From contig JAEUKT010000002.1 of NCBI GenBank assembly GCA_016794125.1, forward strand, positions 1,177,769-1,241,768: a DNA stretch of 64,000 nucleotides, in the 5' to 3' direction. This document shows positions 1 to 64,000 of this stretch, piece by piece (positions within the stretch are counted from its first letter, which is position 1; each line of letters starts with the position of its first letter). This DNA comes from Alphaproteobacteria bacterium. GTDB lineage: Bacteria; Pseudomonadota; Alphaproteobacteria; Micavibrionales; UBA2020. The position numbers and the translations under genes are program-made. Below the pieces are notes generated by a model. The model did no database searches. It saw only the letters and a program-made list of their open reading frames with translations, and was not told the origin of the DNA.

Positions 1-922
1 TTCCGCCGATTTCAAGGCGGCCATTAACGGGGCCGCTGGTGATCTCGAACACCGTCGTAGCTGCAAACCCGTCGGGGTCTGCTGCTGATAATTGCGCGGT
101 GGTAATGGTTGCGCTGCCGCCCTCATCGACGGTCAGCCCCGCATTGGCGGATGCCGCCGGCGTGTCGTTGACGGGTGAAATGGAAATGGCGAAGGATCCG
201 GTGCGTTCCGACGTGCCGTCCGACACCGTGAAATTGAAACTGTCGGTCGTGAATTCCGACCCGTCGCTGACATAACGGATGCGTCCGATATCAAGGTCGC
301 GCTGGGTGAAGGTAGTGACGGCCTCCCCGGGTTTCGATACCAGCTCCAGCTGCCCGTGGCGCGGCCCGCTGTCATCGACCGTGAACACGATATCCTGCGG
401 GCGCGTATCGACGTCGCCCGCGCGCAGCCGGCTGCTGTCCAGCAACGCGCTGCCGCCTTCATCGACCCTTAATCCGGCATTGCGCGTAATGGCCGGCACG
501 CCGGGCGGTGCGGCTGTTTCTTCGGCGGCGGGTTGTGCCGCCGTGGCTGTTGCGGCCGCAGGCGGCTTCAGCAATTCCTTCAGCCGCAGTTCGGCGCCGG
601 TTTCGCGCCGCGTGAAAACCTGCTGCGTCTGCACGCCTGTGTCATTGGCCGTGCGCAGCCCCGTGGTGGATTTCAGGTTGTTTTTCAGGCTGCTGGCGCT
701 GTTATTCTGCGCCGTTTGCGCGGTCAGGAAACTGTCGAGCCGCGCGATCAGGCTGTTGGTGGATGCTGGCGAAAACAGGCGCGCAATTGCTTCGCGCTGC
801 GGGTTGCGCGTGAGTGAGTCCGCGCCCAGTTCGATCAGGGACGGCGCAAGTTTCTTCGTTTGCGTCGCAGCGATCCTGTTCGCAACGGGCGTCAGAAAAA
901 AATTCGTAATGATGTCGGCCAT
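1..922 (-). CDS. Cadherin-like/CSPG-repeat surface protein, partial (C-terminus beyond left edge, 307+ aa)
   Basis: Not in ORF track because it has no stop in the window. Manual translation from ATG at 922 (RBS AGGAGAGGG) gives MADIITNFFLTPVANR..., then repeat units NAGLRVDEGGSALLDSSRLRAGDVDT..IVFTV..PRHGQLEL...FTQRDLDIGRIRYVSDGSEFTTDSFNFTVSDG and NAGLTVDEGGSATITTAQLSAADPD. Confidence 0.85.
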   Translation of the reverse strand, partial: MADIITNFFLTPVANRIAATQTKKLAPSLIELGADSLTRNPQREAIARLFSPASTNSLIARLDSFLTAQTAQNNSASSLKNNLKSTTGLRTANDTGVQTQQVFTRRETGAELRLKELLKPPAAATATAAQPAAEETAAPPGVPAITRNAGLRVDEGGSALLDSSRLRAGDVDTRPQDIVFTVDDSGPRHGQLELVSKPGEAVTTFTQRDLDIGRIRYVSDGSEFTTDSFNFTVSDGTSERTGSFAISISPVNDTPAASANAGLTVDEGGSATITTAQLSAADPDGFAATTVFEITSGPVNGRLEIGG

Positions 923-1046
923 AATCCCCGGACACCCTCTCCTACATCTTCTATTTTAACATAATATTGCGCACTATGGAGGTAGGGCGCGGAATATCAA
1001 GGGTTTTGAAGCAAATGGGGGCGGCTGTACCGCTATTGGCGCAAGG

Positions 1047-1078
1047 AAAAACCCCCGGCCTTGCGGCGCGGGGGCTTT
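1047..1078 (-). terminator. Probable intrinsic terminator of gap
   Basis: CCCCCG/CGGGGG stem followed by a T-run on the minus strand, downstream of the gap stop. Confidence 0.6.
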
Positions 1079-1102
1079 GTCCTGAGTCGGGCTTGAAGCA
1101 GC

Positions 1103-2113
1103 TTATTTCAGCTTCGCCATCGCCACGGCCGTGTCCGACATGCGGTTCGAGAAACCCCATTCGTTGTCGTACCACATCAGCACGCGCACGAAGGTGCCGT
1201 CGATGACCTTGGTTTCCTTCAGCGCGAAGATCGAGCTGTGGGGGTCGTGGTTGAAATCGGACGATACCAGCGGTTCGGTATAGGTGCCGAGGATGCCTTT
1301 CAGCGGGCCGTTCGCGGCGGCATCCGAAATCGCCTTGTTGATTTCATCGACCGTCGTTTCGCGGTTCGCGGTGAATTTGAAATCAACGACCGACACGTTC
1401 GGCGTGGGCACGCGGAGCGAGGTGCCGTCCAGCTTGCCCTTCAGTTCCGGCAGCACGAGGCCGACGGCTTTGGCCGCGCCGGTCGAGGTCGGGATGATGT
1501 TGATCGCCGCCGCGCGCGCGCGGTGCAGATCTTTGTGCATCGTATCGACGGTGTTCTGGTCGCCGGTATAGCTGTGGATGGTGGTCATGAAACCGTGCTT
1601 GATGCCGACGGCTTTGTTCAGCACATAGGCGACGGGCGCAAGGCAGTTGGTGGTGCAGGACGCGTTCGACACGACCACATGGTTCGCCGCCAGCTTGTCA
1701 TGGTTCACGCCGTAAACAACGGTGATGTCTTCATCGGTCGCGGGAGAGGAGATCAGGACTTTTTTCGCGCCCGCGGTGATATGCTTCAGCGCGTCTTCTT
1801 TTTTCGTGAAGATACCCGTGCATTCCATCGCGATATCGACGCCCAGGTCTTTCCACGGCAGCTGGGTCGGGTCCTTGATCGCGGTCATGCGGATTTCGTG
1901 GCCGTTGACGACCAGCTTGTCGCCCGCTGCCTTCACATCGCCCTTGAAACGGCCATGCACTGAATCGTATTTCAGCAGGTGGGCGTTGGCTTCGGATGTG
2001 GCAAGGTCGTTGATGCCGACGACGGTCACGTCGTTGCGGCCGCTTTCCATGATGGAGCGCAGGACAAGGCGGCCGATGCGGCCGAAGCCATTGATGGCGA
2101 TTTTAACGGTCAT
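1103..2113 (-). CDS. gap: Glyceraldehyde-3-phosphate dehydrogenase (type I)
   Basis: INGFGRIGR, catalytic SNASCTTNCLAP, WYDNEWGFS. Confidence 0.99.
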   Translation of the reverse strand: MTVKIAINGFGRIGRLVLRSIMESGRNDVTVVGINDLATSEANAHLLKYDSVHGRFKGDVKAAGDKLVVNGHEIRMTAIKDPTQLPWKDLGVDIAMECTGIFTKKEDALKHITAGAKKVLISSPATDEDITVVYGVNHDKLAANHVVVSNASCTTNCLAPVAYVLNKAVGIKHGFMTTIHSYTGDQNTVDTMHKDLHRARAAAINIIPTSTGAAKAVGLVLPELKGKLDGTSLRVPTPNVSVVDFKFTANRETTVDEINKAISDAAANGPLKGILGTYTEPLVSSDFNHDPHSSIFALKETKVIDGTFVRVLMWYDNEWGFSNRMSDTAVAMAKLK

Positions 2114-2181
2114 GTGAATTTCCCTCTCTATGCCGGATGAACTAGGTTCTTGGGGCTATTTTTAAAGCCTTTCAGGCGAAG

Positions 2182-2210
2182 TTGACATAGGAAAATTTTT
2201 AACATAACGT
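2182..2210 (+). promoter_or_regulatory. Sigma70-like promoter TTGACA-N17-TAACGT
   Basis: Near-consensus hexamers with 17-nt spacer upstream of the orphan ORF at 2236. Confidence 0.55.
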
Positions 2211-2235
2211 GCAGCCTTCACAAAGGAACAAGAAG

Positions 2236-2841
2236 ATGCCGCAGCCGAAAAAACCCCTTTCGATTTCAAGGGCATTCAACAAATCCGCCCGCCATCCCGC
2301 CTGGAATTTCCAGCGCGGCAACAACCTGCGCGGCATCGCGGGCGCATGGAAAATCCCCGAAGGCATGACGGCATCGGGGTACGAAGACACGACGCTGAAA
2401 CGCCTGTTCGCCGATGAAGGGCTGCAGCAGATTGCGGGCGTGAAAACGGCGCGCGCGCTGGAGGCATACTGGCGCGGCGGCGGCATCTGGCAGAAGCTGA
2501 AAGACGCCGATGCGCCGCAGGCGCTGAAGGATAGCTGGGACGCGCTGGTGTCGCTGAACCCGAAACTGTCGGAGGTGACGGTCGATCGCGAAAAACTGCG
2601 CAGCCTGCTGGATGCTCATTACGGCGTGACATCGGGTTTCAATATCGACGACATCAATTTCTTTCAGGCGCAAAAGAAAATCGGCGACGGCCTGCCCGCC
2701 AAACAAGCCCACGCCATGCCCGACCACGGCCCGCGCCTCAGCCGCATCGACGCGGTGTCGAAACCGCCCATGTACTGGGTTGCCTCCCCCGAAACGGCTA
2801 AGAAGGTGGAGCAGAGGTATAAGCGGAAGGGTTTGCTTTAG
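2236..2841 (+). CDS. Hypothetical protein (201 aa)
   Basis: RBS AAAGGA before ATG 2236 (MPQPKKPLSISRAFNKSA), genome-typical codons, upstream promoter. No family recognised. Confidence 0.7.
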   Translation: MPQPKKPLSISRAFNKSARHPAWNFQRGNNLRGIAGAWKIPEGMTASGYEDTTLKRLFADEGLQQIAGVKTARALEAYWRGGGIWQKLKDADAPQALKDSWDALVSLNPKLSEVTVDREKLRSLLDAHYGVTSGFNIDDINFFQAQKKIGDGLPAKQAHAMPDHGPRLSRIDAVSKPPMYWVASPETAKKVEQRYKRKGLL

Positions 2842-3626
2842 TCTTCGTCAGGCTCGCCTGAAAGAACGCGGTCCATAAATGATTTTGGATCGTAATAAAA
2901 TTCCTGCAGGATTTTAAAGTTTTCTGTCTGCTTATACGATTTCTCGACAATGCCTTTCGGTGTCAGGTGCAGCAGCGTTGCACCGGGATATGCCATGATA
3001 AAAGGCGAATGCGTTGCAATAATGAACTGGTTACGTCCAGTCTTTTCCTTTTCGTGGAGAAGACGGACAAAATCGACTTGCTTGCGTGGTGACAAAGCCG
3101 CTTCAGGCTCGTCCATGATGTAAATACCAAAGTCGCGCAGCTTGTTGCGGAAGAGGGCGGAGTAGCCTTCGCCGTGGGATAACCCCTCCAGTAACCTGCC
3201 TTCGTAGTCTTCGTCGGCGTTCATCCCGCCGCCCGCTTCCACACCGTACATGTCCATTTGCTGTATCAAGCTATGGATAGTTTCGGCGCGGGTGTAAAAC
3301 CCTTCCGTCACTTTGGGCAGCCAAGCGGCGCGCAAAAAGCGGCTGAACTTTTCGCCTTCATTCGTGCTTGTTGCATAGTTGCGCGAACCGCCATGCGCGC
3401 CGAAGCCACACAGCGCGGCAAGAGCCTCCATGATCGTCGATTTTCCGCTACCGTTTTGGCCGACGAAAATAGTGACGGGGTGGGTGAACTCGATCTCGAA
3501 AGGTTGTGCGCGAATACTGGGGATATCCAGCGGATACCCCTCATGCCCCTCGGCCTTTGCTTCGTCGAGCCATACCTTTTTCAAGTATGGCGCTTTCATC
3601 TGCGGCTTATGGGCTTTCCTCGCCAT
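2838..3626 (-). CDS. ABC/AAA-type ATPase (COG3910-like predicted ATPase)
   Basis: Walker A GQNGSGKS, signature-like SHGEG, Walker B IYIMDEPEAALS, H-loop IIATHSP. Confidence 0.9.
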   Translation of the reverse strand: MARKAHKPQMKAPYLKKVWLDEAKAEGHEGYPLDIPSIRAQPFEIEFTHPVTIFVGQNGSGKSTIMEALAALCGFGAHGGSRNYATSTNEGEKFSRFLRAAWLPKVTEGFYTRAETIHSLIQQMDMYGVEAGGGMNADEDYEGRLLEGLSHGEGYSALFRNKLRDFGIYIMDEPEAALSPRKQVDFVRLLHEKEKTGRNQFIIATHSPFIMAYPGATLLHLTPKGIVEKSYKQTENFKILQEFYYDPKSFMDRVLSGEPDED

Positions 3627-3638
3627 GAAGAAGAACCG

Positions 3639-5654
3639 TTAAACCTTCTTCTTCACCTGCGCCACAATGTCTTCGGCGGTGATGCCGAAGTGTTTGTAGA
3701 GTTCCTGATAGGGGGCGCTTTCGCCGAAGGATTTCATGCCGACGAAGATGCCGTCGCGGCCGATGATGTGGTCCCAGCCCTGACGGACGGCGGCTTCGAC
3801 AGCGACATTCACTTTCGAATTACCAATCAGCGAGGACTGGTATTTGGCATCCTGTTGCGCAAACAATTCCAATGACGGGGCGGAGACGACGCGGGTGGAG
3901 ATTTTGTCAGCCTCCAGCATGTCGCGCGCCTTCAGCGCGATTTCGATTTCGGAACCGGTCGCCCAGATGGTGACGGTGGCATCGCTTGAGCCTTCCGCGA
4001 GGATGTAAGCGCCGCGCTTCGACAGGTTGTCGTCCGACGACTCTTTACGCACCAGCGGCAGGTTCTGGCGCGTCAGCACCAGCACCGAGGGGCCGCTCGT
4101 ATGTTCCAGCGCAATCTGCCATGCTTCCGCCGTTTCAATCACATCGGCAGGGCGCAGGACAAGCAAGTTGGGAATGCAGCGCAGCGCGGCCAGATGTTCC
4201 ACCGGCTGGTGGGTCGGGCCGTCTTCGCCGAGACCGATTGAATCGTGCGTCATGATGTAAATCACGCGCTGCTTCATCAGCGCCGACAGGCGGATGGAGG
4301 GGCGGCAATAATCGGTGAAGCTGAGGAACGTGCCGCCATAGGGGATCAGCCCCTTGTGCAGCGCCATGCCGTTCATGGCAGCCGCCATGCCGTGCTCGCG
4401 CACGCCCCAATAGACGTAACGGCCGGAATAATCTTCCTTCGTCACCTTGCCCATGTCTTTCACAAGCGTCAGGACGGAACCGGTGAGGTCCGCCGAACCG
4501 CCGACCATTTCGGGCAGCGCGGGGATCAGGGCTTCCAAAACTTTGCCGGATGCTGCGCGGGTCGCGATTTTCGGCGCTTCCGCTTTCATCTTGGCCTTGA
4601 ATGTCGAAATGACGGGTGCGACCGTTTTGGTCACATCGCCGCTGATCATGCGGTCGAACAGCGCGCGTTTTTCGCCGTCCAGTTTATCAAGGCGCGCTTG
4701 CCAGTTCTTGCGCTCCATCTGGTGCGCGCTGCCGGTTGCGCGCCATGCGGCCACAACATTTTCGGGCAGGTGGAACGGCACATGCGGCCAGTTCAGGTTC
4801 TTGCGCGCGCCCGTGATTTCTTCGTCGCCCAGCGGCGAGCCGTGGGAGGACGACTTGCCCTCTTTCGTCGGTGCGCCATAGCCGATTTTTGTTTTGCAGG
4901 AAATCAGGCTCGGCTTGTTGGGGTTCAGCTGGGCGGCGGCGATGGCCTTCGCGATCTGTTCGGGATTGTGGCCGTCGACCGTGAAGGTTTCCCAGCCGTA
5001 AGCCTCGAAGCGTTTCGGGGTGTTGTCGGTGAAGGACAGCGATGTCGGGCCGTCGATGGAAATTTCGTTATCGTCGTACAGCACGATCAGCTTGCCAAGG
5101 CCGAGATGGCCGGCGAGGGAGCAGGCCTCGTGGCTGATGCCCTCCATCAAATCGCCGTCGGAGGCGATGACATAGGTGAAGTGATTGAAAATCTCGTTGC
5201 CGAAACGCGCATTCATCATGCGCTCCGCAAGCGCGAAACCCACGCCGTTGGAAATGCCCTGACCCAGCGGGCCGGTGGTGGTTTCGATACCGGCTTCGGG
5301 CATGACTTCGGGGTGGCCGGGGGTCAGGCTGTGCAGCTGGCGGAAATTTTTCAGCTGGTCGAGCGTCATTTTCTCGTAACCCGACAGGTGCAGGATGGAA
5401 TACAGCAGCATCGAGCCATGGCCGGCGGAGAGGATGAAACGGTCGCGGTCGGGCCAGGTCGGGTTCGAGGCGTCATGTTTCATGAACTGGGTAAACAGCA
5501 CAGTCGCAACATCGGCCATGCCCATCGGCATGCCGGGGTGGCCTGAATTCGCCTTTTGCACCGCATCCATCGACAGGGCGCGGAGTGCGTTCGCAAGCTC
5601 GTTATGGCTGGCGGTTGCGGTGGTCTGGGATTTGGCGGCTTGTGCGGATGACAT
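3639..5654 (-). CDS. tkt: Transketolase
   Basis: SGHPGMPMG, RDRFILSAGHGS, SDGDLMEG, GEDGPTHQP. Start revised to 5654 (RBS AAGGAG). Confidence 0.99.
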   Translation of the reverse strand: MSSAQAAKSQTTATASHNELANALRALSMDAVQKANSGHPGMPMGMADVATVLFTQFMKHDASNPTWPDRDRFILSAGHGSMLLYSILHLSGYEKMTLDQLKNFRQLHSLTPGHPEVMPEAGIETTTGPLGQGISNGVGFALAERMMNARFGNEIFNHFTYVIASDGDLMEGISHEACSLAGHLGLGKLIVLYDDNEISIDGPTSLSFTDNTPKRFEAYGWETFTVDGHNPEQIAKAIAAAQLNPNKPSLISCKTKIGYGAPTKEGKSSSHGSPLGDEEITGARKNLNWPHVPFHLPENVVAAWRATGSAHQMERKNWQARLDKLDGEKRALFDRMISGDVTKTVAPVISTFKAKMKAEAPKIATRAASGKVLEALIPALPEMVGGSADLTGSVLTLVKDMGKVTKEDYSGRYVYWGVREHGMAAAMNGMALHKGLIPYGGTFLSFTDYCRPSIRLSALMKQRVIYIMTHDSIGLGEDGPTHQPVEHLAALRCIPNLLVLRPADVIETAEAWQIALEHTSGPSVLVLTRQNLPLVRKESSDDNLSKRGAYILAEGSSDATVTIWATGSEIEIALKARDMLEADKISTRVVSAPSLELFAQQDAKYQSSLIGNSKVNVAVEAAVRQGWDHIIGRDGIFVGMKSFGESAPYQELYKHFGITAEDIVAQVKKKV

Positions 5655-5777
5655 CGTGCATGTGCTCCTTATAAATGCTCCCGCAGAATGCAACATCACC
5701 GGGATTCGCGCAACCATGCAAAACCCTGCGATGCATGTGGAATTATTGTTGATATTGCTGTATATTTCTGAATGTTT

Positions 5778-5806
5778 TTGACATAAAAATGGCCATATTC
5801 TATAAC
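5778..5806 (+). promoter_or_regulatory. Sigma70-like promoter TTGACA-N17-TATAAC
   Basis: Near-consensus hexamers with 17-nt spacer upstream of the orphan ORF at 5843. Confidence 0.6.
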
Positions 5807-5842
5807 TGTCCGGCTGGCTGCCGTTTTTCAAAGGAATTCATC

Positions 5843-6181
5843 ATGGTCATCGGTATCGACGGTTTTCTGCATGAACGCATCGAAACGCTTTATGTATCCG
5901 AGGATCACAAGCTGTTCCTGAAGACGGGGCAGGCACAGACAGAGGGCGGACGACGCGCTTTTGTCAGCATCACGCGCTTTGACGAACTGGATGCGCTGGA
6001 ACGCCAATCCATGCTCCAACAGGCCAAGCCCCTGGACGACAATGCGCGGCTGAAGATATCGACGGTCGATGGCAAAACGGTCGTCTATGACGGTTTCACG
6101 GGGACGAACGCCGTTTTCACGCTCGCCCCGCGCAACGATGCCCCGCCCGCGAAAAAACCGAAGCTCAAATTCAGGCTTTAA
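5843..6181 (+). CDS. Hypothetical protein (112 aa) with basic Pro/Lys C-terminus
   Basis: RBS AAAGGA before ATG 5843; ends PRNDAPPAKKPKLKFRL. Confidence 0.7.
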   Translation: MVIGIDGFLHERIETLYVSEDHKLFLKTGQAQTEGGRRAFVSITRFDELDALERQSMLQQAKPLDDNARLKISTVDGKTVVYDGFTGTNAVFTLAPRNDAPPAKKPKLKFRL

Positions 6182-6232
6182 CACGCATTATACCGTCTTG
6201 CCGTGATGCCCCTGCGGGGATTACCATGACAC

Positions 6233-6493
6233 ATGACCGAAAACACCCCCGATTTCCGCAAGATGACGCCGGAGGATTTGCGCCGGAACATCACCGAGCT
6301 GAACCACCAGATCAAGCGCATGAAGCGCTTCAGCCCCAATGGCTTCGCCTATGAAATCGAACAGGCCGAAGAATTGCGCCGCAAATACAAGACCGTCTGG
6401 CGCGCCCGCCCCGGCCGCGCGTTCCACGATGTCGCCGCGCGCAAGAAAAAGCAGAAAGAAATGAAACGCTATACGCGCGGGCCGCGGTTTTAA
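6233..6493 (+). CDS. Hypothetical basic protein (86 aa)
   Basis: ORF with genome-typical codons, probable coiled N-terminal half; ends RAFHDVAARKKKQKEMKRYTRGPRF. Confidence 0.6.
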   Translation: MTENTPDFRKMTPEDLRRNITELNHQIKRMKRFSPNGFAYEIEQAEELRRKYKTVWRARPGRAFHDVAARKKKQKEMKRYTRGPRF

Positions 6494-7443
6494 GCTTTGG
6501 CCGCCTTGCGCACCGCCCATTTCGCCTTCAGCTTGGCAAACGGTTTTTCCAACTGGTGCCAGACCGGCACGATCGCAAGGCCGATCAGCAATCCCGCCAA
6601 CGTTATGACGATAAGTGAAATCGGTGTATTTAGGTAGGATAGCTCATGGCCATGTTCAAAACCCAAATCTTTCATCGCATGTTCCGCCGCCGGAATGCCG
6701 TGCAGCACGATGCCGCCGCCGACCGAAAACATGGCGGCGGTGCCGACGACCGATAAAGTCTTCATCAGGTACGGCACGCATTTCAAAATGCCGATGCCCA
6801 GTTTCTGCACCGCTTTTTTGGGTTTTTTGGCAAGGTACATCCCAAGGTCATCCAGCTTGATGATGCAACCGACAAGGCCGTACACAAATACGGTCATCCC
6901 GATGCCCACGCCGGTCAGCACGCCCGCCTGTACCCATAGCGTTTTTTCCTTCACCGCGCCCAGCGCGACCGCGACGATTTCGGCGGACAGGATGAAATCG
7001 GTATTCACGGCTTCGGCGATTTTCTTTTGCTCGACCTCCATCAATTCTTCCGCGCTTTTCTGCGCGGCCTGACGCACTTCCTTGGCGTGCGATACGTCCT
7101 CGACCGTCGGCTTCAGCGCATGGATGACTTTTTCCGCGCCTTCGTAGCACAAAAACGCGCCGCCCAGCATCAGCAGCGGCACAATTGCCCATTCCGCGAT
7201 GATGCTCAGGATCAGGGCTGCGGGGATCAGGATGCATTTATTTTTGAAAGAACCTTTTGCGACGCGCCAGACGATGGGCAATTCGCGTTTCGGGTCGATG
7301 CCGACCAGCGCCTGCGCGTTCACGGCAAGGTCGTCGCCCGCTATGCCGGCGGTTTTGGTCGCCGCGACTTTCGACATTGCCGCGACATCGTCGAGCAGCA
7401 GGGTAATATCGTCGAGCAATGCCAGCAAACCGCCAAAGGCCAT
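6490..7443 (-). CDS. DUF808 (YedI-like) membrane protein, canonical-length copy
   Basis: LLALLDDI..LLDDVAAMSKVAATKTAGIAGDDLAVNA, TDFILSAEIV, GTAAMFSVGGGIVLHG. Confidence 0.92.
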   Translation of the reverse strand: MAFGGLLALLDDITLLLDDVAAMSKVAATKTAGIAGDDLAVNAQALVGIDPKRELPIVWRVAKGSFKNKCILIPAALILSIIAEWAIVPLLMLGGAFLCYEGAEKVIHALKPTVEDVSHAKEVRQAAQKSAEELMEVEQKKIAEAVNTDFILSAEIVAVALGAVKEKTLWVQAGVLTGVGIGMTVFVYGLVGCIIKLDDLGMYLAKKPKKAVQKLGIGILKCVPYLMKTLSVVGTAAMFSVGGGIVLHGIPAAEHAMKDLGFEHGHELSYLNTPISLIVITLAGLLIGLAIVPVWHQLEKPFAKLKAKWAVRKAAKA

Positions 7444-7505
7444 GTCAGAATCTCCGTTGTTTTTCTGCGCCTAACCTAACGGATTCCCCTATCGGACAGA
7501 AGTGT

Positions 7506-7541
7506 AAAAAAAACCGCCGGGGCGGTCGAATTCCCCGGCGG
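7506..7541 (-). terminator. Intrinsic terminator between DUF808 copies
   Basis: CCGCCGGGG/CCCCGGCGG stem plus T-run on the minus strand. Confidence 0.75.
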
Positions 7542-7562
7542 CATCATGGTCGTCGTTAAACT

Positions 7563-8738
7563 TTACTTGCCGAAATTGCGGTTCAGCATCTTCTCGAACC
7601 CTTTGAAGGCGGGGGCGGCGGGTTTCACTTCCGCCGGCAATCCGGGCTCTGCCTTGGGCGCTGCGTTGTTCAAGGCTGCCTTCACATCCGGCACCGATTT
7701 CAGTGCGCCAGCCGATGCTTCAGCAACTGGGGCGGCGGGCGCGTTGTCATTGACCGGCACGGGATGCCCATAGACCTTGTGCAGCAGGCTTTTCGCAAAG
7801 CCGGTGACGGGGCCCTTGATTTTCTCGTTGAAGAAATCCTTGGCAAGCCCCGCAAGGTGCATCACCGGTTCTTTCAATACCTTCACCGCGGGGATCGCCA
7901 GCACCCCTGCCACGATACCGGTCGCCATCGTCGCTGCCGTTTCGATCATGCCGACAACCATCGGGCTGTTGCTGGCCAGATGCGCAAGGCCGGTCACGGC
8001 ATGTTCAAGTCCCGGGATGCCATGCATCAAAATCCCGCCGCCGACCGCGAACATCGCGGCGGTGCCAAGGAACGACAGGCCCTTCATCAGGGGCGGCACG
8101 GCCTTGACCAATCCGGTGCCAAAACTCCGCTTGAATTTTGAAAAGCCGTCTTCGCCTTCGGTTTTCGCGAGTTTCAGGCCCCAGTCGTCCAGTTTCACCA
8201 GGCCGCCGACAAGCCCGTAAATGCCGACTGTCATGCCGACGCCAACCGCGGCAAGCGCGCCCAGCTGCGTCAGGAAAGGGGCGGAGGCCATCGCGCCCAG
8301 CGCGACGACGACGATTTCGGCAGAGAGGATAAAATCGGTCTTGATCGCGGCGGCGACCTTTTCGGCCTCCAGCGTTTTCGCGTCTTTCTTCGGCGCGGCC
8401 TCATCTTCGTGCTTGTCCTTGTGCAGCATCTTCTCGACGCCTTCATAGGCAAGGAATGCGCCGCCCGCCATCATCAAGGGCGCAATTGCCCAAGGGGCGA
8501 CGACCGACAGCGCCATTGCGCCGGGGATGAGGTAGAAGAATTTGTTTTTCAGGGAGCCTTTGGCGACCGCCATCACCATCGGTATTTCGCGGCTGGGGTC
8601 GATGCCGCCCGCGCCGCCTGTCAGCACATGGGCATTCACTGCAAGGTCGTCACCGGAGATACCTACTGTTTTGCGCGCGGCGATTTTCGTCAATGCGGCG
8701 ATATCGTCGAGTAGTGCCAGAAGACCGGTGGCGGCCAT
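7563..8738 (-). CDS. DUF808 paralog 2 with C-terminal Pro/Ala/Lys extension
   Basis: LLALLDDIAA..KTVGISGDDLAVNA, TDFILSAEIV, GTAAMFAVGGGILMHG, plus tail ...VNDNAPAAP...PDVKAALNNAAPKAEPG... Confidence 0.9.
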   Translation of the reverse strand: MAATGLLALLDDIAALTKIAARKTVGISGDDLAVNAHVLTGGAGGIDPSREIPMVMAVAKGSLKNKFFYLIPGAMALSVVAPWAIAPLMMAGGAFLAYEGVEKMLHKDKHEDEAAPKKDAKTLEAEKVAAAIKTDFILSAEIVVVALGAMASAPFLTQLGALAAVGVGMTVGIYGLVGGLVKLDDWGLKLAKTEGEDGFSKFKRSFGTGLVKAVPPLMKGLSFLGTAAMFAVGGGILMHGIPGLEHAVTGLAHLASNSPMVVGMIETAATMATGIVAGVLAIPAVKVLKEPVMHLAGLAKDFFNEKIKGPVTGFAKSLLHKVYGHPVPVNDNAPAAPVAEASAGALKSVPDVKAALNNAAPKAEPGLPAEVKPAAPAFKGFEKMLNRNFGK

Positions 8739-8801
8739 GATGTCCCTTCGGTTGTTGTTCCAATAGGAAAAATCCTAGGTGATTCTGGACAGGCTGGCAA
8801 T

Positions 8802-8815
8802 GGTATTATAATACC
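8802..8815. promoter_or_regulatory. Perfect 14-bp palindrome GGTATTATAATACC, candidate operator
   Basis: Lies in the divergent AT-rich intergenic region, directly beside a minus-strand TTGCCA-N17-TAGGAT promoter-like element. Confidence 0.35.
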
Positions 8816-8877
8816 CCAAACAATATCAGGGAGATAGCGATCAAAAAGTAATTAAATTACAGGGTTAGGGCGATTAG

Positions 8878-8906
8878 TTGACATAATTACAATGCAATGA
8901 TAAAAC
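8878..8906 (+). promoter_or_regulatory. Sigma70-like promoter TTGACA-N17-TAAAAC
   Basis: Near-consensus hexamers with 17-nt spacer upstream of the ORF at 8954. Confidence 0.55.
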
Positions 8907-8953
8907 GGATGGCAACAAATAACAAAAATCAAAATCATTTGAGGGTGTAAAAC

Positions 8954-9448
8954 ATGTTCAGCAAAATCCGAAAAGCAGGCGAAGACTTCACGCTCGACAG
9001 TCTTACGTCATATGTCGCCGATCACCTTGCCAAGCCGGGCGCGACTGCGGAGGACAACAAGCAGTTCGGCGGTGTCGCGGGTCTTGCGCTCGGCAACCTG
9101 CTGCGCGCGGTCGGCATCATCGGCACCGGCCTTGCGGTTGTGAGCGTGCTGGCATCGCCGGTCGGTGTTGCGACCCTTGGCACGCTGGCCTTCGGCGGCG
9201 CTCTTGCGGCGGCGGGCGTATTCGGGCAGGGCATGGTCGATGGCGGCGACAAAGCGACGAATTTTGTATCGGGCGCGCGCGAAGTGCGCGGCGAAATTTT
9301 CGGCGACGCGCTCGCCGACCTGAAAAGCTGGAGCAACAAAAAACTCGGCACCAAATTCGGCCTCGCCGCATCGCGCGAAGTAAAAGTCGAGCAGCTGCAG
9401 CCCGCTGTCCAGCCGGTTGTCGTGAAACAGCCCGAACAGAAGCTTTAA
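8954..9448 (+). CDS. Hypothetical Gly/Ala-rich membrane protein (164 aa)
   Basis: RBS GAGGG; hydrophobic GGVAGLALG...GTLAFGGALAAAG stretch; tail KFGLAASREVKVEQLQPAVQPVVVKQPEQKL. Confidence 0.8.
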   Translation: MFSKIRKAGEDFTLDSLTSYVADHLAKPGATAEDNKQFGGVAGLALGNLLRAVGIIGTGLAVVSVLASPVGVATLGTLAFGGALAAAGVFGQGMVDGGDKATNFVSGAREVRGEIFGDALADLKSWSNKKLGTKFGLAASREVKVEQLQPAVQPVVVKQPEQKL

Positions 9449-9460
9449 GGATTAATCACC

Positions 9461-9973
9461 ATGCTGAAACTTCTCATGTCCGCTACGACGGATGAAGCGG
9501 GTAACATATCCGCGCCAAAAGTCCTCGAGGCCGATGCCAGCGCCTATGGCAACGAACTGGCCGCGCTGCAGGCAGCATCGACCTTTATGCAGAAGCAGGG
9601 GCTTGATGTGCTGCCTGTCACTTATGGTCACGGCATCGTGACGCTGTCAAAGGGCGACGATCTTGCCAAAAAGGCCGACGACCTGTTTTACAGCGCGAAC
9701 GCCTTCAGCCTGCGCGGCCTGCCGAGCCTGACCGCGCCCGAGCTGAAGCTCGGCGAGCCCGAGCGTGCGCGCGATATCGGACAGGCCGCGCATAGCGCGC
9801 TGCGTATCGCCCAGAAATTCAACCGCAAAGTGTCGTTCATGTTCAACAATGTCGCTATCCGCGATGTGGAGCCGAAGGCGGATATTACCAAAGCGGATAT
9901 CGACGCGATTTCGGCTAAATACAGCGTAGGTTACAAAGCGCTTTATGGTGCGGGCGGCGGCTTCAAGACCTGA
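9461..9973 (+). CDS. Hypothetical protein (170 aa)
   Basis: RBS AAGGA, 12 nt after the previous stop (probable operon), genome-typical codons. Confidence 0.75.
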   Translation: MLKLLMSATTDEAGNISAPKVLEADASAYGNELAALQAASTFMQKQGLDVLPVTYGHGIVTLSKGDDLAKKADDLFYSANAFSLRGLPSLTAPELKLGEPERARDIGQAAHSALRIAQKFNRKVSFMFNNVAIRDVEPKADITKADIDAISAKYSVGYKALYGAGGGFKT

Positions 9974-11040
9974 GGCTGAACAGGCGCAATCGCGGCGACT
10001 GCCTGCGGTTTTTCGGCGGCCGTGTTGATCGCCGCTTTCACATCCGGCATTTTCGCGAAGCTGTCATTGGCGGGCAGCAGGGCGGGCACGGGGCGCGCGA
10101 TCGTGGGCGTGGCAGCTTTCGCGGGTTTGAACTTCTGGACTGTTTTCTTCACATATGCGACTGCGGTGCGCAGGTAAGGCTTCACGGCTTTTCCAACCGG
10201 CTGCGTCGCCACGCCCGCGATCAGCCCCACGCCACCATGAAGGGCAAGCGACGCCGCGCCCTGCACCAGCGTATTCGATGACAGGTAACCCAGCGCGGCG
10301 TTCGCAATGTGATCCGCGCCCGGTATGCCATGCACCAGCATCGTGCCGCCGACCACGAACATCGCGGCGGAACCCAGCACGCCGATCGCCTTGATCAGCT
10401 TGGGCGCGATGCGCACCAGACCTTCGCCGGCCTTGCGCACGGTTTTCGAGAAAATGCTGTCGCCCTTTTTGGCGGCCATGCTGTCGCCCAGGTCGTCGAG
10501 CTTGATGACGCCCGCAACCGTGGCATACACCCCGACCGTCATGGCAAGCGCTGTCGCCGCCAGCGTGCCCAGCTGGATCAGGAACGGCGCGCCCGCGACG
10601 GTGAGCAGCGATACTGTCGTGATTTCGGCGGACAGCAGAAGGTCGGTGCGGATGGCATGCTTGATATGCTGTTTTTCCCATCCGGCATGATCCTGCGCAT
10701 GGGCCTCGTTCGCTTCGGGCTTCGGCGCCTTCATCTTGCGGTGGACAATTTTTTCCATCGCGTCATAACACAGCAGCGCGCCGCCCGCCGCGAGCATCGG
10801 GACAATCAATCCGGGCATGGTGAAGGTGAGCCCCAGCGCGGTCGGGATCAGGATGGCTTTATTCTTGAGCGCGCCCTTGAACACCTGCCAGACCATCGGC
10901 AGCTTGCGGTGGCTCTGCCCGCCGATCAGCAGGTTGCAGGCAATCGCCGTGTCGTCGCCGACCACGCCCAGCGTCTGCACCGCCGCGCGTTGCGACAGGG
11001 CAGCGATTTCTCCCAGCTGTGCGGCGAAGCCTGCCGACAT
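9943..11040 (-). CDS. DUF808 paralog 3, divergent, with C-terminal Pro/Ala/Lys extension
   Basis: QTLGVVGDDTAIA, TDLLLSAEITT, GVIKLDDLG, GSAAMFVVGGTMLVHG; tail PANDSFAKMPDVKAAINTAAEKPQ...KPPPAP. Start revised to 11040 by alignment with the other copies. Confidence 0.85.
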   Translation of the reverse strand: MSAGFAAQLGEIAALSQRAAVQTLGVVGDDTAIACNLLIGGQSHRKLPMVWQVFKGALKNKAILIPTALGLTFTMPGLIVPMLAAGGALLCYDAMEKIVHRKMKAPKPEANEAHAQDHAGWEKQHIKHAIRTDLLLSAEITTVSLLTVAGAPFLIQLGTLAATALAMTVGVYATVAGVIKLDDLGDSMAAKKGDSIFSKTVRKAGEGLVRIAPKLIKAIGVLGSAAMFVVGGTMLVHGIPGADHIANAALGYLSSNTLVQGAASLALHGGVGLIAGVATQPVGKAVKPYLRTAVAYVKKTVQKFKPAKAATPTIARPVPALLPANDSFAKMPDVKAAINTAAEKPQAVAAIAPVQPQVLKPPPAP

Positions 11041-11122
11041 GCGCGATGATCTTTCTGTTGTTGAACGACAGAAAAGATACCCCATGGGGTACAATAAGGA
11101 AAGTATTATGTAACTTATTGAT

Positions 11123-12169
11123 TTAGAAGCGATAACCGAGGCTGACAGTGCCGAAAATCGACGGGTCGTCCTGTTTGTCGAATTCCTTCGTCCGGTACAT
11201 CAGCGCATAGGATAGGCGCGTATGGCCATAGGTAAAGGCGATACCTGCGCTGGCATCGCCCACGAAGGGTTTTTTATCGACGCTATAGCTGTCGGCAAAG
11301 GTGTTGCCATCCAGAAAGATGTTGCGGGCAACCGCGCGGCCTTCGATGCCGCCGAACAGGTGCCAGCTGAATTTGCCGTCATCCACGATGAACGCGCCGG
11401 TGCCGGGCATGGCGGGGCGCACGCGGGCGGGGTCGTCCTGAAACCTCCCCGACGACGGGCTGAGGCGCAGGGACAAGCCCGCATTCGTATAGGTATAGAT
11501 ATTGCCGAGCGTCACGCCGAAATGCGGCTCCACCCCCGCGGACAATCCCAGCGGGCCTTCAAACCCGTAACGCTCCGGCCAACGGCGCTGCCAGCTGAGC
11601 ATCAGCCCCGGCTCGTTCGACAGCTGGTTGTCCCAACCGCGCGGCGTGGGGCTGTCGGAAATATGTTCATGCACGAATGTCTGCACCTGCCGCCCCAGCG
11701 CCGCAGGGCCGACCACGCCCAACGTCGCCTCGATTTCATCAATATGGTTGTCGGTCACGCTGACAAGTCCGGCGGAGGTGTAAAGGAACGCGGCCCAAGG
11801 CCTGTCATTCGGGTCCTGTGTCACCCGCGTGATGTCCTTCGGCGTGTACAGGTTATGGCCGAGCGTATAATAGACGCTGGTCGTCGGGTTGATCGAAAAG
11901 GTCGGGATTAGCCTGTCGAGCACATCGAAAATTTCGGGCGGGCGCTTGCCCATGTCGAAATAGGTGATGCGCGCGCCGTTGGTGTAATTCTGGTCGGTGC
12001 CGCCGCCATACAGGTCGTTTTCGGAATTCAGCGTGATGAATTTGCGGTCCTTCACATTGACCAGCCGCTGGGCGATCTGCTGCTGTAACGTCTCTTTCTG
12101 CTCCTCCGCGCGGGCGGGGGAGGCGAGTAACAATGCGGCGAGCAGGAATGGCAGGATGACCGGTCTCAT
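11123..12169 (-). CDS. Lipid A deacylase LpxR family (DUF2219) outer-membrane protein
   Basis: Signal peptide, ENDLYGGGTDQNYTNG, DRPWAAFLY, ARNIFLDGNTF, C-terminal aromatic YRF. Start uncertain (12169-12217). Confidence 0.85.
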   Translation of the reverse strand: MRPVILPFLLAALLLASPARAEEQKETLQQQIAQRLVNVKDRKFITLNSENDLYGGGTDQNYTNGARITYFDMGKRPPEIFDVLDRLIPTFSINPTTSVYYTLGHNLYTPKDITRVTQDPNDRPWAAFLYTSAGLVSVTDNHIDEIEATLGVVGPAALGRQVQTFVHEHISDSPTPRGWDNQLSNEPGLMLSWQRRWPERYGFEGPLGLSAGVEPHFGVTLGNIYTYTNAGLSLRLSPSSGRFQDDPARVRPAMPGTGAFIVDDGKFSWHLFGGIEGRAVARNIFLDGNTFADSYSVDKKPFVGDASAGIAFTYGHTRLSYALMYRTKEFDKQDDPSIFGTVSLGYRF

Positions 12170-12235
12170 AACGCATCCTAACATGCGGCGGGGCATCCGG
12201 TTCAACAGGGTTCCCAAGAATTCCGGCAGTGATGC

Positions 12236-12274
12236 AAAAAAACAAGCCGCCCGTTTGAAGGGGCGGCTTGTTTT
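12236..12274 (-). terminator. Intrinsic terminator of the gcv operon
   Basis: AACAAGCCGCCC/GGGCGGCTTGTT stem flanked by A and T runs. Confidence 0.8.
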
Positions 12275-12289
12275 CGGATAATCAGATGC

Positions 12290-15172
12290 TTACGCAGCTT
12301 CCGAATACGCCTCGATCGGCGGGCAGGCGCAGACAAGGTTGCGGTCGCCGGCCGCATGGTCGATGCGGTTGACGGGCGGCCAGTATTTATCGCCGACCAG
12401 ATGCGCCGCCGGGAATGCGCCGTCATGGCGGGAATAGGGGCGTTCCCACTTCTCCGCCGTCAGGTCGCCGAGCGTATGCGGGGCGAGCTGCAGGGGGTTG
12501 TTGCCCTGCGGCCATGTGCCTTTTTCCACTTTTTCGATTTCCATGCGGATAACCGTCAAGGCCTCGATGAAACGGTCCAGCTCCGCCTTGCTCTCGCTCT
12601 CCGTCGGCTCGATCATCAGCGTGCCGGGGACGGGGAAAGACATGGTGGGCGCGTGGAAACCGAAATCCATCAGGCGTTTGGCGATATCGTCGACGCTGAT
12701 ATTCGCGGATGTTTTCAGCGGGCGCGTATCAAGGATGCATTCATGCGCCACAAAGCCGTTCTTGCCTTTGTACAGCGTCACGTAATGCTTCTCGAGCTTT
12801 TTCGCGATGTAGTTGGCGTTCAGGATCGCCACCTGCGTCGCGCGTTTCAGCCCCTCCGTGCCCATAAGCGTGATATAGACCCACGAGATGGGGAGGATTG
12901 ATGCCGAGCCATAGGGCGCGGCGGATACAGGGCCAATCGCATCTTCGCCGCCCACGCCGCCCACCAGCGGATGGCCGGGCAGGAAGGGGGCAAGGTGTTC
13001 CGCAACGCCGATCGGGCCCATGCCGGGGCCGCCGCCGCCATGCGGGATGCAGAATGTTTTATGCAGGTTCATGTGCATGACATCCGCGCCGAATTTGCCG
13101 GGGCAGGCCAATCCGACCAGCGCGTTGAAATTCGCGCCGTCCATGTAAACCTGTCCGCCGTTGTCGTGGATGATCTTGCAGATCTCGCGGATTTCTTCCT
13201 CGAACACGCCATGCGTCGACGGATAGGTGACCATCAGCGCGGCGAGCCTTTCTTTGTGCTGCTCCGCCTTCGCGCGCAGGTCGGCGAGATCGACGTTGCC
13301 GTTTTCATCGCAGGCTGTGATGACAACTTCCATGCCCGCCATCACGGCGGTCGCGGGGTTGGTGCCATGCGCCGAAGACGGGATCAGGCAGATATTGCGG
13401 TGCGACTGACCCTTCGATTCATGATAGGCGCGAATGACCAGCAGGCCGGAATATTCGCCCTGCGACCCTGCGTTGGGCTGCAGCGTCACCGCCGCAAAAC
13501 CCGTCAGACTGCACAGCTTCGCTTCCAGATCTTTCAGCATCAGTTTATATCCCTGCGCCTGATCAAGCGGCGCGAAGGGGTGCATGTTGCCGAATTCGGG
13601 CCAGGTGACGGGGATCATTTCCGCCGTCGCGTTCAGCTTCATCGTGCAGGAACCCAGCGGGATCATGGAACGGTTCAGCGCGATGTCTTTCTGTTCCAGA
13701 TGGCGCAGGTAGCGCAGCATTTCCGTTTCGGAGCGGTATTGATGGAAGGTCGGGTGCTGCAGGTATTCCGATGTGCGTTTCAGCGATTGCGGAATGGCAT
13801 CCGCCACGCCCGCATCCAGCGCCTCGACCGAGAAACCCAGCGCGCCCTTGCCGGAGAACACCTGCCACAGGCGGAAGACTTCATCGCGCGTGGAGCGTTC
13901 ATCCAGCGACACGCCGATACGGCCGTCGCCGAAATCGCGCAGGTTGATTTCCTTGGCCTGCGCGCGGTCGAGAATTTCCTGCGCGTGGCTGCCGGTATCG
14001 ACCGTCACGGTGTCAAAGAAATGCTGGTTGGTGGAGCTGAAACCCAGCTTGCGCAAACCTTCCGCGAAAATCGCGGCAAGGCGGTGCGTGCGGGTCGCAA
14101 TCGTCTTCAGGCCTTCGGGGCCGTGATAGACGGCGTAGAAAGCGGCGATATTCGCCAGCAACACCTGCGCGGTGCAGATGTTCGACGTCGCCTTTTCGCG
14201 GCGGATATGCTGCTCGCGCGTTTGCAGGGCAAGGCGATAGGCTGCCTTGCCTTTGCTGTCGACCGACACGCCGACGATGCGGCCGGGGATGGAGCGTTTA
14301 TAGGCATCCTGCGCGGCAAAGAACGCGGCATGCGGGCCGCCGTATCCCAGCGGCACGCCGAAGCGCTGCGCCGATCCGAACACGATATCCGCGCCCCATT
14401 CGCCGGGCGGCTTCAGAAGCGTCAGCGCCAGCAGGTCGGTCGCAACCGCAACCGCCATGTTTTTCGATTTTGCTTTTGCCGCCAGCGCGCCGTAATCGAC
14501 GACTGCGCCGGATGTGCCGGGGTATTGCAGCAGGATGGCAAAACCGTCTTTTTCAATCAGGTCGCCAGCTTTGCCCACGACGACTTCGATGCCCAGCGGT
14601 TTCGCGCGCGTTTCCACAACCGCAATCGTTTGCGGGTGGCAGTCATCCGCCACAAGGAATACGTTGCTGGTCGATGATCCGACGCGTTTCGCCAGCGTCA
14701 TCGCTTCGGCGGCCGATGTCGCTTCATCCAGCATTGATGCGTTGGCAAGCGGCATGCCTGTCAAATCCATCGTCACCTGCTGGAAATTGATCATCGCTTC
14801 CAGACGACCCTGGGAAATTTCGGGCTGGTAGGGCGTATAGGCGGTGTACCAGCCGGGATTTTGCAGCACGTTGCGCAAAATCACGTTCGGCGTGATGGTG
14901 TCGTAGTAACCCGCGCCGATCAGCGAGCGGTAAACCTTGTTCTGTTTCGCCATGCTTTCCAAAAGCGCCAGTGCGTCATGTTCCGTCATCGGCTCGCCGG
15001 TGACGGGCGCCGATTTTTCGCGGATGGCGGCGGGCACGGATTTGTTCGTCAAATCGTCAAGGCTGGATGCGCCCACGGTGCGCAACATCGCGGCAATATC
15101 GGATTCCGAAGGCCCGATATGGCGGCGGATAAAATCGGTGCGTTGTTCAAGGTCCTGGATCGTCTGCGGCAT
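12290..15172 (-). CDS. gcvP: Glycine dehydrogenase (decarboxylating), P protein
   Basis: [41 protein letters not shown]-lysine [18 protein letters not shown]. Confidence 0.99.
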
Positions 15173-15176
15173 GCGC

Positions 15177-15551
15177 TTAAAGTCCTTTAATGTATTCATT
15201 GTATGCGGCTTCGTCTTTCAGCCCGGCGAGGTCGTTTTCGTTGGCGATCTTCACTTTGAAGAACCATGCCTTGCCCAGCGGGTCGGTGTTGACCAGCGCG
15301 GGATCGCCCGACAGGTCGCCGTTGATCTCGACCACTTCGCCGGAAACGGGGGAATACAGTTCGGATGCGGATTTCACAGATTCAACCACGCCCGCCTGAC
15401 CGCCCTTGGTCAGAGTCGCGCCGATTTTCGGCAGTTCGACGTAAACGACGTCGCCCAGCGCCTTTTGCGCGAAATCGGTCACGCCGACGGTGCCGACGCC
15501 GTTTTCGATGCGGATATATTCATGGTCTTCGCTGAACAGGATCTTGGTCAT
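15177..15551 (-). CDS. gcvH: Glycine cleavage H protein
   Basis: [19 protein letters not shown], lipoyl-lysine [16 protein letters not shown]. Confidence 0.99.
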
Positions 15552-15564
15552 TTTTGTTTTCCCT

Positions 15565-16695
15565 TTAGTCTTTTTTGTAATTGGTTTTGACGAATGGCAG
15601 CGCCACGATTTCGCACGGACGCGCCACGCCGCGCAGCATGGCGTTCAGTTTGGTGCCGGTCTTGGCGACATCGGCGTTGACGTATCCCATCGCGACAGGC
15701 CCATCGACCGTGGGGCCGAAACCGCCGGAGGTGATCACGCCCACTTTTTTGTCGCCGACGAACAATTCGGTCTTTTCGCGGATCGGCGCGCGGCCTTCGG
15801 GTTTAATCCCGACGCGCAGGATAAAGGGGCTGCCGTCCAGCTGCTTTTTAATCTTGTCGTAGCCCGGGAAACCGCCCTGTTCGCGGCGGCGTTTCGGGAT
15901 CACCCATTTCAGGTTCGCGTCGATGGGCGTCGAATGGTCGTCGATGTCATGGCCGTAGAGGCAAAGCCCCGCTTCAAGGCGCAGGCTGTCACGCGCGCCA
16001 AGGCCGATGAGTTTCACTTCCGGTTCCTGCAGCAGCTCCTTGGTGAACTCTACCGCGAAAGATTCCGGCACCGAAATTTCAAACCCGTCTTCGCCGGTAT
16101 AGCCGGAGCGCGACAGGAAAATTTCATGGCCTTTGTATGAAGTCTTCACGGATTCCATGAATTTCATCTTCAGCACATCGGGGAAGAAGATGGAGGCGAC
16201 TTGCTCCGCCTTCGGCCCCTGCAGCGCCAGCAGCGCGCGGTCGCCCAGATATTGCAGCTTCGTGCGGCTGCCGATTTTCGACTGGATGAAGGCGAAATCC
16301 TTTTCCTTGCAGGCGGCGTTCACCACCACCAGCAGCGTACGCGCATCCCAGCGGGTCACCATCAGGTCGTCGATAATGCCGCCGTCGTCGTTCAGCAAAA
16401 CGGTATAGCGCATCTTGCCGGGTTCAAGGCCGATGATGTCGCCCGGCACGATGGTTTCAAGGGCGATGGCGGGGTCGGCATCGTTGCCGGTCAAAACCGC
16501 CTGACCCATATGGGAAACATCGAACAGGCCGGCTGCCGTGCGGGTATGCACATGTTCCTTCAACACGCCCATGCCGTCATACTGCACGGGCATGTCATAA
16601 CCCGCGAAAGGCACCATTTTTCCGCCCATAGAGGTATGGAGCGGCCAGAGCGCGGTTTTGAGGAGGGGGGCGTCGGTTTTTTGAGCGGCTTCCAA
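15565..16695 (-). CDS. gcvT: Glycine cleavage T protein (aminomethyltransferase), TTG start
   Basis: MVPFAGYDMP, GLFDVSHMG, RSGYTGEDGFE, GLGARDSLRLEAGLCLYG. Confidence 0.99.
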   Translation of the reverse strand: MEAAQKTDAPLLKTALWPLHTSMGGKMVPFAGYDMPVQYDGMGVLKEHVHTRTAAGLFDVSHMGQAVLTGNDADPAIALETIVPGDIIGLEPGKMRYTVLLNDDGGIIDDLMVTRWDARTLLVVVNAACKEKDFAFIQSKIGSRTKLQYLGDRALLALQGPKAEQVASIFFPDVLKMKFMESVKTSYKGHEIFLSRSGYTGEDGFEISVPESFAVEFTKELLQEPEVKLIGLGARDSLRLEAGLCLYGHDIDDHSTPIDANLKWVIPKRRREQGGFPGYDKIKKQLDGSPFILRVGIKPEGRAPIREKTELFVGDKKVGVITSGGFGPTVDGPVAMGYVNADVAKTGTKLNAMLRGVARPCEIVALPFVKTNYKKD

Positions 16696-16734
16696 GGCAA
16701 ATTCCTTTACATAGTCAGTCGGAAACTTGCCCCG

Positions 16735-16909
16735 CTCTGTCTTCTTTGCCTTAGAGATTCCGCACTGTTACCAGATGCTTGCTCCTTTGGCGCGGCTGCA
16801 GCCGCTTTCCAGAGTACGAGTGACCGCGCGGTCCTTTTGCCTGAGAGTTTTCCGGGGTGATTGCTCCTTCGGCGCCGGTCTTTCAACCGGTCTCTCCCGC
16901 GCGGCGGTC
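16735..16909 (-). ncRNA. Tandem glycine riboswitch in the gcvT leader
   Basis: Aptamer 1 (about 16822-16909): GGGAGAGA..CGCCGAAGGAGCAA..ACTCTCAGGCAAAAGGAC. Aptamer 2 (about 16735-16814): CTCTGGAAAG..CGCCAAAGGAGCAA..TCTCTAAGGCAAAGAAGACAGAG. Confidence 0.95.
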
Positions 16910-16981
16910 GCTTTGTAGTGATTGACACTAAACCCTCTTGCCCTAAAGTCAACTAAAGGAAAGACGGGCAGGGGAAACAAC

Positions 16982-18079
16982 ATGGCCACACAATCGCAAC
17001 GCGCATCGACACCGGTGCTGGTTTCCAGCTATGCGCTTGGTTTCATTGTTTTTTGCCTGATCGTTTATATCCTCAGCGTCGCCGCCAATATCCTGATCCC
17101 CTTCGTGATCGCGGTTTTCGTCTGGTACCTTATTAATGCGATGGCGCGCGGTCTGGGCCGCATCAAGCTGGGCGACACCTACCTGCCCCGATTCTTCTGC
17201 TTCCTGTTCGCCATGCTCGTCCTCGTCGGCGGGCTGTGGTTTGTTTACAAACTGATTTCCGTGAACGCGGTCGAGGTCTTGCGCGCCGCCCCCATCTACC
17301 AGAAAAAACTGATGGCCTTCCTGCCGCGCATGCTGTCGGGCCTGCCGCCCGAATATCAGGTCAGCCCGTCCGACCTTGGCACATACCTTGATGTCGGCGG
17401 TTTCATCAAATCGCTTGTCACCGCCTTCACGGGCATCGCGGGCAAATCGCTGGTCGTGCTGTTCTATACGGGCTTCCTGCTCTACGAACAGCAGTTTTTC
17501 GGCCGCAAGCTGCATGAAATGCTGCGCGAAAAAACCGCCGAAACGCGCATCCACAAGATCATCAAGAACATCGAGGACAAGATCCAGCGTTACATCTGGG
17601 TCAAAACCTTCGTCAGCGCGATTGCCGGCGTGGCCACATGGCTGATCCTGCTGGCGTTTAAAATCAGCTTCGCCGAATTCTGGGGCGTGATCGCGTTTAT
17701 CCTGCATTTCATTCCCTATGCGGGCGCGATTGCCGCCGTGGTGCTGCCCTGCGTGGCCGCGCTGGTGCAGATCGGCGATGCGGGCGACATGACGCAGCTG
17801 GCGTCGCTGATGCTGTTCCTGTCGGCGGTGCAGGTGTTCTGCACCAGCTTCCTTGACCCGCGCCTGATGGGCGACAGCCTGAACCTGTCCCCCATCGTCA
17901 TCATTTCGGCGATCGCCGCCTGGGGCGTGCTGTGGGGCGTGCCGGGCATGTTCCTGGCGGTGCCGATCCTGTCGGCCGCCGTCATCATCATGTCGCAGTT
18001 TGATAACACGAAGCCCATCGCCATTTTAATGTCGAAAACCGGCGATATCGAAAGCCACGGCCCGGGGAAAGACGCATGA
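16982..18079 (+). CDS. AI-2E family transporter
   Basis: Multi-TM; FWGVIAFILHFIPYAG, DPRLMGDSLNLSP, WGVLWGVPGMFLAVP. Start revised to 16982. Confidence 0.93.
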   Translation: MATQSQRASTPVLVSSYALGFIVFCLIVYILSVAANILIPFVIAVFVWYLINAMARGLGRIKLGDTYLPRFFCFLFAMLVLVGGLWFVYKLISVNAVEVLRAAPIYQKKLMAFLPRMLSGLPPEYQVSPSDLGTYLDVGGFIKSLVTAFTGIAGKSLVVLFYTGFLLYEQQFFGRKLHEMLREKTAETRIHKIIKNIEDKIQRYIWVKTFVSAIAGVATWLILLAFKISFAEFWGVIAFILHFIPYAGAIAAVVLPCVAALVQIGDAGDMTQLASLMLFLSAVQVFCTSFLDPRLMGDSLNLSPIVIISAIAAWGVLWGVPGMFLAVPILSAAVIIMSQFDNTKPIAILMSKTGDIESHGPGKDA

Positions 18080-19191
18080 CGGTGAAACAATCCGCCCCCG
18101 CGCCGGTCAACAAGGCGCACAGCCTTGCGCTGGGCTTTATCGCGGCCTGCCTGTTCATTTACATCTGCCGGATCGGCGCGAACGTCATCATGCCGTTTGT
18201 GATCTCGCTGTTCATCTGGTACCTGATCAACGCGATTGCGCGCTTCCTGGGTCTGCTCTCGACAAAATCGGGATACAAGCTGCCGCGCATCTGGCGGTTC
18301 GTTTTCGCGCATGTCATCATCGGGCTTGTCGGGTTTTTGCTGTATAAAATGGTCAGCGCGAATATCGACGACGTGATGCGCGAGGCGCCGAAATACGGCG
18401 ACAGCTTCGACAAGATACTGGCGGAACTGGCGCAGCGGTTGAACCTCGACCACACGCCCACGCTGCACGAAGCGTTCAAGGAAATCTTCGGCAACTATGT
18501 CGATATCGGCCAGTTCATCACCGTTTTTGCGGGCATGCTGACCGGCATCGCGGGCAAGACGATCATCATCCTGTTCTATGTCGGATTCATGCTGTACGAA
18601 CAGCGCTGGTTCAACCGCAAGATGAAGCTGATGATCACCGACAAGGAACGCGAGGCGCATGTGCGCCACGTGCTGAAGGTCATCGACACCAAAATCCAGA
18701 AATACATCGGCGTGAAGGCCTTCGTATCGCTGCTCGATTCATTCCTGACGTTTTTGATACTCACCTATTTCAAGGTCGATTTCGCGGGCTTCTGGGGCGT
18801 GATGGCGTTCTTCCTGCACTTCATTCCCTATGCGGGGTCGTTCGTCGCCGTCACCACGCCCTGCCTGATCGCGCTGATCCAGCATGGCGACCTGACGACC
18901 GTGGCGATGCTGCTGGCGACGCTGCTGACATCCCACGCCTTCCTCGGCCATATCCTTGATCCGTACCTGATGGGCAATAACCTGAACCTGTCGCCGATCT
19001 TCATCATCTCGAACTTGGCGATGTGGGGGATGCTGTGGGGCGTGCCGGGCATGTTCCTCGCCATCCCCATCCTTGCCATCACCACGATCGCCCTGTCGCA
19101 GTTTGAATCGACGCGGCCGGTAGCGGTGCTGTTTTCAAAGACTGGGCTGGACACGCATCCGAAACGCAGGCGGATGAAGCCGCAGGTTTAA
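18076..19191 (+). CDS. AI-2E family transporter, tandem paralog
   Basis: FWGVMAFFLHFIPYAG, DPYLMGNNLNLSP, WGMLWGVPGMFLAIP; ATGA overlap with the upstream gene. Confidence 0.93.
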   Translation: MTVKQSAPAPVNKAHSLALGFIAACLFIYICRIGANVIMPFVISLFIWYLINAIARFLGLLSTKSGYKLPRIWRFVFAHVIIGLVGFLLYKMVSANIDDVMREAPKYGDSFDKILAELAQRLNLDHTPTLHEAFKEIFGNYVDIGQFITVFAGMLTGIAGKTIIILFYVGFMLYEQRWFNRKMKLMITDKEREAHVRHVLKVIDTKIQKYIGVKAFVSLLDSFLTFLILTYFKVDFAGFWGVMAFFLHFIPYAGSFVAVTTPCLIALIQHGDLTTVAMLLATLLTSHAFLGHILDPYLMGNNLNLSPIFIISNLAMWGMLWGVPGMFLAIPILAITTIALSQFESTRPVAVLFSKTGLDTHPKRRRMKPQV

Positions 19192-19197
19192 CATTTA

Positions 19198-19225
19198 CGC
19201 CACCCCGCCCTTCGGCGGGGTGGCG
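19198..19225. terminator. GC-rich hairpin between convergent genes
   Basis: CGCCACCCCGCC/GGCGGGGTGGCG 12-bp stem; no long U tract. Confidence 0.5.
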
Positions 19226-19241
19226 AAGGTGAGAGAGGGTG

Positions 19242-19799
19242 CTACAGCCCCAGCCGCTTCTTGCGCGCCAGGTATCCGCGCGTGCTCTGGTCAATTTCGT
19301 AATCGCCGACCTTGATGATCATGCCGCCGATCAGCGACGGATCGACTTCCACTTTTTTCTCGCCCGCCACGATGTTGAACTGGTCGCGCACGCGCTCGAT
19401 CAGGTGGTCGGAGGTCGAAGCATCCATCGGGAAGGCGGAGGTGAGCGTGATATCCACATTCCCCTCCAGCGCCTTGCGCTGCTTGACGTAGGATTCAAAC
19501 ACCCACGGCGCGTATGACAGCTTTTTTTCCTCGATCAGCGTATCGACGAATTCGCGGAAGATTTCATCGACTTCCATCTTGTCGTACACCGGCTTCATGA
19601 CATCTTTCATGTCGTCGGGCTTCAGGCGCGGGTCGCGCAGGACTTTTTCGAAATCGGGCATTTTCACGATTTCCGCGAGCAGTTCGAGCTTTTCTTCCCA
19701 TACCGCCACAGACGACATTTCCTGCGCGATCTCCAGCGCGGCCTTGGCGAACAGGCGTCCCAGTTTCGGGGCGATGTCGTGTTTGGGTTTTGGTTCCAT
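19242..19799 (-). CDS. ATP synthase delta/OSCP-like protein (orphan, outside an atp operon)
   Basis: A..LGRLFAKAALE N-terminus, LRDPRL, ITLTSAFPM, and C-terminal VEVDPSLIGGMIIKVGDYEIDQS typical of delta subunits. Confidence 0.8.
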   Translation of the reverse strand: MEPKPKHDIAPKLGRLFAKAALEIAQEMSSVAVWEEKLELLAEIVKMPDFEKVLRDPRLKPDDMKDVMKPVYDKMEVDEIFREFVDTLIEEKKLSYAPWVFESYVKQRKALEGNVDITLTSAFPMDASTSDHLIERVRDQFNIVAGEKKVEVDPSLIGGMIIKVGDYEIDQSTRGYLARKKRLGL

Positions 19800-22531
19800 T
19801 ATTGATCCTTCTTGAACACGAAACGCGAATAAAACCAGCTGAGCGCCAGCAACGACAGGCCGAGGCCCATGAACGAGAACACGCGGTAAAGCCCCGTCAG
19901 CTCGTCGATGTCATAGAGGAACACCTTGCCGACCGTCACGATCATCACGCCCAGCGACGCGACGCGCAGCGCCTTGTTCTGTTTCAGCGTGCCGAGGAAC
20001 AAAAGCCCCGCGCCCAGCAGCAGCCAGACGGCGGAATAGGTATAGACTTCGGCGTTTTCCGTCGCCCCTTCCAGCAGGAAGCGGCCGTGATAGGACTGGC
20101 GCACCTGCAAGGTGACGAAGATAAACAGCAGCGTCAGCGACAGCCCGCCCGTCAGGCTGCGCGGCAGCGTCGCCATGCGCAGCTGCGGTTTTTCCTCCAG
20201 CCACAGCCACAGCACGGGGAAGGCATAGGGCAGCCACAGCCAGTTCAGCAGCGGCGTTGCGCCCACATCCTGCCCGCGGTTCAAAAGCGGGTTGGAAATC
20301 AGCAGGTCGAAATAGAACACGCGGAACATCGCCATCGCGAACAGGAACGACCCCGCCCACAACAGCGCGCGGCGGCTGTACAGCCTGCCGGTGTAAACGA
20401 CCAGCAGCGACGCGGCGAAGAAGATGTTCGTGATGATGCCGCGTTCCATGAATCCCGCCTTGCGGAACAGCACGTCGCCCGGCACCTTGAACACATGGCG
20501 CGCAAGGTAATACAGCATCAGCGCGCCCAGCGCCACCATCGTCATTTCAAACAGCTCGACCAGTTTGTCGTCGCCGCGCAGGCGCAGGAAAAACGCGGCC
20601 GCGCCGATCAGTACCATCGGAATGCCCAGCTGGAACAGCGGCTGGTCCGCAAGCGGCGGCAACCCGCGCCACGGCGACCATTCAACGCCGGTCAGGCTGT
20701 TGGCGGTCACGCTGCCCAGCAGGGCCAGCTGCGGCAGGATCAGCAGCAGGAACACGGCGAACAGGATCGCCGCAATCTTGCGCAGCGCCTTGATGTCGAT
20801 CTTCCACGCCACCCAGCACACAGCCAATGTTTCGGCGGCGAAGGCCACCGCCATCCAGTCCTGATGCACTTCGATCACAAGGGCGATCGACGCGAATGCC
20901 GTCGTCATCAAACTGAACAGCGCCAGCAAACGGTCGCGCAGTTTTTCATCGCCCGCGAAATTGCGGAACACATCGCCCGTGAACCACGCAAAGAACAGCG
21001 CGAACAGCACGGCAATCGCCGACCACACATGCAGCACATCGCCGGACACGATGTTCAGCAGCGGATAGATTTCCTTGCCGATCGTACCGTAACCGACGGC
21101 GTAGAAACCAAGCGCGGCCGCCGACATCACGCCCGCCATCGTCAGCGACGGCCAGCGGCGCAGCAGCCAGAATGCGGGCAGGGTATAAACACCGGCAAGG
21201 CCCAGCTGGACCATCGCCATTTCCGCATCCGGTTGATGCCGCCAGATCAGCAGCATCAGCAGGCTTGCGCCCAGCGACAGGTAAGGCACGTATTTGAACT
21301 GCGCGGGACGGAAAAACGCCATCGCGATGCCGCCCAGCGCCAGCAGCCCGAACATGCCCCATTCCAGCAGCCCGTAATCGCAGCGCGCGGTGACAAACGC
21401 CATCAGCGAAATGCCGGCAACGGCGGTGAATACGTTCAGCGTGCCGATGCTCGCGCGGTCCTTGCCGCTCAGTTTCGTGTCTTCCTGCGCCGACGGCACC
21501 ATGATCACGCCGCTGACCGCCAGAATGAACAGGCCCATCACCAATCCGTCATCGGGGCTGAAATTGCCGCTGAAATTCCACGCCAGAATCCAGCCGAATG
21601 CCAGCACCGCCATCGGCACCGACAGCGCCCACCAGCCCAGCTTGCGGAAGGCGGTGAACAGCCCGGCGACAAGGCAGAACAGGTAGAAAAACAGCATCGG
21701 CGCGGACGGATGGTCGGTGCGGATCAGCGCAGGTGTCACGAACCCGCCCAGCATCCCCAGCACCGCAACCGGCATGCCGTGGCGCACCGACAGCACGACG
21801 GCCAGCGCGGTCGTCGCCGCCATGCCGATAAAGCCCGCCATCGGCGGGAAGAAATGATACATCTGCGTTGCGGCGTAAATCGTCGCATACAGGTCGGCGA
21901 TGCCGGCACCCGCCAGCGCCATCGCGATGCGCGCGCCGTCGGCCATGGTCGGGTTTTTCTCGCGGATATAACGCGCCCCGCCGATCAGCAGCGCGCCGAA
22001 AATAAAGCCCAGCACGATGCGGACTTCTTCGGTCAGCAGGCCTTGTTCGATCGAATATTTCACAAGGTAGAATCCCGCCAGCGCCAGCGAAATGCCGCCG
22101 ATCCAGACGGGCAGGCGCTTGCCGAACTGGAATTCGAAACCGCCGCCGTTTTGCGGTTTGGCGGTATCGACCTTGGCAGGCTGCGGAATTTTTGCGGCGG
22201 CGGCGCGCTGTTCGGCGCGGATCTTTTCCTGTTCGCGCTCGAACGCCGCGCGGATTTCATCGGGCGGCGTATAGGCAGGCATGCCGGTCGTCAGCGGCGA
22301 CGACGGCGGCACAGGTGTCGCGGGCGGCAGCGGCGATGCGGGCGGAATGGAGCTGGCGGTGCTTGCGGGCTGACCGGCGGCCGGCGTCAGCGGCATGATA
22401 TCAACGGGGCGGGGCGGCAGCGGGGCGCGGTCGATGCGTGCGCGCAGTTCGGTCACGTTGTCTTCAAGTGCGCGGAAACGACCCCAGAGGAAGAACAGGA
22501 AGACGACGACGCCAAGTATAACTATTTCCAT
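19799..22531 (-). CDS. DUF2339 family large membrane protein (910 aa)
   Basis: FEFQFGKRLPVWIGGISL..LVKYSIEQGLL, YTYSAVW, KVFLYDIDELTGLYRVFSFMGLG. Confidence 0.88.
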   Translation of the reverse strand: MEIVILGVVVFLFFLWGRFRALEDNVTELRARIDRAPLPPRPVDIMPLTPAAGQPASTASSIPPASPLPPATPVPPSSPLTTGMPAYTPPDEIRAAFEREQEKIRAEQRAAAAKIPQPAKVDTAKPQNGGGFEFQFGKRLPVWIGGISLALAGFYLVKYSIEQGLLTEEVRIVLGFIFGALLIGGARYIREKNPTMADGARIAMALAGAGIADLYATIYAATQMYHFFPPMAGFIGMAATTALAVVLSVRHGMPVAVLGMLGGFVTPALIRTDHPSAPMLFFYLFCLVAGLFTAFRKLGWWALSVPMAVLAFGWILAWNFSGNFSPDDGLVMGLFILAVSGVIMVPSAQEDTKLSGKDRASIGTLNVFTAVAGISLMAFVTARCDYGLLEWGMFGLLALGGIAMAFFRPAQFKYVPYLSLGASLLMLLIWRHQPDAEMAMVQLGLAGVYTLPAFWLLRRWPSLTMAGVMSAAALGFYAVGYGTIGKEIYPLLNIVSGDVLHVWSAIAVLFALFFAWFTGDVFRNFAGDEKLRDRLLALFSLMTTAFASIALVIEVHQDWMAVAFAAETLAVCWVAWKIDIKALRKIAAILFAVFLLLILPQLALLGSVTANSLTGVEWSPWRGLPPLADQPLFQLGIPMVLIGAAAFFLRLRGDDKLVELFEMTMVALGALMLYYLARHVFKVPGDVLFRKAGFMERGIITNIFFAASLLVVYTGRLYSRRALLWAGSFLFAMAMFRVFYFDLLISNPLLNRGQDVGATPLLNWLWLPYAFPVLWLWLEEKPQLRMATLPRSLTGGLSLTLLFIFVTLQVRQSYHGRFLLEGATENAEVYTYSAVWLLLGAGLLFLGTLKQNKALRVASLGVMIVTVGKVFLYDIDELTGLYRVFSFMGLGLSLLALSWFYSRFVFKKDQ

Positions 22532-22559
22532 CGTCTTCCTGTGCTTTCTTTATCTCTGG

Positions 22560-24344
22560 TTAGGGTTTCGGTGCTTTCGGCGCGGCGGGGGGTGTTTTCG
22601 CCTTTGCCGCTTCTTTCGCAGCTTCTTCCTGCTTCAGTGCCTTTTTGTCGGGCTTGCCGATCATGGTTTTCGGCAGGCTGTCGCGGGTTTCGAACTGCTT
22701 GGGCATTTCATACGGCGCGAGTTTATCGCGCAGGAACGCGGTCATGGTCTTGTCGTCGATTTTTTCCATGCCGGATTTATACACGATGAACGCTTTCACG
22801 GTTTCGCCGCGGTATTCATCCTTCACGCCCAGCACGATCACTTCGGACACGTTCGGGTGCTGCATGATCGCTTCTTCCACCTTGCGGGGGAATACTTTCA
22901 GGCCGGACGCGTTGATCATGTCCTTGATGCGGTCGACGATGAAGATATAGCCTTCTTCGTCCATGTAACCCACGTCGCCGGTGTGGAAATAGCCGTCTTT
23001 GTCCATCACATTGGCGGTTTCGTCGGGGCGGTTCCAGTAGCCCTGCATCACCTGCGGGCCGCGCAGGCAGATTTCGCCTTCCACGCGGATCGGGCAGGCC
23101 TGGTCGGGGAATTCCAGGTTGGCGATTTTCACTTCCGTTTTCGGGAGCGGCATGCCGATGGAATTCAGTTTCTTTTCGCCATGCACGGGGTTCGCAACCG
23201 CGATAGGCGAGGTTTCGGACAGGCCGTAACCTTCGGTCAGCGCCGTGCCGGTCAGTTTCGTCCAGCGCTGCTGCGTCGTCTCCGGCAGGCCCGCGCCGCC
23301 GGAGAGGCAGATTTTCAGCGACGACAGGTCGTATTTGCTGACATCGGGATGATCCATCAGCGCCTTATACAGCGTCGGGACACCCGCGAACATCGTGGGC
23401 TTTTCCGCGTCGATGGTTTTCAGCGTGGTTTTCGCGTCGAACTGCGGCAGCATCACGATTTCCGCGCCCAGCTTGATCGACAGGTTCATCTGCACGGTCA
23501 TCGAAAACACGTGAAAGAACGGCAGCACGACCAGCATTTTTTCCTGCTTGTTCGCCGCTTTCGTCGTGCCGCTGGTGAACCAGAAATCCGCCTGGTTCAG
23601 GTTGGCGGACAGGTTCGCATGCGTCAGCATCGCGGCCTTCGGGATACCCGTGGTGCCGCCGGTATATTGCAGCACGGCAAGGTCGGTCGGCTTCACGTCG
23701 ACCGGCGCGGGATTGCCCTTGTTCTTCATCAGTTTGGAGAACGGGATGTGTTTATCGTCGCTCTTCACTTTCACGGTGTCGGCCTTGCCGAACCAGCCCT
23801 TCACGGTATTGAGGACTTTGTACGCAAAACCCTTCACGCCCGGCAGCGCATCGGGCAGGTCTGCCACGATCACTTTTTTCAGGCAGGTGGAACCGTCCAG
23901 CATTTTGTCGATCTTGGGCTGGATTTTGGTGACGGCCAGCGACACCATCACATCGGTCTTGCTGTCGTTGATCTGGCCGCGCATTTCCTGTTCGGCATAG
24001 AGCGGGTTGAAGTTCACAACCGTCGCACCCGCCTTCAGCGCGCCGTAATAGGCGATCACGTAAAACGGCGTGTTCGGCAGGCACAGGCCGACATGCGACC
24101 CTTTGCCGAAACCGGCATCCTGCAAACCTTTGGCGAATTTATCGACTTCCTGACCCAGTTCCTTGTATGTCAGCGTCTTGCCCATGAAATTCAGCGCGGG
24201 CTTGTCGGCGTTTTTCTTGACCGAGTCCTCGAACATCTGCGTCATCGTGGAGACGGGGACTTCCATGTCCCAGTCGATATCCACCGGATATTTGTTGCTC
24301 CACGGATACTTGCCTTGAGGCTGGGGGGAGGCGGCTTCGGTCAT
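22560..24344 (-). CDS. Long-chain fatty acid--CoA ligase (FadD-like) with C-terminal PK tail
   Basis: LQYTGGTTGIPK, EGYGLSETSP, GYFHTGDVG, IVDRIKDMI, LPKTMIGK; tail AAKAKTPPAAPKAPKP. Confidence 0.95.
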   Translation of the reverse strand: MTEAASPQPQGKYPWSNKYPVDIDWDMEVPVSTMTQMFEDSVKKNADKPALNFMGKTLTYKELGQEVDKFAKGLQDAGFGKGSHVGLCLPNTPFYVIAYYGALKAGATVVNFNPLYAEQEMRGQINDSKTDVMVSLAVTKIQPKIDKMLDGSTCLKKVIVADLPDALPGVKGFAYKVLNTVKGWFGKADTVKVKSDDKHIPFSKLMKNKGNPAPVDVKPTDLAVLQYTGGTTGIPKAAMLTHANLSANLNQADFWFTSGTTKAANKQEKMLVVLPFFHVFSMTVQMNLSIKLGAEIVMLPQFDAKTTLKTIDAEKPTMFAGVPTLYKALMDHPDVSKYDLSSLKICLSGGAGLPETTQQRWTKLTGTALTEGYGLSETSPIAVANPVHGEKKLNSIGMPLPKTEVKIANLEFPDQACPIRVEGEICLRGPQVMQGYWNRPDETANVMDKDGYFHTGDVGYMDEEGYIFIVDRIKDMINASGLKVFPRKVEEAIMQHPNVSEVIVLGVKDEYRGETVKAFIVYKSGMEKIDDKTMTAFLRDKLAPYEMPKQFETRDSLPKTMIGKPDKKALKQEEAAKEAAKAKTPPAAPKAPKP

Positions 24345-24792
24345 TTTTCACTCTTCAAAAAGAAGTTGATAAAGGCCGCAGTCCCTTTACTGGAACTGCA
24401 AGCATTCACACCCACACCGCTGCGTTTTTTTGTTAAATCAAATCTGATTTTTGGAAACCGTAACAGCCAGAAAACGCCTTGTAAAGCGCGCTTGTTTTGT
24501 CATATGCGGCAGTTGTCATAGCGCGAAAAACACGCGCAAAAATTGATGCGTTGCAGCACCTTTTTCCGTTTTCTGAATGTTGCGGGAAGCCCCTTCGCTC
24601 ACACTTCTTGAGCCTGCCTAAATTGTCTCAACTTTGACCTCAAGATTCAACATAATATTTTGTTACAACGCGTTTGTGACAGGCATTTTGCAAAGCGGTT
24701 GAGCAGCTTGCGCGGAAAAAGATTTTTTCAAAACCGCAGCGCGCGTAACGCGAATGTTACGTTTGCGACAGGGGGAAAAGCGATTTTAGCGC

Positions 24793-24950
24793 GTCATCCC
24801 CGCGAAAGCCTGCCCTTCCCCCTCTCCCGCGCTTGCGGGAGAGGGACGGGGAGAGGGTGCCGAGCGGAAGAACAGGCAAACGCAGGTGGCGACGATTTCG
24901 TGCAGTGCTCACCCTCTCCCTAACCCTCTCCCGCACGCGGGAGAGGGGAC
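24793..24950. repeat. Composite palindromic REP/MITE-like element
   Basis: Inverted arms CCCCTCTCCCGC..GCGGGAGAGGG..GGAGAGGGTG (about 24818-24859) and CACCCTCTCCC..CCCTCTCCCGC..GCGGGAGAGGGG (about 24910-24948), preceded by a truncated GTCATCCCCGCGAAAGC (24793-24809). Confidence 0.8.
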
Positions 24951-24952
24951 AA

Positions 24953-24989
24953 GAAAAAAAAGGCGGCCCCTGCGGACCGCCTTTTTTTT
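24953..24989. terminator. Bidirectional-type intrinsic terminator
   Basis: A-run, GGCGG/CCGCC stem, T-run. Confidence 0.75.
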
Positions 24990-25003
24990 GAATTCGCGAA
25001 ACC

Positions 25004-25513
25004 TTACGCTTTCGGGGGCTTCGGTGCTTCCGGTGCCTTGGGCGGGGTTTTCGGTTTGGTCGCATCCGTGTCGGGCACGACGGGCGCGATGAGGTCGAGG
25101 AGGCTGGAGCCGGTCGAGGGTTTGGTGTCCGCGTCTTTTTTCAGCTCTTCCAGTTTCGCGCCGGCGGCAAGGCCGCCTTCGATCGCTTTGTCTTTTGCCA
25201 CGTTGAACGCGCCGGTGATGGCGTCGCCCGCGATGCCCGCCACGCCGTCGATTTTCTCGGCCAGCGGTTTCGCTTTTTCGGCGAGGTCGCCGATTTTCAC
25301 GGCGGCGGCGTCGGTCACGGCTTCGATCCTGTCATTCACTTCGTTCGCGGTCGCGAGGCCTTTTTGCGCGAGCTTGATGGCGGCGGCGGTGCGCTTCATC
25401 TTTTTCTCGTTCGCTTCTTTCTTGGCCGCGCGGATTTTCGCGGGATCGGTTTCTTCCTTCAGGTGGTCTTCGGCTTTTTGTTTCAGTTTATCGAGAAAGT
25501 TTTTGATACCCAT
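25004..25513 (-). CDS. Hypothetical Ala/Lys-rich helical protein (169 aa) with PK tail
   Basis: RBS AAAGGGA before MGIKNFLDKLKQ; downstream terminator; ends KPKTPPKAPEAPKPPKA. Confidence 0.8.
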   Translation of the reverse strand: MGIKNFLDKLKQKAEDHLKEETDPAKIRAAKKEANEKKMKRTAAAIKLAQKGLATANEVNDRIEAVTDAAAVKIGDLAEKAKPLAEKIDGVAGIAGDAITGAFNVAKDKAIEGGLAAGAKLEELKKDADTKPSTGSSLLDLIAPVVPDTDATKPKTPPKAPEAPKPPKA

Positions 25514-25598
25514 CTGTGCGGTCCCTTTTCTTATAGAATTTCTGTGTGGAAACAGATTAACACCCACACCCCTTGAGTCAACCAGTTATGGCAATATT

Positions 25599-26213
25599 TC
25601 AGAATAAAGACAGTTGATTATGGTCTTCTGGTAAATCGCTGTTCGCGGGGCGCTGGAATTGCCCGGTCGAGGTCAGCATGAATTCCATCGAATCGTCGGC
25701 GCGGAACAGGGCAGGGTCGGGGGCGGCCAGCCAGCGGCGGCAATCATCGACCGTCTGCAAAATCACCGGCATCCGGTCATGGACGGTCGCAACGGCGGGC
25801 ACGGCGGCTGTGGTCAGCACCGCAAAACCGTCGCGCCCGTTGAAGGTATCCCAGATGCCGGCAAAGCCCGTGACGCGCGCGGGCACGATGTCAAACGGCT
25901 GGGGCGGTTTTTGCGTGCGGTCCCATTCAAAGAAACCATCGGCAAGGATAATGCAGCGCCGCGCCTGCACACTGTCGCGGAAGGACGGTTTTTCAAAGAT
26001 CGTTTCGGAACGGCAATTGACCAGCGGCTTGCCCTCCCTCGCCCAGCGCGGGACATAGCCCCAATAAAGATGCTCGATGGAATCGGCGCGGATGACGGGC
26101 AGGGATGTGCCGGGGGTGGCCACACCTGCTGCATCCACAAAACGCGGCATTTTGATGCCGAAACGGTCGGCCAGTTCCTGCAAAGCAGCGATTTGTTTAT
26201 AGCGCCCGCACAT
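25599..26213 (-). CDS. SOS response-associated peptidase (SRAP/YedK, abasic-site protecting)
   Basis: MCGRY N-terminus (catalytic Cys2), NCRSET, DGFFEW, HDRMPVIL. Start revised to 26213. Confidence 0.9.
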   Translation of the reverse strand: MCGRYKQIAALQELADRFGIKMPRFVDAAGVATPGTSLPVIRADSIEHLYWGYVPRWAREGKPLVNCRSETIFEKPSFRDSVQARRCIILADGFFEWDRTQKPPQPFDIVPARVTGFAGIWDTFNGRDGFAVLTTAAVPAVATVHDRMPVILQTVDDCRRWLAAPDPALFRADDSMEFMLTSTGQFQRPANSDLPEDHNQLSLF

Positions 26214-26252
26214 GATATAGTCGCTTTCCAAAATTCGAGAAGGAATAGAGCA

Positions 26253-27275
26253 ATGGCGGACCAAAAGGGCAAGACAATTCTGACAGGCGTGAAGCCCACG
26301 GGCGCGCCGCATATCGGCAATTATATCGGCGCCATCCGCCCCGCGCTGCGCCTTGCCGCAAGCCACGAGAAATCTTACCTGTTCATCGCCGATTACCATG
26401 CGCTGAACGCGGTGTACGATCCAAAAGCGTTGAAGGAAGACAGCTATCAGGTCGCGGCCTGCTGGCTCGCGCTCGGGCTCGATCCCGCGAAAACGGTTTT
26501 GTACCGCCAGTCGGATATTCCGGAGATTCCGGAACTTGTCACGATTTTATCCGCCGTCACGCCCAAGGGCTTGATGGACCGCAGCCATGCGTATAAAGCC
26601 GCGAAGGACCGCAACGCCGAAGAAAACCGCGACCCCGATAACGATGTGAATATGGGCCTCTATACCTATCCGCTGCTGATGGCCGCCGACATCCTGATTG
26701 CGAATACCGATATCGTGCCGGTGGGCAAGGATCAGGTGCAGCACATCGAATTCGCGCGCGACATGGCGGGCTATTTCAACGGCGCGTTTAAGAAAAACGT
26801 GCTGAAGCTGCCCGAATACCAGCTGGAGGCCGGCGGCGCGCTGCTGCCCGGCATCGACGGCCGCAAGATGAGCAAGTCATACGGCAACCATATCCCCGTC
26901 TTCATCGACAGCGCCGCGCGCCGCAAGCTGGTGATGAAAACCGTCACGGATTCCAAACTGCCCGCCGAAGCCAAGAACCCCGATGAAAACGTGATCTTCC
27001 AGATCTACACGCATGTCGGCACGCCGGAAGAAGTGCAGGCGATGCGCGACGCCTTTGAAAAAGGCGGCATGGGCTATGGCGACGCGAAACAGAAATTGTT
27101 CGAGGCGCTGGAACGCAACTTCGAACAGCCCACCGCGAAGTATAACGAGCTGATGGCCGACCGGAAAAAACTGGACGACATTCTGGAGGAAGGCGCAGCC
27201 CGCGCGCGCAAAGTGACGCGCGAGACGCTGTCGAATGTCAGGGAAGCGATTGGGTTGACGCGGCTGCGTAACTAA
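26253..27275 (+). CDS. trpS: Tryptophan--tRNA ligase
   Basis: TGVKPTGAPHIGNYIG (HIGH-like), VPVGKDQVQHIE, KMSKSYGN. Start revised to 26253 (RBS AAGGA). Confidence 0.98.
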   Translation: MADQKGKTILTGVKPTGAPHIGNYIGAIRPALRLAASHEKSYLFIADYHALNAVYDPKALKEDSYQVAACWLALGLDPAKTVLYRQSDIPEIPELVTILSAVTPKGLMDRSHAYKAAKDRNAEENRDPDNDVNMGLYTYPLLMAADILIANTDIVPVGKDQVQHIEFARDMAGYFNGAFKKNVLKLPEYQLEAGGALLPGIDGRKMSKSYGNHIPVFIDSAARRKLVMKTVTDSKLPAEAKNPDENVIFQIYTHVGTPEEVQAMRDAFEKGGMGYGDAKQKLFEALERNFEQPTAKYNELMADRKKLDDILEEGAARARKVTRETLSNVREAIGLTRLRN

Positions 27276-27296
27276 ACACGGGCTTAGGGTGCTGTT

Positions 27297-27644
27297 ATGA
27301 TCGCGTCGATATTTTCTCGGATTTTTTTGAAACGCTATCGAGCTCGATTGCACGGTCAAAATTTTCGCATTCAGTTTGATGGTAAACTAGAAAATGCTTG
27401 TTTTATTACGACTCGTTATATTAGCGCGATGGATGAAACCCAAGCAAAGGAACTAGCCAAAACAGTAGTATTGCACGAGCTTGCGCATCGCCTGAATGTC
27501 GATATCGAACAACAACTCAATTCACGGCAAAATCCCGCGTCGCTCGTTGTCGAAGAAATTTATCAAGTTAAGTGGCGCGCAGGTAGGCTTCGTATTCAGC
27601 GGGGCTTTACCTTCTATGAATGCGAAGATCATAAATCGGAATGA
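27297..27644 (+). CDS. Hypothetical protein in an AT-rich patch (115 aa)
   Basis: Uninterrupted ORF with atypical codons; start uncertain (27297 or 27429). Confidence 0.5.
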   Translation: MIASIFSRIFLKRYRARLHGQNFRIQFDGKLENACFITTRYISAMDETQAKELAKTVVLHELAHRLNVDIEQQLNSRQNPASLVVEEIYQVKWRAGRLRIQRGFTFYECEDHKSE

Positions 27645-27688
27645 TCCCTAATAAAAAATACATATATTTCAGTAATTTAATCCATATA

Positions 27689-27717
27689 TTGACATAACAA
27701 GTCATATCCCGTATCCT
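27689..27717 (+). promoter_or_regulatory. Sigma70-like promoter TTGACA-N17-TATCCT
   Basis: Near-consensus hexamers with 17-nt spacer upstream of 27751. Confidence 0.55.
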
Positions 27718-27750
27718 CCGCGCAACCTCAAAACCAGCGAGCCGAGAGCC

Positions 27751-28902
27751 ATGAAATTCGAAGACACCAGCCTGTTGCGTCACCCGACCGTCGAGAAGGC
27801 GTATAACGTCATGCGCACATTTTTTACCGATGGCGACGACTGGGCGCGGGAAGCGGTGCGGGTCGGCGAGATCATCACGGCCAATGCCAAGAACCCCGAC
27901 CCCGATGCGATCGCGGCGAGTGTGCTGATGAACGGCATGGTTATTCCGTATGAGGCGGAGCAGTTCGAACAGTCTGTGTCCCCCCGCGCGGCGGATTACC
28001 TGAAAAAATTCTACGAACTCGACCTCGAAAACCCGAAATTCTCGACCGCGGGCGAACAGCAGGTGTTGCTGGCGACCTCCGTCATTGGCCTTCAGGCCGT
28101 GCAGGCGAAAATCGCCGCCGGCGAAGTGGCGCATATCATCGAATACCGCAATGTCAGCCGCGTGATCGACATGAACGAACGCAGCCTCGCCGAAATCGCG
28201 CGCGACGGCACGACGGAAACCGAAATGCTGCAGGCCGCGCAAACGGCCTTGGTCGGCGCGCAAACCGCGCTGGCGGGCGTTGTCGCGCAGCGCGTAAACG
28301 AATTGAAATTCGAAAACACCGGTCTGCCGGACCACCCGACCATCCGCAGCGTGTACGAAGACATGAAGGCATGGGCATTCGATGGCGACCCGCTGGGCGG
28401 CTATGCCCAGACAAATGCCGCGATTGCCAAAGTCGTGGCCGACAGCGTTTCCAGCGATCCCGAAGTGATCGCGGCGGCGCTCCTGAACCAGTACAGCACC
28501 CTGCGCCCCGGCCATAAAAAGCCCGAAGATTTCGGTGCGCGCATTGCCGAATTGTGGGAACAATCTTCCCCCTGGGCGCGCATGAGCAGCGAAGACGACG
28601 CAAAACAGCCGAAAACGCCGGAGGCGCTTGCCATCCGTCAGGCGGCGCGCCTGTACTTCCTTGAAGGCCAGATCGAATGGATGAATTCGGCCAAGGGCAT
28701 GGAACAAGAATCGCGCGTGCAAACGCTGGAACGCCTCGAAGACAGCCGCGATATCGTGGCGCAGGCGGCGGCATCGCAGGATAATGCGGTGTTCAAGGCG
28801 CGGCTTGAAAAGGCGGTCGCGGGCGCGGACGCGCTGATCCACAAGCCCGAAAACGTAAAGATCCGCAAGCCGGGCAGCCCGAAGGTCGATCCGGGTTGGT
28901 AA
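27751..28902 (+). CDS. Two-repeat protein resembling degenerate RelA/SpoT-type HD hydrolase domains
   Basis: Internal duplication MKFEDTSLLRHPTV / LKFENTGLPDHPTI; DPDAIAASVLMNG and DPEVIAAALLNQY..EDFGARIAEL align with HD_4 AAxLHD..FG..VA, with the HD residues lost. Confidence 0.75.
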   Translation: MKFEDTSLLRHPTVEKAYNVMRTFFTDGDDWAREAVRVGEIITANAKNPDPDAIAASVLMNGMVIPYEAEQFEQSVSPRAADYLKKFYELDLENPKFSTAGEQQVLLATSVIGLQAVQAKIAAGEVAHIIEYRNVSRVIDMNERSLAEIARDGTTETEMLQAAQTALVGAQTALAGVVAQRVNELKFENTGLPDHPTIRSVYEDMKAWAFDGDPLGGYAQTNAAIAKVVADSVSSDPEVIAAALLNQYSTLRPGHKKPEDFGARIAELWEQSSPWARMSSEDDAKQPKTPEALAIRQAARLYFLEGQIEWMNSAKGMEQESRVQTLERLEDSRDIVAQAAASQDNAVFKARLEKAVAGADALIHKPENVKIRKPGSPKVDPGW

Positions 28903-28945
28903 AATTCAGGAAATAATGTAGTATCCGTTGCATAAGGTTTTAGTC

Positions 28946-29176
28946 ATGAAAATCGCACTCGCCATTCTCGCCGCTCTCGTTATCGCCACTCCTGCAATCG
29001 CAGACCGTGGCGATGCGAATGACGCGCCGAAAATCGTGATCGCGAAAACCACCTCCGAACAGCGCGCCGTTGCGGAAATCATCTCCGGCCGCCTGCGCTC
29101 GGCACTGGAAAGCGAGCCCTATACGCTCGACATTTCCACGCCCGCGCAAACCAGCGACATATCGATTAGCCGCTAA
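28946..29176 (+). CDS. Small secreted hypothetical protein (76 aa)
   Basis: Signal peptide MKIALAILAALVIATPAIA. Confidence 0.65.
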   Translation: MKIALAILAALVIATPAIADRGDANDAPKIVIAKTTSEQRAVAEIISGRLRSALESEPYTLDISTPAQTSDISISR

Positions 29177-29347
29177 ATAACCCGTCCTTCGCCTGACTTC
29201 GCGTTTCACCCCCCGCGCAAGCAGCGGCGGGGGCGAAAACTGTTGCGCAAACACAAGGAAATGACGTTATGAAAATAATTAGATGATAGACCCAAAAAGC
29301 TAATTCAGGCATTTTGCTAAGTGATTTTTGCATCCCAGAGGAACACC

Positions 29348-32215
29348 ATGACCATCGACTACGGCAACACCATCCACCTTCCGAAAACCGACTTCCCGCG
29401 CCGCGCCGGACTTGCGCAGCTGGAGCCGAAAATCCAGAAGCGGTGGGCGGATATGGACCTCTATAAAAAGCAGCGCGAGGCGTCGAAAGACCGCGAGACG
29501 TTTATCCTGCATTTCGGCCCTCCATTCGCCAACGGGCATATCCATCTTGGCCACCTGCTGTCGAAAACGCTGAAGGATTTCGTGACGCGCAGCCAGCAGG
29601 CGACCGGCAAAAACGCGCTGCTGGTGCCCGGCTGGGATTGCCACGGGTTGCCGATCGAATGGAAGATCGAGGAAAAATACCGCGCCGAGGGCAAGAAGAA
29701 GAATGATACCGACGCCGTCGCCTTCCGCGCCGAATGCCGCAATTTCGCGCAGGGCTGGGTCGATGTGCAGAACAGCGAATTCCAGCGCGTGGGCGTGATG
29801 GGCGACTGGAAAAATTACTACAGCACCATGCACCCGACATCGGAAGCCACGATCGCGCAGGAAATCCACAAATTCCTGCTAAACGGCGGATTGTACCGCG
29901 GATCGAAACCCGTCATGTGGTCGATCCCCGAACAAACCGCGCTCGCCGAAGCGGAAGTGGAATACAAGGACGTTACGTCCGACACCGCATGGGTGAAATT
30001 CCCCGTCGCGAAAAAAGGCACGAAATTCCCGGCATCGTTCGACGGCGCATCCGTCGTTATCTGGACGACGACCCCCTGGACGCTGCCCGGCAACCGTGCC
30101 GTCGCCTATGGCAAGGACATTGATTACATCGTTGTGACTGTGTCCTCGGTTGGCGAAGAAGCGCTGGTAAAAGCGGGCGACAAGCTGATCGTCGCATCCG
30201 CGCTGCTGGATGCTTTCCTGAAAAGCGCGAAAATCACCGGCAGCACGCAATCGGAATCTGCCAAGGGCGAAGCGTTCGAAGGCACGATCTGCCATCACGC
30301 GCTGCACGGCAAGGGCTACGAATTCGACGTGCCGATGCTCGAAGGCGATTTCGTCACGACCGATGCGGGTACGGGTTTCGTGCATATCGCGCCGGGTCAT
30401 GGCGAGGACGATTACCGCCTCGGCCTGAAAAACCATATTGAAGTGCCGCATACCGTGAAGGGCGATGGCACGTATTTCGAAGACGTGCCGCTCTTCGCTG
30501 GCATCCCCGTCTATCTGCCCGACGGCAAAAAAGGCTGGGCGAATAAAACCGTGCTGAAGGAAATCACAGAGTCCGGCAACCTTGTGGCCAAGGCGCAGAT
30601 CCAGCACAGCTATCCGCATTCGTGGCGTTCAAAAGCGCCCGTGATCTTCCGCAACACGCCGCAATGGTTTATCTCGATGGAGAAAAACGACCTGCGCGCG
30701 AAGGCGCTGTCGGAAATCAAGAAAACGCGCTGGATCCCCGCGCGCGGCGAAAACCGCATCGCGGCGATGGTGGAGCAGCGCGGTGATTGGTGCGTATCCC
30801 GCCAGCGCGCCTGGGGCGTACCCATCGCGATCTTCGTGAACAAGAAAACGAACGAGCCGCTGAAGGACGAAAAAGTCCTGAAAAACATCATCGATATCTT
30901 CAACAAGGAAGGATCGGATGCGTGGTTCGCGCGTCCTGCTTCGGATTTCCTTGGTGCTGGTTATAACGCTGACGATTTCGAACAGGTGAAGGACATCATC
31001 GACGTCTGGTTTGAATCGGGCTCCACCCAAGGCTTCGTGCTGGAAAACCGTCCCGACCTGCACCGCCCCGCCGACCTTTATCTGGAAGGCTCGGACCAGC
31101 ATCGCGGCTGGTTCCAGTCATCCTTGCTGGTCGGCTGCGGCACGCGCGGCGACGCACCGTTCAAGGCTGTTTTGACGCACGGTTTCATCCTCGACGAAAA
31201 AGGCTACAAGATGTCCAAAAGCACGGGCAACGTGACATCGCCCAACGCGCTGATGGAAAAATACGGCGCGGATGTGATGCGCCTCTGGGTCGCGGGTTCG
31301 GATTACACCGAAGACATCAAGTTCGGTGAAAACATCCTGTCCGGCCATGTCGATATCTATCGCCGCATCCGCAACACCTTCTGCTATCTGCTGGGTTCGG
31401 TCACGGGCTTCAAGGCATCGGATCGTCTTGCGTATGACAAGCTTGGCGATTTCGACAAGTGGGTGCTGCACCGCCTGTATGAAATCGACCAGACCGTGCG
31501 CCAATGCGTGAATGATTTCGATTTCCTGAAACTGACGACCGTGGTGCATAACTTCTGCGCGCGCGACCTGTCGGCTTTCTATTTCGATGTGTGCAAGGAC
31601 ACGCTGTATTGCGAAGCGACCGGCAGCGACAAGCGCCGCGGCGTGCTGACGGTGCTGGACCATGTGTTCAACCACCTTGTGCATTGGTTGTCGCCCGTGC
31701 TGGTCTATACGACCGAAGAAGCATGGCTGTCGTATAAGGGCCTGACGCTGGACGACGCGAAGGAAAGCATCCACCTGTCCACCATGCCCGTCGCGCCGAA
31801 AGAATGGCTGAATGCCGACCTTGCCGTGAAATGGGACAAGATCGCGGCCGTGCGCGGCGTGGTCACCGGCGCGCTGGAAATCAAGCGCGCGGAAAAACAG
31901 ATCGGCGCGTCGCTGGAGGCATCGCCGCAGGTGTTCGTGGCCGATACCGCATTGGCGGGCGTGCTGAAAAGCATTTCCTTCGCCGATGTCTGCATCACAT
32001 CGGGCATCGATGTGCAGCATGGCGCGGCACCCGCCGGCGCATTCACGCTGCAGGGCGTGGAGGGCGTATCGGTCGTGTTCCACAAGGCAGAGGGCGCGAA
32101 ATGCGAGCGTTGCTGGCGATATACCGGCGATGTGGGCAGCAACGCGCACCATGCCGGCATCTGCGCCCGTTGCGCGGAAGTCGTTGAACGCGAACATAAA
32201 TCCGCCGCCGCGTAA
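29348..32215 (+). CDS. ileS: Isoleucine--tRNA ligase
   Basis: PPFANGHIHLGH, PGWDCHGLPIE, WTTTPWTLP, EGSDQHRGWF, KMSKS, C-terminal CERCW..CARC zinc finger. Confidence 0.99.
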   Translation: MTIDYGNTIHLPKTDFPRRAGLAQLEPKIQKRWADMDLYKKQREASKDRETFILHFGPPFANGHIHLGHLLSKTLKDFVTRSQQATGKNALLVPGWDCHGLPIEWKIEEKYRAEGKKKNDTDAVAFRAECRNFAQGWVDVQNSEFQRVGVMGDWKNYYSTMHPTSEATIAQEIHKFLLNGGLYRGSKPVMWSIPEQTALAEAEVEYKDVTSDTAWVKFPVAKKGTKFPASFDGASVVIWTTTPWTLPGNRAVAYGKDIDYIVVTVSSVGEEALVKAGDKLIVASALLDAFLKSAKITGSTQSESAKGEAFEGTICHHALHGKGYEFDVPMLEGDFVTTDAGTGFVHIAPGHGEDDYRLGLKNHIEVPHTVKGDGTYFEDVPLFAGIPVYLPDGKKGWANKTVLKEITESGNLVAKAQIQHSYPHSWRSKAPVIFRNTPQWFISMEKNDLRAKALSEIKKTRWIPARGENRIAAMVEQRGDWCVSRQRAWGVPIAIFVNKKTNEPLKDEKVLKNIIDIFNKEGSDAWFARPASDFLGAGYNADDFEQVKDIIDVWFESGSTQGFVLENRPDLHRPADLYLEGSDQHRGWFQSSLLVGCGTRGDAPFKAVLTHGFILDEKGYKMSKSTGNVTSPNALMEKYGADVMRLWVAGSDYTEDIKFGENILSGHVDIYRRIRNTFCYLLGSVTGFKASDRLAYDKLGDFDKWVLHRLYEIDQTVRQCVNDFDFLKLTTVVHNFCARDLSAFYFDVCKDTLYCEATGSDKRRGVLTVLDHVFNHLVHWLSPVLVYTTEEAWLSYKGLTLDDAKESIHLSTMPVAPKEWLNADLAVKWDKIAAVRGVVTGALEIKRAEKQIGASLEASPQVFVADTALAGVLKSISFADVCITSGIDVQHGAAPAGAFTLQGVEGVSVVFHKAEGAKCERCWRYTGDVGSNAHHAGICARCAEVVEREHKSAAA

Positions 32216-32301
32216 GGATTTTTATCCGGCAGGGGTGGCGAAACGGCAGGCGCAGCTTATATAGCTTGCCAGCACAACTTTTTGATATGAAGGAAAATGA
32301 A

Positions 32302-32868
32302 ATGACCGGAACCGCAACCGCACACGTCCTGCCCCATGTGAACAACATCGAAACGCTAAAGGACGCGCTGCCCGATTTCGCCAAAGATATCCGCCTGAAC
32401 CTGTCGGGCGTGATCAAGGCGGATGATGTGTCGGGCGGCCTCAGCCTCAACCATGTTATGGGTGTCGCGCTGGCTTCGGCTTATGCAACGCGCAACCGCA
32501 CCGTGATCGCGGCGCTGGAGGGTGAAACCGCCTCCATCCTCAGCCCCGAAGAAATCAACGCCGCGAAGGCCGCCGCGACCGTGATGGCGATGAGCAATAT
32601 TTACTACCGCTCCACCTATATGGTCGGCGACGATGAAATCGGCAAGCTGCCGGCAGGCCTGCGCATGAACGTGATCGGCAACCCCGGCGTGGATAAAGTG
32701 ACGTTCGAGCTTTATTCGCTGGGCGTTTCCGCCGTCAACGGCTGCTCCGCCTGCCTTGCCGCCCATGCGAAAGGCGCGCAGGCGCATGACATCAGCAAAG
32801 TCGGCGTGCAGCATACGCTGCGCATCGCGGCGGTGTTGTTCGCGGCGGCGCAGGCTGTTTCGATTTAA
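32302..32868 (+). CDS. ahpD: Alkyl hydroperoxide reductase AhpD
   Basis: LPDFAKDIRLNL, MAMSNIYYR, SAVNGCSACLAAH (CxxC). Confidence 0.9.
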   Translation: MTGTATAHVLPHVNNIETLKDALPDFAKDIRLNLSGVIKADDVSGGLSLNHVMGVALASAYATRNRTVIAALEGETASILSPEEINAAKAAATVMAMSNIYYRSTYMVGDDEIGKLPAGLRMNVIGNPGVDKVTFELYSLGVSAVNGCSACLAAHAKGAQAHDISKVGVQHTLRIAAVLFAAAQAVSI

Positions 32869-32887
32869 TTTTTAAGGGAGTTATTTC

Positions 32888-33334
32888 ATGAGCAAGAAAA
32901 GCGCGAAAGTCATCGAAGCACTCGAAAAACTGCTGGCGGACAGCTACACGCTGCAGCTGAAAACGCAGAATTACCATTGGAACGTGACAGGCCCCAGCTT
33001 CAATTCGCTGCACCTGCTGTTTGAAACGCAATACACCGACCTTTCCACCGCCGTCGATGAAATCGCGGAACGCATCCGCGCGCTGGGCGGCAAGGCGCCG
33101 GGCAGCTTCAAGGCGTTTGCGAAACTGGCCAGCATCAAGGAAGAAACGGAATCGCCCAAGGCGACCGACATGGTGAAAAACCTCGCCAAAGATCAGGAAA
33201 CCATCGTGGCATCGGCCGAAAAAGTGCTGAAGGCCGCCGAAGAAATCGGCGACGAACCGACGGTCGACCTTGCCATCGGCCGCCAACAGCTGCACCAGAA
33301 AAACGCCTGGATGCTGCACGCGCATCTGGAATAA
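32888..33334 (+). CDS. dps: Dps family ferritin-like DNA protection protein
   Basis: KTQNYHWNVTG..LHLLFE, DEIAERIRALG, HQKNAWML. Confidence 0.97.
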   Translation: MSKKSAKVIEALEKLLADSYTLQLKTQNYHWNVTGPSFNSLHLLFETQYTDLSTAVDEIAERIRALGGKAPGSFKAFAKLASIKEETESPKATDMVKNLAKDQETIVASAEKVLKAAEEIGDEPTVDLAIGRQQLHQKNAWMLHAHLE

Positions 33335-33337
33335 GCC

Positions 33338-33775
33338 ATGCCGGGTTTCCTTTTAACATGGAATCCCGCGATCGGCGACCAAGGCGACAACTGGTCGGAT
33401 GACGACCTTGTGAAGAAATTAATCTCTCCCTTCCGCCGGAAGGGGGAGATTTTTTTGAACTGGCGCACCGCCGCGCCGCGCAAGATGCAAATCGGCGACC
33501 AAGTGTTTTTGCTGAAACAGGGGCCGCGCCCCAAGGGCATCTTCGGCATCGGCGTTGTGGCAAAGCAGGCCGAACGCGAACCGGATGATCCCGCGCGGTT
33601 CCGCGTGCGTGTGCAGATCATCAAACTGGTGAACCCTGTAAAGGGCGAATTTCTGGCGGGTGAAATGGCGCTGACGGATTTGATCGGCAAATTGCTGGTC
33701 GGCGCGCGCTTTAGCGGCCGGTCTATTCCCGAAGACCGCTTGAAGCGGCTCAATAAATATCTGGCTAAAGGCTGA
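33338..33775 (+). CDS. Standalone EVE/PUA-like domain protein (tentative)
   Basis: FLLTWNP, W, GDQVFLLKQG..KGIFGIGVV pattern recalled from EVE-like domains; not confirmed by search. Confidence 0.55.
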   Translation: MPGFLLTWNPAIGDQGDNWSDDDLVKKLISPFRRKGEIFLNWRTAAPRKMQIGDQVFLLKQGPRPKGIFGIGVVAKQAEREPDDPARFRVRVQIIKLVNPVKGEFLAGEMALTDLIGKLLVGARFSGRSIPEDRLKRLNKYLAKG

Positions 33776-34460
33776 AACTGTCGCCGTGTTTGTGGCGCGT
33801 CACCACGCCGTCTTTCAGCACGGTCACGCGGCCTTTGCCGACGACCTCGTAATTGCCGTTTTTGATCACGACGCCGGTGTCTTCGTCCAATCCGATGCCA
33901 ATCTTGCGGCTGTCGGCGGCGGCTGCGCCGAATAAACGCTTCAGCCGGTGGCGCTGGTTGAAATGCGTGTCGAACACGATATCGGGTGTGAAACTTAATC
34001 CTTCGCCAAGACCCAATCCGCCGGGTTTCAATGCGTTGCGCGGCTCGCCGCCCGTGATCATCAATTGCGACATGGCGGCGGCACCCGCGCTGGTGCCCGC
34101 AATGACCGCGCCTTCGGTTTCACGCGCGGCAAGCGCGGCAAGGAATGCCGTGCCGCCAAAGGCCGCCGACAGTTTTTCCTGATCGCCGCCCGAGAAAAAG
34201 ACGACATCGTAATTTTTGAGCGATGTGACGCTGGCGGGCGCGTCTGCTTCTGCCTTGGTCGTGATATGGCGGATATCGGGCGTGACATTCAGCCGCGCGA
34301 AAGCGTCGCGGTATTTTTCCGCGACTTCTTCGGGATACCCGGTCGCGGTCGTGATGACCAGCACGCGCGGGTTCGCGAGGGCAGATTCCGCCAGCACGCG
34401 CTTCAGCACGGTCATTTCGCCGGTTTTGTCCTCTGCGCCGCCGATGGCAATGATTGTCAT
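33765..34460 (-). CDS. Cyanophycinase-like serine hydrolase (peptidase S51)
   Basis: IAIGGAEDK, FFSGGDQ, nucleophile GTSAGA, DTHFNQRHRLKRL, GIGLDEDT. Confidence 0.88.
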   Translation of the reverse strand: MTIIAIGGAEDKTGEMTVLKRVLAESALANPRVLVITTATGYPEEVAEKYRDAFARLNVTPDIRHITTKAEADAPASVTSLKNYDVVFFSGGDQEKLSAAFGGTAFLAALAARETEGAVIAGTSAGAAAMSQLMITGGEPRNALKPGGLGLGEGLSFTPDIVFDTHFNQRHRLKRLFGAAAADSRKIGIGLDEDTGVVIKNGNYEVVGKGRVTVLKDGVVTRHKHGDSFSL

Positions 34461-34461
34461 G

Positions 34462-35406
34462 TCAGAACCATGTGGTGAAAACATTGATGGCGGGCAGCAG
34501 TTTCGGCTTTACCGCCGGGTCGCGCCCCGCCAGCCACAGATGGCTATCGATATCCTGCGACCGCGCGCCGCTCGCCTTCGCCAATTCATCGGCAGCGGTG
34601 ATCGTCGCCGCGCGTAGGTCGCGCACAACAGAGTCGTTTTCGGCAAAGCCCTGCTTCGATGTCAGTTTTTCGCGCAAATCATCCGACAGTTTCAGCACGC
34701 CCAGCCCCTCCAGCACCTGCGGCAGTACGTAGTCGGATGCCACGGGCGCGTCGGTTACAACCGCCACGCCGCGGTTTTCGGCATGTGCCGCCGTCATCAG
34801 CACGCTCAGGATCGCTTTTTTGCGGAACGGGTCGGCGGCAAAACTTTGCGGGAAGATATCGGCCATCGCGTTGATAAAGGCGAAATCGAAATTGTATTTA
34901 TTATCTTGCGGCTGCCATGCAGCCTTCACCAGTTTATCCAGCGCGGCATAGGCGGCGGGGTCGGCGAATTCGCGGAACATCGCAAGGCGTTCCTGCGCCA
35001 TCGGCGCGTCCTTCAGCAGCGGCGCGATTTTGGCATCTACTTGTGCGGCATCGTGAATGTCGATGCCGGGTATCACGTTGGCAGCGCGTAGCTCGTCCAT
35101 TTTCGCCAGCATCGCGGCTGCGCCCGATCCGTTGATGTTCCATTTCTGCGGTACGCCGTTTGCATCGGGCGTGATAAATCCGCCCTGCTGCGCGCAGATC
35201 AGCGCCATTTCAAACAACACGCGCGTGGCATCGAACGGGTCCTGCTTGGCGGTGTCGCTGATATAATTATTCCAGCTGGGTGCCTTGCCCGCCTGTTTGA
35301 ACGATACCGCCACATCGTGCAGCTTTTCGGCATCAATGGAGACATGGGGCGACGCAGCCACGATATCGCGCGCGTTCTGCATGAACTGTTCAAGGCGGGT
35401 CATCAT
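34462..35406 (-). CDS. Queuosine salvage (DUF2419/Qng1-like) protein, divergent
   Basis: SDYVLPQVLEGLGVLKLSDDL, DLRAATITAADEL, DIDSHLW. Start 35406 after RBS CAGGAG. Confidence 0.7.
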   Translation of the reverse strand: MMTRLEQFMQNARDIVAASPHVSIDAEKLHDVAVSFKQAGKAPSWNNYISDTAKQDPFDATRVLFEMALICAQQGGFITPDANGVPQKWNINGSGAAAMLAKMDELRAANVIPGIDIHDAAQVDAKIAPLLKDAPMAQERLAMFREFADPAAYAALDKLVKAAWQPQDNKYNFDFAFINAMADIFPQSFAADPFRKKAILSVLMTAAHAENRGVAVVTDAPVASDYVLPQVLEGLGVLKLSDDLREKLTSKQGFAENDSVVRDLRAATITAADELAKASGARSQDIDSHLWLAGRDPAVKPKLLPAINVFTTWF

Positions 35407-35462
35407 TTTACTCCTGAGATAACCTATTTTATGGCAATCGCAACAGGAGTCAACCCGGACTA

Positions 35463-36356
35463 TCAGCCTGAAAAGGCTGCGAAATATTGCACCAGATGGT
35501 CGATGAATTTGCGGGTGCGGGCGCTTAAATGACGCTGCGGCACATAGACGGCCTGTATCAGCATCGGTTCTTCCTCGTATTCCTCCAGCAATATTTCCAG
35601 CGCGCCGCTGTTCACATGGTCGCCGACGATGAAACTGGGCAGCACGGTGATGCCGCAATCGCGGAGCGCGGCATCCAGCAGCAGCGATCCGTTATCGCTG
35701 GAAAAACGTCCCGCCACAGGCTGTAAATGTTTGCGCCCGTTGATGCGGTAACCCCAGGCCTTGCCGTCATTCACGCCGCTATAGACCATGCAGTTATGCT
35801 GCGACAGGTCCTGCGGTTTTTCGGGGCGGCCGTGCTGGTTTAAATATGCGGGGCTGGCGACCGTCACGCGCCGGCTTTCCGCCAGTTTGCGCGCAACTAA
35901 TGACGTATTGGCGATATCGCCGATGCGGATCGCAAGGTCAAAATCCTCCTGCGTCAATTCAGCCGCGCGGTCACCAAGATACAGCCGCACGCCGACATCG
36001 GGATATTTATCAAGGAATGACGCGACAGCGGGGCCGAGGAATTTTGTGCCGAAGGTGACCGGCGCGCTGACGCGCACATCGCCGACGGGGTTTTCATTTT
36101 GATAGCGCAGGTTTTCTTCAACTTCGGCCAGTTCGTGGATGATGCGGCGCGCATGGTCGAAGTATTGATAGCCCGCATCTGTCAGCGCCACATGCCGCGT
36201 GGTGCGCTGGAGCAGGCGGGTGCCGAGATAACCTTCCAGATCCTTGATGCGTTTGCTGACCACCGAATTGGCGATGTTCAGCCGCCGTGCGGTTTCTGCG
36301 AAGCTGTTGGTCTCGGCGACCGTCACGAAAGCGAGGATATTGGCCAGTCTGTCCAT
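35463..36356 (-). CDS. LysR family transcriptional regulator
   Basis: SFAETARRLNIANSVVSKRIKDLEGYLGTRLLQRTTR, FDLAIRIG. Confidence 0.97.
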   Translation of the reverse strand: MDRLANILAFVTVAETNSFAETARRLNIANSVVSKRIKDLEGYLGTRLLQRTTRHVALTDAGYQYFDHARRIIHELAEVEENLRYQNENPVGDVRVSAPVTFGTKFLGPAVASFLDKYPDVGVRLYLGDRAAELTQEDFDLAIRIGDIANTSLVARKLAESRRVTVASPAYLNQHGRPEKPQDLSQHNCMVYSGVNDGKAWGYRINGRKHLQPVAGRFSSDNGSLLLDAALRDCGITVLPSFIVGDHVNSGALEILLEEYEEEPMLIQAVYVPQRHLSARTRKFIDHLVQYFAAFSG

Positions 36357-36358
36357 AA

Positions 36359-36389
36359 TTTATATTAGTCGAATAAATCGAAATATAAA
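36359..36389. promoter_or_regulatory. Imperfect inverted repeat, candidate LysR operator
   Basis: TTTATATT..TCGA-ATAAA-TCGA-AATATAAA in the LysR/pirin divergent intergenic region. Confidence 0.45.
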
Positions 36390-36458
36390 TGATAATTTCA
36401 TGATATTCCGCTTTTTAAACGAACAGAATATATTGGTAGATAGAAAGGTTGGTGTAAC

Positions 36459-37163
36459 ATGATGAACATCACAAAATCGAATGATCGTGGAGAAACAGGT
36501 ACTTACTGGCTGCAAAGCTTCCACAGCTTCTCCTTCGGCGAATATTATGATCCTCGCAATATGGGTTTCGGCCCGCTGCGCGTCATCAACGAAGACGTTG
36601 TGCGCGCCGGTACGGGTTTCGACACCCATCCCCATGCGAATATGGAGATCATGACCTATGTCCTCAGCGGTTCGCTGGAGCATAAGGACAGCCTCGGCAA
36701 TGGCGGCATCATCCGCCCCGGCGACGTTCAATTGATGAGCGCGGGGAAAGGGATTCTGCACAGCGAGAAAAACCCGTCGGAGTCTGAAGACGTCCACCTG
36801 CTGCAAATCTGGATCATGCCCAATGTTGCGGGCACGCAGCCGGGTTACCAGCAAACCACGTTCAATCCGGTGGAAATGCAGAATGCGCTGCGGCTGGTCG
36901 TGTCGCCCGATGGCGAAAACGGCTCGCTGGTGATCAAGCAGGATGCAAGGCTCTGGGTTGCGCGGCTGGATGCGGGTGCCGGCGTTTCTCTGGAAATGAA
37001 GCCGGACCGGAAATACTGGTTCCAGATGGCGCGCGGTTCTGCGGAGCTGCTCGGCAAAACGCTGGAGCAGGGCGATGCGCTCGGGCTTGATAATGAACCC
37101 GGCAAGGCGGATATTAAAGCGACCGAAAAATCCGAACTGCTCGTGTTCGAACTGCCCCGTTAA
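36459..37163 (+). CDS. Pirin family protein (YhhW-like)
   Basis: HSFSFGEYYDP, GFDTHPHANMEI, LEHKDSLGNG, QLMSAGKGILHSE. Confidence 0.96.
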   Translation: MMNITKSNDRGETGTYWLQSFHSFSFGEYYDPRNMGFGPLRVINEDVVRAGTGFDTHPHANMEIMTYVLSGSLEHKDSLGNGGIIRPGDVQLMSAGKGILHSEKNPSESEDVHLLQIWIMPNVAGTQPGYQQTTFNPVEMQNALRLVVSPDGENGSLVIKQDARLWVARLDAGAGVSLEMKPDRKYWFQMARGSAELLGKTLEQGDALGLDNEPGKADIKATEKSELLVFELPR

Positions 37164-37178
37164 CAAAGGAAATAAACC

Positions 37179-37763
37179 ATGACCACAAAAACAAAACTCC
37201 TCGTTTTCGCGGGCGCGACGCGTAACGGCTCGTTCAACAAGAAACTCGCAAAACTCGCCGCGCAAGCGGCGGGTGATGCGGGCGCCGATGTGACGCTCGT
37301 CGACCTCAAGGATTACCCGATGCCGCTCTATGACGGCGACGATGAAGGGGCAAGCGGCCTGCCTGCAAAGGCGCTGGAATTCAAGAAGCTGGTGAAGGAG
37401 GCCGACGGTTTCCTGATTGCTTCGCCCGAATACAACAGCAGCTATTCCGGCGTGCTGAAAAACACCATCGACTGGGCCAGCCGCCCGTCGGAAGCGGGCG
37501 AAGGATCCGCCGCCGCATTCGCAGGGAAATACGCAGGCATCATGGCGGCGTCGCCCGGTGCACTGGGCGGGCTGCGCGGGCTCTACGCCTTGCGCGAGTT
37601 GTTGATGAACATCAACGTGACGGTGCTGCCACGCATGCAGGCGGTGGGTGGTGCTGCCGCGGCGTTCAACGATGACGGCACGCTGAAGGACGAAAAATTC
37701 GCCAAGGGCGTGGCGGGCGTGGCACAAGACCTCGTGAAAACCTTGCAGAAACTCAAGGCATAA
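37179..37763 (+). CDS. NADPH-dependent FMN reductase
   Basis: AGATRNGSFNKKL, SPEYNSS..LKNTIDWASR, SPGALGGLRG. Confidence 0.95.
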   Translation: MTTKTKLLVFAGATRNGSFNKKLAKLAAQAAGDAGADVTLVDLKDYPMPLYDGDDEGASGLPAKALEFKKLVKEADGFLIASPEYNSSYSGVLKNTIDWASRPSEAGEGSAAAFAGKYAGIMAASPGALGGLRGLYALRELLMNINVTVLPRMQAVGGAAAAFNDDGTLKDEKFAKGVAGVAQDLVKTLQKLKA

Positions 37764-37775
37764 CGGGGAAAAATT

Positions 37776-39101
37776 TTGAACACCAGACCCACGCTGCTGG
37801 AGGGCGATCCGGGTGCGCATATCAGGCGCCTGACGCTCCCGCTTGCCTGGGGCATGCTGGCGATGACCAGCTTTTCGGTGTTCGACGCGTGGTTTATTTC
37901 GCATCTAGGCACGAAATATCTGGCCGCGATGGGTTTCACGATTCCGGTCGTGATGTTTTTCATGGGCATCGTGTTTGGTACTTCCGTCGGCACGACATCG
38001 GCCATCGCGCGCGTCTATGGCGAAGGCGATTTTGAAAAAGTGCGCCGCATGGCGACCGATGCCTTGAGCCTGACTGTCGTCAGCACCATTAGCGCGTCGA
38101 TCCTTGGCATGCTGTTCATCGACCCCATTTTCCGGCTGATGGGCGCGACGCCGGAGCTGATGCCGCTCATCCACCGTTACATGATGATCTGGTATTGCGG
38201 GTTGCCGTTCCTCGGCCTGTTGATGGTTGGGAACGCCTGCATCCGCGCGACGGGGGATACGCATTTTGTCTCTAAAATGATGACGCTGCTGGCCGTCAGC
38301 AATATTATCCTCGATCCGTTCTTTATCTTTGGCTGGGGGCCGTTTCCGGAATGGAAACTGGCGGGGGCGGCGGCGACGCTGGTCACGTCCTATTACCTCA
38401 CCTGCTGCGTTTCCATGTATTTCCTGATCTTCAAAAAGAAAATCCTGACGCATCCCGTCATTCATCCCGGCCAGCTGAAATCATGGGGGCGTATTTTGCA
38501 CGTGGCGGTGCCGTCCATCGTCAGCAACCAGATCGCGCCCATTTCCGCCGCCATCATCACATGGATGGCGGCGCAGTTCGGCAAGGAAGCGGTGGCCGCG
38601 CTGGGCGTGGCAACGCGTATCGAAAGCATGGCGACGCTGCTGTTTTATTCCATGGGCGCGGCGATCGCCATTTTCGCGGGCCAGAATTACGGCGCGGGCA
38701 ACTACGGCCGCATCCAACAGGGCGTCGCCACGGGTGCTAGATATTCGATGATCTGGGGGCTGTTGCTGGCGGCCACACTGTGGGCGTTTGCGTGGCACAT
38801 CCCGACCTTTTTCGATTCGAACGAAAAAGTGATTGCCTATACCGCGCAATACCTGCACTGGGTGCCGATCAGCTATGGCGCGCTGGGCGTGCTGGTGGTG
38901 TCGAACGCCGCGCTGAACGCGATGGGCAAGCCGCTGCCCGCGACGACGCTGATCCTGCTGAAGACCTTCGTGATTTATGTGCCGCTTGCCTATGTGTTGC
39001 AGGCGAAAATGGGCTTCACCGGTATTCTGGCGGCGCTGGTCGCCACCAATTTCATCCTCGGCATTATCTCGTATTTCTGGAACAAGAAAATCGCATCCTG
39101 A
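37776..39101 (+). CDS. MATE family efflux transporter (TTG start)
   Basis: About 12 hydrophobic segments; LAAMGF, RATGDT, NIILDPFFIFG, QNYGAG. Confidence 0.93.
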   Translation: MNTRPTLLEGDPGAHIRRLTLPLAWGMLAMTSFSVFDAWFISHLGTKYLAAMGFTIPVVMFFMGIVFGTSVGTTSAIARVYGEGDFEKVRRMATDALSLTVVSTISASILGMLFIDPIFRLMGATPELMPLIHRYMMIWYCGLPFLGLLMVGNACIRATGDTHFVSKMMTLLAVSNIILDPFFIFGWGPFPEWKLAGAAATLVTSYYLTCCVSMYFLIFKKKILTHPVIHPGQLKSWGRILHVAVPSIVSNQIAPISAAIITWMAAQFGKEAVAALGVATRIESMATLLFYSMGAAIAIFAGQNYGAGNYGRIQQGVATGARYSMIWGLLLAATLWAFAWHIPTFFDSNEKVIAYTAQYLHWVPISYGALGVLVVSNAALNAMGKPLPATTLILLKTFVIYVPLAYVLQAKMGFTGILAALVATNFILGIISYFWNKKIAS

Positions 39102-39114
39102 CGGAGTTTCAAAT

Positions 39115-39456
39115 ATGGACGTCGCCATCAAGACCATCGCGCTGCTGTTCGCCTCCAACGTGTTCATGACTTTCGCGTGGTATGGCCATCTGAAGCACAA
39201 GGAAACTGCGCTGTGGATCGTGATCCTCATCAGCTGGGGCATCGCGTTTTTCGAATACTGCCTGCAAGTTCCCGCGAACCGCATGGGCAATGCGGTGTTC
39301 AACGCCGCGCAGTTGAAAACCATTCAGGAAATCATCACGCTGGTGGTGTTTTCGGGATTTTCGGTCTGGTACCTGCACGAGCCGCTGAAATGGAACCATA
39401 TCGTCGGGTTTGTGCTGATCGTGGCGGCGTCGTTCTTTATCTTCAAGAAATGGTGA
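39115..39456 (+). CDS. DMT family small membrane protein (DUF486-like)
   Basis: SNVFMTFAWYGHLK, SWGIAFFEYCLQVPANRMG, QLKTIQEIITL. Confidence 0.92.
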   Translation: MDVAIKTIALLFASNVFMTFAWYGHLKHKETALWIVILISWGIAFFEYCLQVPANRMGNAVFNAAQLKTIQEIITLVVFSGFSVWYLHEPLKWNHIVGFVLIVAASFFIFKKW

Positions 39457-40074
39457 TTAGTGTTTCGGCGCGGGATAGGCGACGGTATCTTTCGGCGCGG
39501 TCGATAAGCCGCGATCGGGCGGGTTGGTAACGGGCGTGAATTCCAGCGTCTTGCCCACAAGGCCGCCCAGCGTGACGACTTTTTTCCAGCCGCTGATGGC
39601 GTAACCGCGGATTTTCAAATTTTTCTGGTCGCCGTGGGGCAATTGTATGTCGAAACCGAAGGCTTCCTTGCGCTGCTCGATCCAGATTTTCCCTTGCCAC
39701 CTGCCGCCACCCATATTTTTCATGTCGCGCAGCTGCGGTTTGTAGTCGAGCGCCTTTTCGAAATCGGCCTGCGTGAGTTTATTCTTGTCCTTGCTGACAT
39801 TGCCTGCGACAAGGGTGCGGACTTTATCGTTTTCGGGGTTCAGCGCGTGGATGCGGAATTGTATGCCGGTTGAATCCGTCCACACATCAATCACGCCGTC
39901 ATATTCGGGGTGCTTCCAATAACTATGCGCGGTTTGCGGGATGGGCTGCACAGCCGCTGCCGGCACAACGGCATTTTGTGCACGCATCGGGCGAACCGAT
40001 GCTGCCAAAAATCCCAGCGCCAGCGCCGAGGTGGTGGCGAGGGTGGTGAAAATCTTCGCACGTTTGCTTGTCAT
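39457..40074 (-). CDS. Secreted protein, distantly DUF2147-like
   Basis: N-terminal hydrophobic leader; WQGKIW, LKIRGYA, LVGKTLEFTPV resemble the DUF2147 C-terminus; tail PAPKH. Confidence 0.5.
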   Translation of the reverse strand: MTSKRAKIFTTLATTSALALGFLAASVRPMRAQNAVVPAAAVQPIPQTAHSYWKHPEYDGVIDVWTDSTGIQFRIHALNPENDKVRTLVAGNVSKDKNKLTQADFEKALDYKPQLRDMKNMGGGRWQGKIWIEQRKEAFGFDIQLPHGDQKNLKIRGYAISGWKKVVTLGGLVGKTLEFTPVTNPPDRGLSTAPKDTVAYPAPKH

Positions 40075-40130
40075 AACCGGAATATAGGGGAAGCAGGGCG
40101 AGCCCGTCAAACAGAATATATGGTACTGGT

Positions 40131-41384
40131 TTAACTGCCGAATTTACGCTGGCTGTCATAGCCGAGGCCAAGTGCGACGGAAGACAGCTTGTTTTCTTCC
40201 GACAACACGGCGTTGGGGAAACGCGAACAGACCGCCTGTTTCAAAAGCGGCGTTTCGGTCGGCCCGCCGGTCAGGATGATGATTTCAATATCGTCATCCG
40301 TCAGGTTCGCGGTTGCGAGACATTCCGTGATCGATTCCGAAATGCGGTCGATATGCGTGGTGATGGCGGTGTTGAACACTTCGCGCTGCACATCCAGCGT
40401 GAAACCGTTTTCGATGAAGCCCAGTTCGGCTGTCGTGCTTTCGCTGTCCGTCAGCTCGATCTTGGCTGTTTCAACCGACGACAGAATGCGGTGGCCAAGC
40501 TCGTGTTCCAGCGCGTTCACGAAACGGCCAAAGCGTTTCGAAGCGTGCGATTCAGATAAGATGTCGCGCATATCCTTCTTCACCTTGGGCGTGTAGAGGA
40601 AGTTCACCTTCGACCATTCCGACATGTCGTGGAACGGCGACAGCGGCACGTCAAAGCGTTTTTCGCCATAGGTGCTGCGATAGCCGAAAGACGGCATAAA
40701 ACTTGAAAGGCTCAGGGATTTATCAAAATCATTGCCGCCGATGCGCACGCCCGAATGGCCAAGAATGTCCTGCGACCTGTCTGCGCGGTTGATATATTTT
40801 TGCGATACCTTGATGACTGTGAAATCGGACGTGCCGCCGCCGATATCGGCGACCAGTGCGCGTTTTTCGTTTGTTACCTTCACTTCATGCGCGAATGCCG
40901 CCGCGACGGGCTCGAACTGGAAAGCGATATGCCTGAAGCCGGCTGCGGCCGCAATGCGCTGCAATTCGCTTTCCGCGCGCGCGTCGCCTGCGGTGTCGCC
41001 GTCGATGAAATGCACGGGGCGGCCCATCACGGCATGGGTCAGTTCGTGGTTCAGCTGCTGTTCGGCGGTCTTTTTGATATGGCTGATGAAATCGCCGATG
41101 ATGCTGTCGAAACTGCGCATGCGGCCATTCACGACCGTGCCCTGGTTCATCAAGGATGTGCCCAGAATGCGTTTCAGGCTGCGCATAAAGCGGCCCTCTT
41201 CGCCTTCGAAAAACAGTTTCTGCGCGGCGCGGCCGAAGGCGGGCATGGGCATGGTGGCGGGATAGAATATCGCGCTTGGCAAGGTGTCGGCTTCACTCTC
41301 CACCTTCAGCAGGCGTGCGCCGGCCGGATCGCCCAGCGCGATTGCAGAATTCGACGTGCCGAAATCGATGCCGCAGGGATGCAT
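40131..41384 (-). CDS. Hsp70-family protein (YegD-like)
   Basis: GIDFGTSNS, MGRPVHF, FQFEPVAAA, DIGGGTSDF, IGGNDFD, LTGG. Confidence 0.92.
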   Translation of the reverse strand: MHPCGIDFGTSNSAIALGDPAGARLLKVESEADTLPSAIFYPATMPMPAFGRAAQKLFFEGEEGRFMRSLKRILGTSLMNQGTVVNGRMRSFDSIIGDFISHIKKTAEQQLNHELTHAVMGRPVHFIDGDTAGDARAESELQRIAAAAGFRHIAFQFEPVAAAFAHEVKVTNEKRALVADIGGGTSDFTVIKVSQKYINRADRSQDILGHSGVRIGGNDFDKSLSLSSFMPSFGYRSTYGEKRFDVPLSPFHDMSEWSKVNFLYTPKVKKDMRDILSESHASKRFGRFVNALEHELGHRILSSVETAKIELTDSESTTAELGFIENGFTLDVQREVFNTAITTHIDRISESITECLATANLTDDDIEIIILTGGPTETPLLKQAVCSRFPNAVLSEENKLSSVALGLGYDSQRKFGS

Positions 41385-41439
41385 GTGCCACCTTTTTGGG
41401 AAAGCGATGTTTTTATACGCATCGCGCGCGCAAGGCAAG

Positions 41440-41471
41440 AAAAAACCCCGCCGGTTGACGGGCGGGGTTTT
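41440..41471 (-). terminator. Intrinsic terminator of the polyamine operon
   Basis: AAAACCCCGCC/GGCGGGGTTTT stem with flanking A and T runs. Confidence 0.75.
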
Positions 41472-41494
41472 AAAGGTTTGGAATGGCGAAAGAA

Positions 41495-42412
41495 TTACGC
41501 GAGCTTTTTCGTGCGCGTTTTGACTTTCTTCGCCAGGAAAGCGTAGCTCATGATCTTGTAGGCCAGCTTGGCGGCGAGGAAGTCGCAGCCATGCATATTG
41601 GGCTTGGGCGCCAGTTCGTTCACATCCGCGCCGATGAAGGTCGAGACCTTCGCGACTTCGCGGATGATGTTGACGGCTTCGTCCCAGAACAACCCGCCCG
41701 GCTCCGGCGTGCCGGTCGCGGGGATCATGCTGGCGTCAAACGCGTCAATGTCGAAGGTGACATAGACGTTCTTGCCCTTGAAGTTGCGCACGATCTCCTT
41801 CATGTCCCACAGGTGCTTTTCGCGCGCCCAGTAGATTTTCAGGCGTTTCTTGTTTTTCTCCAGGAACGGGATTTCGCCAGACGATATGTTGCGGATGCCA
41901 AATGAATAAACGCTGACATTCGCAGGATCCATCGTGCGGCAGATGGCTGACGCATGGGAATAATGCTCGCCATGATAACCGTCGCGCAGGTCGGCATGCG
42001 CGTCGAAATGCAGCACCGCCACATCCTTGAAATTGCGCGCATAGGGACGGATCGCGCCCGCCGTGATCGAATGTTCGCCGCCGAACACGAAGGGAAATTT
42101 GCCCATCGCCAGCACTTCTTCGACTTGTGCATCCAGCTGTTCCAGCGCCTTTTCGACCGATTTTGCGATCTTCACGGGTTTTGCGGTCACAACGCCGTAT
42201 TCGCGGAACGGTTCGCTCCAGAATTCGTCGTCGAACAATTCGACTTGATGCGACGCGTTGATCATCGCGGCGGGGCCTTTCGACGTGCCGCCGCCATAGG
42301 ACACCGACGCTTCAAGGCCGAAGGGAATGACGACGACTTGCGCGTCTTTGGGCGATACGGCATCGCCCTTTTCAAGGCCGAGGAAGCCGTCGGCGGGTTT
42401 CATGAATTCCAT
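41495..42412 (-). CDS. speB: Agmatinase / ureohydrolase
   Basis: GGEHSIT, HFDAHADLR, TFDIDAFD, PATGTPEPGG. Confidence 0.92.
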   Translation of the reverse strand: MEFMKPADGFLGLEKGDAVSPKDAQVVVIPFGLEASVSYGGGTSKGPAAMINASHQVELFDDEFWSEPFREYGVVTAKPVKIAKSVEKALEQLDAQVEEVLAMGKFPFVFGGEHSITAGAIRPYARNFKDVAVLHFDAHADLRDGYHGEHYSHASAICRTMDPANVSVYSFGIRNISSGEIPFLEKNKKRLKIYWAREKHLWDMKEIVRNFKGKNVYVTFDIDAFDASMIPATGTPEPGGLFWDEAVNIIREVAKVSTFIGADVNELAPKPNMHGCDFLAAKLAYKIMSYAFLAKKVKTRTKKLA

Positions 42413-42473
42413 TTTATGCTCCTTTCAAAATTTCTGACGGCAAGAATAGCGACACCGCCGGCGTTTTCAAGCC

Positions 42474-42902
42474 TTACTCGTCGTCGATCATCCCGCTGCC
42501 CTTGGAAATCGCCAGGAAAGCGTCGCGGTCGAGGTTTACGTGGGGGCCAAGGTCATGCTGGTCGAGGTCTTCGATCGGCACCCAGACGAATTCGCTATGC
42601 TCCGGCGTCAGCTTCACCTTGTCGCCGAGCGGGCGGCAGAGATATGCGAGGTTCAAAAGCGGCTGACCTTCGCGTTTTCCCGTGCGGGCGTGGAAAATCT
42701 GCATCACATCGACCTTCAACCCGGTTTCTTCCTTGTATTCGCGGGCGAGCGCGTCTTCGGGTGACTCCCCATGCTCCACGCCGCCGCCGCAGAATTCCCA
42801 GCCGATGAATTCCGATCCCGGCGCGGGCGCGCGCTTCAATAGCAGGACTTCGCCCTCGTCGCTCATCAGCACGCCGGTTGCGCGGACATTGAATTGTGCC
42901 AT
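42474..42902 (-). CDS. NUDIX hydrolase
   Basis: Nudix box GGVEHGESPEDALAREYKEETG. Confidence 0.93.
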   Translation of the reverse strand: MAQFNVRATGVLMSDEGEVLLLKRAPAPGSEFIGWEFCGGGVEHGESPEDALAREYKEETGLKVDVMQIFHARTGKREGQPLLNLAYLCRPLGDKVKLTPEHSEFVWVPIEDLDQHDLGPHVNLDRDAFLAISKGSGMIDDE

Positions 42903-42974
42903 TTTGTGTATTCCTTCAAAAAGATTTCCGGCCGGAACTTTTTAACGGTTCCGGCCGGAATATTTCGTTATCGC

Positions 42975-44042
42975 TTACTTGAACAGCTTGTTCCAGTTGC
43001 GGCGGCTGCGTTTTTTCCAGTAGCCGCGATGATAAGCGTCGGATGCCAGCAGCGGCATGACCGAGCCTGCTTCCGCGAACACCATCTGCTCAAGCGCAAC
43101 GTCCACCTTACCCCAGCTGCACGCTTCTTTCAGCGTGGAGGAGGAGCAGGCGCCGTCGCGCACATCGGCGATGGTGATCTGCACGGCATATTTGTGCATA
43201 TCAACATCTTTGTGGCCGAGGATTTCCGCGCAGACGACGGTGTCCTGCGTGAAGTTTTTCGGCACGCCGCCGCCGATCATCAGCAGGCCGGTGGTGCCGG
43301 CTGCGATTTTCACGTCGGTCAGTTCGCGGAAGTCAGCCACCGCGTCGATGCACATATAGTTCTTGGGGTTTTTCTTCTGGTGCAGCACAAGGCCGAAACC
43401 AGCGGAAGAATCCACGAAAGCGGGGCAGAAGATCGGCACGCCGTGTTCATAGCATGCAGCGATCAGCGAGTTTTTCTTCTTCGCTTTTTTCGTCAGGTAT
43501 TTGCCCATTTCCCAGATGAATTCGCGCGACGAATAGGGGCGGCGCTCGAGGCTCTGCGCGATTTCAAAGATGGTGTGGTCGACAGCCTGCAGGTCTTCTT
43601 CGTCAATATAGGTGTCGTAAATGCGGTCGATGTAAAGATCGCGCAGTTCGCGGTCATCCACCTGGCTGTCGGCGCGGTAATGCTTGAAGCCGAGCGCTTC
43701 GAAGAAGTCCATGTCCACGATTGATGCGCCGGTTGCGACGATCACGTCGACCATGTTGCTTTTCACCATTTCGGTGTACAGGTCCATGCAGCCGCCGGCC
43801 GAGGTGGAGCCCGCGAGCGTCAGGATGGAGGTCGCGCCCTTGTCCTGCAGCATGGTGTTGAAAATATCTGCCGCGCGGGAAAGGTCGCGCGAGGTGAAGG
43901 ACATTTTGCCCATACCGTCGATGATCGGGCGCGCATCGAATTTCTTGATGTCGATATGCTCGATCGGGGTGTTCAGCAGCGCCGCCTTGCGGTTGCTTTT
44001 CGGGTGGGGTTTCGCCTTCACGGCTTTCAGGTTGCTTTTCAT
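42975..44042 (-). CDS. Deoxyhypusine synthase-like protein
   Basis: MSFTSR, DRIYDT, CPAFVDSS, IGGGVPKN, DGACSSSTLKEACSWGKV with the active-site Lys retained. Confidence 0.93.
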   Translation of the reverse strand: MKSNLKAVKAKPHPKSNRKAALLNTPIEHIDIKKFDARPIIDGMGKMSFTSRDLSRAADIFNTMLQDKGATSILTLAGSTSAGGCMDLYTEMVKSNMVDVIVATGASIVDMDFFEALGFKHYRADSQVDDRELRDLYIDRIYDTYIDEEDLQAVDHTIFEIAQSLERRPYSSREFIWEMGKYLTKKAKKKNSLIAACYEHGVPIFCPAFVDSSAGFGLVLHQKKNPKNYMCIDAVADFRELTDVKIAAGTTGLLMIGGGVPKNFTQDTVVCAEILGHKDVDMHKYAVQITIADVRDGACSSSTLKEACSWGKVDVALEQMVFAEAGSVMPLLASDAYHRGYWKKRSRRNWNKLFK

Positions 44043-44145
44043 GTCTTTAGTCCTTTTTATCAATCTGCCCTGCGCGTTTCAGGCCGCCCCTTAAGATAAG
44101 GAGTGGCCCTGAAAAGGGTTTTACGCGGTCAATTTGTGGCGAAAA

Positions 44146-45345
44146 TTATCCCGTCACGCAGAGTTCGTTTGAATCCGTCGTTTCCAGCGCGTCATCGTAG
44201 AGCGTGACCAGCGGCGGTGCCTTGACGGACACGACTTCATGGGCGGAAAAGCCGTTGAAGTCGGTACGCATGGTGTTCCCATAGGCGCCGAGCTGGCCGA
44301 TCTCGATGTAATCCCCTTCCCGGACGTCTTCCGGCAGGTAAAAGGGGCCAGGCATATAATCAATGCTGTCGCAGGTGGGGCCGTAGAAACGGAAACCCTT
44401 GTGCGGCGCACTGGTGCCTCCCGGCGTCGGACGGATGAGACGAACCGGGTAACGGAAACCCAGGTGGCCTGCGTCGAACAGGCTGCCATAGGTTCCATCA
44501 TTGATGTACAGCACATCGTCCTTGCGGAGCTCCACCTTGACGACCACGGATGCGCTCTCGGCCACAAGCGCGCGGCCGGGTTCGCACCAGAACTCGTAGC
44601 GGTCCGGGTGGGGAAGGCGGTCTAAACCGCTTTCGATGGCGTGTTTATAATCTGCAAGCGCCGGAGGCGCCATGTCGGGGTAGATCGACGGGAAGCCGCC
44701 GCCGATGTCGATGATATCGACGCGGGTGCGCGGGATCTGGCGCAGGATGCCGCCCACGATGTTCAGCGCCGCCACATAGGCAGCGGGGTCCATCGTTTGC
44801 GAGCCCACATGGAAGCAGATGCCAAGGCGCTTGGCATGCTTGCGCGCGAGCTTCAGCACTTCGGGCGCTTTTTCCGGCAGGCAGCCGAACTTGCCGGCGA
44901 GCGGCAATTCCGACGAGGTGTTGGGGACAGCGAGACGCAGACACAGGCCGAGGTCTTTCGACTTGCCGGTGCAGGCGACGATCTTTTCCAGTTCCTCGAC
45001 CGAGTCAAAGGAGAAGTCGCGCACGCCGTAATCAAAATACGCCTGCTCGATGGCATGGCGGCTTTTGACAGGGTGCATAAAGGCGATATGGCTGCCGGGG
45101 GCGATTTCGTTCACCAGCTGGATTTCGGGGATGGATGCCGCGTCAAAATGCTTCACGCCCGCATCGCGCAGGCCGGCCAGCACGTATTTGGCGGGGTTCG
45201 CCTTGACGGCGTACAGCACCTTGCCCGGGAAATTGTCGAGAAACCACTTTGCAGAGGTCTGCAGGGCGGCGGGGCGGAAACAGGTAACGGGAATGTTGGG
45301 GCGTCGCTGGCGGACTACGTCTTCGGGGCCGTCGAATTTTTCCAT
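44146..45345 (-). CDS. Fold-type III PLP decarboxylase (ornithine decarboxylase-like)
   Basis: YAVKANP, FHVGSQ, DIGGGFP, EPGRALV, GPTCDSID. Confidence 0.93.
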   Translation of the reverse strand: MEKFDGPEDVVRQRRPNIPVTCFRPAALQTSAKWFLDNFPGKVLYAVKANPAKYVLAGLRDAGVKHFDAASIPEIQLVNEIAPGSHIAFMHPVKSRHAIEQAYFDYGVRDFSFDSVEELEKIVACTGKSKDLGLCLRLAVPNTSSELPLAGKFGCLPEKAPEVLKLARKHAKRLGICFHVGSQTMDPAAYVAALNIVGGILRQIPRTRVDIIDIGGGFPSIYPDMAPPALADYKHAIESGLDRLPHPDRYEFWCEPGRALVAESASVVVKVELRKDDVLYINDGTYGSLFDAGHLGFRYPVRLIRPTPGGTSAPHKGFRFYGPTCDSIDYMPGPFYLPEDVREGDYIEIGQLGAYGNTMRTDFNGFSAHEVVSVKAPPLVTLYDDALETTDSNELCVTG

Positions 45346-45501
45346 TTCATGAAACCCTCCTGCGGGCTGTCATGAGATAACCGCACGCGAATCGTTCGCT
45401 GCCGTGCCCTCATAATTAAGGTTATAAGTTGATTCGATTCAATGTAAAGAATTTTTGAAATCTCAGGGGCTTTGCGCCGGTCACATCGCGTTACAGAATA
45501 T

Positions 45502-47097
45502 TCACGATGCCGGTTTTGGCTGCGGCTGGCGCAGCGGCAGCACGGCTGTCGGCTTCGGAATGCTCTTTAGCACGGGCTCTACCGCCGCGATATCCACGCC
45601 GTGGCGCGCATTCGCCGCCACGTAATCGATCCGGCGCACATCGTTAAGATAAGTCTGCTGCAGCTTGGTCATCAGGACGGGCAGGGCGGCGTTGTCAGGC
45701 TGGGTCTTGATGCCGTCCATCAGGGCGGTCTGCAGCGCGCCATAGGCCCCGATCATGGTCTGGGGGGTGATCTTGCCATACAGGGCGAAGGCGCGTTCCT
45801 GCAGCATCGCGCTGGCGTTCCAGGCGCGCACCTTGGCCATGCCGGCCTTTTCCTTGTCCGTCAGCGGCGTGCCGCCCTTGGGGGCGTGTTTGTCGGCCTG
45901 TTCGGCGGCCACATAGATACGGCGGAATTCCTGTGCGCGGATAAAATCGGGGTCCTGCCCTGCCAGAATACCTAATGCCCGCTTCTGCGCGGGGGTCTTG
46001 GCATCCTCCAGCATAACTGTATAGCCCACGATGGGCCCGGTCAGCTCCTTGGCGTCCATGACCGAGAAGTAAAGCGCCTGCGCCTGCGTGTCGTTGAGCG
46101 CGCGGAAGGCGGGCAGGCCCATTTTGACGATCCGGCTTTTCAGTTCCGCCAGCACCGGGGGCGAAAAATGCAGGACATCGCCCAGTTCGCGTTTCCGCCA
46201 GTCGGATACCGCGTCGATGATCTCGAGTCCGGCCTTGCCGCTGCGGATCAGGTCGCCCGCCGCGCCGACATCCGCCAGCGACTCCTTATTATATCGTAGC
46301 GCGATAAATTCCCGCACGGTTGCGTTGTTGCGGGCGGCGTTGGGCTTCTTCATTTCCTTTTCCACCGCCTCCTCGTCAAACCCGTGGATGGGGTAGCGGC
46401 TGTCCAGGCAATGCCAGGATTCATGGGTGTTCACAAAGGCGACTTTCTGCTGGAACGTCAAACCGGGCAGGTCAAAAGGCAGCGCATGCGCCGATGACGG
46501 CACGATCACGCAGGCTTCGCCGGAAGCCCCCGTCATGTTGACGAAGGCGGAAGGGCTCTGGGTTTTGACCAGGCCGAAGCTGAACTGGAAAAAGTTGGCC
46601 ATGCTGCCTGCCACGATGCGGGCGCGGGCGGGCTCCATCTGCACATTATGCTCGCCCAGCATCATCTGCACGATGGCGGTGGAGGGCAGGCCCAGCGCCG
46701 TGCCGGCATCGAAACGGGCGGGGTCCAGCAGTACGACGCGGTCATGCAGCCCCTGCATATGCTGCAGGCTAAGCGTCAGGCGGTCGCCCAGCAGGTTCAG
46801 GTCGCGCGAATAGGCATCGCCGGTGTGGATTTTCGATGCCATGAAGTCGTTCCGCGCCGCGTTGATCAGCGCCATGCGGACCTCCATGCGGTATTCCATC
46901 TCCCGCAGGTCGGGCGGTACCTGTTCGGTAACCGCTGCGCCGGTGCCGTCGGGGGCTGCGGGCGGGCCGTTCTGCGCCGATGCGGGCATGGCGCTGCCCA
47001 GCAGCACGGTCGCAAGCGCGGTGGAGGCCGCGAATTTGCGCCATACCGCGCTCAGCTGGCCTTTTTTATGCGGGTCTTTGGTGTCGTTTTTCGCCAT
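45502..47097 (-). CDS. Secreted hypothetical protein with HExxH metallopeptidase-like motif (531 aa)
   Basis: Signal-like STALATVLLGSAMPASA; FVNTHESWHCLD plus downstream KESLADVGA; tail PLRQPQPKPAS. Confidence 0.7.
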   Translation of the reverse strand: MAKNDTKDPHKKGQLSAVWRKFAASTALATVLLGSAMPASAQNGPPAAPDGTGAAVTEQVPPDLREMEYRMEVRMALINAARNDFMASKIHTGDAYSRDLNLLGDRLTLSLQHMQGLHDRVVLLDPARFDAGTALGLPSTAIVQMMLGEHNVQMEPARARIVAGSMANFFQFSFGLVKTQSPSAFVNMTGASGEACVIVPSSAHALPFDLPGLTFQQKVAFVNTHESWHCLDSRYPIHGFDEEAVEKEMKKPNAARNNATVREFIALRYNKESLADVGAAGDLIRSGKAGLEIIDAVSDWRKRELGDVLHFSPPVLAELKSRIVKMGLPAFRALNDTQAQALYFSVMDAKELTGPIVGYTVMLEDAKTPAQKRALGILAGQDPDFIRAQEFRRIYVAAEQADKHAPKGGTPLTDKEKAGMAKVRAWNASAMLQERAFALYGKITPQTMIGAYGALQTALMDGIKTQPDNAALPVLMTKLQQTYLNDVRRIDYVAANARHGVDIAAVEPVLKSIPKPTAVLPLRQPQPKPAS

Positions 47098-47307
47098 CGG
47101 ATCCGGTCATTCAACAAAAGGCGCGCTATAAGCGCCTGAAACTTCGAAAGGAATCATCCGAGCCTATATTATACTATACATAATTAAGGATTCGTGTATT
47201 ATGTCGAACGCTTGACCAAAAACATATTGAAAAATAACGATTTTTCAATAGGATGCAGCGCAACAAAACAACAATAAACGATTCAAAACGATTCAGGGCG
47301 GAAAAAT

Positions 47308-49131
47308 ATGACCAACAAGCTTCGCAACATTGCCATCATTGCTCACGTTGACCATGGCAAAACAACCCTCGTCGACGTGCTGCTCCGCCAGTCGGGCCAG
47401 TTCCGCGCCAACGAAAAAGTCGCCGAGCGCGTCATGGACTCCAACGACCTTGAAAAAGAGCGCGGCATCACGATCCTTGCGAAGGTCACCTCGCTGATGT
47501 GGAAAGACACCCGCATCAATATCGTCGACACTCCCGGCCACGCGGATTTCGGCGGCGAAGTCGAACGCATCCTTTCCATGGTCGACGGCGTTGTCATTCT
47601 GGTGGACGCAGCCGAAGGCGCGCTGCCCCAGACCAAATTCGTTTCCGGCAAGGCGCTGAAACTGGGCCTGAAGCCGATCGTTGTCATCAACAAGGTCGAC
47701 CGCCCCGATGCGCGCCCCGACGAAGTGCATGAAGAAGTGTTCGATCTTTTCGTGGCGCTGGAAGCAACCGACGAACAGCTCGATTTCCCCATCCTCTACG
47801 CTTCCGGCCGTCAGGGCTGGGCGTCCAAGACGCTGGACGGCGACAAGAAAGACCTCGCGCCCCTGTTCGACCTGATCTGCGAATACGTGCCCGCGCCGAA
47901 GGTGGAGGAAAACAAGCCCTTCTCGATGCTGGTCACCATGATCGAAAGCAACCCCTATCTGGGCCGCGTCGTCACCGGTCGCATCACCACGGGTTCCGTG
48001 AAGACCAACCAGCAGCTGAAATCGCTGTCGATCGACGGAAGCGCGGTTGAAAACTTCCGCGCGACCAAGATTTTGGCCTTCCGCGGCATCGAGCGCGAGC
48101 CGCTCGACGAAGCGCATGCGGGCGACATCATTTCGCTGGCAGGCATGACGCAGGCGACCTCCGTCACCAACACGGTTTGCGAGCCGTCGGTCACCGAAGC
48201 CCTGCCGGCCATTCCGATCGACCCGCCCACCATTTCCATGTCCTTCGCCGTCAACAACGGCCCGTTCGCGGGCACCGAAGGCACCAAAGTCACCTCCCGC
48301 ATGATCCGCGAGCGCCTGTTCAAGGAAGCGGAAAGCAACGTGGCGATGAAAGTCCTCGACGGCCAGACCTCGGACACGTTCGAAGTGTTCGGTCGCGGCG
48401 AATTGCAGATGTCGGTTCTGATCGAAACCATGCGCCGCGAAGGCTTCGAGCTGATGATCGGCCGCCCGCGCGTGCTGTACAAGGAAGACGAAGCGACCGG
48501 CGAAAAGCTGGAGCCGTATGAAGAAGTCGTGATCGACGTCGATCAGGAACATTCCGGTACGGTCGTGCAGAAAATGGCGATCCGCAAAGGCGAGATGATG
48601 TCGATGGCACCGTCGGGCGCCGGCAAGGTCAAGATGACCTTTATCGCCCCCACCCGCGGGTTGATCGGCTATCACGGCGAATTCCTGACCGATACGCGCG
48701 GCACGGGCATCATCAACCGCCTGTTCCACGGCTACGGCCCGTTCAAGGGCGCGGTCGAAGGCCGCCGCGTCGGCGTGCTGCTGGCGATGGACACCGGCGA
48801 AGCGACCGAATACGACCTGTGGAAACTGGAAGAACGCGGCGTGATCATGGTCCTGCCGGGTACCAAGGTTTATGAAGGCATGATCGTGGGCGAACACAAC
48901 CGCGACAACGACCTTGCCGTCAACATCCTGCGCGGCAAGAAACTGACCAACGTCCGCGCCTCGGGTTCGGATGACTCCACCAAGCTGATCCCGCCCCGCA
49001 TCCTGACGCTGGAGCAGGCGATCACCTTCATCAACGACGACGAACTGGTCGAAGTCACCCCGAAAACCCTGCGCCTGCGCAAAGCGATCCTCGATCCCAA
49101 CCTGCGCAAGCGCCTGGAGAAGGCAGGCTAA
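47308..49131 (+). CDS. typA: Translational GTPase TypA/BipA
   Basis: AHVDHGKTTLVD, EKERGITI, DTPGHADFGGEVER, GRGELQM, EVTPKTLRLRK. Confidence 0.99.
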   Translation: MTNKLRNIAIIAHVDHGKTTLVDVLLRQSGQFRANEKVAERVMDSNDLEKERGITILAKVTSLMWKDTRINIVDTPGHADFGGEVERILSMVDGVVILVDAAEGALPQTKFVSGKALKLGLKPIVVINKVDRPDARPDEVHEEVFDLFVALEATDEQLDFPILYASGRQGWASKTLDGDKKDLAPLFDLICEYVPAPKVEENKPFSMLVTMIESNPYLGRVVTGRITTGSVKTNQQLKSLSIDGSAVENFRATKILAFRGIEREPLDEAHAGDIISLAGMTQATSVTNTVCEPSVTEALPAIPIDPPTISMSFAVNNGPFAGTEGTKVTSRMIRERLFKEAESNVAMKVLDGQTSDTFEVFGRGELQMSVLIETMRREGFELMIGRPRVLYKEDEATGEKLEPYEEVVIDVDQEHSGTVVQKMAIRKGEMMSMAPSGAGKVKMTFIAPTRGLIGYHGEFLTDTRGTGIINRLFHGYGPFKGAVEGRRVGVLLAMDTGEATEYDLWKLEERGVIMVLPGTKVYEGMIVGEHNRDNDLAVNILRGKKLTNVRASGSDDSTKLIPPRILTLEQAITFINDDELVEVTPKTLRLRKAILDPNLRKRLEKAG

Positions 49132-49146
49132 GCCTTTCACCGAACC

Positions 49147-49193
49147 AAAACAAAACGGCCATTTTCATTTTGAGAAAATGGCCGTTTTTGTTT
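49147..49193. terminator. Intrinsic terminator after typA
   Basis: AAAACAAAACGGCCATTTTC/GAAAATGGCCGTTTTTGTTT inverted repeat. Confidence 0.8.
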
Positions 49194-49198
49194 CTGTC

Positions 49199-49278
49199 GT
49201 CATCCCCGCGAAAGCGGGGATCCCGTCGGCGGCTTGAGCCCTGCCAATCCCTGAGATCCCCGCCTTCGCGGGGATGAC
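49199..49278. repeat. REP-like double-hairpin element
   Basis: GTCATCCCCGCGAAAGCGGGGATCC...GATCCCCGCCTTCGCGGGGATGAC inverted termini; left end identical to 24793-24809. Confidence 0.85.
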
Positions 49279-49285
49279 GCGGGTG

Positions 49286-49837
49286 TTACGGCTTCATCCC
49301 GAACTTCTGCGCGCCTTTCGCATAGACCTTATCAAACTCGCCCTCCAGCCCCGCATTCACGCCGCGCAACCCGTCGACCACGTTCTTCGCCCAGCTGAAA
49401 TATTCCTGCTTGCGCGCGAGGCTCCAGTCGGGCGGCGGGGAGTCGAGGATGGCGCGGAGGTTGGAGATTTTGTCGGCGGTCTTTACCAGCTTCGCCGCGT
49501 CCGATTTATGCGGCGCGTGTTCGACCTGCAAACGCTTGCGCTCCGCCTTCGGCAATGATTTGTCATCCGTACATTCCTGCACGATATCAGCGACGTTCTG
49601 GCCGAATTCCTTCACCAGTTCCGCGTATTTCGTATCGGTGTCCTCGATCGTGTCATGCAGCACGGCGGCGCAGAGCGCATCGGCGTCCTTGCCGTCGGTG
49701 AATTGCGCGACAAGGTCGGCAACCTCGATCAGGTGGTTGACATAGGGCTCGGCGCGTTCGCCCTTGCGGCGCTGGTCGGTGTGTTTTTTGGCGGCAAACA
49801 ACAATGCGCGCGTCAGTTTCTGCGAAACTTCGGTCAT
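49286..49837 (-). CDS. Small alarmone hydrolase-like HD protein (Mesh1/HD_4)
   Basis: AAKKHTDQRRK..EPYVNHL, AAVLHDTIEDT, LVKTADKISNL; catalytic motifs intact. Confidence 0.93.
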   Translation of the reverse strand: MTEVSQKLTRALLFAAKKHTDQRRKGERAEPYVNHLIEVADLVAQFTDGKDADALCAAVLHDTIEDTDTKYAELVKEFGQNVADIVQECTDDKSLPKAERKRLQVEHAPHKSDAAKLVKTADKISNLRAILDSPPPDWSLARKQEYFSWAKNVVDGLRGVNAGLEGEFDKVYAKGAQKFGMKP

Positions 49838-49899
49838 GAGGATTCCTTTTGGTATGTCCCCATGCTAGGCGTTCTGCGGCGGTCTGGCAAGCCGGCGCG

Positions 49900-51138
49900 T
49901 CAGCCGGGGTTGTTCTCGCCCTGTTCGGCGGGCCTGTTCTGTCCCGCTTCGCCGCACATGGTGAAGGCGCGTGTGGCGGCGAAAGGGCCGATCGTTTCGA
50001 AAACCGCGACCATGCCGAAGACCAGCGCCGATACCTGCGCGCCCGTGCCGGGCAACAGCTTGTTCAGTGTCGTGGCAAGCCCGATCGCCATGCCGGCCAT
50101 CGGTATGATAAGTAGCGATGCCGCCGCCGCCTGCCTGTTATCGACCGTCGTGAAGCGCGACGCAATAAAAACGCCGGCGGTTTTCGTGGCGCAGCGTATC
50201 AGCACCAGCAGCACGGGCGCGATGCCCGCCATCATCAGCGCAGGCAGGTCAATTTTCGCCCCCGCCAGCACGAACAGGGCGATGAAGAACAGGTCGCCCC
50301 CTTCGCCGAAGCCGACCTTTGACAGGTTGGATTTGGATGATTCAAACCAGCGGGTGGCGATGCCCATCACCAGCGGCGCGAACAGCCCCGACATGCCCAG
50401 CATGCTGCAAACGCCCAGCGTGACCATGACCGCGCCGATCACGACGACAAAACGGTAATGTTCGTCCTGCTCGCGAAAGACGCGGGCGATGCGCACGGCG
50501 CACCAGGCAGCGAAAATGCCGACGCCCGTCGCGCCGAACAGGCGGTAGGCCGGCACCAGGACCGCAGCCGATGCCGCGCTGGTTTCCGGCGCCATCGCAA
50601 AGGGCAGCACGGCGGAAAACACGATGAAGGAAAAAAGGTTGTTCATCGCCACCAGCGATTTCGCCAGCGACGTGACCGTGCCTTTCGCGCGCATTTCCTC
50701 CGCCACATGGACCAGCACGGCGGGGGACGACGAAATGGCGATCGCGCCGATCAGGGCCGCAACCGTCCAGCTGTTGCCAAGGAATTTAACCGCGAACGTC
50801 ACGCCGGCGAAGGTCAGCAGGCTTTCGAGTATTGCTGTCAGCATGATGCGCTTCGAGCGCAGCATCGCCTCCGGATGCAGCATGTTACCCAGCTTGTAAA
50901 GGATCAGCCCCAGCGCGATGTCGATGATGACATACGCGTCCTTCAGCATGTCGGCGGTGATCAGCCCAAGCCCGTGCGGACCCGTCAGGAGCCCCAGCAG
51001 CATGAAGGCGGTGATGGTGGGCATCAGGTGGATGCGGTTCGCAATCAGCCCCCCTGTGACCCCCAGCAGGAGCAGCATGCCAAAGGCCAGCATCGCGTTC
51101 GGGTGCAGATTGGGGATATAGGTCAGGAAGGCTTCCAT
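49900..51138 (-). CDS. Cation:proton antiporter (CPA family)
   Basis: About 12 TM segments; SSSPAVLVHV, LVAMNNL, FFVLAGA-like LFVLAGAKID, FETIGP. Confidence 0.85.
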   Translation of the reverse strand: MEAFLTYIPNLHPNAMLAFGMLLLLGVTGGLIANRIHLMPTITAFMLLGLLTGPHGLGLITADMLKDAYVIIDIALGLILYKLGNMLHPEAMLRSKRIMLTAILESLLTFAGVTFAVKFLGNSWTVAALIGAIAISSSPAVLVHVAEEMRAKGTVTSLAKSLVAMNNLFSFIVFSAVLPFAMAPETSAASAAVLVPAYRLFGATGVGIFAAWCAVRIARVFREQDEHYRFVVVIGAVMVTLGVCSMLGMSGLFAPLVMGIATRWFESSKSNLSKVGFGEGGDLFFIALFVLAGAKIDLPALMMAGIAPVLLVLIRCATKTAGVFIASRFTTVDNRQAAAASLLIIPMAGMAIGLATTLNKLLPGTGAQVSALVFGMVAVFETIGPFAATRAFTMCGEAGQNRPAEQGENNPG

Positions 51139-51270
51139 GCGGCATCATTGCTCCGGTTACAGCCGGAATATAATGGCGGAGCGCGGGAAAAATCAACTAT
51201 CGTTCGGCAGGAGGTAGAAAGCCGGGCGCTGCAAGCCCGGCTTTCCTATCTTCAATGCAATGCGCTGATA

Positions 51271-51786
51271 TTAAATCTCGCGCCCGCTTTGGTGATCTGT
51301 ATTGAAATAGGTGTCATTACCGCCTGCACTGCTGGTGCGGTATTCCTTCTGATAGTCGCGCGCCAGGCTTTCAAGGTCTTCGACCGTGCGCGACGACACT
51401 GCGCTTGCCTCGCCGTGGCCCTCGTCAAGGCCGTCGCCCTGAATATTTTCGTCATAAACCTCCGAGCCTTCAAGGCGCAGGCCGGCGGATTTCCAGTCTT
51501 GCTTGCCGCCGACGTAATCGGACACGTTGGTATAACCGAGGCCTTCGAGGATTTCCGCAGCCTTGGTCGATGCCGCGCAATCGGCGCTGGCGCAATAGGT
51601 GACAATTTTCCGCGATTTGTCGGCCAGCTGCTTGGGCGCTTCGGCGGCCAGCGTTTCCAGTGGCATCGACAGCGCGCCCGGGATATGGCCGTGGTCGTAT
51701 TCGGATTTGGGCAATGCCTCGATAAGGGCGAAATCCTCGCCCGACGACATCAGCCTGTTCAGCTCGTCACGTTTAATGGGTTGCAT
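51271..51786 (-). CDS. Rhodanese-like domain protein with acidic C-terminal extension
   Basis: YDHGHIPGALSMP, IVTYCASADC, GYTNVSDYVGGKQDW; RBS GGAGG before 51786. Confidence 0.9.
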   Translation of the reverse strand: MQPIKRDELNRLMSSGEDFALIEALPKSEYDHGHIPGALSMPLETLAAEAPKQLADKSRKIVTYCASADCAASTKAAEILEGLGYTNVSDYVGGKQDWKSAGLRLEGSEVYDENIQGDGLDEGHGEASAVSSRTVEDLESLARDYQKEYRTSSAGGNDTYFNTDHQSGREI

Positions 51787-51888
51787 GGAATCCTCCATTG
51801 CCCTTCAAGCGGGCGTTCGTTGACAGGTTGTAACTGACAAACGAACGAGGGCGGCAGGGGTTCCCCGAAAATGCCCGCCCAAAAATGA

Positions 51889-51919
51889 AAGAAGCCGGGC
51901 ATCAAAAGCCCGGCTTCTT
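51889..51919 (-). terminator. Intrinsic terminator after the Cys-rich peptide
   Basis: AAGAAGCCGGGC/GCCCGGCTTCTT stem, followed by TTTCATTTTT on the minus strand. Confidence 0.75.
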
Positions 51920-51942
51920 GAAATCACAGTGAAGCGGTTATA

Positions 51943-52110
51943 TTAGCCGCCGCACGAACCCGATTTCTCCTTGGAAGAACCGCAGGAGCCGGTGTTGGTG
52001 CCGCAAGAGCCCGAGGTCTCAACTTTTTTCGCTTCCGTGCCGCAAGAGCCGGTTTTGGGAGCGTTGGAGGAACAGGAGCCTTTTTCGTCTTTTTTGAGTT
52101 GTTCTTGCAT
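51943..52110 (-). CDS. 55-aa peptide with five GSC(G/S) repeats
   Basis: RBS AAAGGA, own terminator; MQEQLKKDEKGSCSSNAPKTGSCGTEAKKVETSGSCGTNTGSCGSSKEKSGSCGG, with repeats encoded by varied synonymous codons. Confidence 0.85.
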   Translation of the reverse strand: MQEQLKKDEKGSCSSNAPKTGSCGTEAKKVETSGSCGTNTGSCGSSKEKSGSCGG

Positions 52111-52382
52111 GGCAATTATCCTTTTGTTGGGTTGCACCTGACGCCGCATTCGCAGTCGTCACGGGAAAGGATATAGCCCCCGAAAAGGCCTTGTCCACCC
52201 GTCATCCCGGCAATTCAGGCACGTACCTGTTAGTCCGTTGATATAGCGTGTAATATATATTAATTATTATTTTCATAATAATATAAGTAATCGATCAAAA
52301 ACGCCACATTCGCCGTCAGTACTGCTTCAGCCGGATATGGCATACTGGCATCGTTCCGGATTCGCAAAAGGAGCTTTGCGCC

Positions 52383-53222
52383 ATGTACAGCCGCCTGTTT
52401 TATTTCCTGATGCCGCTGGTGGTCGTGACCGCCATTATCGGCTTTTCCGCGCTGGCCGAAAACGACCATGCGGCGATGAAGCACGATGAACCTGCCGTTG
52501 AAAAACAGGCGGGCGGGATGCAGGCGCGCGTTTCGCCCGATGCGCTGGTGCAGGGCCGCGAAACCGCGTTCACGCTGACGCTGGCCAAAGACAATCTTCC
52601 TGTGTCGCTCGCCGCGCTGGAGGAACGCCATACCCGCAAAATCCACCTGCTGGTCGTGGATGAAAGCATGACCGATTACCATCATCTGCATCCCGTGGCG
52701 GGCGGCGAAGCGGGCACATACACTTTCGCCTTTACGCCGAATACCGCGCATAACTATATGCTCTATGCCGATGTGAAGCCGCTGAACGGTGCTGCGCAGA
52801 TGATTCCGGTGAAGCTGAACGGCGCTGTGCCCTGCGCTAAAGACTGCCTTGATAAATCCGCGGCCGACCGCGTGACGGCCGGCGATGTGACGGCGCAGGT
52901 GGTGTTTGACGGCAAAACGGTCAAGGCTGGTGCGCCCGTGAACGCCGAAGTGATCCTGACCGGCACCGACGGCAAGCCGCTTGCCGATCTCGAGCCCGTG
53001 ATGGGCGCATACGGACATATCGTCGGCTTCTATGAAGGCTTCAAGGCTGTCGCCCATATGCACCCGATGGGGGCGGAACCTGAAAAACCCGAAGACCGTG
53101 GCGCGTCGCCCGTGAAATTCATGCTGCATCCGGACCACCCCGGATACCTGAAATATTTCGTGCAGATCCGGCGCGGCGGCAAAGACGTATTTTTGCCTTT
53201 CGGCATCAACATAGAAAAATAA
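52383..53222 (+). CDS. Secreted His-rich putative metal-binding protein
   Basis: Signal peptide; EERHTRKIHL, DYHHLHP, LEPVMGAYGHIV, AHMHP. Function inferred from His clusters. Confidence 0.7.
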   Translation: MYSRLFYFLMPLVVVTAIIGFSALAENDHAAMKHDEPAVEKQAGGMQARVSPDALVQGRETAFTLTLAKDNLPVSLAALEERHTRKIHLLVVDESMTDYHHLHPVAGGEAGTYTFAFTPNTAHNYMLYADVKPLNGAAQMIPVKLNGAVPCAKDCLDKSAADRVTAGDVTAQVVFDGKTVKAGAPVNAEVILTGTDGKPLADLEPVMGAYGHIVGFYEGFKAVAHMHPMGAEPEKPEDRGASPVKFMLHPDHPGYLKYFVQIRRGGKDVFLPFGINIEK

Positions 53223-53246
53223 GCTGCCTGCAGCGCGCGCAAATGC

Positions 53247-53534
53247 CTAATGTATATCGTCGAAATGGCGCCCGTGATTGATTTCGGGGTTGAGGCGGTT
53301 TTCGCAGGTCAGGTCGTCGAATTTCTTCGTTACGTTGTCGGCCTTTACCATTTTCCTGATGCCGCGTTCCGACCCGTAAAAGGCATCACCCTCGAATTTT
53401 TTCTGCGCGGCGCGCTCTTTTTCATGGTCGACAGGCTCCGGCCGCGCCTCGAGATTTTCAAAGTCGAGGCCGTTCAGGTGCAGCGTCTTGCGTTCGGTTT
53501 GCGTTGAATTTTCAGGGGTTTTGATGCCGGGCAT
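53247..53534 (-). CDS. Hypothetical protein (95 aa)
   Basis: Strong RBS CAGGAG; no family recognised. Confidence 0.65.
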   Translation of the reverse strand: MPGIKTPENSTQTERKTLHLNGLDFENLEARPEPVDHEKERAAQKKFEGDAFYGSERGIRKMVKADNVTKKFDDLTCENRLNPEINHGRHFDDIH

Positions 53535-53605
53535 GGTGAAATCTCCTGTTGCAGCGGGGAAATAGCGTACAGGAAGCTAATCGGCAAGGTTTCAGATAGT
53601 TCCGG

Positions 53606-54280
53606 CTACTCGCGGCGCAGCACGACAAAATGTCCCGCCCAGCGCGTCTGGAAGCCAAGGCGGTTGTACAGGGCTACCGCACGGTCGTTATCGGCGCGGG
53701 AATGCAGGAAGGGCGTTTCGCCGCGCGCGATAATCCCCTGCATCACCTTCGTCATCACCGCCGCCGCATAACCGCGCCCCGTGTAATCGGGATGGGTGCA
53801 GACGGCGCTGACTTCGGTGTATCCCGGCACCTTCATCCGCTCGCCCGCAAGAGCAACCAGTTTACTGTCCTGATAGATGCCGAAATAATCGCCCATTTCA
53901 TGCGTGCGGCTGGTGAAGGGGCCGGGGCGGGCAAGCGTCGTCAGCGCGATCATCTCCGCCGATTGCGCGGCGCTAAGTTTCACGATTTCCGCCGTGCTTT
54001 CTTTCGCATCGGGAATGCCGCTGTCGCAGACCATGCGGATCAGCGGCGCACCCGCCAGCACTTCCCAGCCCTTGCGTGGCTGCCAGGGCTCGGCCAAAAA
54101 CAGCGCGGTCACGCCGTTGCCCAGCAATGCCGCCAGTGCATCATGATCGACCTCGCCGTTTTCAAACCCGCTGAAGGGCGCGACTTCGGGCACGAAACGC
54201 TTCACCCCGCCGTCGCCCATCGCGAAATGGGATTGGCGGGTGGTAAGCGCGGTCCAGATGATGTTGTCGAGCGGTTGCAT
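53606..54280 (-). CDS. GNAT family acetyltransferase (FR47-like)
   Basis: LDNIIWTAL, AGERMK, EVSAVCTHPDYTGRGYA, AVALYNRLGF. Start revised to 54280. Confidence 0.92.
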   Translation of the reverse strand: MQPLDNIIWTALTTRQSHFAMGDGGVKRFVPEVAPFSGFENGEVDHDALAALLGNGVTALFLAEPWQPRKGWEVLAGAPLIRMVCDSGIPDAKESTAEIVKLSAAQSAEMIALTTLARPGPFTSRTHEMGDYFGIYQDSKLVALAGERMKVPGYTEVSAVCTHPDYTGRGYAAAVMTKVMQGIIARGETPFLHSRADNDRAVALYNRLGFQTRWAGHFVVLRRE

Positions 54281-54281
54281 G

Positions 54282-54980
54282 CTAACTGATGAGTAACAAA
54301 CGCGGCGGGCGGCCGTCAACCGTGTCGGGCGCGCGGTGGATGCAGGGCGCAACGGGGCTGCCCGGATATTCGACCGCGATGCGCCACATATTGCCGATGC
54401 CGAACGAATAGCGCACGGCGTTTGGGAGCGGAGCATAATGCAGGTCGTAACAATTCTCGCGCAGGAATTCCTCGAAGCTTCCGCCGCCTTTATTCGCGAA
54501 TAAATCCTGCAATTTTTGCCGCGTTACGGGATTGTCGATGCGGCGTTGCGCGGAGGCATTGTCCAGCCCTTCGCTCGAAGATTCGTTATAGCTGCACAGA
54601 TAGGTGTCGGCCTGAACGGGCGCGCGGTCGGCGTGGAAAGAATATACATCCGTCGGCACGGCGTTGCCGTCGTCGCGCGGATAGCGCGGCACGCATTCAA
54701 GGCTGGGCAGCAGGCCGCGTTCCTGCAACAGCTGACGGTCGGCCAATAATATATCGGCAGCGATGCAGCCCTGTGCGCTCAGGCGCGGGCGTAGGCTTTC
54801 AATGGCTTCTTCATCCAGCGAAACGATGTCTTCTTCGTTCTGCAGCAGCGCCGCGATTTCATCGAAATTGCCCGGCAATTGCCGCGCCCAGCAGATCGCA
54901 TTCACCTCCGGCCCGAAGGATGCGTTCACCAGATCGTCGAAACTGCCGACGATGCGTATGCGGGATGTGGCCGGCGTCAT
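54282..54980 (-). CDS. DUF1826-like protein
   Basis: NAICWAR, DVYSFHADRAP..TYLCSY, CIHRAP pattern; family assignment from recall. Confidence 0.7.
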   Translation of the reverse strand: MTPATSRIRIVGSFDDLVNASFGPEVNAICWARQLPGNFDEIAALLQNEEDIVSLDEEAIESLRPRLSAQGCIAADILLADRQLLQERGLLPSLECVPRYPRDDGNAVPTDVYSFHADRAPVQADTYLCSYNESSSEGLDNASAQRRIDNPVTRQKLQDLFANKGGGSFEEFLRENCYDLHYAPLPNAVRYSFGIGNMWRIAVEYPGSPVAPCIHRAPDTVDGRPPRLLLIS

Positions 54981-57900
54981 TACAGCGTGGCGGGTTTCGG
55001 CGGCTTCGGCTGCTTGACGGGTGCGGGCGGCTGCATGGCGGCGACCTTGGCGGGATCAACGCCATAGGCCTTGTCCAGTACGGGGCGCACGCCCGGGATC
55101 GCGGCCTTGAACACCGATGCGGCAAGTGCGCTCGTGAATTTATGCTTGCCGGCATCGGGGCCGTCGACATAGGCGACGACGGTGCCATAGAAACGGTCGT
55201 CGATTGCGAACACAAACGTCGCCGTGCGGTTTTTCGCCTCCGACGACGTGACACCGCCGCCGCGGCTGAAGGTCTGCTGGCGGTTGTCGCCGGTGCCGGT
55301 CTTGCCGCCGACGGGCAGGATGCGCCCGTCGCTGAGGACGACCGACTTGTTGGCGCGGCGGGCCGTGCCTTCCTCCACCACGCCGTTCATTTCGCGGCGA
55401 ACGAGCCTGGTGACCTCTTCGGGCAGCACGCGCTTGCCGGCCGCATGCTTGGGCAGGAAGTCGAGCGCATAGGGCGTATCCGCAGCAAAGCTGATTTCCT
55501 CGAACTTCTCCGCCGGTTTCAGGATGCCGCCGTTCTGGATGATGCCGGACAGCGTGGCCAGCGCGGCGGGCGTATCGCCCGATGAACCCAGCGCGGAGGC
55601 GTAGGACGGCACCATTTTATCGAAGGAATAACCAAGGTTTTTCCATGTCGCATGGATATGCACAAAGGCTTCTTTTTCCAGCATGATGCGGATGCGCGTA
55701 TTTTGCGCTTCGATCTTGTCGGATTTCAGCAGCCATTTATAAGTCAGGATACGCGCATCGGCGGATGCAGCGACCGCTTCGGACCATGTGCTGTCGGGCG
55801 ATTTTGCGCGGTGTTCGCCCAGCCACAATGCCAGCGGATGCACGCCGGTAAGATAGCCGCGGTCGTTCAGGTCGAACTTGCCGGGCGCGTAATCGTCGTA
55901 CAGTTTCTGGAAGTTGGTGTTGTCGCCGATATTCGTGCCTTCCTTGCGGATAAAGGCTTCCATCTTTTCAACCGGTGCGTCGGGGAATACCGAGCGGTAA
56001 ACGACCGCCAGATGCGCGCCGGTGCGCTTGGTTTTCGCGGCCAGCAGCGTTGCGGTTTCGTCGGGGGATTTGCCCTTTTGTTCGCCCCAGGCGCGCCACA
56101 GGAAGGTTGTGCCTTCGGCATGGACGAACTGTTCAAGGTACTTGCGGCGCTGCGGATTGTCGGGGTTGTCGAAAATATCCGCGCTGACATCCATTTTTTG
56201 TGATTGCGTGTAATACACGATGTCTTTCATCATGCGGATGAAGGACAGGTTGACCGAATGGTGGAACGCGTCCTTGACGTTATACGACTTGTAGTTTTCC
56301 GACGATTCAAAGTTGTCAAACGTATGCACGCCCCCGCCGGTGAAGAAACGCTCGCCGTTGCCGCCGGAATACATGCGGTCCAGCGACGCCTCCAGCATCG
56401 CGTTCAGCGATTTGTCGGTCGCGGTGTTCGCCATGTAATCAATCGCCCAGCGCGACAGGTTGTCGTCGCGCAGCACGTGGATTTTCTGCAGTTCCGCCGC
56501 ATCCATGCCGCTGTATTTCTTATGCAGCTCCGACATCGCTTCAAGGTATGAAACAAGCGTGCGCAGCTTCGCGGTCGAGCCCAGTTCCAGTTTCGTGCCT
56601 TCGTTCACGTTCAGCGCGCCGTCGAAATTGTCGGCCTGCACGCGCAGCACGTTCGTGCCGTCGGGCAGTTTTTCGTAGAGTGTGAAGGAATAGCGCAGCT
56701 GGTCTGCCAGCGCCGGGTTCAGCAGCTGGAATCCGGTCAGGCCGTTCTTCGCCGCGATTTCGGGGTCGGACAGGCTGTGCAGCAGTTTCGTGACCGCTTC
56801 GTCCGCGCGCGCGTCAATCGTCGTGCGTGCGGTGATATCAAGGCGGTTGAGTGCATAGATGTCTTTGACGCCAAGATCACGCAGCAGGCTCACCTGCAAG
56901 GCCTCGATCGATTTCTGGCGCGCTTCTTCTGTCACGCGCGGAGCGCGGCTTGGTTTTGCGAATTCGGGATGCGCCGCCATCACCGCGTCCTTCATGCGCG
57001 GGCTGATGATGCCCTGTTCCGCCAGCAGCGGCAGGTAGGCATCGACGCGCGCATCCAGCTCCGCGCGTTCCTTCAGCAGATAGGAGGAGGGCTTCGTGAC
57101 CGACATGACAAGCCGCAGCGCCTGACGGTAAGCATCCGCCGCGCGTTTCAGCTCCGCGTCGTCCATTTGTGAATCGGGTTTTTTCAGCAGCCGGTTGGCT
57201 TCGGCGAAATCCGCGCCGAACCACGCGACCATGCCGTCACCAAAACCAGTGATTTCGCCCGCGCCGGGGAAGGAGGAGAGGGGGATCGAATTGAGGTAAT
57301 CCAGCACGATGCGCTGGCCGGCTTCGCGCGTGTCGCGCCCGCCGGAATAATTGCGCGTCGATGCGGTTAGCATCTGCTCCAGCTTTTCCTTGCCCGTGCG
57401 CGTGATACCGTCGGGCGAATGGCGGAATTTTTCGGTCTGCGTCGCCAGCGTCGATCCGCCGGGTGCGTTGCCGCCGATATGTATTTTCTTCAGCAGCTGG
57501 TCGCGCGCGGCCTTGGCGAAGCGGCCCCAGTTGATGGCGTTGTTATGCGTGTTTGCCTGTTTTTCGATCAGCTGGCGGTCTTCGACGAACAGCAGGCTCT
57601 GCGCCAATACGGGCGGGATGCTGTCGTAATCGGCATAGACCTGGCGCGGGAAGCGCGCGTCGAACATCACCTGTGCATTGCCATCGACCAGCCTCAAACC
57701 GGCTTGCGCCTTTTCATTATAGATGGGGAACAGCTGCAGCCCCGCAATATTGCGGTCGGCCCATTCGCCTTCTTTCTGCACCTCGAACCCGCGCGCGGTC
57801 AGGCGTTCGCGGAATTGCAGCGTTTGCGTGTAACCCATGCGCTCGTCATACGGCCCTGCGGCGGGCGGCGCGATGGTGGGGCTTGTCTGCTGCATCTGGG

Positions 57901-58297
57901 TGAAGGTTTTTCCCTCTGCCACGCTCGTGAAGAAATGCGATTGCAGATAGGATGTTTTGACTTCGGCATATATGCCCGCGCCCAGCACCACAGTTGTCGT
58001 GCCCGCAATTGCGGCGCGCTGCGCCCAGCGTGGCCATGCGCGATATGCATTTGCGGCTTCCTTCGCCTTCTTGCCCACAGCCGCTGCGCCATTGGACATC
58101 AGCGACGCGCCCGTCGCCAATGCGCCGGATCCCGCCTGCACGATGGACGCGCCGGTGGACAGCAGCTTTGATTTGAATGACGGCGGTGCCGGCGGCAGTG
58201 GCGCTGCAGGCACAGGATCAACAAGGCTTGAATCGGGGGAAGGGGTGTCGCCTGCAGGGGTAAGGTCAGGGTCGCGTTTATCGTCTTCATTCGACAT
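54980..58297 (-). CDS. Large divergent class A penicillin-binding protein (transglycosylase plus transpeptidase)
   Basis: TG motifs LLFVEDR, GGSTLATQ, DYLNSIP; TP motifs STAK, SVN, GKTGTG; long N-terminal extension; tail PVKQPKPPKPATL. Confidence 0.85.
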   Translation of the reverse strand: MSNEDDKRDPDLTPAGDTPSPDSSLVDPVPAAPLPPAPPSFKSKLLSTGASIVQAGSGALATGASLMSNGAAAVGKKAKEAANAYRAWPRWAQRAAIAGTTTVVLGAGIYAEVKTSYLQSHFFTSVAEGKTFTQMQQTSPTIAPPAAGPYDERMGYTQTLQFRERLTARGFEVQKEGEWADRNIAGLQLFPIYNEKAQAGLRLVDGNAQVMFDARFPRQVYADYDSIPPVLAQSLLFVEDRQLIEKQANTHNNAINWGRFAKAARDQLLKKIHIGGNAPGGSTLATQTEKFRHSPDGITRTGKEKLEQMLTASTRNYSGGRDTREAGQRIVLDYLNSIPLSSFPGAGEITGFGDGMVAWFGADFAEANRLLKKPDSQMDDAELKRAADAYRQALRLVMSVTKPSSYLLKERAELDARVDAYLPLLAEQGIISPRMKDAVMAAHPEFAKPSRAPRVTEEARQKSIEALQVSLLRDLGVKDIYALNRLDITARTTIDARADEAVTKLLHSLSDPEIAAKNGLTGFQLLNPALADQLRYSFTLYEKLPDGTNVLRVQADNFDGALNVNEGTKLELGSTAKLRTLVSYLEAMSELHKKYSGMDAAELQKIHVLRDDNLSRWAIDYMANTATDKSLNAMLEASLDRMYSGGNGERFFTGGGVHTFDNFESSENYKSYNVKDAFHHSVNLSFIRMMKDIVYYTQSQKMDVSADIFDNPDNPQRRKYLEQFVHAEGTTFLWRAWGEQKGKSPDETATLLAAKTKRTGAHLAVVYRSVFPDAPVEKMEAFIRKEGTNIGDNTNFQKLYDDYAPGKFDLNDRGYLTGVHPLALWLGEHRAKSPDSTWSEAVAASADARILTYKWLLKSDKIEAQNTRIRIMLEKEAFVHIHATWKNLGYSFDKMVPSYASALGSSGDTPAALATLSGIIQNGGILKPAEKFEEISFAADTPYALDFLPKHAAGKRVLPEEVTRLVRREMNGVVEEGTARRANKSVVLSDGRILPVGGKTGTGDNRQQTFSRGGGVTSSEAKNRTATFVFAIDDRFYGTVVAYVDGPDAGKHKFTSALAASVFKAAIPGVRPVLDKAYGVDPAKVAAMQPPAPVKQPKPPKPATL

Positions 58298-58431
58298 GAT
58301 TGCCGAGACTCCAGAAGGGCTGGTATTTGTTTATGTGAAACAACCTATACCGCTTATAGGATTTATGCAAACGAAAAGCGATAAAGCTAAATAATTGAAA
58401 TAACTTAGCTATATTTTTAAGGGGGGAGGAA

Positions 58432-58506
58432 TGGTGCCGCAGATGGGATTTGAACCCGCGACCTCCCGCTTACGAAGCGGATGCTCTACCACTGAGCTAC
58501 TGCGGC
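58432..58506 (-). tRNA. tRNA-Thr (anticodon CGT)
   Basis: GCCGCAGTAGCTCAGTGGTAGAGCATCCGCTT-CGT-AAGCGGGAGGTCGCGGGTTCAAATCCCATCTGCGGCACCA; cloverleaf with encoded CCA. Confidence 0.97.
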
Positions 58507-58669
58507 AACAGGGCGCAACATACGGGAAAGCGGTGCGGTTTTCAAGCATGTAATGCAGGCGGCGCGTCGTCCGCCTTTTCAAAAAATTGTTTAAAATCAA
58601 GGCATCAGCGTGGCGGGGTTGCTTTATTAACCAACGGCATGCCAATTTGGGCGGAAATAACGGAGTAGA

Positions 58670-60025
58670 ATGCCCATGATCGACCCGAAAGAATTCTTTG
58701 CCGAAAACCCCGATGTCGAGACGCTCGAAGCGTTTATCGTCGATGTCAGCGGCATCCTGCGCGGCAAGAAAATGCCCCGCCAGAACGCGGATAAACTATT
58801 CAAGGGCGGCGTGCGCATGCCGCGTTCCGCTTTCGCGGTCGATATCTGGGGGCAGGACGTTCCAGCGGCGCAGCTGATCATCGAAACGGGCGATAACGAC
58901 GGTGTTTGCTATCCTGTCCGTAATTCGCTGCGCATGGTGCCGTGGCTGAAAAACACCGCGCAGGTGATGCTGACGATGAAGGAACCCGACGGCCGCCCGT
59001 TCTTCGGCGACAGCCGACAGGTGTTGAAAAAAATCGTCGGCCTCTACGCAAAAAAGGGCTGGACGCCCGTGGTGGCGGCGGAGCTGGAATTCTACCTGCT
59101 GGATGCGCAGATGGATGAACGCGGCAATCCGCAACCGCCGCTGTCGCCCCGTTCCGGCAAGCGCTCCAACGCCGCGCACCTGTTCAGCATTTCTGAAATC
59201 ACCGAATTCGACAACGTGCTGGGCGGCATTTCCAAGGCCTGTGACATGCAGGGGATTCCGGCCGATGCATGCATCTCGGAAAACGGGCCCGGCCAGTATG
59301 AAATCAACCTGTACCATGTGCCGGACGCGCTGGCCGCCGCCGACCATGCGACGCTGATGAAGCGCGTCGTGCGCGGCGTGGCGCGCAAGCACGGTTTCGA
59401 TGCGACCTTCATGGCGAAACCCTACGGCAACGAAGCCGGCAACGGCATGCACGTGCATTTCAGCGTGATCGACAAAAACGGCAAAAACATTTTCGCGGGC
59501 AAGGATTACAAGGGATCGCCCGCGCTGCGCCATGCGCTGGGCGGCCTTTTGAAACATATGGGCGACACGACCGCGATTTTCGCGCCCAACTTCAACTCCT
59601 ACCGCCGTTTCGCTGTGGGCAGCCATGCGCCGACGGCGGTGGCATGGGGATACGACAACCGCACGGCGGCCTGCCGCGTGCCCGCCGCCGATATCGACGC
59701 CACGCGCATCGAACACCGCGTGGCCGGCGGCGACACCAACCCGTATCTGTGCATCGCCGCGATTTTGGCCGCCGCCTATGACGGACTTGTGAACAGGCTG
59801 GATCCCGGCAAGCCGGCCAGCGGCAACATCTATAACTCCAAGGCCAAACGCCTGCCCAACGCATGGGAAACCGCGCTGGAACTGTTCGAAGGATCGAAAT
59901 TCATCAAAAAATATTTCGGCGAAAATTACCAGCGTATGTACCTTGCCTGCAAATTACAGGAGCAGGACATCATCGACCGCCAGGTCAGCTCTCTCGAATA
60001 CGACACTTACCTCAGGGATATCTAA
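58670..60025 (+). CDS. Glutamine synthetase-like protein (gamma-glutamylpolyamine synthetase, PuuA-like)
   Basis: DVSGILRGK, AAELEFYL, ENGPGQYEIN, FMAKPY..GNGMHVHFS, WGYDNRTAACRVP, IEHRVAGGDTNPY. Confidence 0.88.
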   Translation: MPMIDPKEFFAENPDVETLEAFIVDVSGILRGKKMPRQNADKLFKGGVRMPRSAFAVDIWGQDVPAAQLIIETGDNDGVCYPVRNSLRMVPWLKNTAQVMLTMKEPDGRPFFGDSRQVLKKIVGLYAKKGWTPVVAAELEFYLLDAQMDERGNPQPPLSPRSGKRSNAAHLFSISEITEFDNVLGGISKACDMQGIPADACISENGPGQYEINLYHVPDALAAADHATLMKRVVRGVARKHGFDATFMAKPYGNEAGNGMHVHFSVIDKNGKNIFAGKDYKGSPALRHALGGLLKHMGDTTAIFAPNFNSYRRFAVGSHAPTAVAWGYDNRTAACRVPAADIDATRIEHRVAGGDTNPYLCIAAILAAAYDGLVNRLDPGKPASGNIYNSKAKRLPNAWETALELFEGSKFIKKYFGENYQRMYLACKLQEQDIIDRQVSSLEYDTYLRDI

Positions 60026-60028
60026 ATC

Positions 60029-61318
60029 TTGCAAGCACAACCCGCCACACATACCGGTTCATATTACGCAGCCAGCGCCAACCCGCAGCCCGAACGCCCG
60101 CCGCTGCAGGGCGACGTCACTGCCGATGTCTGCGTGATCGGCGCAGGCTTTGCCGGCATTTCGACCGCGTTGCACCTTGCCGAAAAAGGCCTGAAGGTGG
60201 TGGTGCTGGAGGCGGTGAAAATCGCGTTCGGAGCATCGGGCCGCAACGGCGGGCAGATCATCAACGGCTATTCCCGCGATTACGACACCATTCTGGGTCG
60301 CTACGGTCAGGACACGGCGAAAGCGCTTTTGAACATGAGCTTCGAGGGTGGCGACATCATCCGCGAACGCATACAAAAATATAACATCAAATGCGATCAC
60401 AAAACCGGCAGCTTCTTCGCCGCCTTCACGCCCGCGCAGATGAAATTCCTGCAACGCCGCCGCGAAGTCTGGGCAAGCGCGGGTCACGACCAGACCGAAA
60501 TGTACGACGACAAAAAGGTGCGCGAAGTTTCCGACACGCCGCTGTATATCGGCGGCATGCTGGATAAGCGCGGCGGGCATATCCACCCGATGAACCTTGT
60601 GCTGGGTCAGGCGGCGGCGCTGGAATCCCTCGGCGGTAAAATTTACGAGCTCAGCCGCGTGACGCATATCGACAAGGGCGCAAAACCCGTCGCCCATACC
60701 GCGCAGGGCAAGGTGACCGCGAATTTCATCGTCGTCTGCGGCAACGCCTATATCGGCGAAAGCGTGCCGGAACTGCCGCACCGTTTCATGTCGGTCAGCA
60801 GCCAGATTGTGACGACCGAGGTGCTGGGCGCGGAGCTGACGGATAAAATGATGCCGTCCGATTTCTGCCTCGAGGATTGCAATTACCTGCTCGATTACTA
60901 CCGTATCACGGGCGACAAACGCCTGCTGTTCGGCGGCGGTGTGGTTTATACAGGGGCGGAGCCGTCGGATATCATCCGCCGCCTTGAACCCCACGTCCTC
61001 AAGACCTTCCCCTTCCTCAAGGGCAAAAAATTCGATTTCGCGTGGAGCGGCAATTTCGCGCTGACGCTCACCCGTATGCCGCATATCGGGCGTTTGTCGG
61101 ATACGGTCTATTTCATTCAGGGCGACAGCGGGCACGGGGTGACCACCACCCACCTGCTGGGCCGCCTGACCGCCGAAGCGATCAACCAGCAGGCCCGCCG
61201 CTGGGACGTTTTCGCGAATATGCCAAATTACCCCTTCCCCGGCGGCCGCCTGTTCCGCGTGCCGCTGACGATGATGGGGGCGTGGTATTATGGCATGAAG
61301 GAAAAATTAGGCCTTTAA
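60029..61318 (+). CDS. FAD-dependent oxidoreductase (PuuB/OrdL-like), TTG start
   Basis: SYYAASA, IGAGFAG, GASGRNGGQ, HIHPMNL, LDYYR, GHGV; directly after the PuuA-like gene. Confidence 0.9.
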   Translation: MQAQPATHTGSYYAASANPQPERPPLQGDVTADVCVIGAGFAGISTALHLAEKGLKVVVLEAVKIAFGASGRNGGQIINGYSRDYDTILGRYGQDTAKALLNMSFEGGDIIRERIQKYNIKCDHKTGSFFAAFTPAQMKFLQRRREVWASAGHDQTEMYDDKKVREVSDTPLYIGGMLDKRGGHIHPMNLVLGQAAALESLGGKIYELSRVTHIDKGAKPVAHTAQGKVTANFIVVCGNAYIGESVPELPHRFMSVSSQIVTTEVLGAELTDKMMPSDFCLEDCNYLLDYYRITGDKRLLFGGGVVYTGAEPSDIIRRLEPHVLKTFPFLKGKKFDFAWSGNFALTLTRMPHIGRLSDTVYFIQGDSGHGVTTTHLLGRLTAEAINQQARRWDVFANMPNYPFPGGRLFRVPLTMMGAWYYGMKEKLGL

Positions 61319-61418
61319 GACGGCTTGATTTCATAACTCCCGAATAAATCTTTGTTAATGCGCCCCGATTACCATTAAAATCGGTTAGCGAAATTTTAGC
61401 CACAAAGAGGAATTCGAC

Positions 61419-64000
61419 ATGCCTACTTGGACCGGTTCGACAGGCGACGACAATATCCAGCTCGGCGGCGGTCCTTGGACAGTCGATGGGGATTCAGGTG
61501 ACGACCTCATCGTCACGGATACTTCGGTAGCGTTTGACGACACGATCGACGGCGGTTCAGGTGCCGACGTCATGCGCGGCAATTTCGGCAATGACATCTA
61601 TCTGGTTGATGACGTTTCCGATATCGTCGTCGAGGCAAGCTCGCTTGGCGGCATCGACCGCGTCATTGCGACCGTTTCCTACACGCTGTCGAATAACATC
61701 GAAATTCTTGAAATGCAGGGCTCCGAAACGGGCATCGGCAATAGCGGCGCGAACACCATTTTCGGCGATGGCGGCGATAACGTCATCAACGGCGCCGGCG
61801 GCGCGGATACGATGGATGGCGGTGGCGACGGTAATGACACATTTTACATCGATAACGTCGGCGATGTGATCCTGAACGTCGGTGCGATTGCCGATGTCGT
61901 CAATACGGTTTATTCCACTCTCGACGTCGATCTGACGGCGGGCGTGTTCATGGACTTTACGGACGCGACGCTGGTCGGCAGCATATCGGTGGACATCACG
62001 GGCAACGATGCCGCCAACTACCTGGTCGGCAACGCGGGGGTGAATACGATAGACGGCGGCTTGGGCGCGGACTCGCTCGACGGCGGCGCGGGCGCGGATC
62101 GCCTGATCGGCGGACAGGGGGACGATACCTATTTCCTCGACAATGTGAACGACCGCATTACGGAAAACTTCAACGAGGGCATGGATACCGTGTTTTCCTC
62201 GGTTTCCGTCAATCTCGGTCTTGCGGCTTTCGCGAACCTCGAAAACCTGATCCTGACAGGCACGGCCAACATCAACGGCACGGCGGGCGCAACGGGCAAC
62301 GCCATTCAGGGTAACGCGGGTAGAAACACCATCACCGGCGGCGCGGGCGACGACATTCTGTCGGGCGGCCTGAACGGCGCGGCTGTGGGCGGCGACCGCC
62401 TTGTGGGCGGCGCGGGCGACGACCGCTATACCGTCTTGAACGCGGCGGATGTCGTCATTGAAGCCGTGGGCGGCGGCATCGACGAGATTACCGCCTATAC
62501 CTCTTTCAACCTGTCGGCGGCTGCGCTGGCGGCACAGGAAATCGAAAACCTGACGCTGGTCGGCCCGAATGCATTTAACGGCACGGGCAACGCGCGCGCT
62601 AACGTCATCATCGGCAACAGCCTCGACAACACGCTGGACGGCGGCAAGAACACTGCCGGCTTTGACACGCTGATCGGCGGCGACGGCGACGACACTTACA
62701 TCATCCACAATGCCAGCGACTTCATCGACGAAATCGTCGACCAGGGCATCGACACGGTGAAAGCAGACTTCACCTATACCCTCACCACTTTCGTTGAAAA
62801 CCTTGTGCTGACCGGCACCGGCAATTTCAACGGCACCGGCAACGTCGCCGACAACCTCCTGACCGGCAACAGCGGCGCGAACTCGCTCGACGGTCTTGCG
62901 GGTGCCGACACCATGATCGGCGGCGCGGGCAACGACACCTATTTCGTCGAGGATATCGGCGACGTCGTTTCCGAAAACGCCAATGCCGGCATTGATACCG
63001 TGCAATCGACGATCGGCTACACGCTGCAGGACAACATCGAAAACCTGGTGTTGCTGGGCACCGACGACATCGACGGCACCGGCAACGCGCTTAACAACAC
63101 GATCACCGGCAACAGCGGCAGCAACACGCTGGACGGAGGTGCGGGCGCGGACCGGCTTATCGGCGGTTTGGGCGACGACACCTATATCGTTGATTCACTC
63201 AGCGACGTCATCGTTGATACGGGCGGCATCGACACTGTCCAGTCCTCTGTCAACGTCAATCTTTCCTCAGTCCAGTATTTCGGCATCGAAAACGCAACGC
63301 TCGGCGGCACGGGCAACACGACGGCGACAGGTAACGCTGCGGTCAACATCCTGACCGGCAATGACGGCAACAACCTGCTCGACGGCGGCGCGGGTGACGA
63401 CACCATGTCGGGCGGCGCGGGCGACGACACCTTCGTTGTGGACGCGGCACTCGATGTAGTCATCGAAAACGCCTCCGAAGGCACAGATACCGTGCGTTCT
63501 GGCGTCACCTATACGCTCTCGGCGAATGTCGAAAACCTTGTCCTGACCGGCGCTCTGGCCATCAACGGCACCGGCAACGCGGAAAACAACACGCTGACCG
63601 GCAACAGCGCGGCGAACGTGCTGACCGGCGGCCTTGGCGACGATACCTATGTCGTTGATACGCTCGACACGATCGTCGAGGCGGGTGGCGAAGGCAATGA
63701 CACCGCGATCTTCACATCCACCGTTGCGGGAGACACCTACACTCTCGGCAACAACGTCGAAAACCTGGTGCTGGACGGCACGGCCGCGATCAACGGCATC
63801 GGCGACGGCGGCGACAACACAATCACGGGCAATAGCGCGGTCAACACGCTCGACGGCGGCAACGGCAACGATACGCTCGACGGCGGCGCGGGCGCGGATA
63901 CCATGATCGGCGGCGCGGGCAACGACACCTTCTTCGTTAACATGACGACGGATGTGGTGAGCGAGGCTGCGGCATCGGGCAATGATACCGTCAACGCCTC
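61419..64000 (+). CDS. RTX-type Ca-binding repeat protein, partial (860+ aa, runs off right edge)
   Basis: Not in ORF track. ATG 61419 after RBS AAAGAGG: MPTWTGSTGDDNIQLGGG..., with repeated GGxGxD nonamers and modules such as GGAGNDTYFVEDIGDVVSENANAGIDTVQSTIGYTL..NIENLVLLG. Confidence 0.95.
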   Translation, partial: MPTWTGSTGDDNIQLGGGPWTVDGDSGDDLIVTDTSVAFDDTIDGGSGADVMRGNFGNDIYLVDDVSDIVVEASSLGGIDRVIATVSYTLSNNIEILEMQGSETGIGNSGANTIFGDGGDNVINGAGGADTMDGGGDGNDTFYIDNVGDVILNVGAIADVVNTVYSTLDVDLTAGVFMDFTDATLVGSISVDITGNDAANYLVGNAGVNTIDGGLGADSLDGGAGADRLIGGQGDDTYFLDNVNDRITENFNEGMDTVFSSVSVNLGLAAFANLENLILTGTANINGTAGATGNAIQGNAGRNTITGGAGDDILSGGLNGAAVGGDRLVGGAGDDRYTVLNAADVVIEAVGGGIDEITAYTSFNLSAAALAAQEIENLTLVGPNAFNGTGNARANVIIGNSLDNTLDGGKNTAGFDTLIGGDGDDTYIIHNASDFIDEIVDQGIDTVKADFTYTLTTFVENLVLTGTGNFNGTGNVADNLLTGNSGANSLDGLAGADTMIGGAGNDTYFVEDIGDVVSENANAGIDTVQSTIGYTLQDNIENLVLLGTDDIDGTGNALNNTITGNSGSNTLDGGAGADRLIGGLGDDTYIVDSLSDVIVDTGGIDTVQSSVNVNLSSVQYFGIENATLGGTGNTTATGNAAVNILTGNDGNNLLDGGAGDDTMSGGAGDDTFVVDAALDVVIENASEGTDTVRSGVTYTLSANVENLVLTGALAINGTGNAENNTLTGNSAANVLTGGLGDDTYVVDTLDTIVEAGGEGNDTAIFTSTVAGDTYTLGNNVENLVLDGTAAINGIGDGGDNTITGNSAVNTLDGGNGNDTLDGGAGADTMIGGAGNDTFFVNMTTDVVSEAAASGNDTVNA

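What the first reader, a model, noticed from the sequence alone, without database searches (positions are those of the whole stretch)
51943..52110. 55-aa peptide with five GSC(G/S) repeats: metallothionein-like or RiPP precursor
It has a good RBS, a dedicated terminator and synonymous-codon variation among the repeats, all indicating a real selected peptide. Five Cys occur in GSCS/GSCG units, ending in CGG. The periodic single-Cys motif recalls the EGKCG-repeat precursors modified by DUF692/MNIO enzymes, but there is no signal peptide and no modifying enzyme in the window. It is flanked by a rhodanese and a His-rich secreted protein, which fits metal or sulfur handling.
Basis: partly seen in the sequence, partly recalled or inferred. 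Interest (0 to 1): 0.7.

Follow-up and report, generated by a model that had tools for sequence, protein, structure and literature searches.

The report
Conserved small cysteine-repeat peptide gene
This is a real, conserved gene for a 55-residue floppy peptide carrying five Gly-Ser-Cys units, from a rare undescribed family in uncultured Micavibrio-like alphaproteobacteria; it most likely binds soft metals (or sulfur) through its thiols, but that function is untested.

Summary
A 55-codon ORF lies on the minus strand at 51943-52110, with an AAGGA ribosome-binding site, a near-consensus promoter, a 5' hairpin and its own strong terminator. It encodes five G-S-C-(G/S) units. Orthologues show purifying selection (dN/dS 0.2-0.45), in-frame indels only and invariant Cys.

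The family is tiny: 43 clusters among 5.8 billion proteins. It has no Pfam or NCBIfam model. Members are 44-73 aa, lack a signal peptide, are predicted fully disordered, and carry usually four (range 2-5) units with Lys/Glu linkers.

In Micavibrio-like genomes the gene sits divergently from a secreted tandem Ig-like protein with seven conserved His. That protein's relatives carry the HMBD domain and lie in Cus/Czc and copper-ATPase islands. A rhodanese follows in 10 of 12 readable loci.

No RiPP maturase was found in the 64-kb window or in the 16 other family loci. The repeat unit does resemble that of a genuine MNIO-associated, signal-peptide-bearing precursor in a Holophaga MAG.

Best reading (about 0.4): a cytoplasmic multi-thiol buffer for soft metals. 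Rivals are a rhodanese-loaded sulfane-sulfur carrier and a RiPP precursor with a distant maturase. It is not a member of the metallothionein or bufferin families as defined.

The parts
51943..52110 (-). CDS of the 55-aa Cys-repeat peptide (five G-S-C-G/S units; four are the conserved family core and one is a recent in-frame 21-nt duplication shared only with L005)
52119..52123 (-). Ribosome-binding site AAGGA, 8 nt upstream of the ATG
   Evidence: conserved in orthologous loci
52138..52162 (-). 5'-proximal GC-rich hairpin of the transcript (GTGACGACTGC-GAAT-GCGGCGTCAG). A hairpin is predicted at the same position in most related loci, with different sequence.
52171..52197 (-). Promoter TGGACA-N15-GCTATAT. 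It is the only match to TKG-N17-SCTATAT in the window and is present upstream of the peptide gene in 13 of the 17 loci held at that point.
51889..51919 (-). Intrinsic terminator directly after the peptide gene and before the rhodanese
   Evidence: equivalent terminators after the peptide gene in L009, L012, L013, L017 and L020
52238..52282 (.). Conserved AT-rich block in the divergent intergenic region (TTGATAT, ATATATAT, and TTTTCATAAT inside an ATTATTAT-TTTC-ATAATAAT palindrome). Probably the promoter or operator for p279 and perhaps for both genes.
52383..53222 (+). p279: a secreted or membrane-anchored protein with two Ig-like beta-sandwich domains and invariant or near-invariant His 83, 88, 101, 103, 212, 225 and 227. 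It belongs to a family linked to heavy-metal resistance loci and is divergently transcribed from the peptide gene.
51271..51798 (-). Single-domain rhodanese (active-site loop TYCASADCAAST) with a ~65-aa acidic C-terminal tail, downstream of the peptide terminator

Best explanation
The ORF is a stand-alone, probably well-expressed gene for a cytoplasmic, intrinsically disordered, Lys/Glu-rich peptide. Its function resides in four to five exposed thiols, each set in a small-residue G-S-C-G/S unit. The most likely role is as a thiolate ligand that buffers soft metal ions in the cytoplasm, with Cu(I) most plausible and Zn, Cd or Hg possible. This would be a gene-encoded, low-density analogue of a metallothionein or phytochelatin. 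It would work alongside, and probably be co-regulated with, the divergently transcribed periplasmic His-rich metal-binding protein p279. The downstream rhodanese may supply or remove sulfane sulfur on the same thiols.

Shown: the gene is real and under selection; the Cys and their small flanks are the conserved feature; there is no signal peptide and no predicted fold; the gene has its own promoter, 5' hairpin and terminator; it is paired with a p279-family gene whose relatives lie in metal-resistance islands.

Inferred: metal binding itself, the identity of the metal, co-regulation with p279, and any role of the rhodanese.
For: Real gene: 43 homologous clusters and 16 representatives at 50% identity among 1.84 billion proteins. 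dN/dS is mostly 0.2-0.45, all indels are multiples of 3, and Ser codons switch between TCN and AGC while Gly-Ser-Cys is kept.

Functional core is the thiols: G11, C13, G21, S22, C23, S42, C43, G51 and C53 are invariant across 21 sequences, while the linkers vary. Unit number ranges from 2 to 5, and L020 carries two tandem paralogues, as expected for a ligand-dosage peptide.

Disordered: AlphaFold mean pLDDT 51, no secondary structure.

Stand-alone unit: own promoter and terminator in every locus, in two unrelated gene neighbourhoods.

Metal context: a p279 homologue lies divergently upstream in 11 distinct loci, down to 43-50% identity. The p279 family has invariant or near-invariant His motifs HTxKIH, DYHHxHP and AHxHPMGxEP. 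Many relatives carry PF19335 HMBD. Members sit inside a CzcB/CzcA-type RND operon (L021), next to CusA/CzcA on a Legionella lytica plasmid, near a copper P-type ATPase on an L. pneumophila plasmid, and between a heavy-metal P-type ATPase with cupredoxin and a TolC/RND system on a Hymenobacter plasmid. In the L. pneumophila plasmid the slot divergent from the p279 homologue holds a small His/Gly-rich lipoprotein, another ligand-rich mini-protein.

The intergenic region shared with p279 carries motifs conserved out to L020.
Against: Nothing here shows metal binding. Cys density is only 9% and there are no CxC or CxxC pairs, unlike every characterised metallothionein.

The strict conservation of Gly-Ser before each Cys is more than simple thiolate ligation would require and looks like an enzyme recognition motif.

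The p279 pairing is seen only within one order-level lineage, where typA, HD_4 and T2SSF are also syntenic, so it could reflect descent rather than function. In a second lineage (L012, L013, L017, L023) the peptide has no p279 or rhodanese neighbour.

p279 is periplasmic while the peptide has no export signal.

No metal-sensing regulator was found in the window.
Confidence: 0.4

Rival explanations
1. Sulfane-sulfur (persulfide/polysulfide) carrier. The downstream rhodanese loads sulfur onto the peptide's exposed cysteines, making it a ribosomally encoded sulfur buffer or donor, possibly also capping metal-sulfide clusters as phytochelatins do.
For: A rhodanese gene with a conserved catalytic loop TYCxSxxCxxST follows the peptide terminator in 10 of 12 distinct Micavibrio-like loci where the downstream gene can be read. 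The one locus with a Cys-less ORF in the peptide slot (L018) also lacks the rhodanese. The small flanks around each Cys would make the thiols accessible to an enzyme.
Against: The peptide occurs without a rhodanese in L014 and L020 and in all loci of the second lineage. A strong terminator separates the two genes. No persulfide dioxygenase, sulfide:quinone oxidoreductase or sulfur-sensing regulator was seen in the window.
Confidence: 0.2
2. RiPP precursor. The G-S-C-G units are modified (for example Cys to 5-thiooxazole by an MNIO, or azole formation or rSAM cross-links) by enzymes encoded elsewhere in the genome, giving a bufferin-like metallophore.
For: The family profile aligns to the repeat region of a Holophaga precursor (GSCGSDAKK..., DGSCGKDKKK x3) with hhalign probability 96.4%, E=1.3e-9. 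That precursor sits directly upstream of PF05114 MNIO (E=7e-90) and DUF2063 genes. Gly-Ser is invariant before each Cys. Three members give faint sub-threshold hits to TIGR04341 ACGX-repeat peptide. The literature reports some bufferin precursor genes unlinked to MNIO genes (PMC12452194).
Against: There is no signal peptide, whereas bufferin and Buf_EGKCG precursors have one (PMC12452194). No MNIO, DUF2063, DoxX, YcaO, radical-SAM or Lan enzyme was found in the 64-kb window or in the 16 other family loci fetched (tblastn for MNIO/DUF2063 only). The only Micavibrio genome in Table S4 of PMC12452194 has zero MNIO, DUF2063 or bufferin genes. The hhalign match is between low-complexity repeats.
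Confidence: 0.15
3. Another thiol-based role unrelated to metals or sulfur transfer, such as a sacrificial redox or oxidant scavenger, a ligand for an Fe-S cluster through the four core Cys, or a stress-induced hydrophilin-like protectant.
For: There are exactly four invariant Cys. The peptide is disordered and highly charged. The promoter resembles the S. meliloti RpoH1 consensus CTTGAA-N15-16-CCTATAT quoted in PMC4843759. The mRNA has hairpins at both ends, which suggests high expression.
Against: The promoter fits the alphaproteobacterial housekeeping consensus equally well (CTTGAC-N17-CTATAT, from my memory, not verified here). There is no redox partner or Fe-S assembly gene nearby. This reading does not explain the p279 pairing.
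Confidence: 0.15
4. Not a functional protein: a chance ORF, a leader peptide that attenuates the rhodanese, or a small RNA.
For: The ORF is short and of low complexity, and a terminator lies between it and the rhodanese.
Against: Purifying selection in this reading frame, in-frame indels, and peptide sequence conserved at 42-95% identity in two different gene neighbourhoods, including loci with no rhodanese. No Rfam match.
Confidence: 0.03

Closest known systems
Buf_EGKCG/oxazolin bufferin-like RiPP precursors (MNIO-modified copper-binding peptides; PMC12452194, PMC11252979)
   Same: Short repeated units with one Cys flanked by Gly and small residues and separated by Lys/acidic linkers. A GSCG-repeat precursor next to MNIO and DUF2063 genes in a Holophaga MAG aligns to this family's profile. 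Both have a metal-related context.
   Different: No Sec signal peptide. The motif is G-S-C-G/S, not E-G-K-C-G. There is no 17-residue double-motif repeat. No MNIO, DUF2063 or DoxX gene is nearby in any of the loci examined. The peptide is predicted disordered rather than a beta-helix.
Bacterial metallothioneins (SmtA/BmtA, MymT) and plant/fungal phytochelatins
   Same: Small, cytoplasmic, thiol-based and lacking a hydrophobic core. Copy and unit number vary. A single-thiol unit repeated along a flexible chain is conceptually like (gamma-Glu-Cys)n-Gly.
   Different: No sequence relationship (no Pfam or NCBIfam hit). Cys content is 9% rather than 15-30%, with no CxC or CxxC clusters. Unlike phytochelatins, it is ribosomally encoded.
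Disordered periplasmic metal sponges SilE/PcoE, and the small His/Gly-rich lipoproteins next to p279 homologues on Legionella plasmids
   Same: Low-complexity, ligand-rich mini-proteins encoded beside metal-handling genes. The Legionella example occupies the same position divergent from a p279 homologue.
   Different: Those use His or Met ligands and are exported. This peptide uses Cys and has no export signal.
TIGR04341 ACGX-repeat peptides (putative radical-SAM/SPASM targets) and microcin B17-type azole precursors containing G-S-C
   Same: Repeats with Cys next to Gly. G-S-C is a known substrate motif for azole formation in microcin B17 (my own knowledge).
   Different: Scores of 13-14 bits against a 28-bit cut-off. 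No radical-SAM or YcaO gene in the window.

Membership tests
Buf_EGKCG/oxazolin bufferin-like precursors | N-terminal Sec signal peptide | tested here: not met
   The peptide starts MQEQLKKDEK with no hydrophobic segment. The same holds for all 43 family clusters once mis-called N-terminal extensions are set aside.
Buf_EGKCG/oxazolin bufferin-like precursors | EGKCG motif, two per 17-residue repeat | tested here: not met
   Units are [KT]-G-S-C-[GS], spaced 7-13 residues apart, with no Glu or Lys adjacent to the Cys.
Buf_EGKCG/oxazolin bufferin-like precursors | Gene adjacent to MNIO (PF05114) and DUF2063 (with or without DoxX) | tested here: not met
   No such domain among the window ORFs scanned. 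tblastn with the L011 MNIO and DUF2063 proteins was negative in the window and in the family loci held at that point. The precomputed Pfam lists of later loci show none.
Buf_EGKCG/oxazolin bufferin-like precursors | MNIO and partner genes present somewhere in the same genome | not testable with these tools
Indirect evidence: Micavibrio aeruginosavorus has zero counts in Table S4 of PMC12452194.
Bacterial metallothionein (SmtA/BmtA type; MymT) | Match to the family model; high Cys density with CxC/CxxC clusters | tested here: not met
   No Pfam or NCBIfam hit at E<=1. There are 5 Cys in 55 residues, all isolated.
Bacterial metallothionein (functional class) | Stoichiometric thiolate binding of Zn, Cd or Cu | not testable with these tools
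   Requires biochemistry.
TIGR04341 ACGX-repeat peptide | Score above the curated cut-off (28 bits) and an adjacent radical-SAM/SPASM maturase | tested here: not met
   The two members shown individually score 13.3 and 13.8 bits; a third has the best E-value, 0.0076; the window peptide has no hit. No radical-SAM domain in the window.
Linear azole peptide (microcin B17-like) precursors | Adjacent YcaO cyclodehydratase, dehydrogenase and exporter | tested here: not met
   None among the window ORFs scanned.
p279 family ('heavy metal-binding domain-containing protein' body) | Two Ig-like domains with the HTxKIH, DYHHxHP and AHxHPMGxEP motifs | tested here: met
   Alignment A3, model with pLDDT 87 and tandem beta-sandwich matches. 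The window protein itself lacks the PF19335 module.

The most novel reading that the evidence does not exclude
The family is a ribosomally encoded counterpart of phytochelatin: a disordered chain of single-thiol G-S-C-G units that stays in the cytoplasm. The adjacent rhodanese loads it with sulfane sulfur to form peptide persulfides or peptide-capped metal-sulfide clusters. In this reading it would be a cytoplasmic, maturase-independent relative of the MNIO-modified bufferin precursors whose repeat unit it shares.
Probability: 0.15. Interest if true: 0.75.

Novelty: new variant of a known kind. Interest (0 to 1): 0.5.

Why it matters
If these peptides bind metal or sulfur, they would define a new and very small class of gene-encoded thiol buffers with an unusual design: isolated cysteines in fixed G-S-C-G units on a charged, disordered chain. 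They would also link two fields. Their repeat unit matches that of MNIO-modified bufferin-type precursors, yet they lack the signal peptide and the enzymes. This raises the question of whether an unmodified Cys-repeat peptide is the ancestral or a derived form of those metallophores.

The family is confined to uncultured Micavibrio-like alphaproteobacteria and one other lineage, groups whose metal and sulfur physiology is essentially unknown. The gene is missed by most annotations because it is so small.

Tried and rejected
- Pfam and NCBIfam on the peptide and on all 21 aligned members gave nothing above threshold; the only hits were faint ones to the ACGX-repeat model.
- Rfam on 51100-53300 at E<=1 gave nothing, so the conserved 5' UTR is not a known riboswitch.
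- PDB sequence search for p279 gave nothing. Foldseek gave only generic tandem Ig-like folds.
- The metagenome-contig scan with the peptide alignment matched 67 pattern stretches, none confirmed.
- tblastn of the peptide against plasmids found no match.
- I tried to assign the promoter to RpoH. It fits the S. meliloti RpoH1 consensus quoted in PMC4843759, but it fits the housekeeping alphaproteobacterial consensus (from memory) equally well, so I dropped the assignment. Literature searches for the exact consensus strings were unproductive.
- I compared the AT-rich palindrome by eye with remembered Fur and Zur boxes. The perfect palindrome is present only in the window and L005, so I rejected it as unconvincing.
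- I considered the leader-peptide/attenuator idea for the rhodanese and rejected it, because the peptide is conserved where no rhodanese follows.
- I considered the upstream GNAT and the DUF1826-like gene as possible modifiers and rejected them, because they are not linked to the peptide outside the closest relatives.

Full report
1. WHAT IS IN THE SEQUENCE

The finding's coordinates hold a minus-strand ORF, with ATG at 52110-52108 and TAA at 51945-51943. It encodes MQEQLKKDEKGSCSSNAPKTGSCGTEAKKVETSGSCGTNTGSCGSSKEKSGSCGG. The mechanical ORF list extends it to 68 aa from an upstream ATG. Homologues all begin at the MQ/MT position and the extension is not conserved, so the 55-aa form is the gene.

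The gene has the following signals:
- An AAGGA ribosome-binding site 8 nt upstream of the ATG.
- A promoter, TGGACA-N15-GCTATAT, at 52197-52171.
- A GC-rich hairpin at the start of the predicted transcript (52162-52138).
- An intrinsic terminator with a 12-bp stem at 51919-51889.

The five Gly-Ser-Cys units use different codons. Across all six frames of the 64-kb window there are only 24 GSC tripeptides. Five of them are in this ORF, and no other stop-free segment has more than one.

2. IT IS A REAL, SELECTED GENE FROM A VERY SMALL FAMILY

A single-sequence search found 7 relatives. An exhaustive profile search of 1.84 billion representatives found 16 at E<=0.001, one of them (P0018) a 606-aa repetitive protein that is a spurious low-complexity match. 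A profile search of 5.8 billion clusters found 43. None has a Pfam or NCBIfam assignment, and almost none has a name.

Members are 44-73 aa once mis-called N-terminal extensions are removed. They have no hydrophobic N-terminus and end zero to two residues after the last Cys. They usually contain four units of small-small-Cys-small, joined by Lys/Glu/Asp/Thr-rich linkers (range 2-5 units).

In a 21-sequence alignment the invariant positions are G11, C13, G21, S22, C23, K28, K29, S42, C43, G51 and C53. The window peptide and its closest relative, L005, carry one extra unit from an in-frame 21-nt duplication.

Pairwise dN/dS among nine orthologues is mostly 0.2-0.45. Every indel is a multiple of three. 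Ser codons switch between TCN and AGC while the residue is kept. AlphaFold with the family alignment gives a mean pLDDT of 51 and no secondary structure, so the peptide is intrinsically disordered. There is no Rfam hit in the region.

3. ORGANISM AND NEIGHBOURHOOD

Genome hits are all MAGs labelled Alphaproteobacteria, or mislabelled Bdellovibrionales or Patescibacteria. Homologues of the neighbouring protein include some named Micavibrio sp.. TypA is 92-98% identical to the window in most related loci and 75% in L020. The window therefore comes from an uncultured Micavibrio-like alphaproteobacterium.

The window's remaining genes are housekeeping: gap, tkt, gcvTHP, IleRS, polyamine genes, typA and others.

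Two stable contexts exist for the peptide gene.

Type A (Micavibrio-like lineage): T2SSF, then the p279 homologue, then divergently the peptide gene with its terminator, then [rhodanese], [Na/H exchanger], HD_4 and typA.
- A p279 homologue is divergently upstream in 11 distinct loci, down to about 43-50% identity.
- A rhodanese follows in 10 of the 12 loci where the downstream gene is readable. It is absent in L014 and L020.
- L020 has two tandem peptide genes. One is 44 aa with GGC, GAC, GSC and GSC units. The other is 46 aa with two GSC units. Each has its own CTGGAC-N15-nCTATA(T/C) promoter and terminator.
- In a Micavibrio sp. MAG (L018) the same slot holds a Cys-less, Gln/Glu-rich 63-aa ORF, and there is no rhodanese.

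Type B (another, unnamed proteobacterial lineage: L012, L013, L023): PHB depolymerase, beta-propeller, a Sel1/bPH_2 protein, then the peptide gene, then an Emr-type efflux system.
- In L017 a Sel1-AAA protein precedes the peptide gene.
- No p279 or rhodanese was detected there (L023 by its precomputed Pfam list only).

Because the peptide gene is the only shared element, and always has its own terminator where I read the downstream sequence, it is a self-contained unit.

4. THE DIVERGENT PARTNER IS A METAL-HANDLING PROTEIN

p279 has an N-terminal signal or anchor (cleavage-like site SALA/EN). A confident model (pLDDT 87) shows two Ig-like beta-sandwich domains. PDB matches are only generic tandem Ig folds, and there is no sequence match.

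In a 42-sequence alignment, H88, H101 and H103 are invariant, and H83, H212, H225 and H227 are at least 90% conserved. They lie in the motifs HTxKIH, DYHHxHP and AHxHPMGxEP.

Family members are linked to metal-resistance genes in several ways:
- Many distant relatives carry PF19335 (HMBD), and sources name them 'heavy metal-binding domain-containing protein'.
- One lies inside a CzcB/CzcA-type RND operon next to DUF4198 (L021).
- One lies 2.8 kb from CusA/CzcA on a Legionella lytica plasmid.
- One lies about 6 kb from a copper P-type ATPase on an L. pneumophila plasmid.
- One lies between a heavy-metal P-type ATPase with cupredoxin and a DUF305, HMBD, TolC and RND block on a Hymenobacter plasmid.

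On the L. pneumophila plasmid, the gene divergent from the p279 homologue encodes a 48-aa lipoprotein ending in HVAQGHVGHGGGGGR. This is another small ligand-rich peptide in the same position.

The window's intergenic region carries three AT-rich motifs conserved across type A loci as far as L020. This is compatible with shared regulation, but I could not identify a regulator.

5. TESTING THE RiPP IDEA

One weak genome hit, L011 from a Holophaga MAG, is a genuine bufferin-type cluster. It encodes a 109-aa precursor with a signal peptide and repeats (GSCGSDAKK..., DGSCGKDKKK x3). Directly downstream are PF05114 MNIO (E=7e-90) and DUF2063 genes. The family profile aligns to that repeat region with hhalign probability 96.4%. 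Both sequences are low-complexity, so this should be read with caution.

Against membership, by the published definition of Buf_EGKCG/oxazolins (Sec signal peptide, EGKCG motifs in 17-residue repeats, MNIO with DUF2063 and sometimes DoxX; PMC12452194):
- There is no signal peptide.
- The motif and spacing differ.
- No MNIO, DUF2063, DoxX, YcaO, radical-SAM or lanthipeptide enzyme is present in the 64-kb window.
- tblastn for MNIO and DUF2063 was negative in the family loci held at that point, and the precomputed Pfam lists of the later loci show none.
- The one Micavibrio genome in that paper's Table S4 has zero MNIO, DUF2063 or bufferin genes.

I could not scan the peptide-bearing MAGs themselves. 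That remains the decisive missing test.

6. MOST LIKELY MECHANISM

I favour a cytoplasmic multi-thiol buffer for soft metals, at about 0.4. Four to five exposed thiolates on a flexible, highly soluble chain could wrap one M(II) ion or a small Cu(I) cluster. The arguments for this are:
- Unit number and gene copy vary, as expected for a dosage-type ligand.
- The gene is built for strong expression, with a near-consensus promoter, mRNA hairpins at both ends and a good RBS.
- Its most consistent partner is a periplasmic protein of a metal-resistance-linked family.

Three points weaken this reading. Cys density is low. The strict Gly-Ser context hints at enzyme recognition. The p279 pairing may be inherited synteny within one order.

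The rivals are:
- A rhodanese-loaded sulfane-sulfur carrier (about 0.2).
- A RiPP precursor with a distant maturase (about 0.15).
- Another thiol-based stress function (about 0.15).
- A non-gene or leader peptide (about 0.03).

A combined reading, peptide-capped metal-sulfide clusters analogous to phytochelatin-CdS, is the most novel possibility that the evidence does not exclude.

7. NOVELTY AND VERDICT

The family is undescribed, rare and unannotated. By membership tests it is neither a metallothionein nor a bufferin or ACGX precursor. Functionally it probably belongs to the known kind 'small thiol-rich ligand peptides', with an unusual architecture. I rate it a new variant of a known kind, interest 0.5. 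It is a solid, cheaply testable lead, with no functional evidence yet.

Noticed in passing
window 52138-52162 (-); equivalent positions in L003, L005, L006, L010, L017, L020 and others: A GC-rich hairpin is predicted a few bases downstream of the -10 element in most peptide loci examined. Its sequence differs between lineages (for example GGAGGCG/CGCCTCC, GGGGGC/GCCCCC, GCCGGGA/TCCCGG). Together with the terminator it would give a short mRNA capped by hairpins at both ends, which probably stabilises the transcript.
   Followed up: partly
window 52238-52282: The divergent intergenic region holds conserved AT-rich motifs (YTGATAT, ATATATAT, TTnCATAA). In the window and L005 there is also a perfect ATTATTAT-N4-ATAATAAT palindrome. 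The regulator is unknown, and the resemblance to Fur or Zur boxes is unconvincing.
   Followed up: partly
L020 4221-4727 (-): Two tandem Cys-repeat peptide paralogues (44 and 46 aa), each with its own promoter and terminator. In one of them the residue before Cys is Gly, Ala or Ser, so Ser is not absolutely required.
   Followed up: yes
L018 4632-4823 (-): In a Micavibrio sp. MAG the peptide slot between the p279 homologue and HD_4 holds a Cys-free, Gln/Glu-rich 63-aa ORF, and the rhodanese is missing as well.
   Followed up: partly
L011 7848-9822: A Holophaga MAG carries a complete bufferin-type cluster: a signal-peptide precursor with DGSCGKDKKK repeats, an MNIO (PF05114) and a DUF2063 gene. 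The motif is GSCG rather than EGKCG.
   Followed up: yes
L025 6049-6195 (-) and 595-768 (-): On an L. pneumophila plasmid, small lipoproteins with His/Gly-rich tails (…GHVGHGGGGGR; …GGHNAGGHGGHGGGAGH) lie divergent from the p279 homologue and next to the copper ATPase.
   Followed up: no
window 52383-53222, residues C151 and C155 of p279: A CxxxC pair lies in the linker between the two Ig-like domains. It is present in the Micavibrio-like sequences shown (through P0066) and absent from the more distant ones (P0070 onward, including the HMBD-bearing relatives).
   Followed up: no
window 51271-51798 (-): The rhodanese has a two-Cys active-site loop (TYCxSxxCxxST) conserved in all linked copies. 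It also has a conserved ~65-aa acidic C-terminal tail ending in DHQSGREI, which is shorter in L003 and absent in the L022 copy.
   Followed up: partly
window 53606-54436 (-) and 54282-54980 (-): The longest GNAT (FR47-like) ORF overlaps the upstream DUF1826-like gene by 155 nt. Relatives are called at 224 aa, so the true start is probably the internal MQPLDN.
   Followed up: no
window 6490-7443, 7563-8738, 9943-11094 (all -): Three DUF808 paralogues lie within 5 kb.
   Followed up: no
window 41495-45345 (-) and 58670-61318 (+): A polyamine gene set: arginase/agmatinase family, NUDIX, deoxyhypusine-synthase-like (homospermidine-synthase type) and Orn/Arg decarboxylase. Further on there is a glutamine-synthetase-like gene plus an FAD oxidoreductase, resembling puuA/puuB.
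   Followed up: no
window 25659-27275 (+): A 538-aa class Ib (Trp/Tyr-type) tRNA synthetase homologue whose catalytic domain starts only at residue ~206, leaving a ~200-aa N-terminal extension with no Pfam match.
   Followed up: no
window 2838-3626 (-): An AAA_21/AAA_15 ATPase of the AbiEii-like type lies among housekeeping genes.
   Followed up: no
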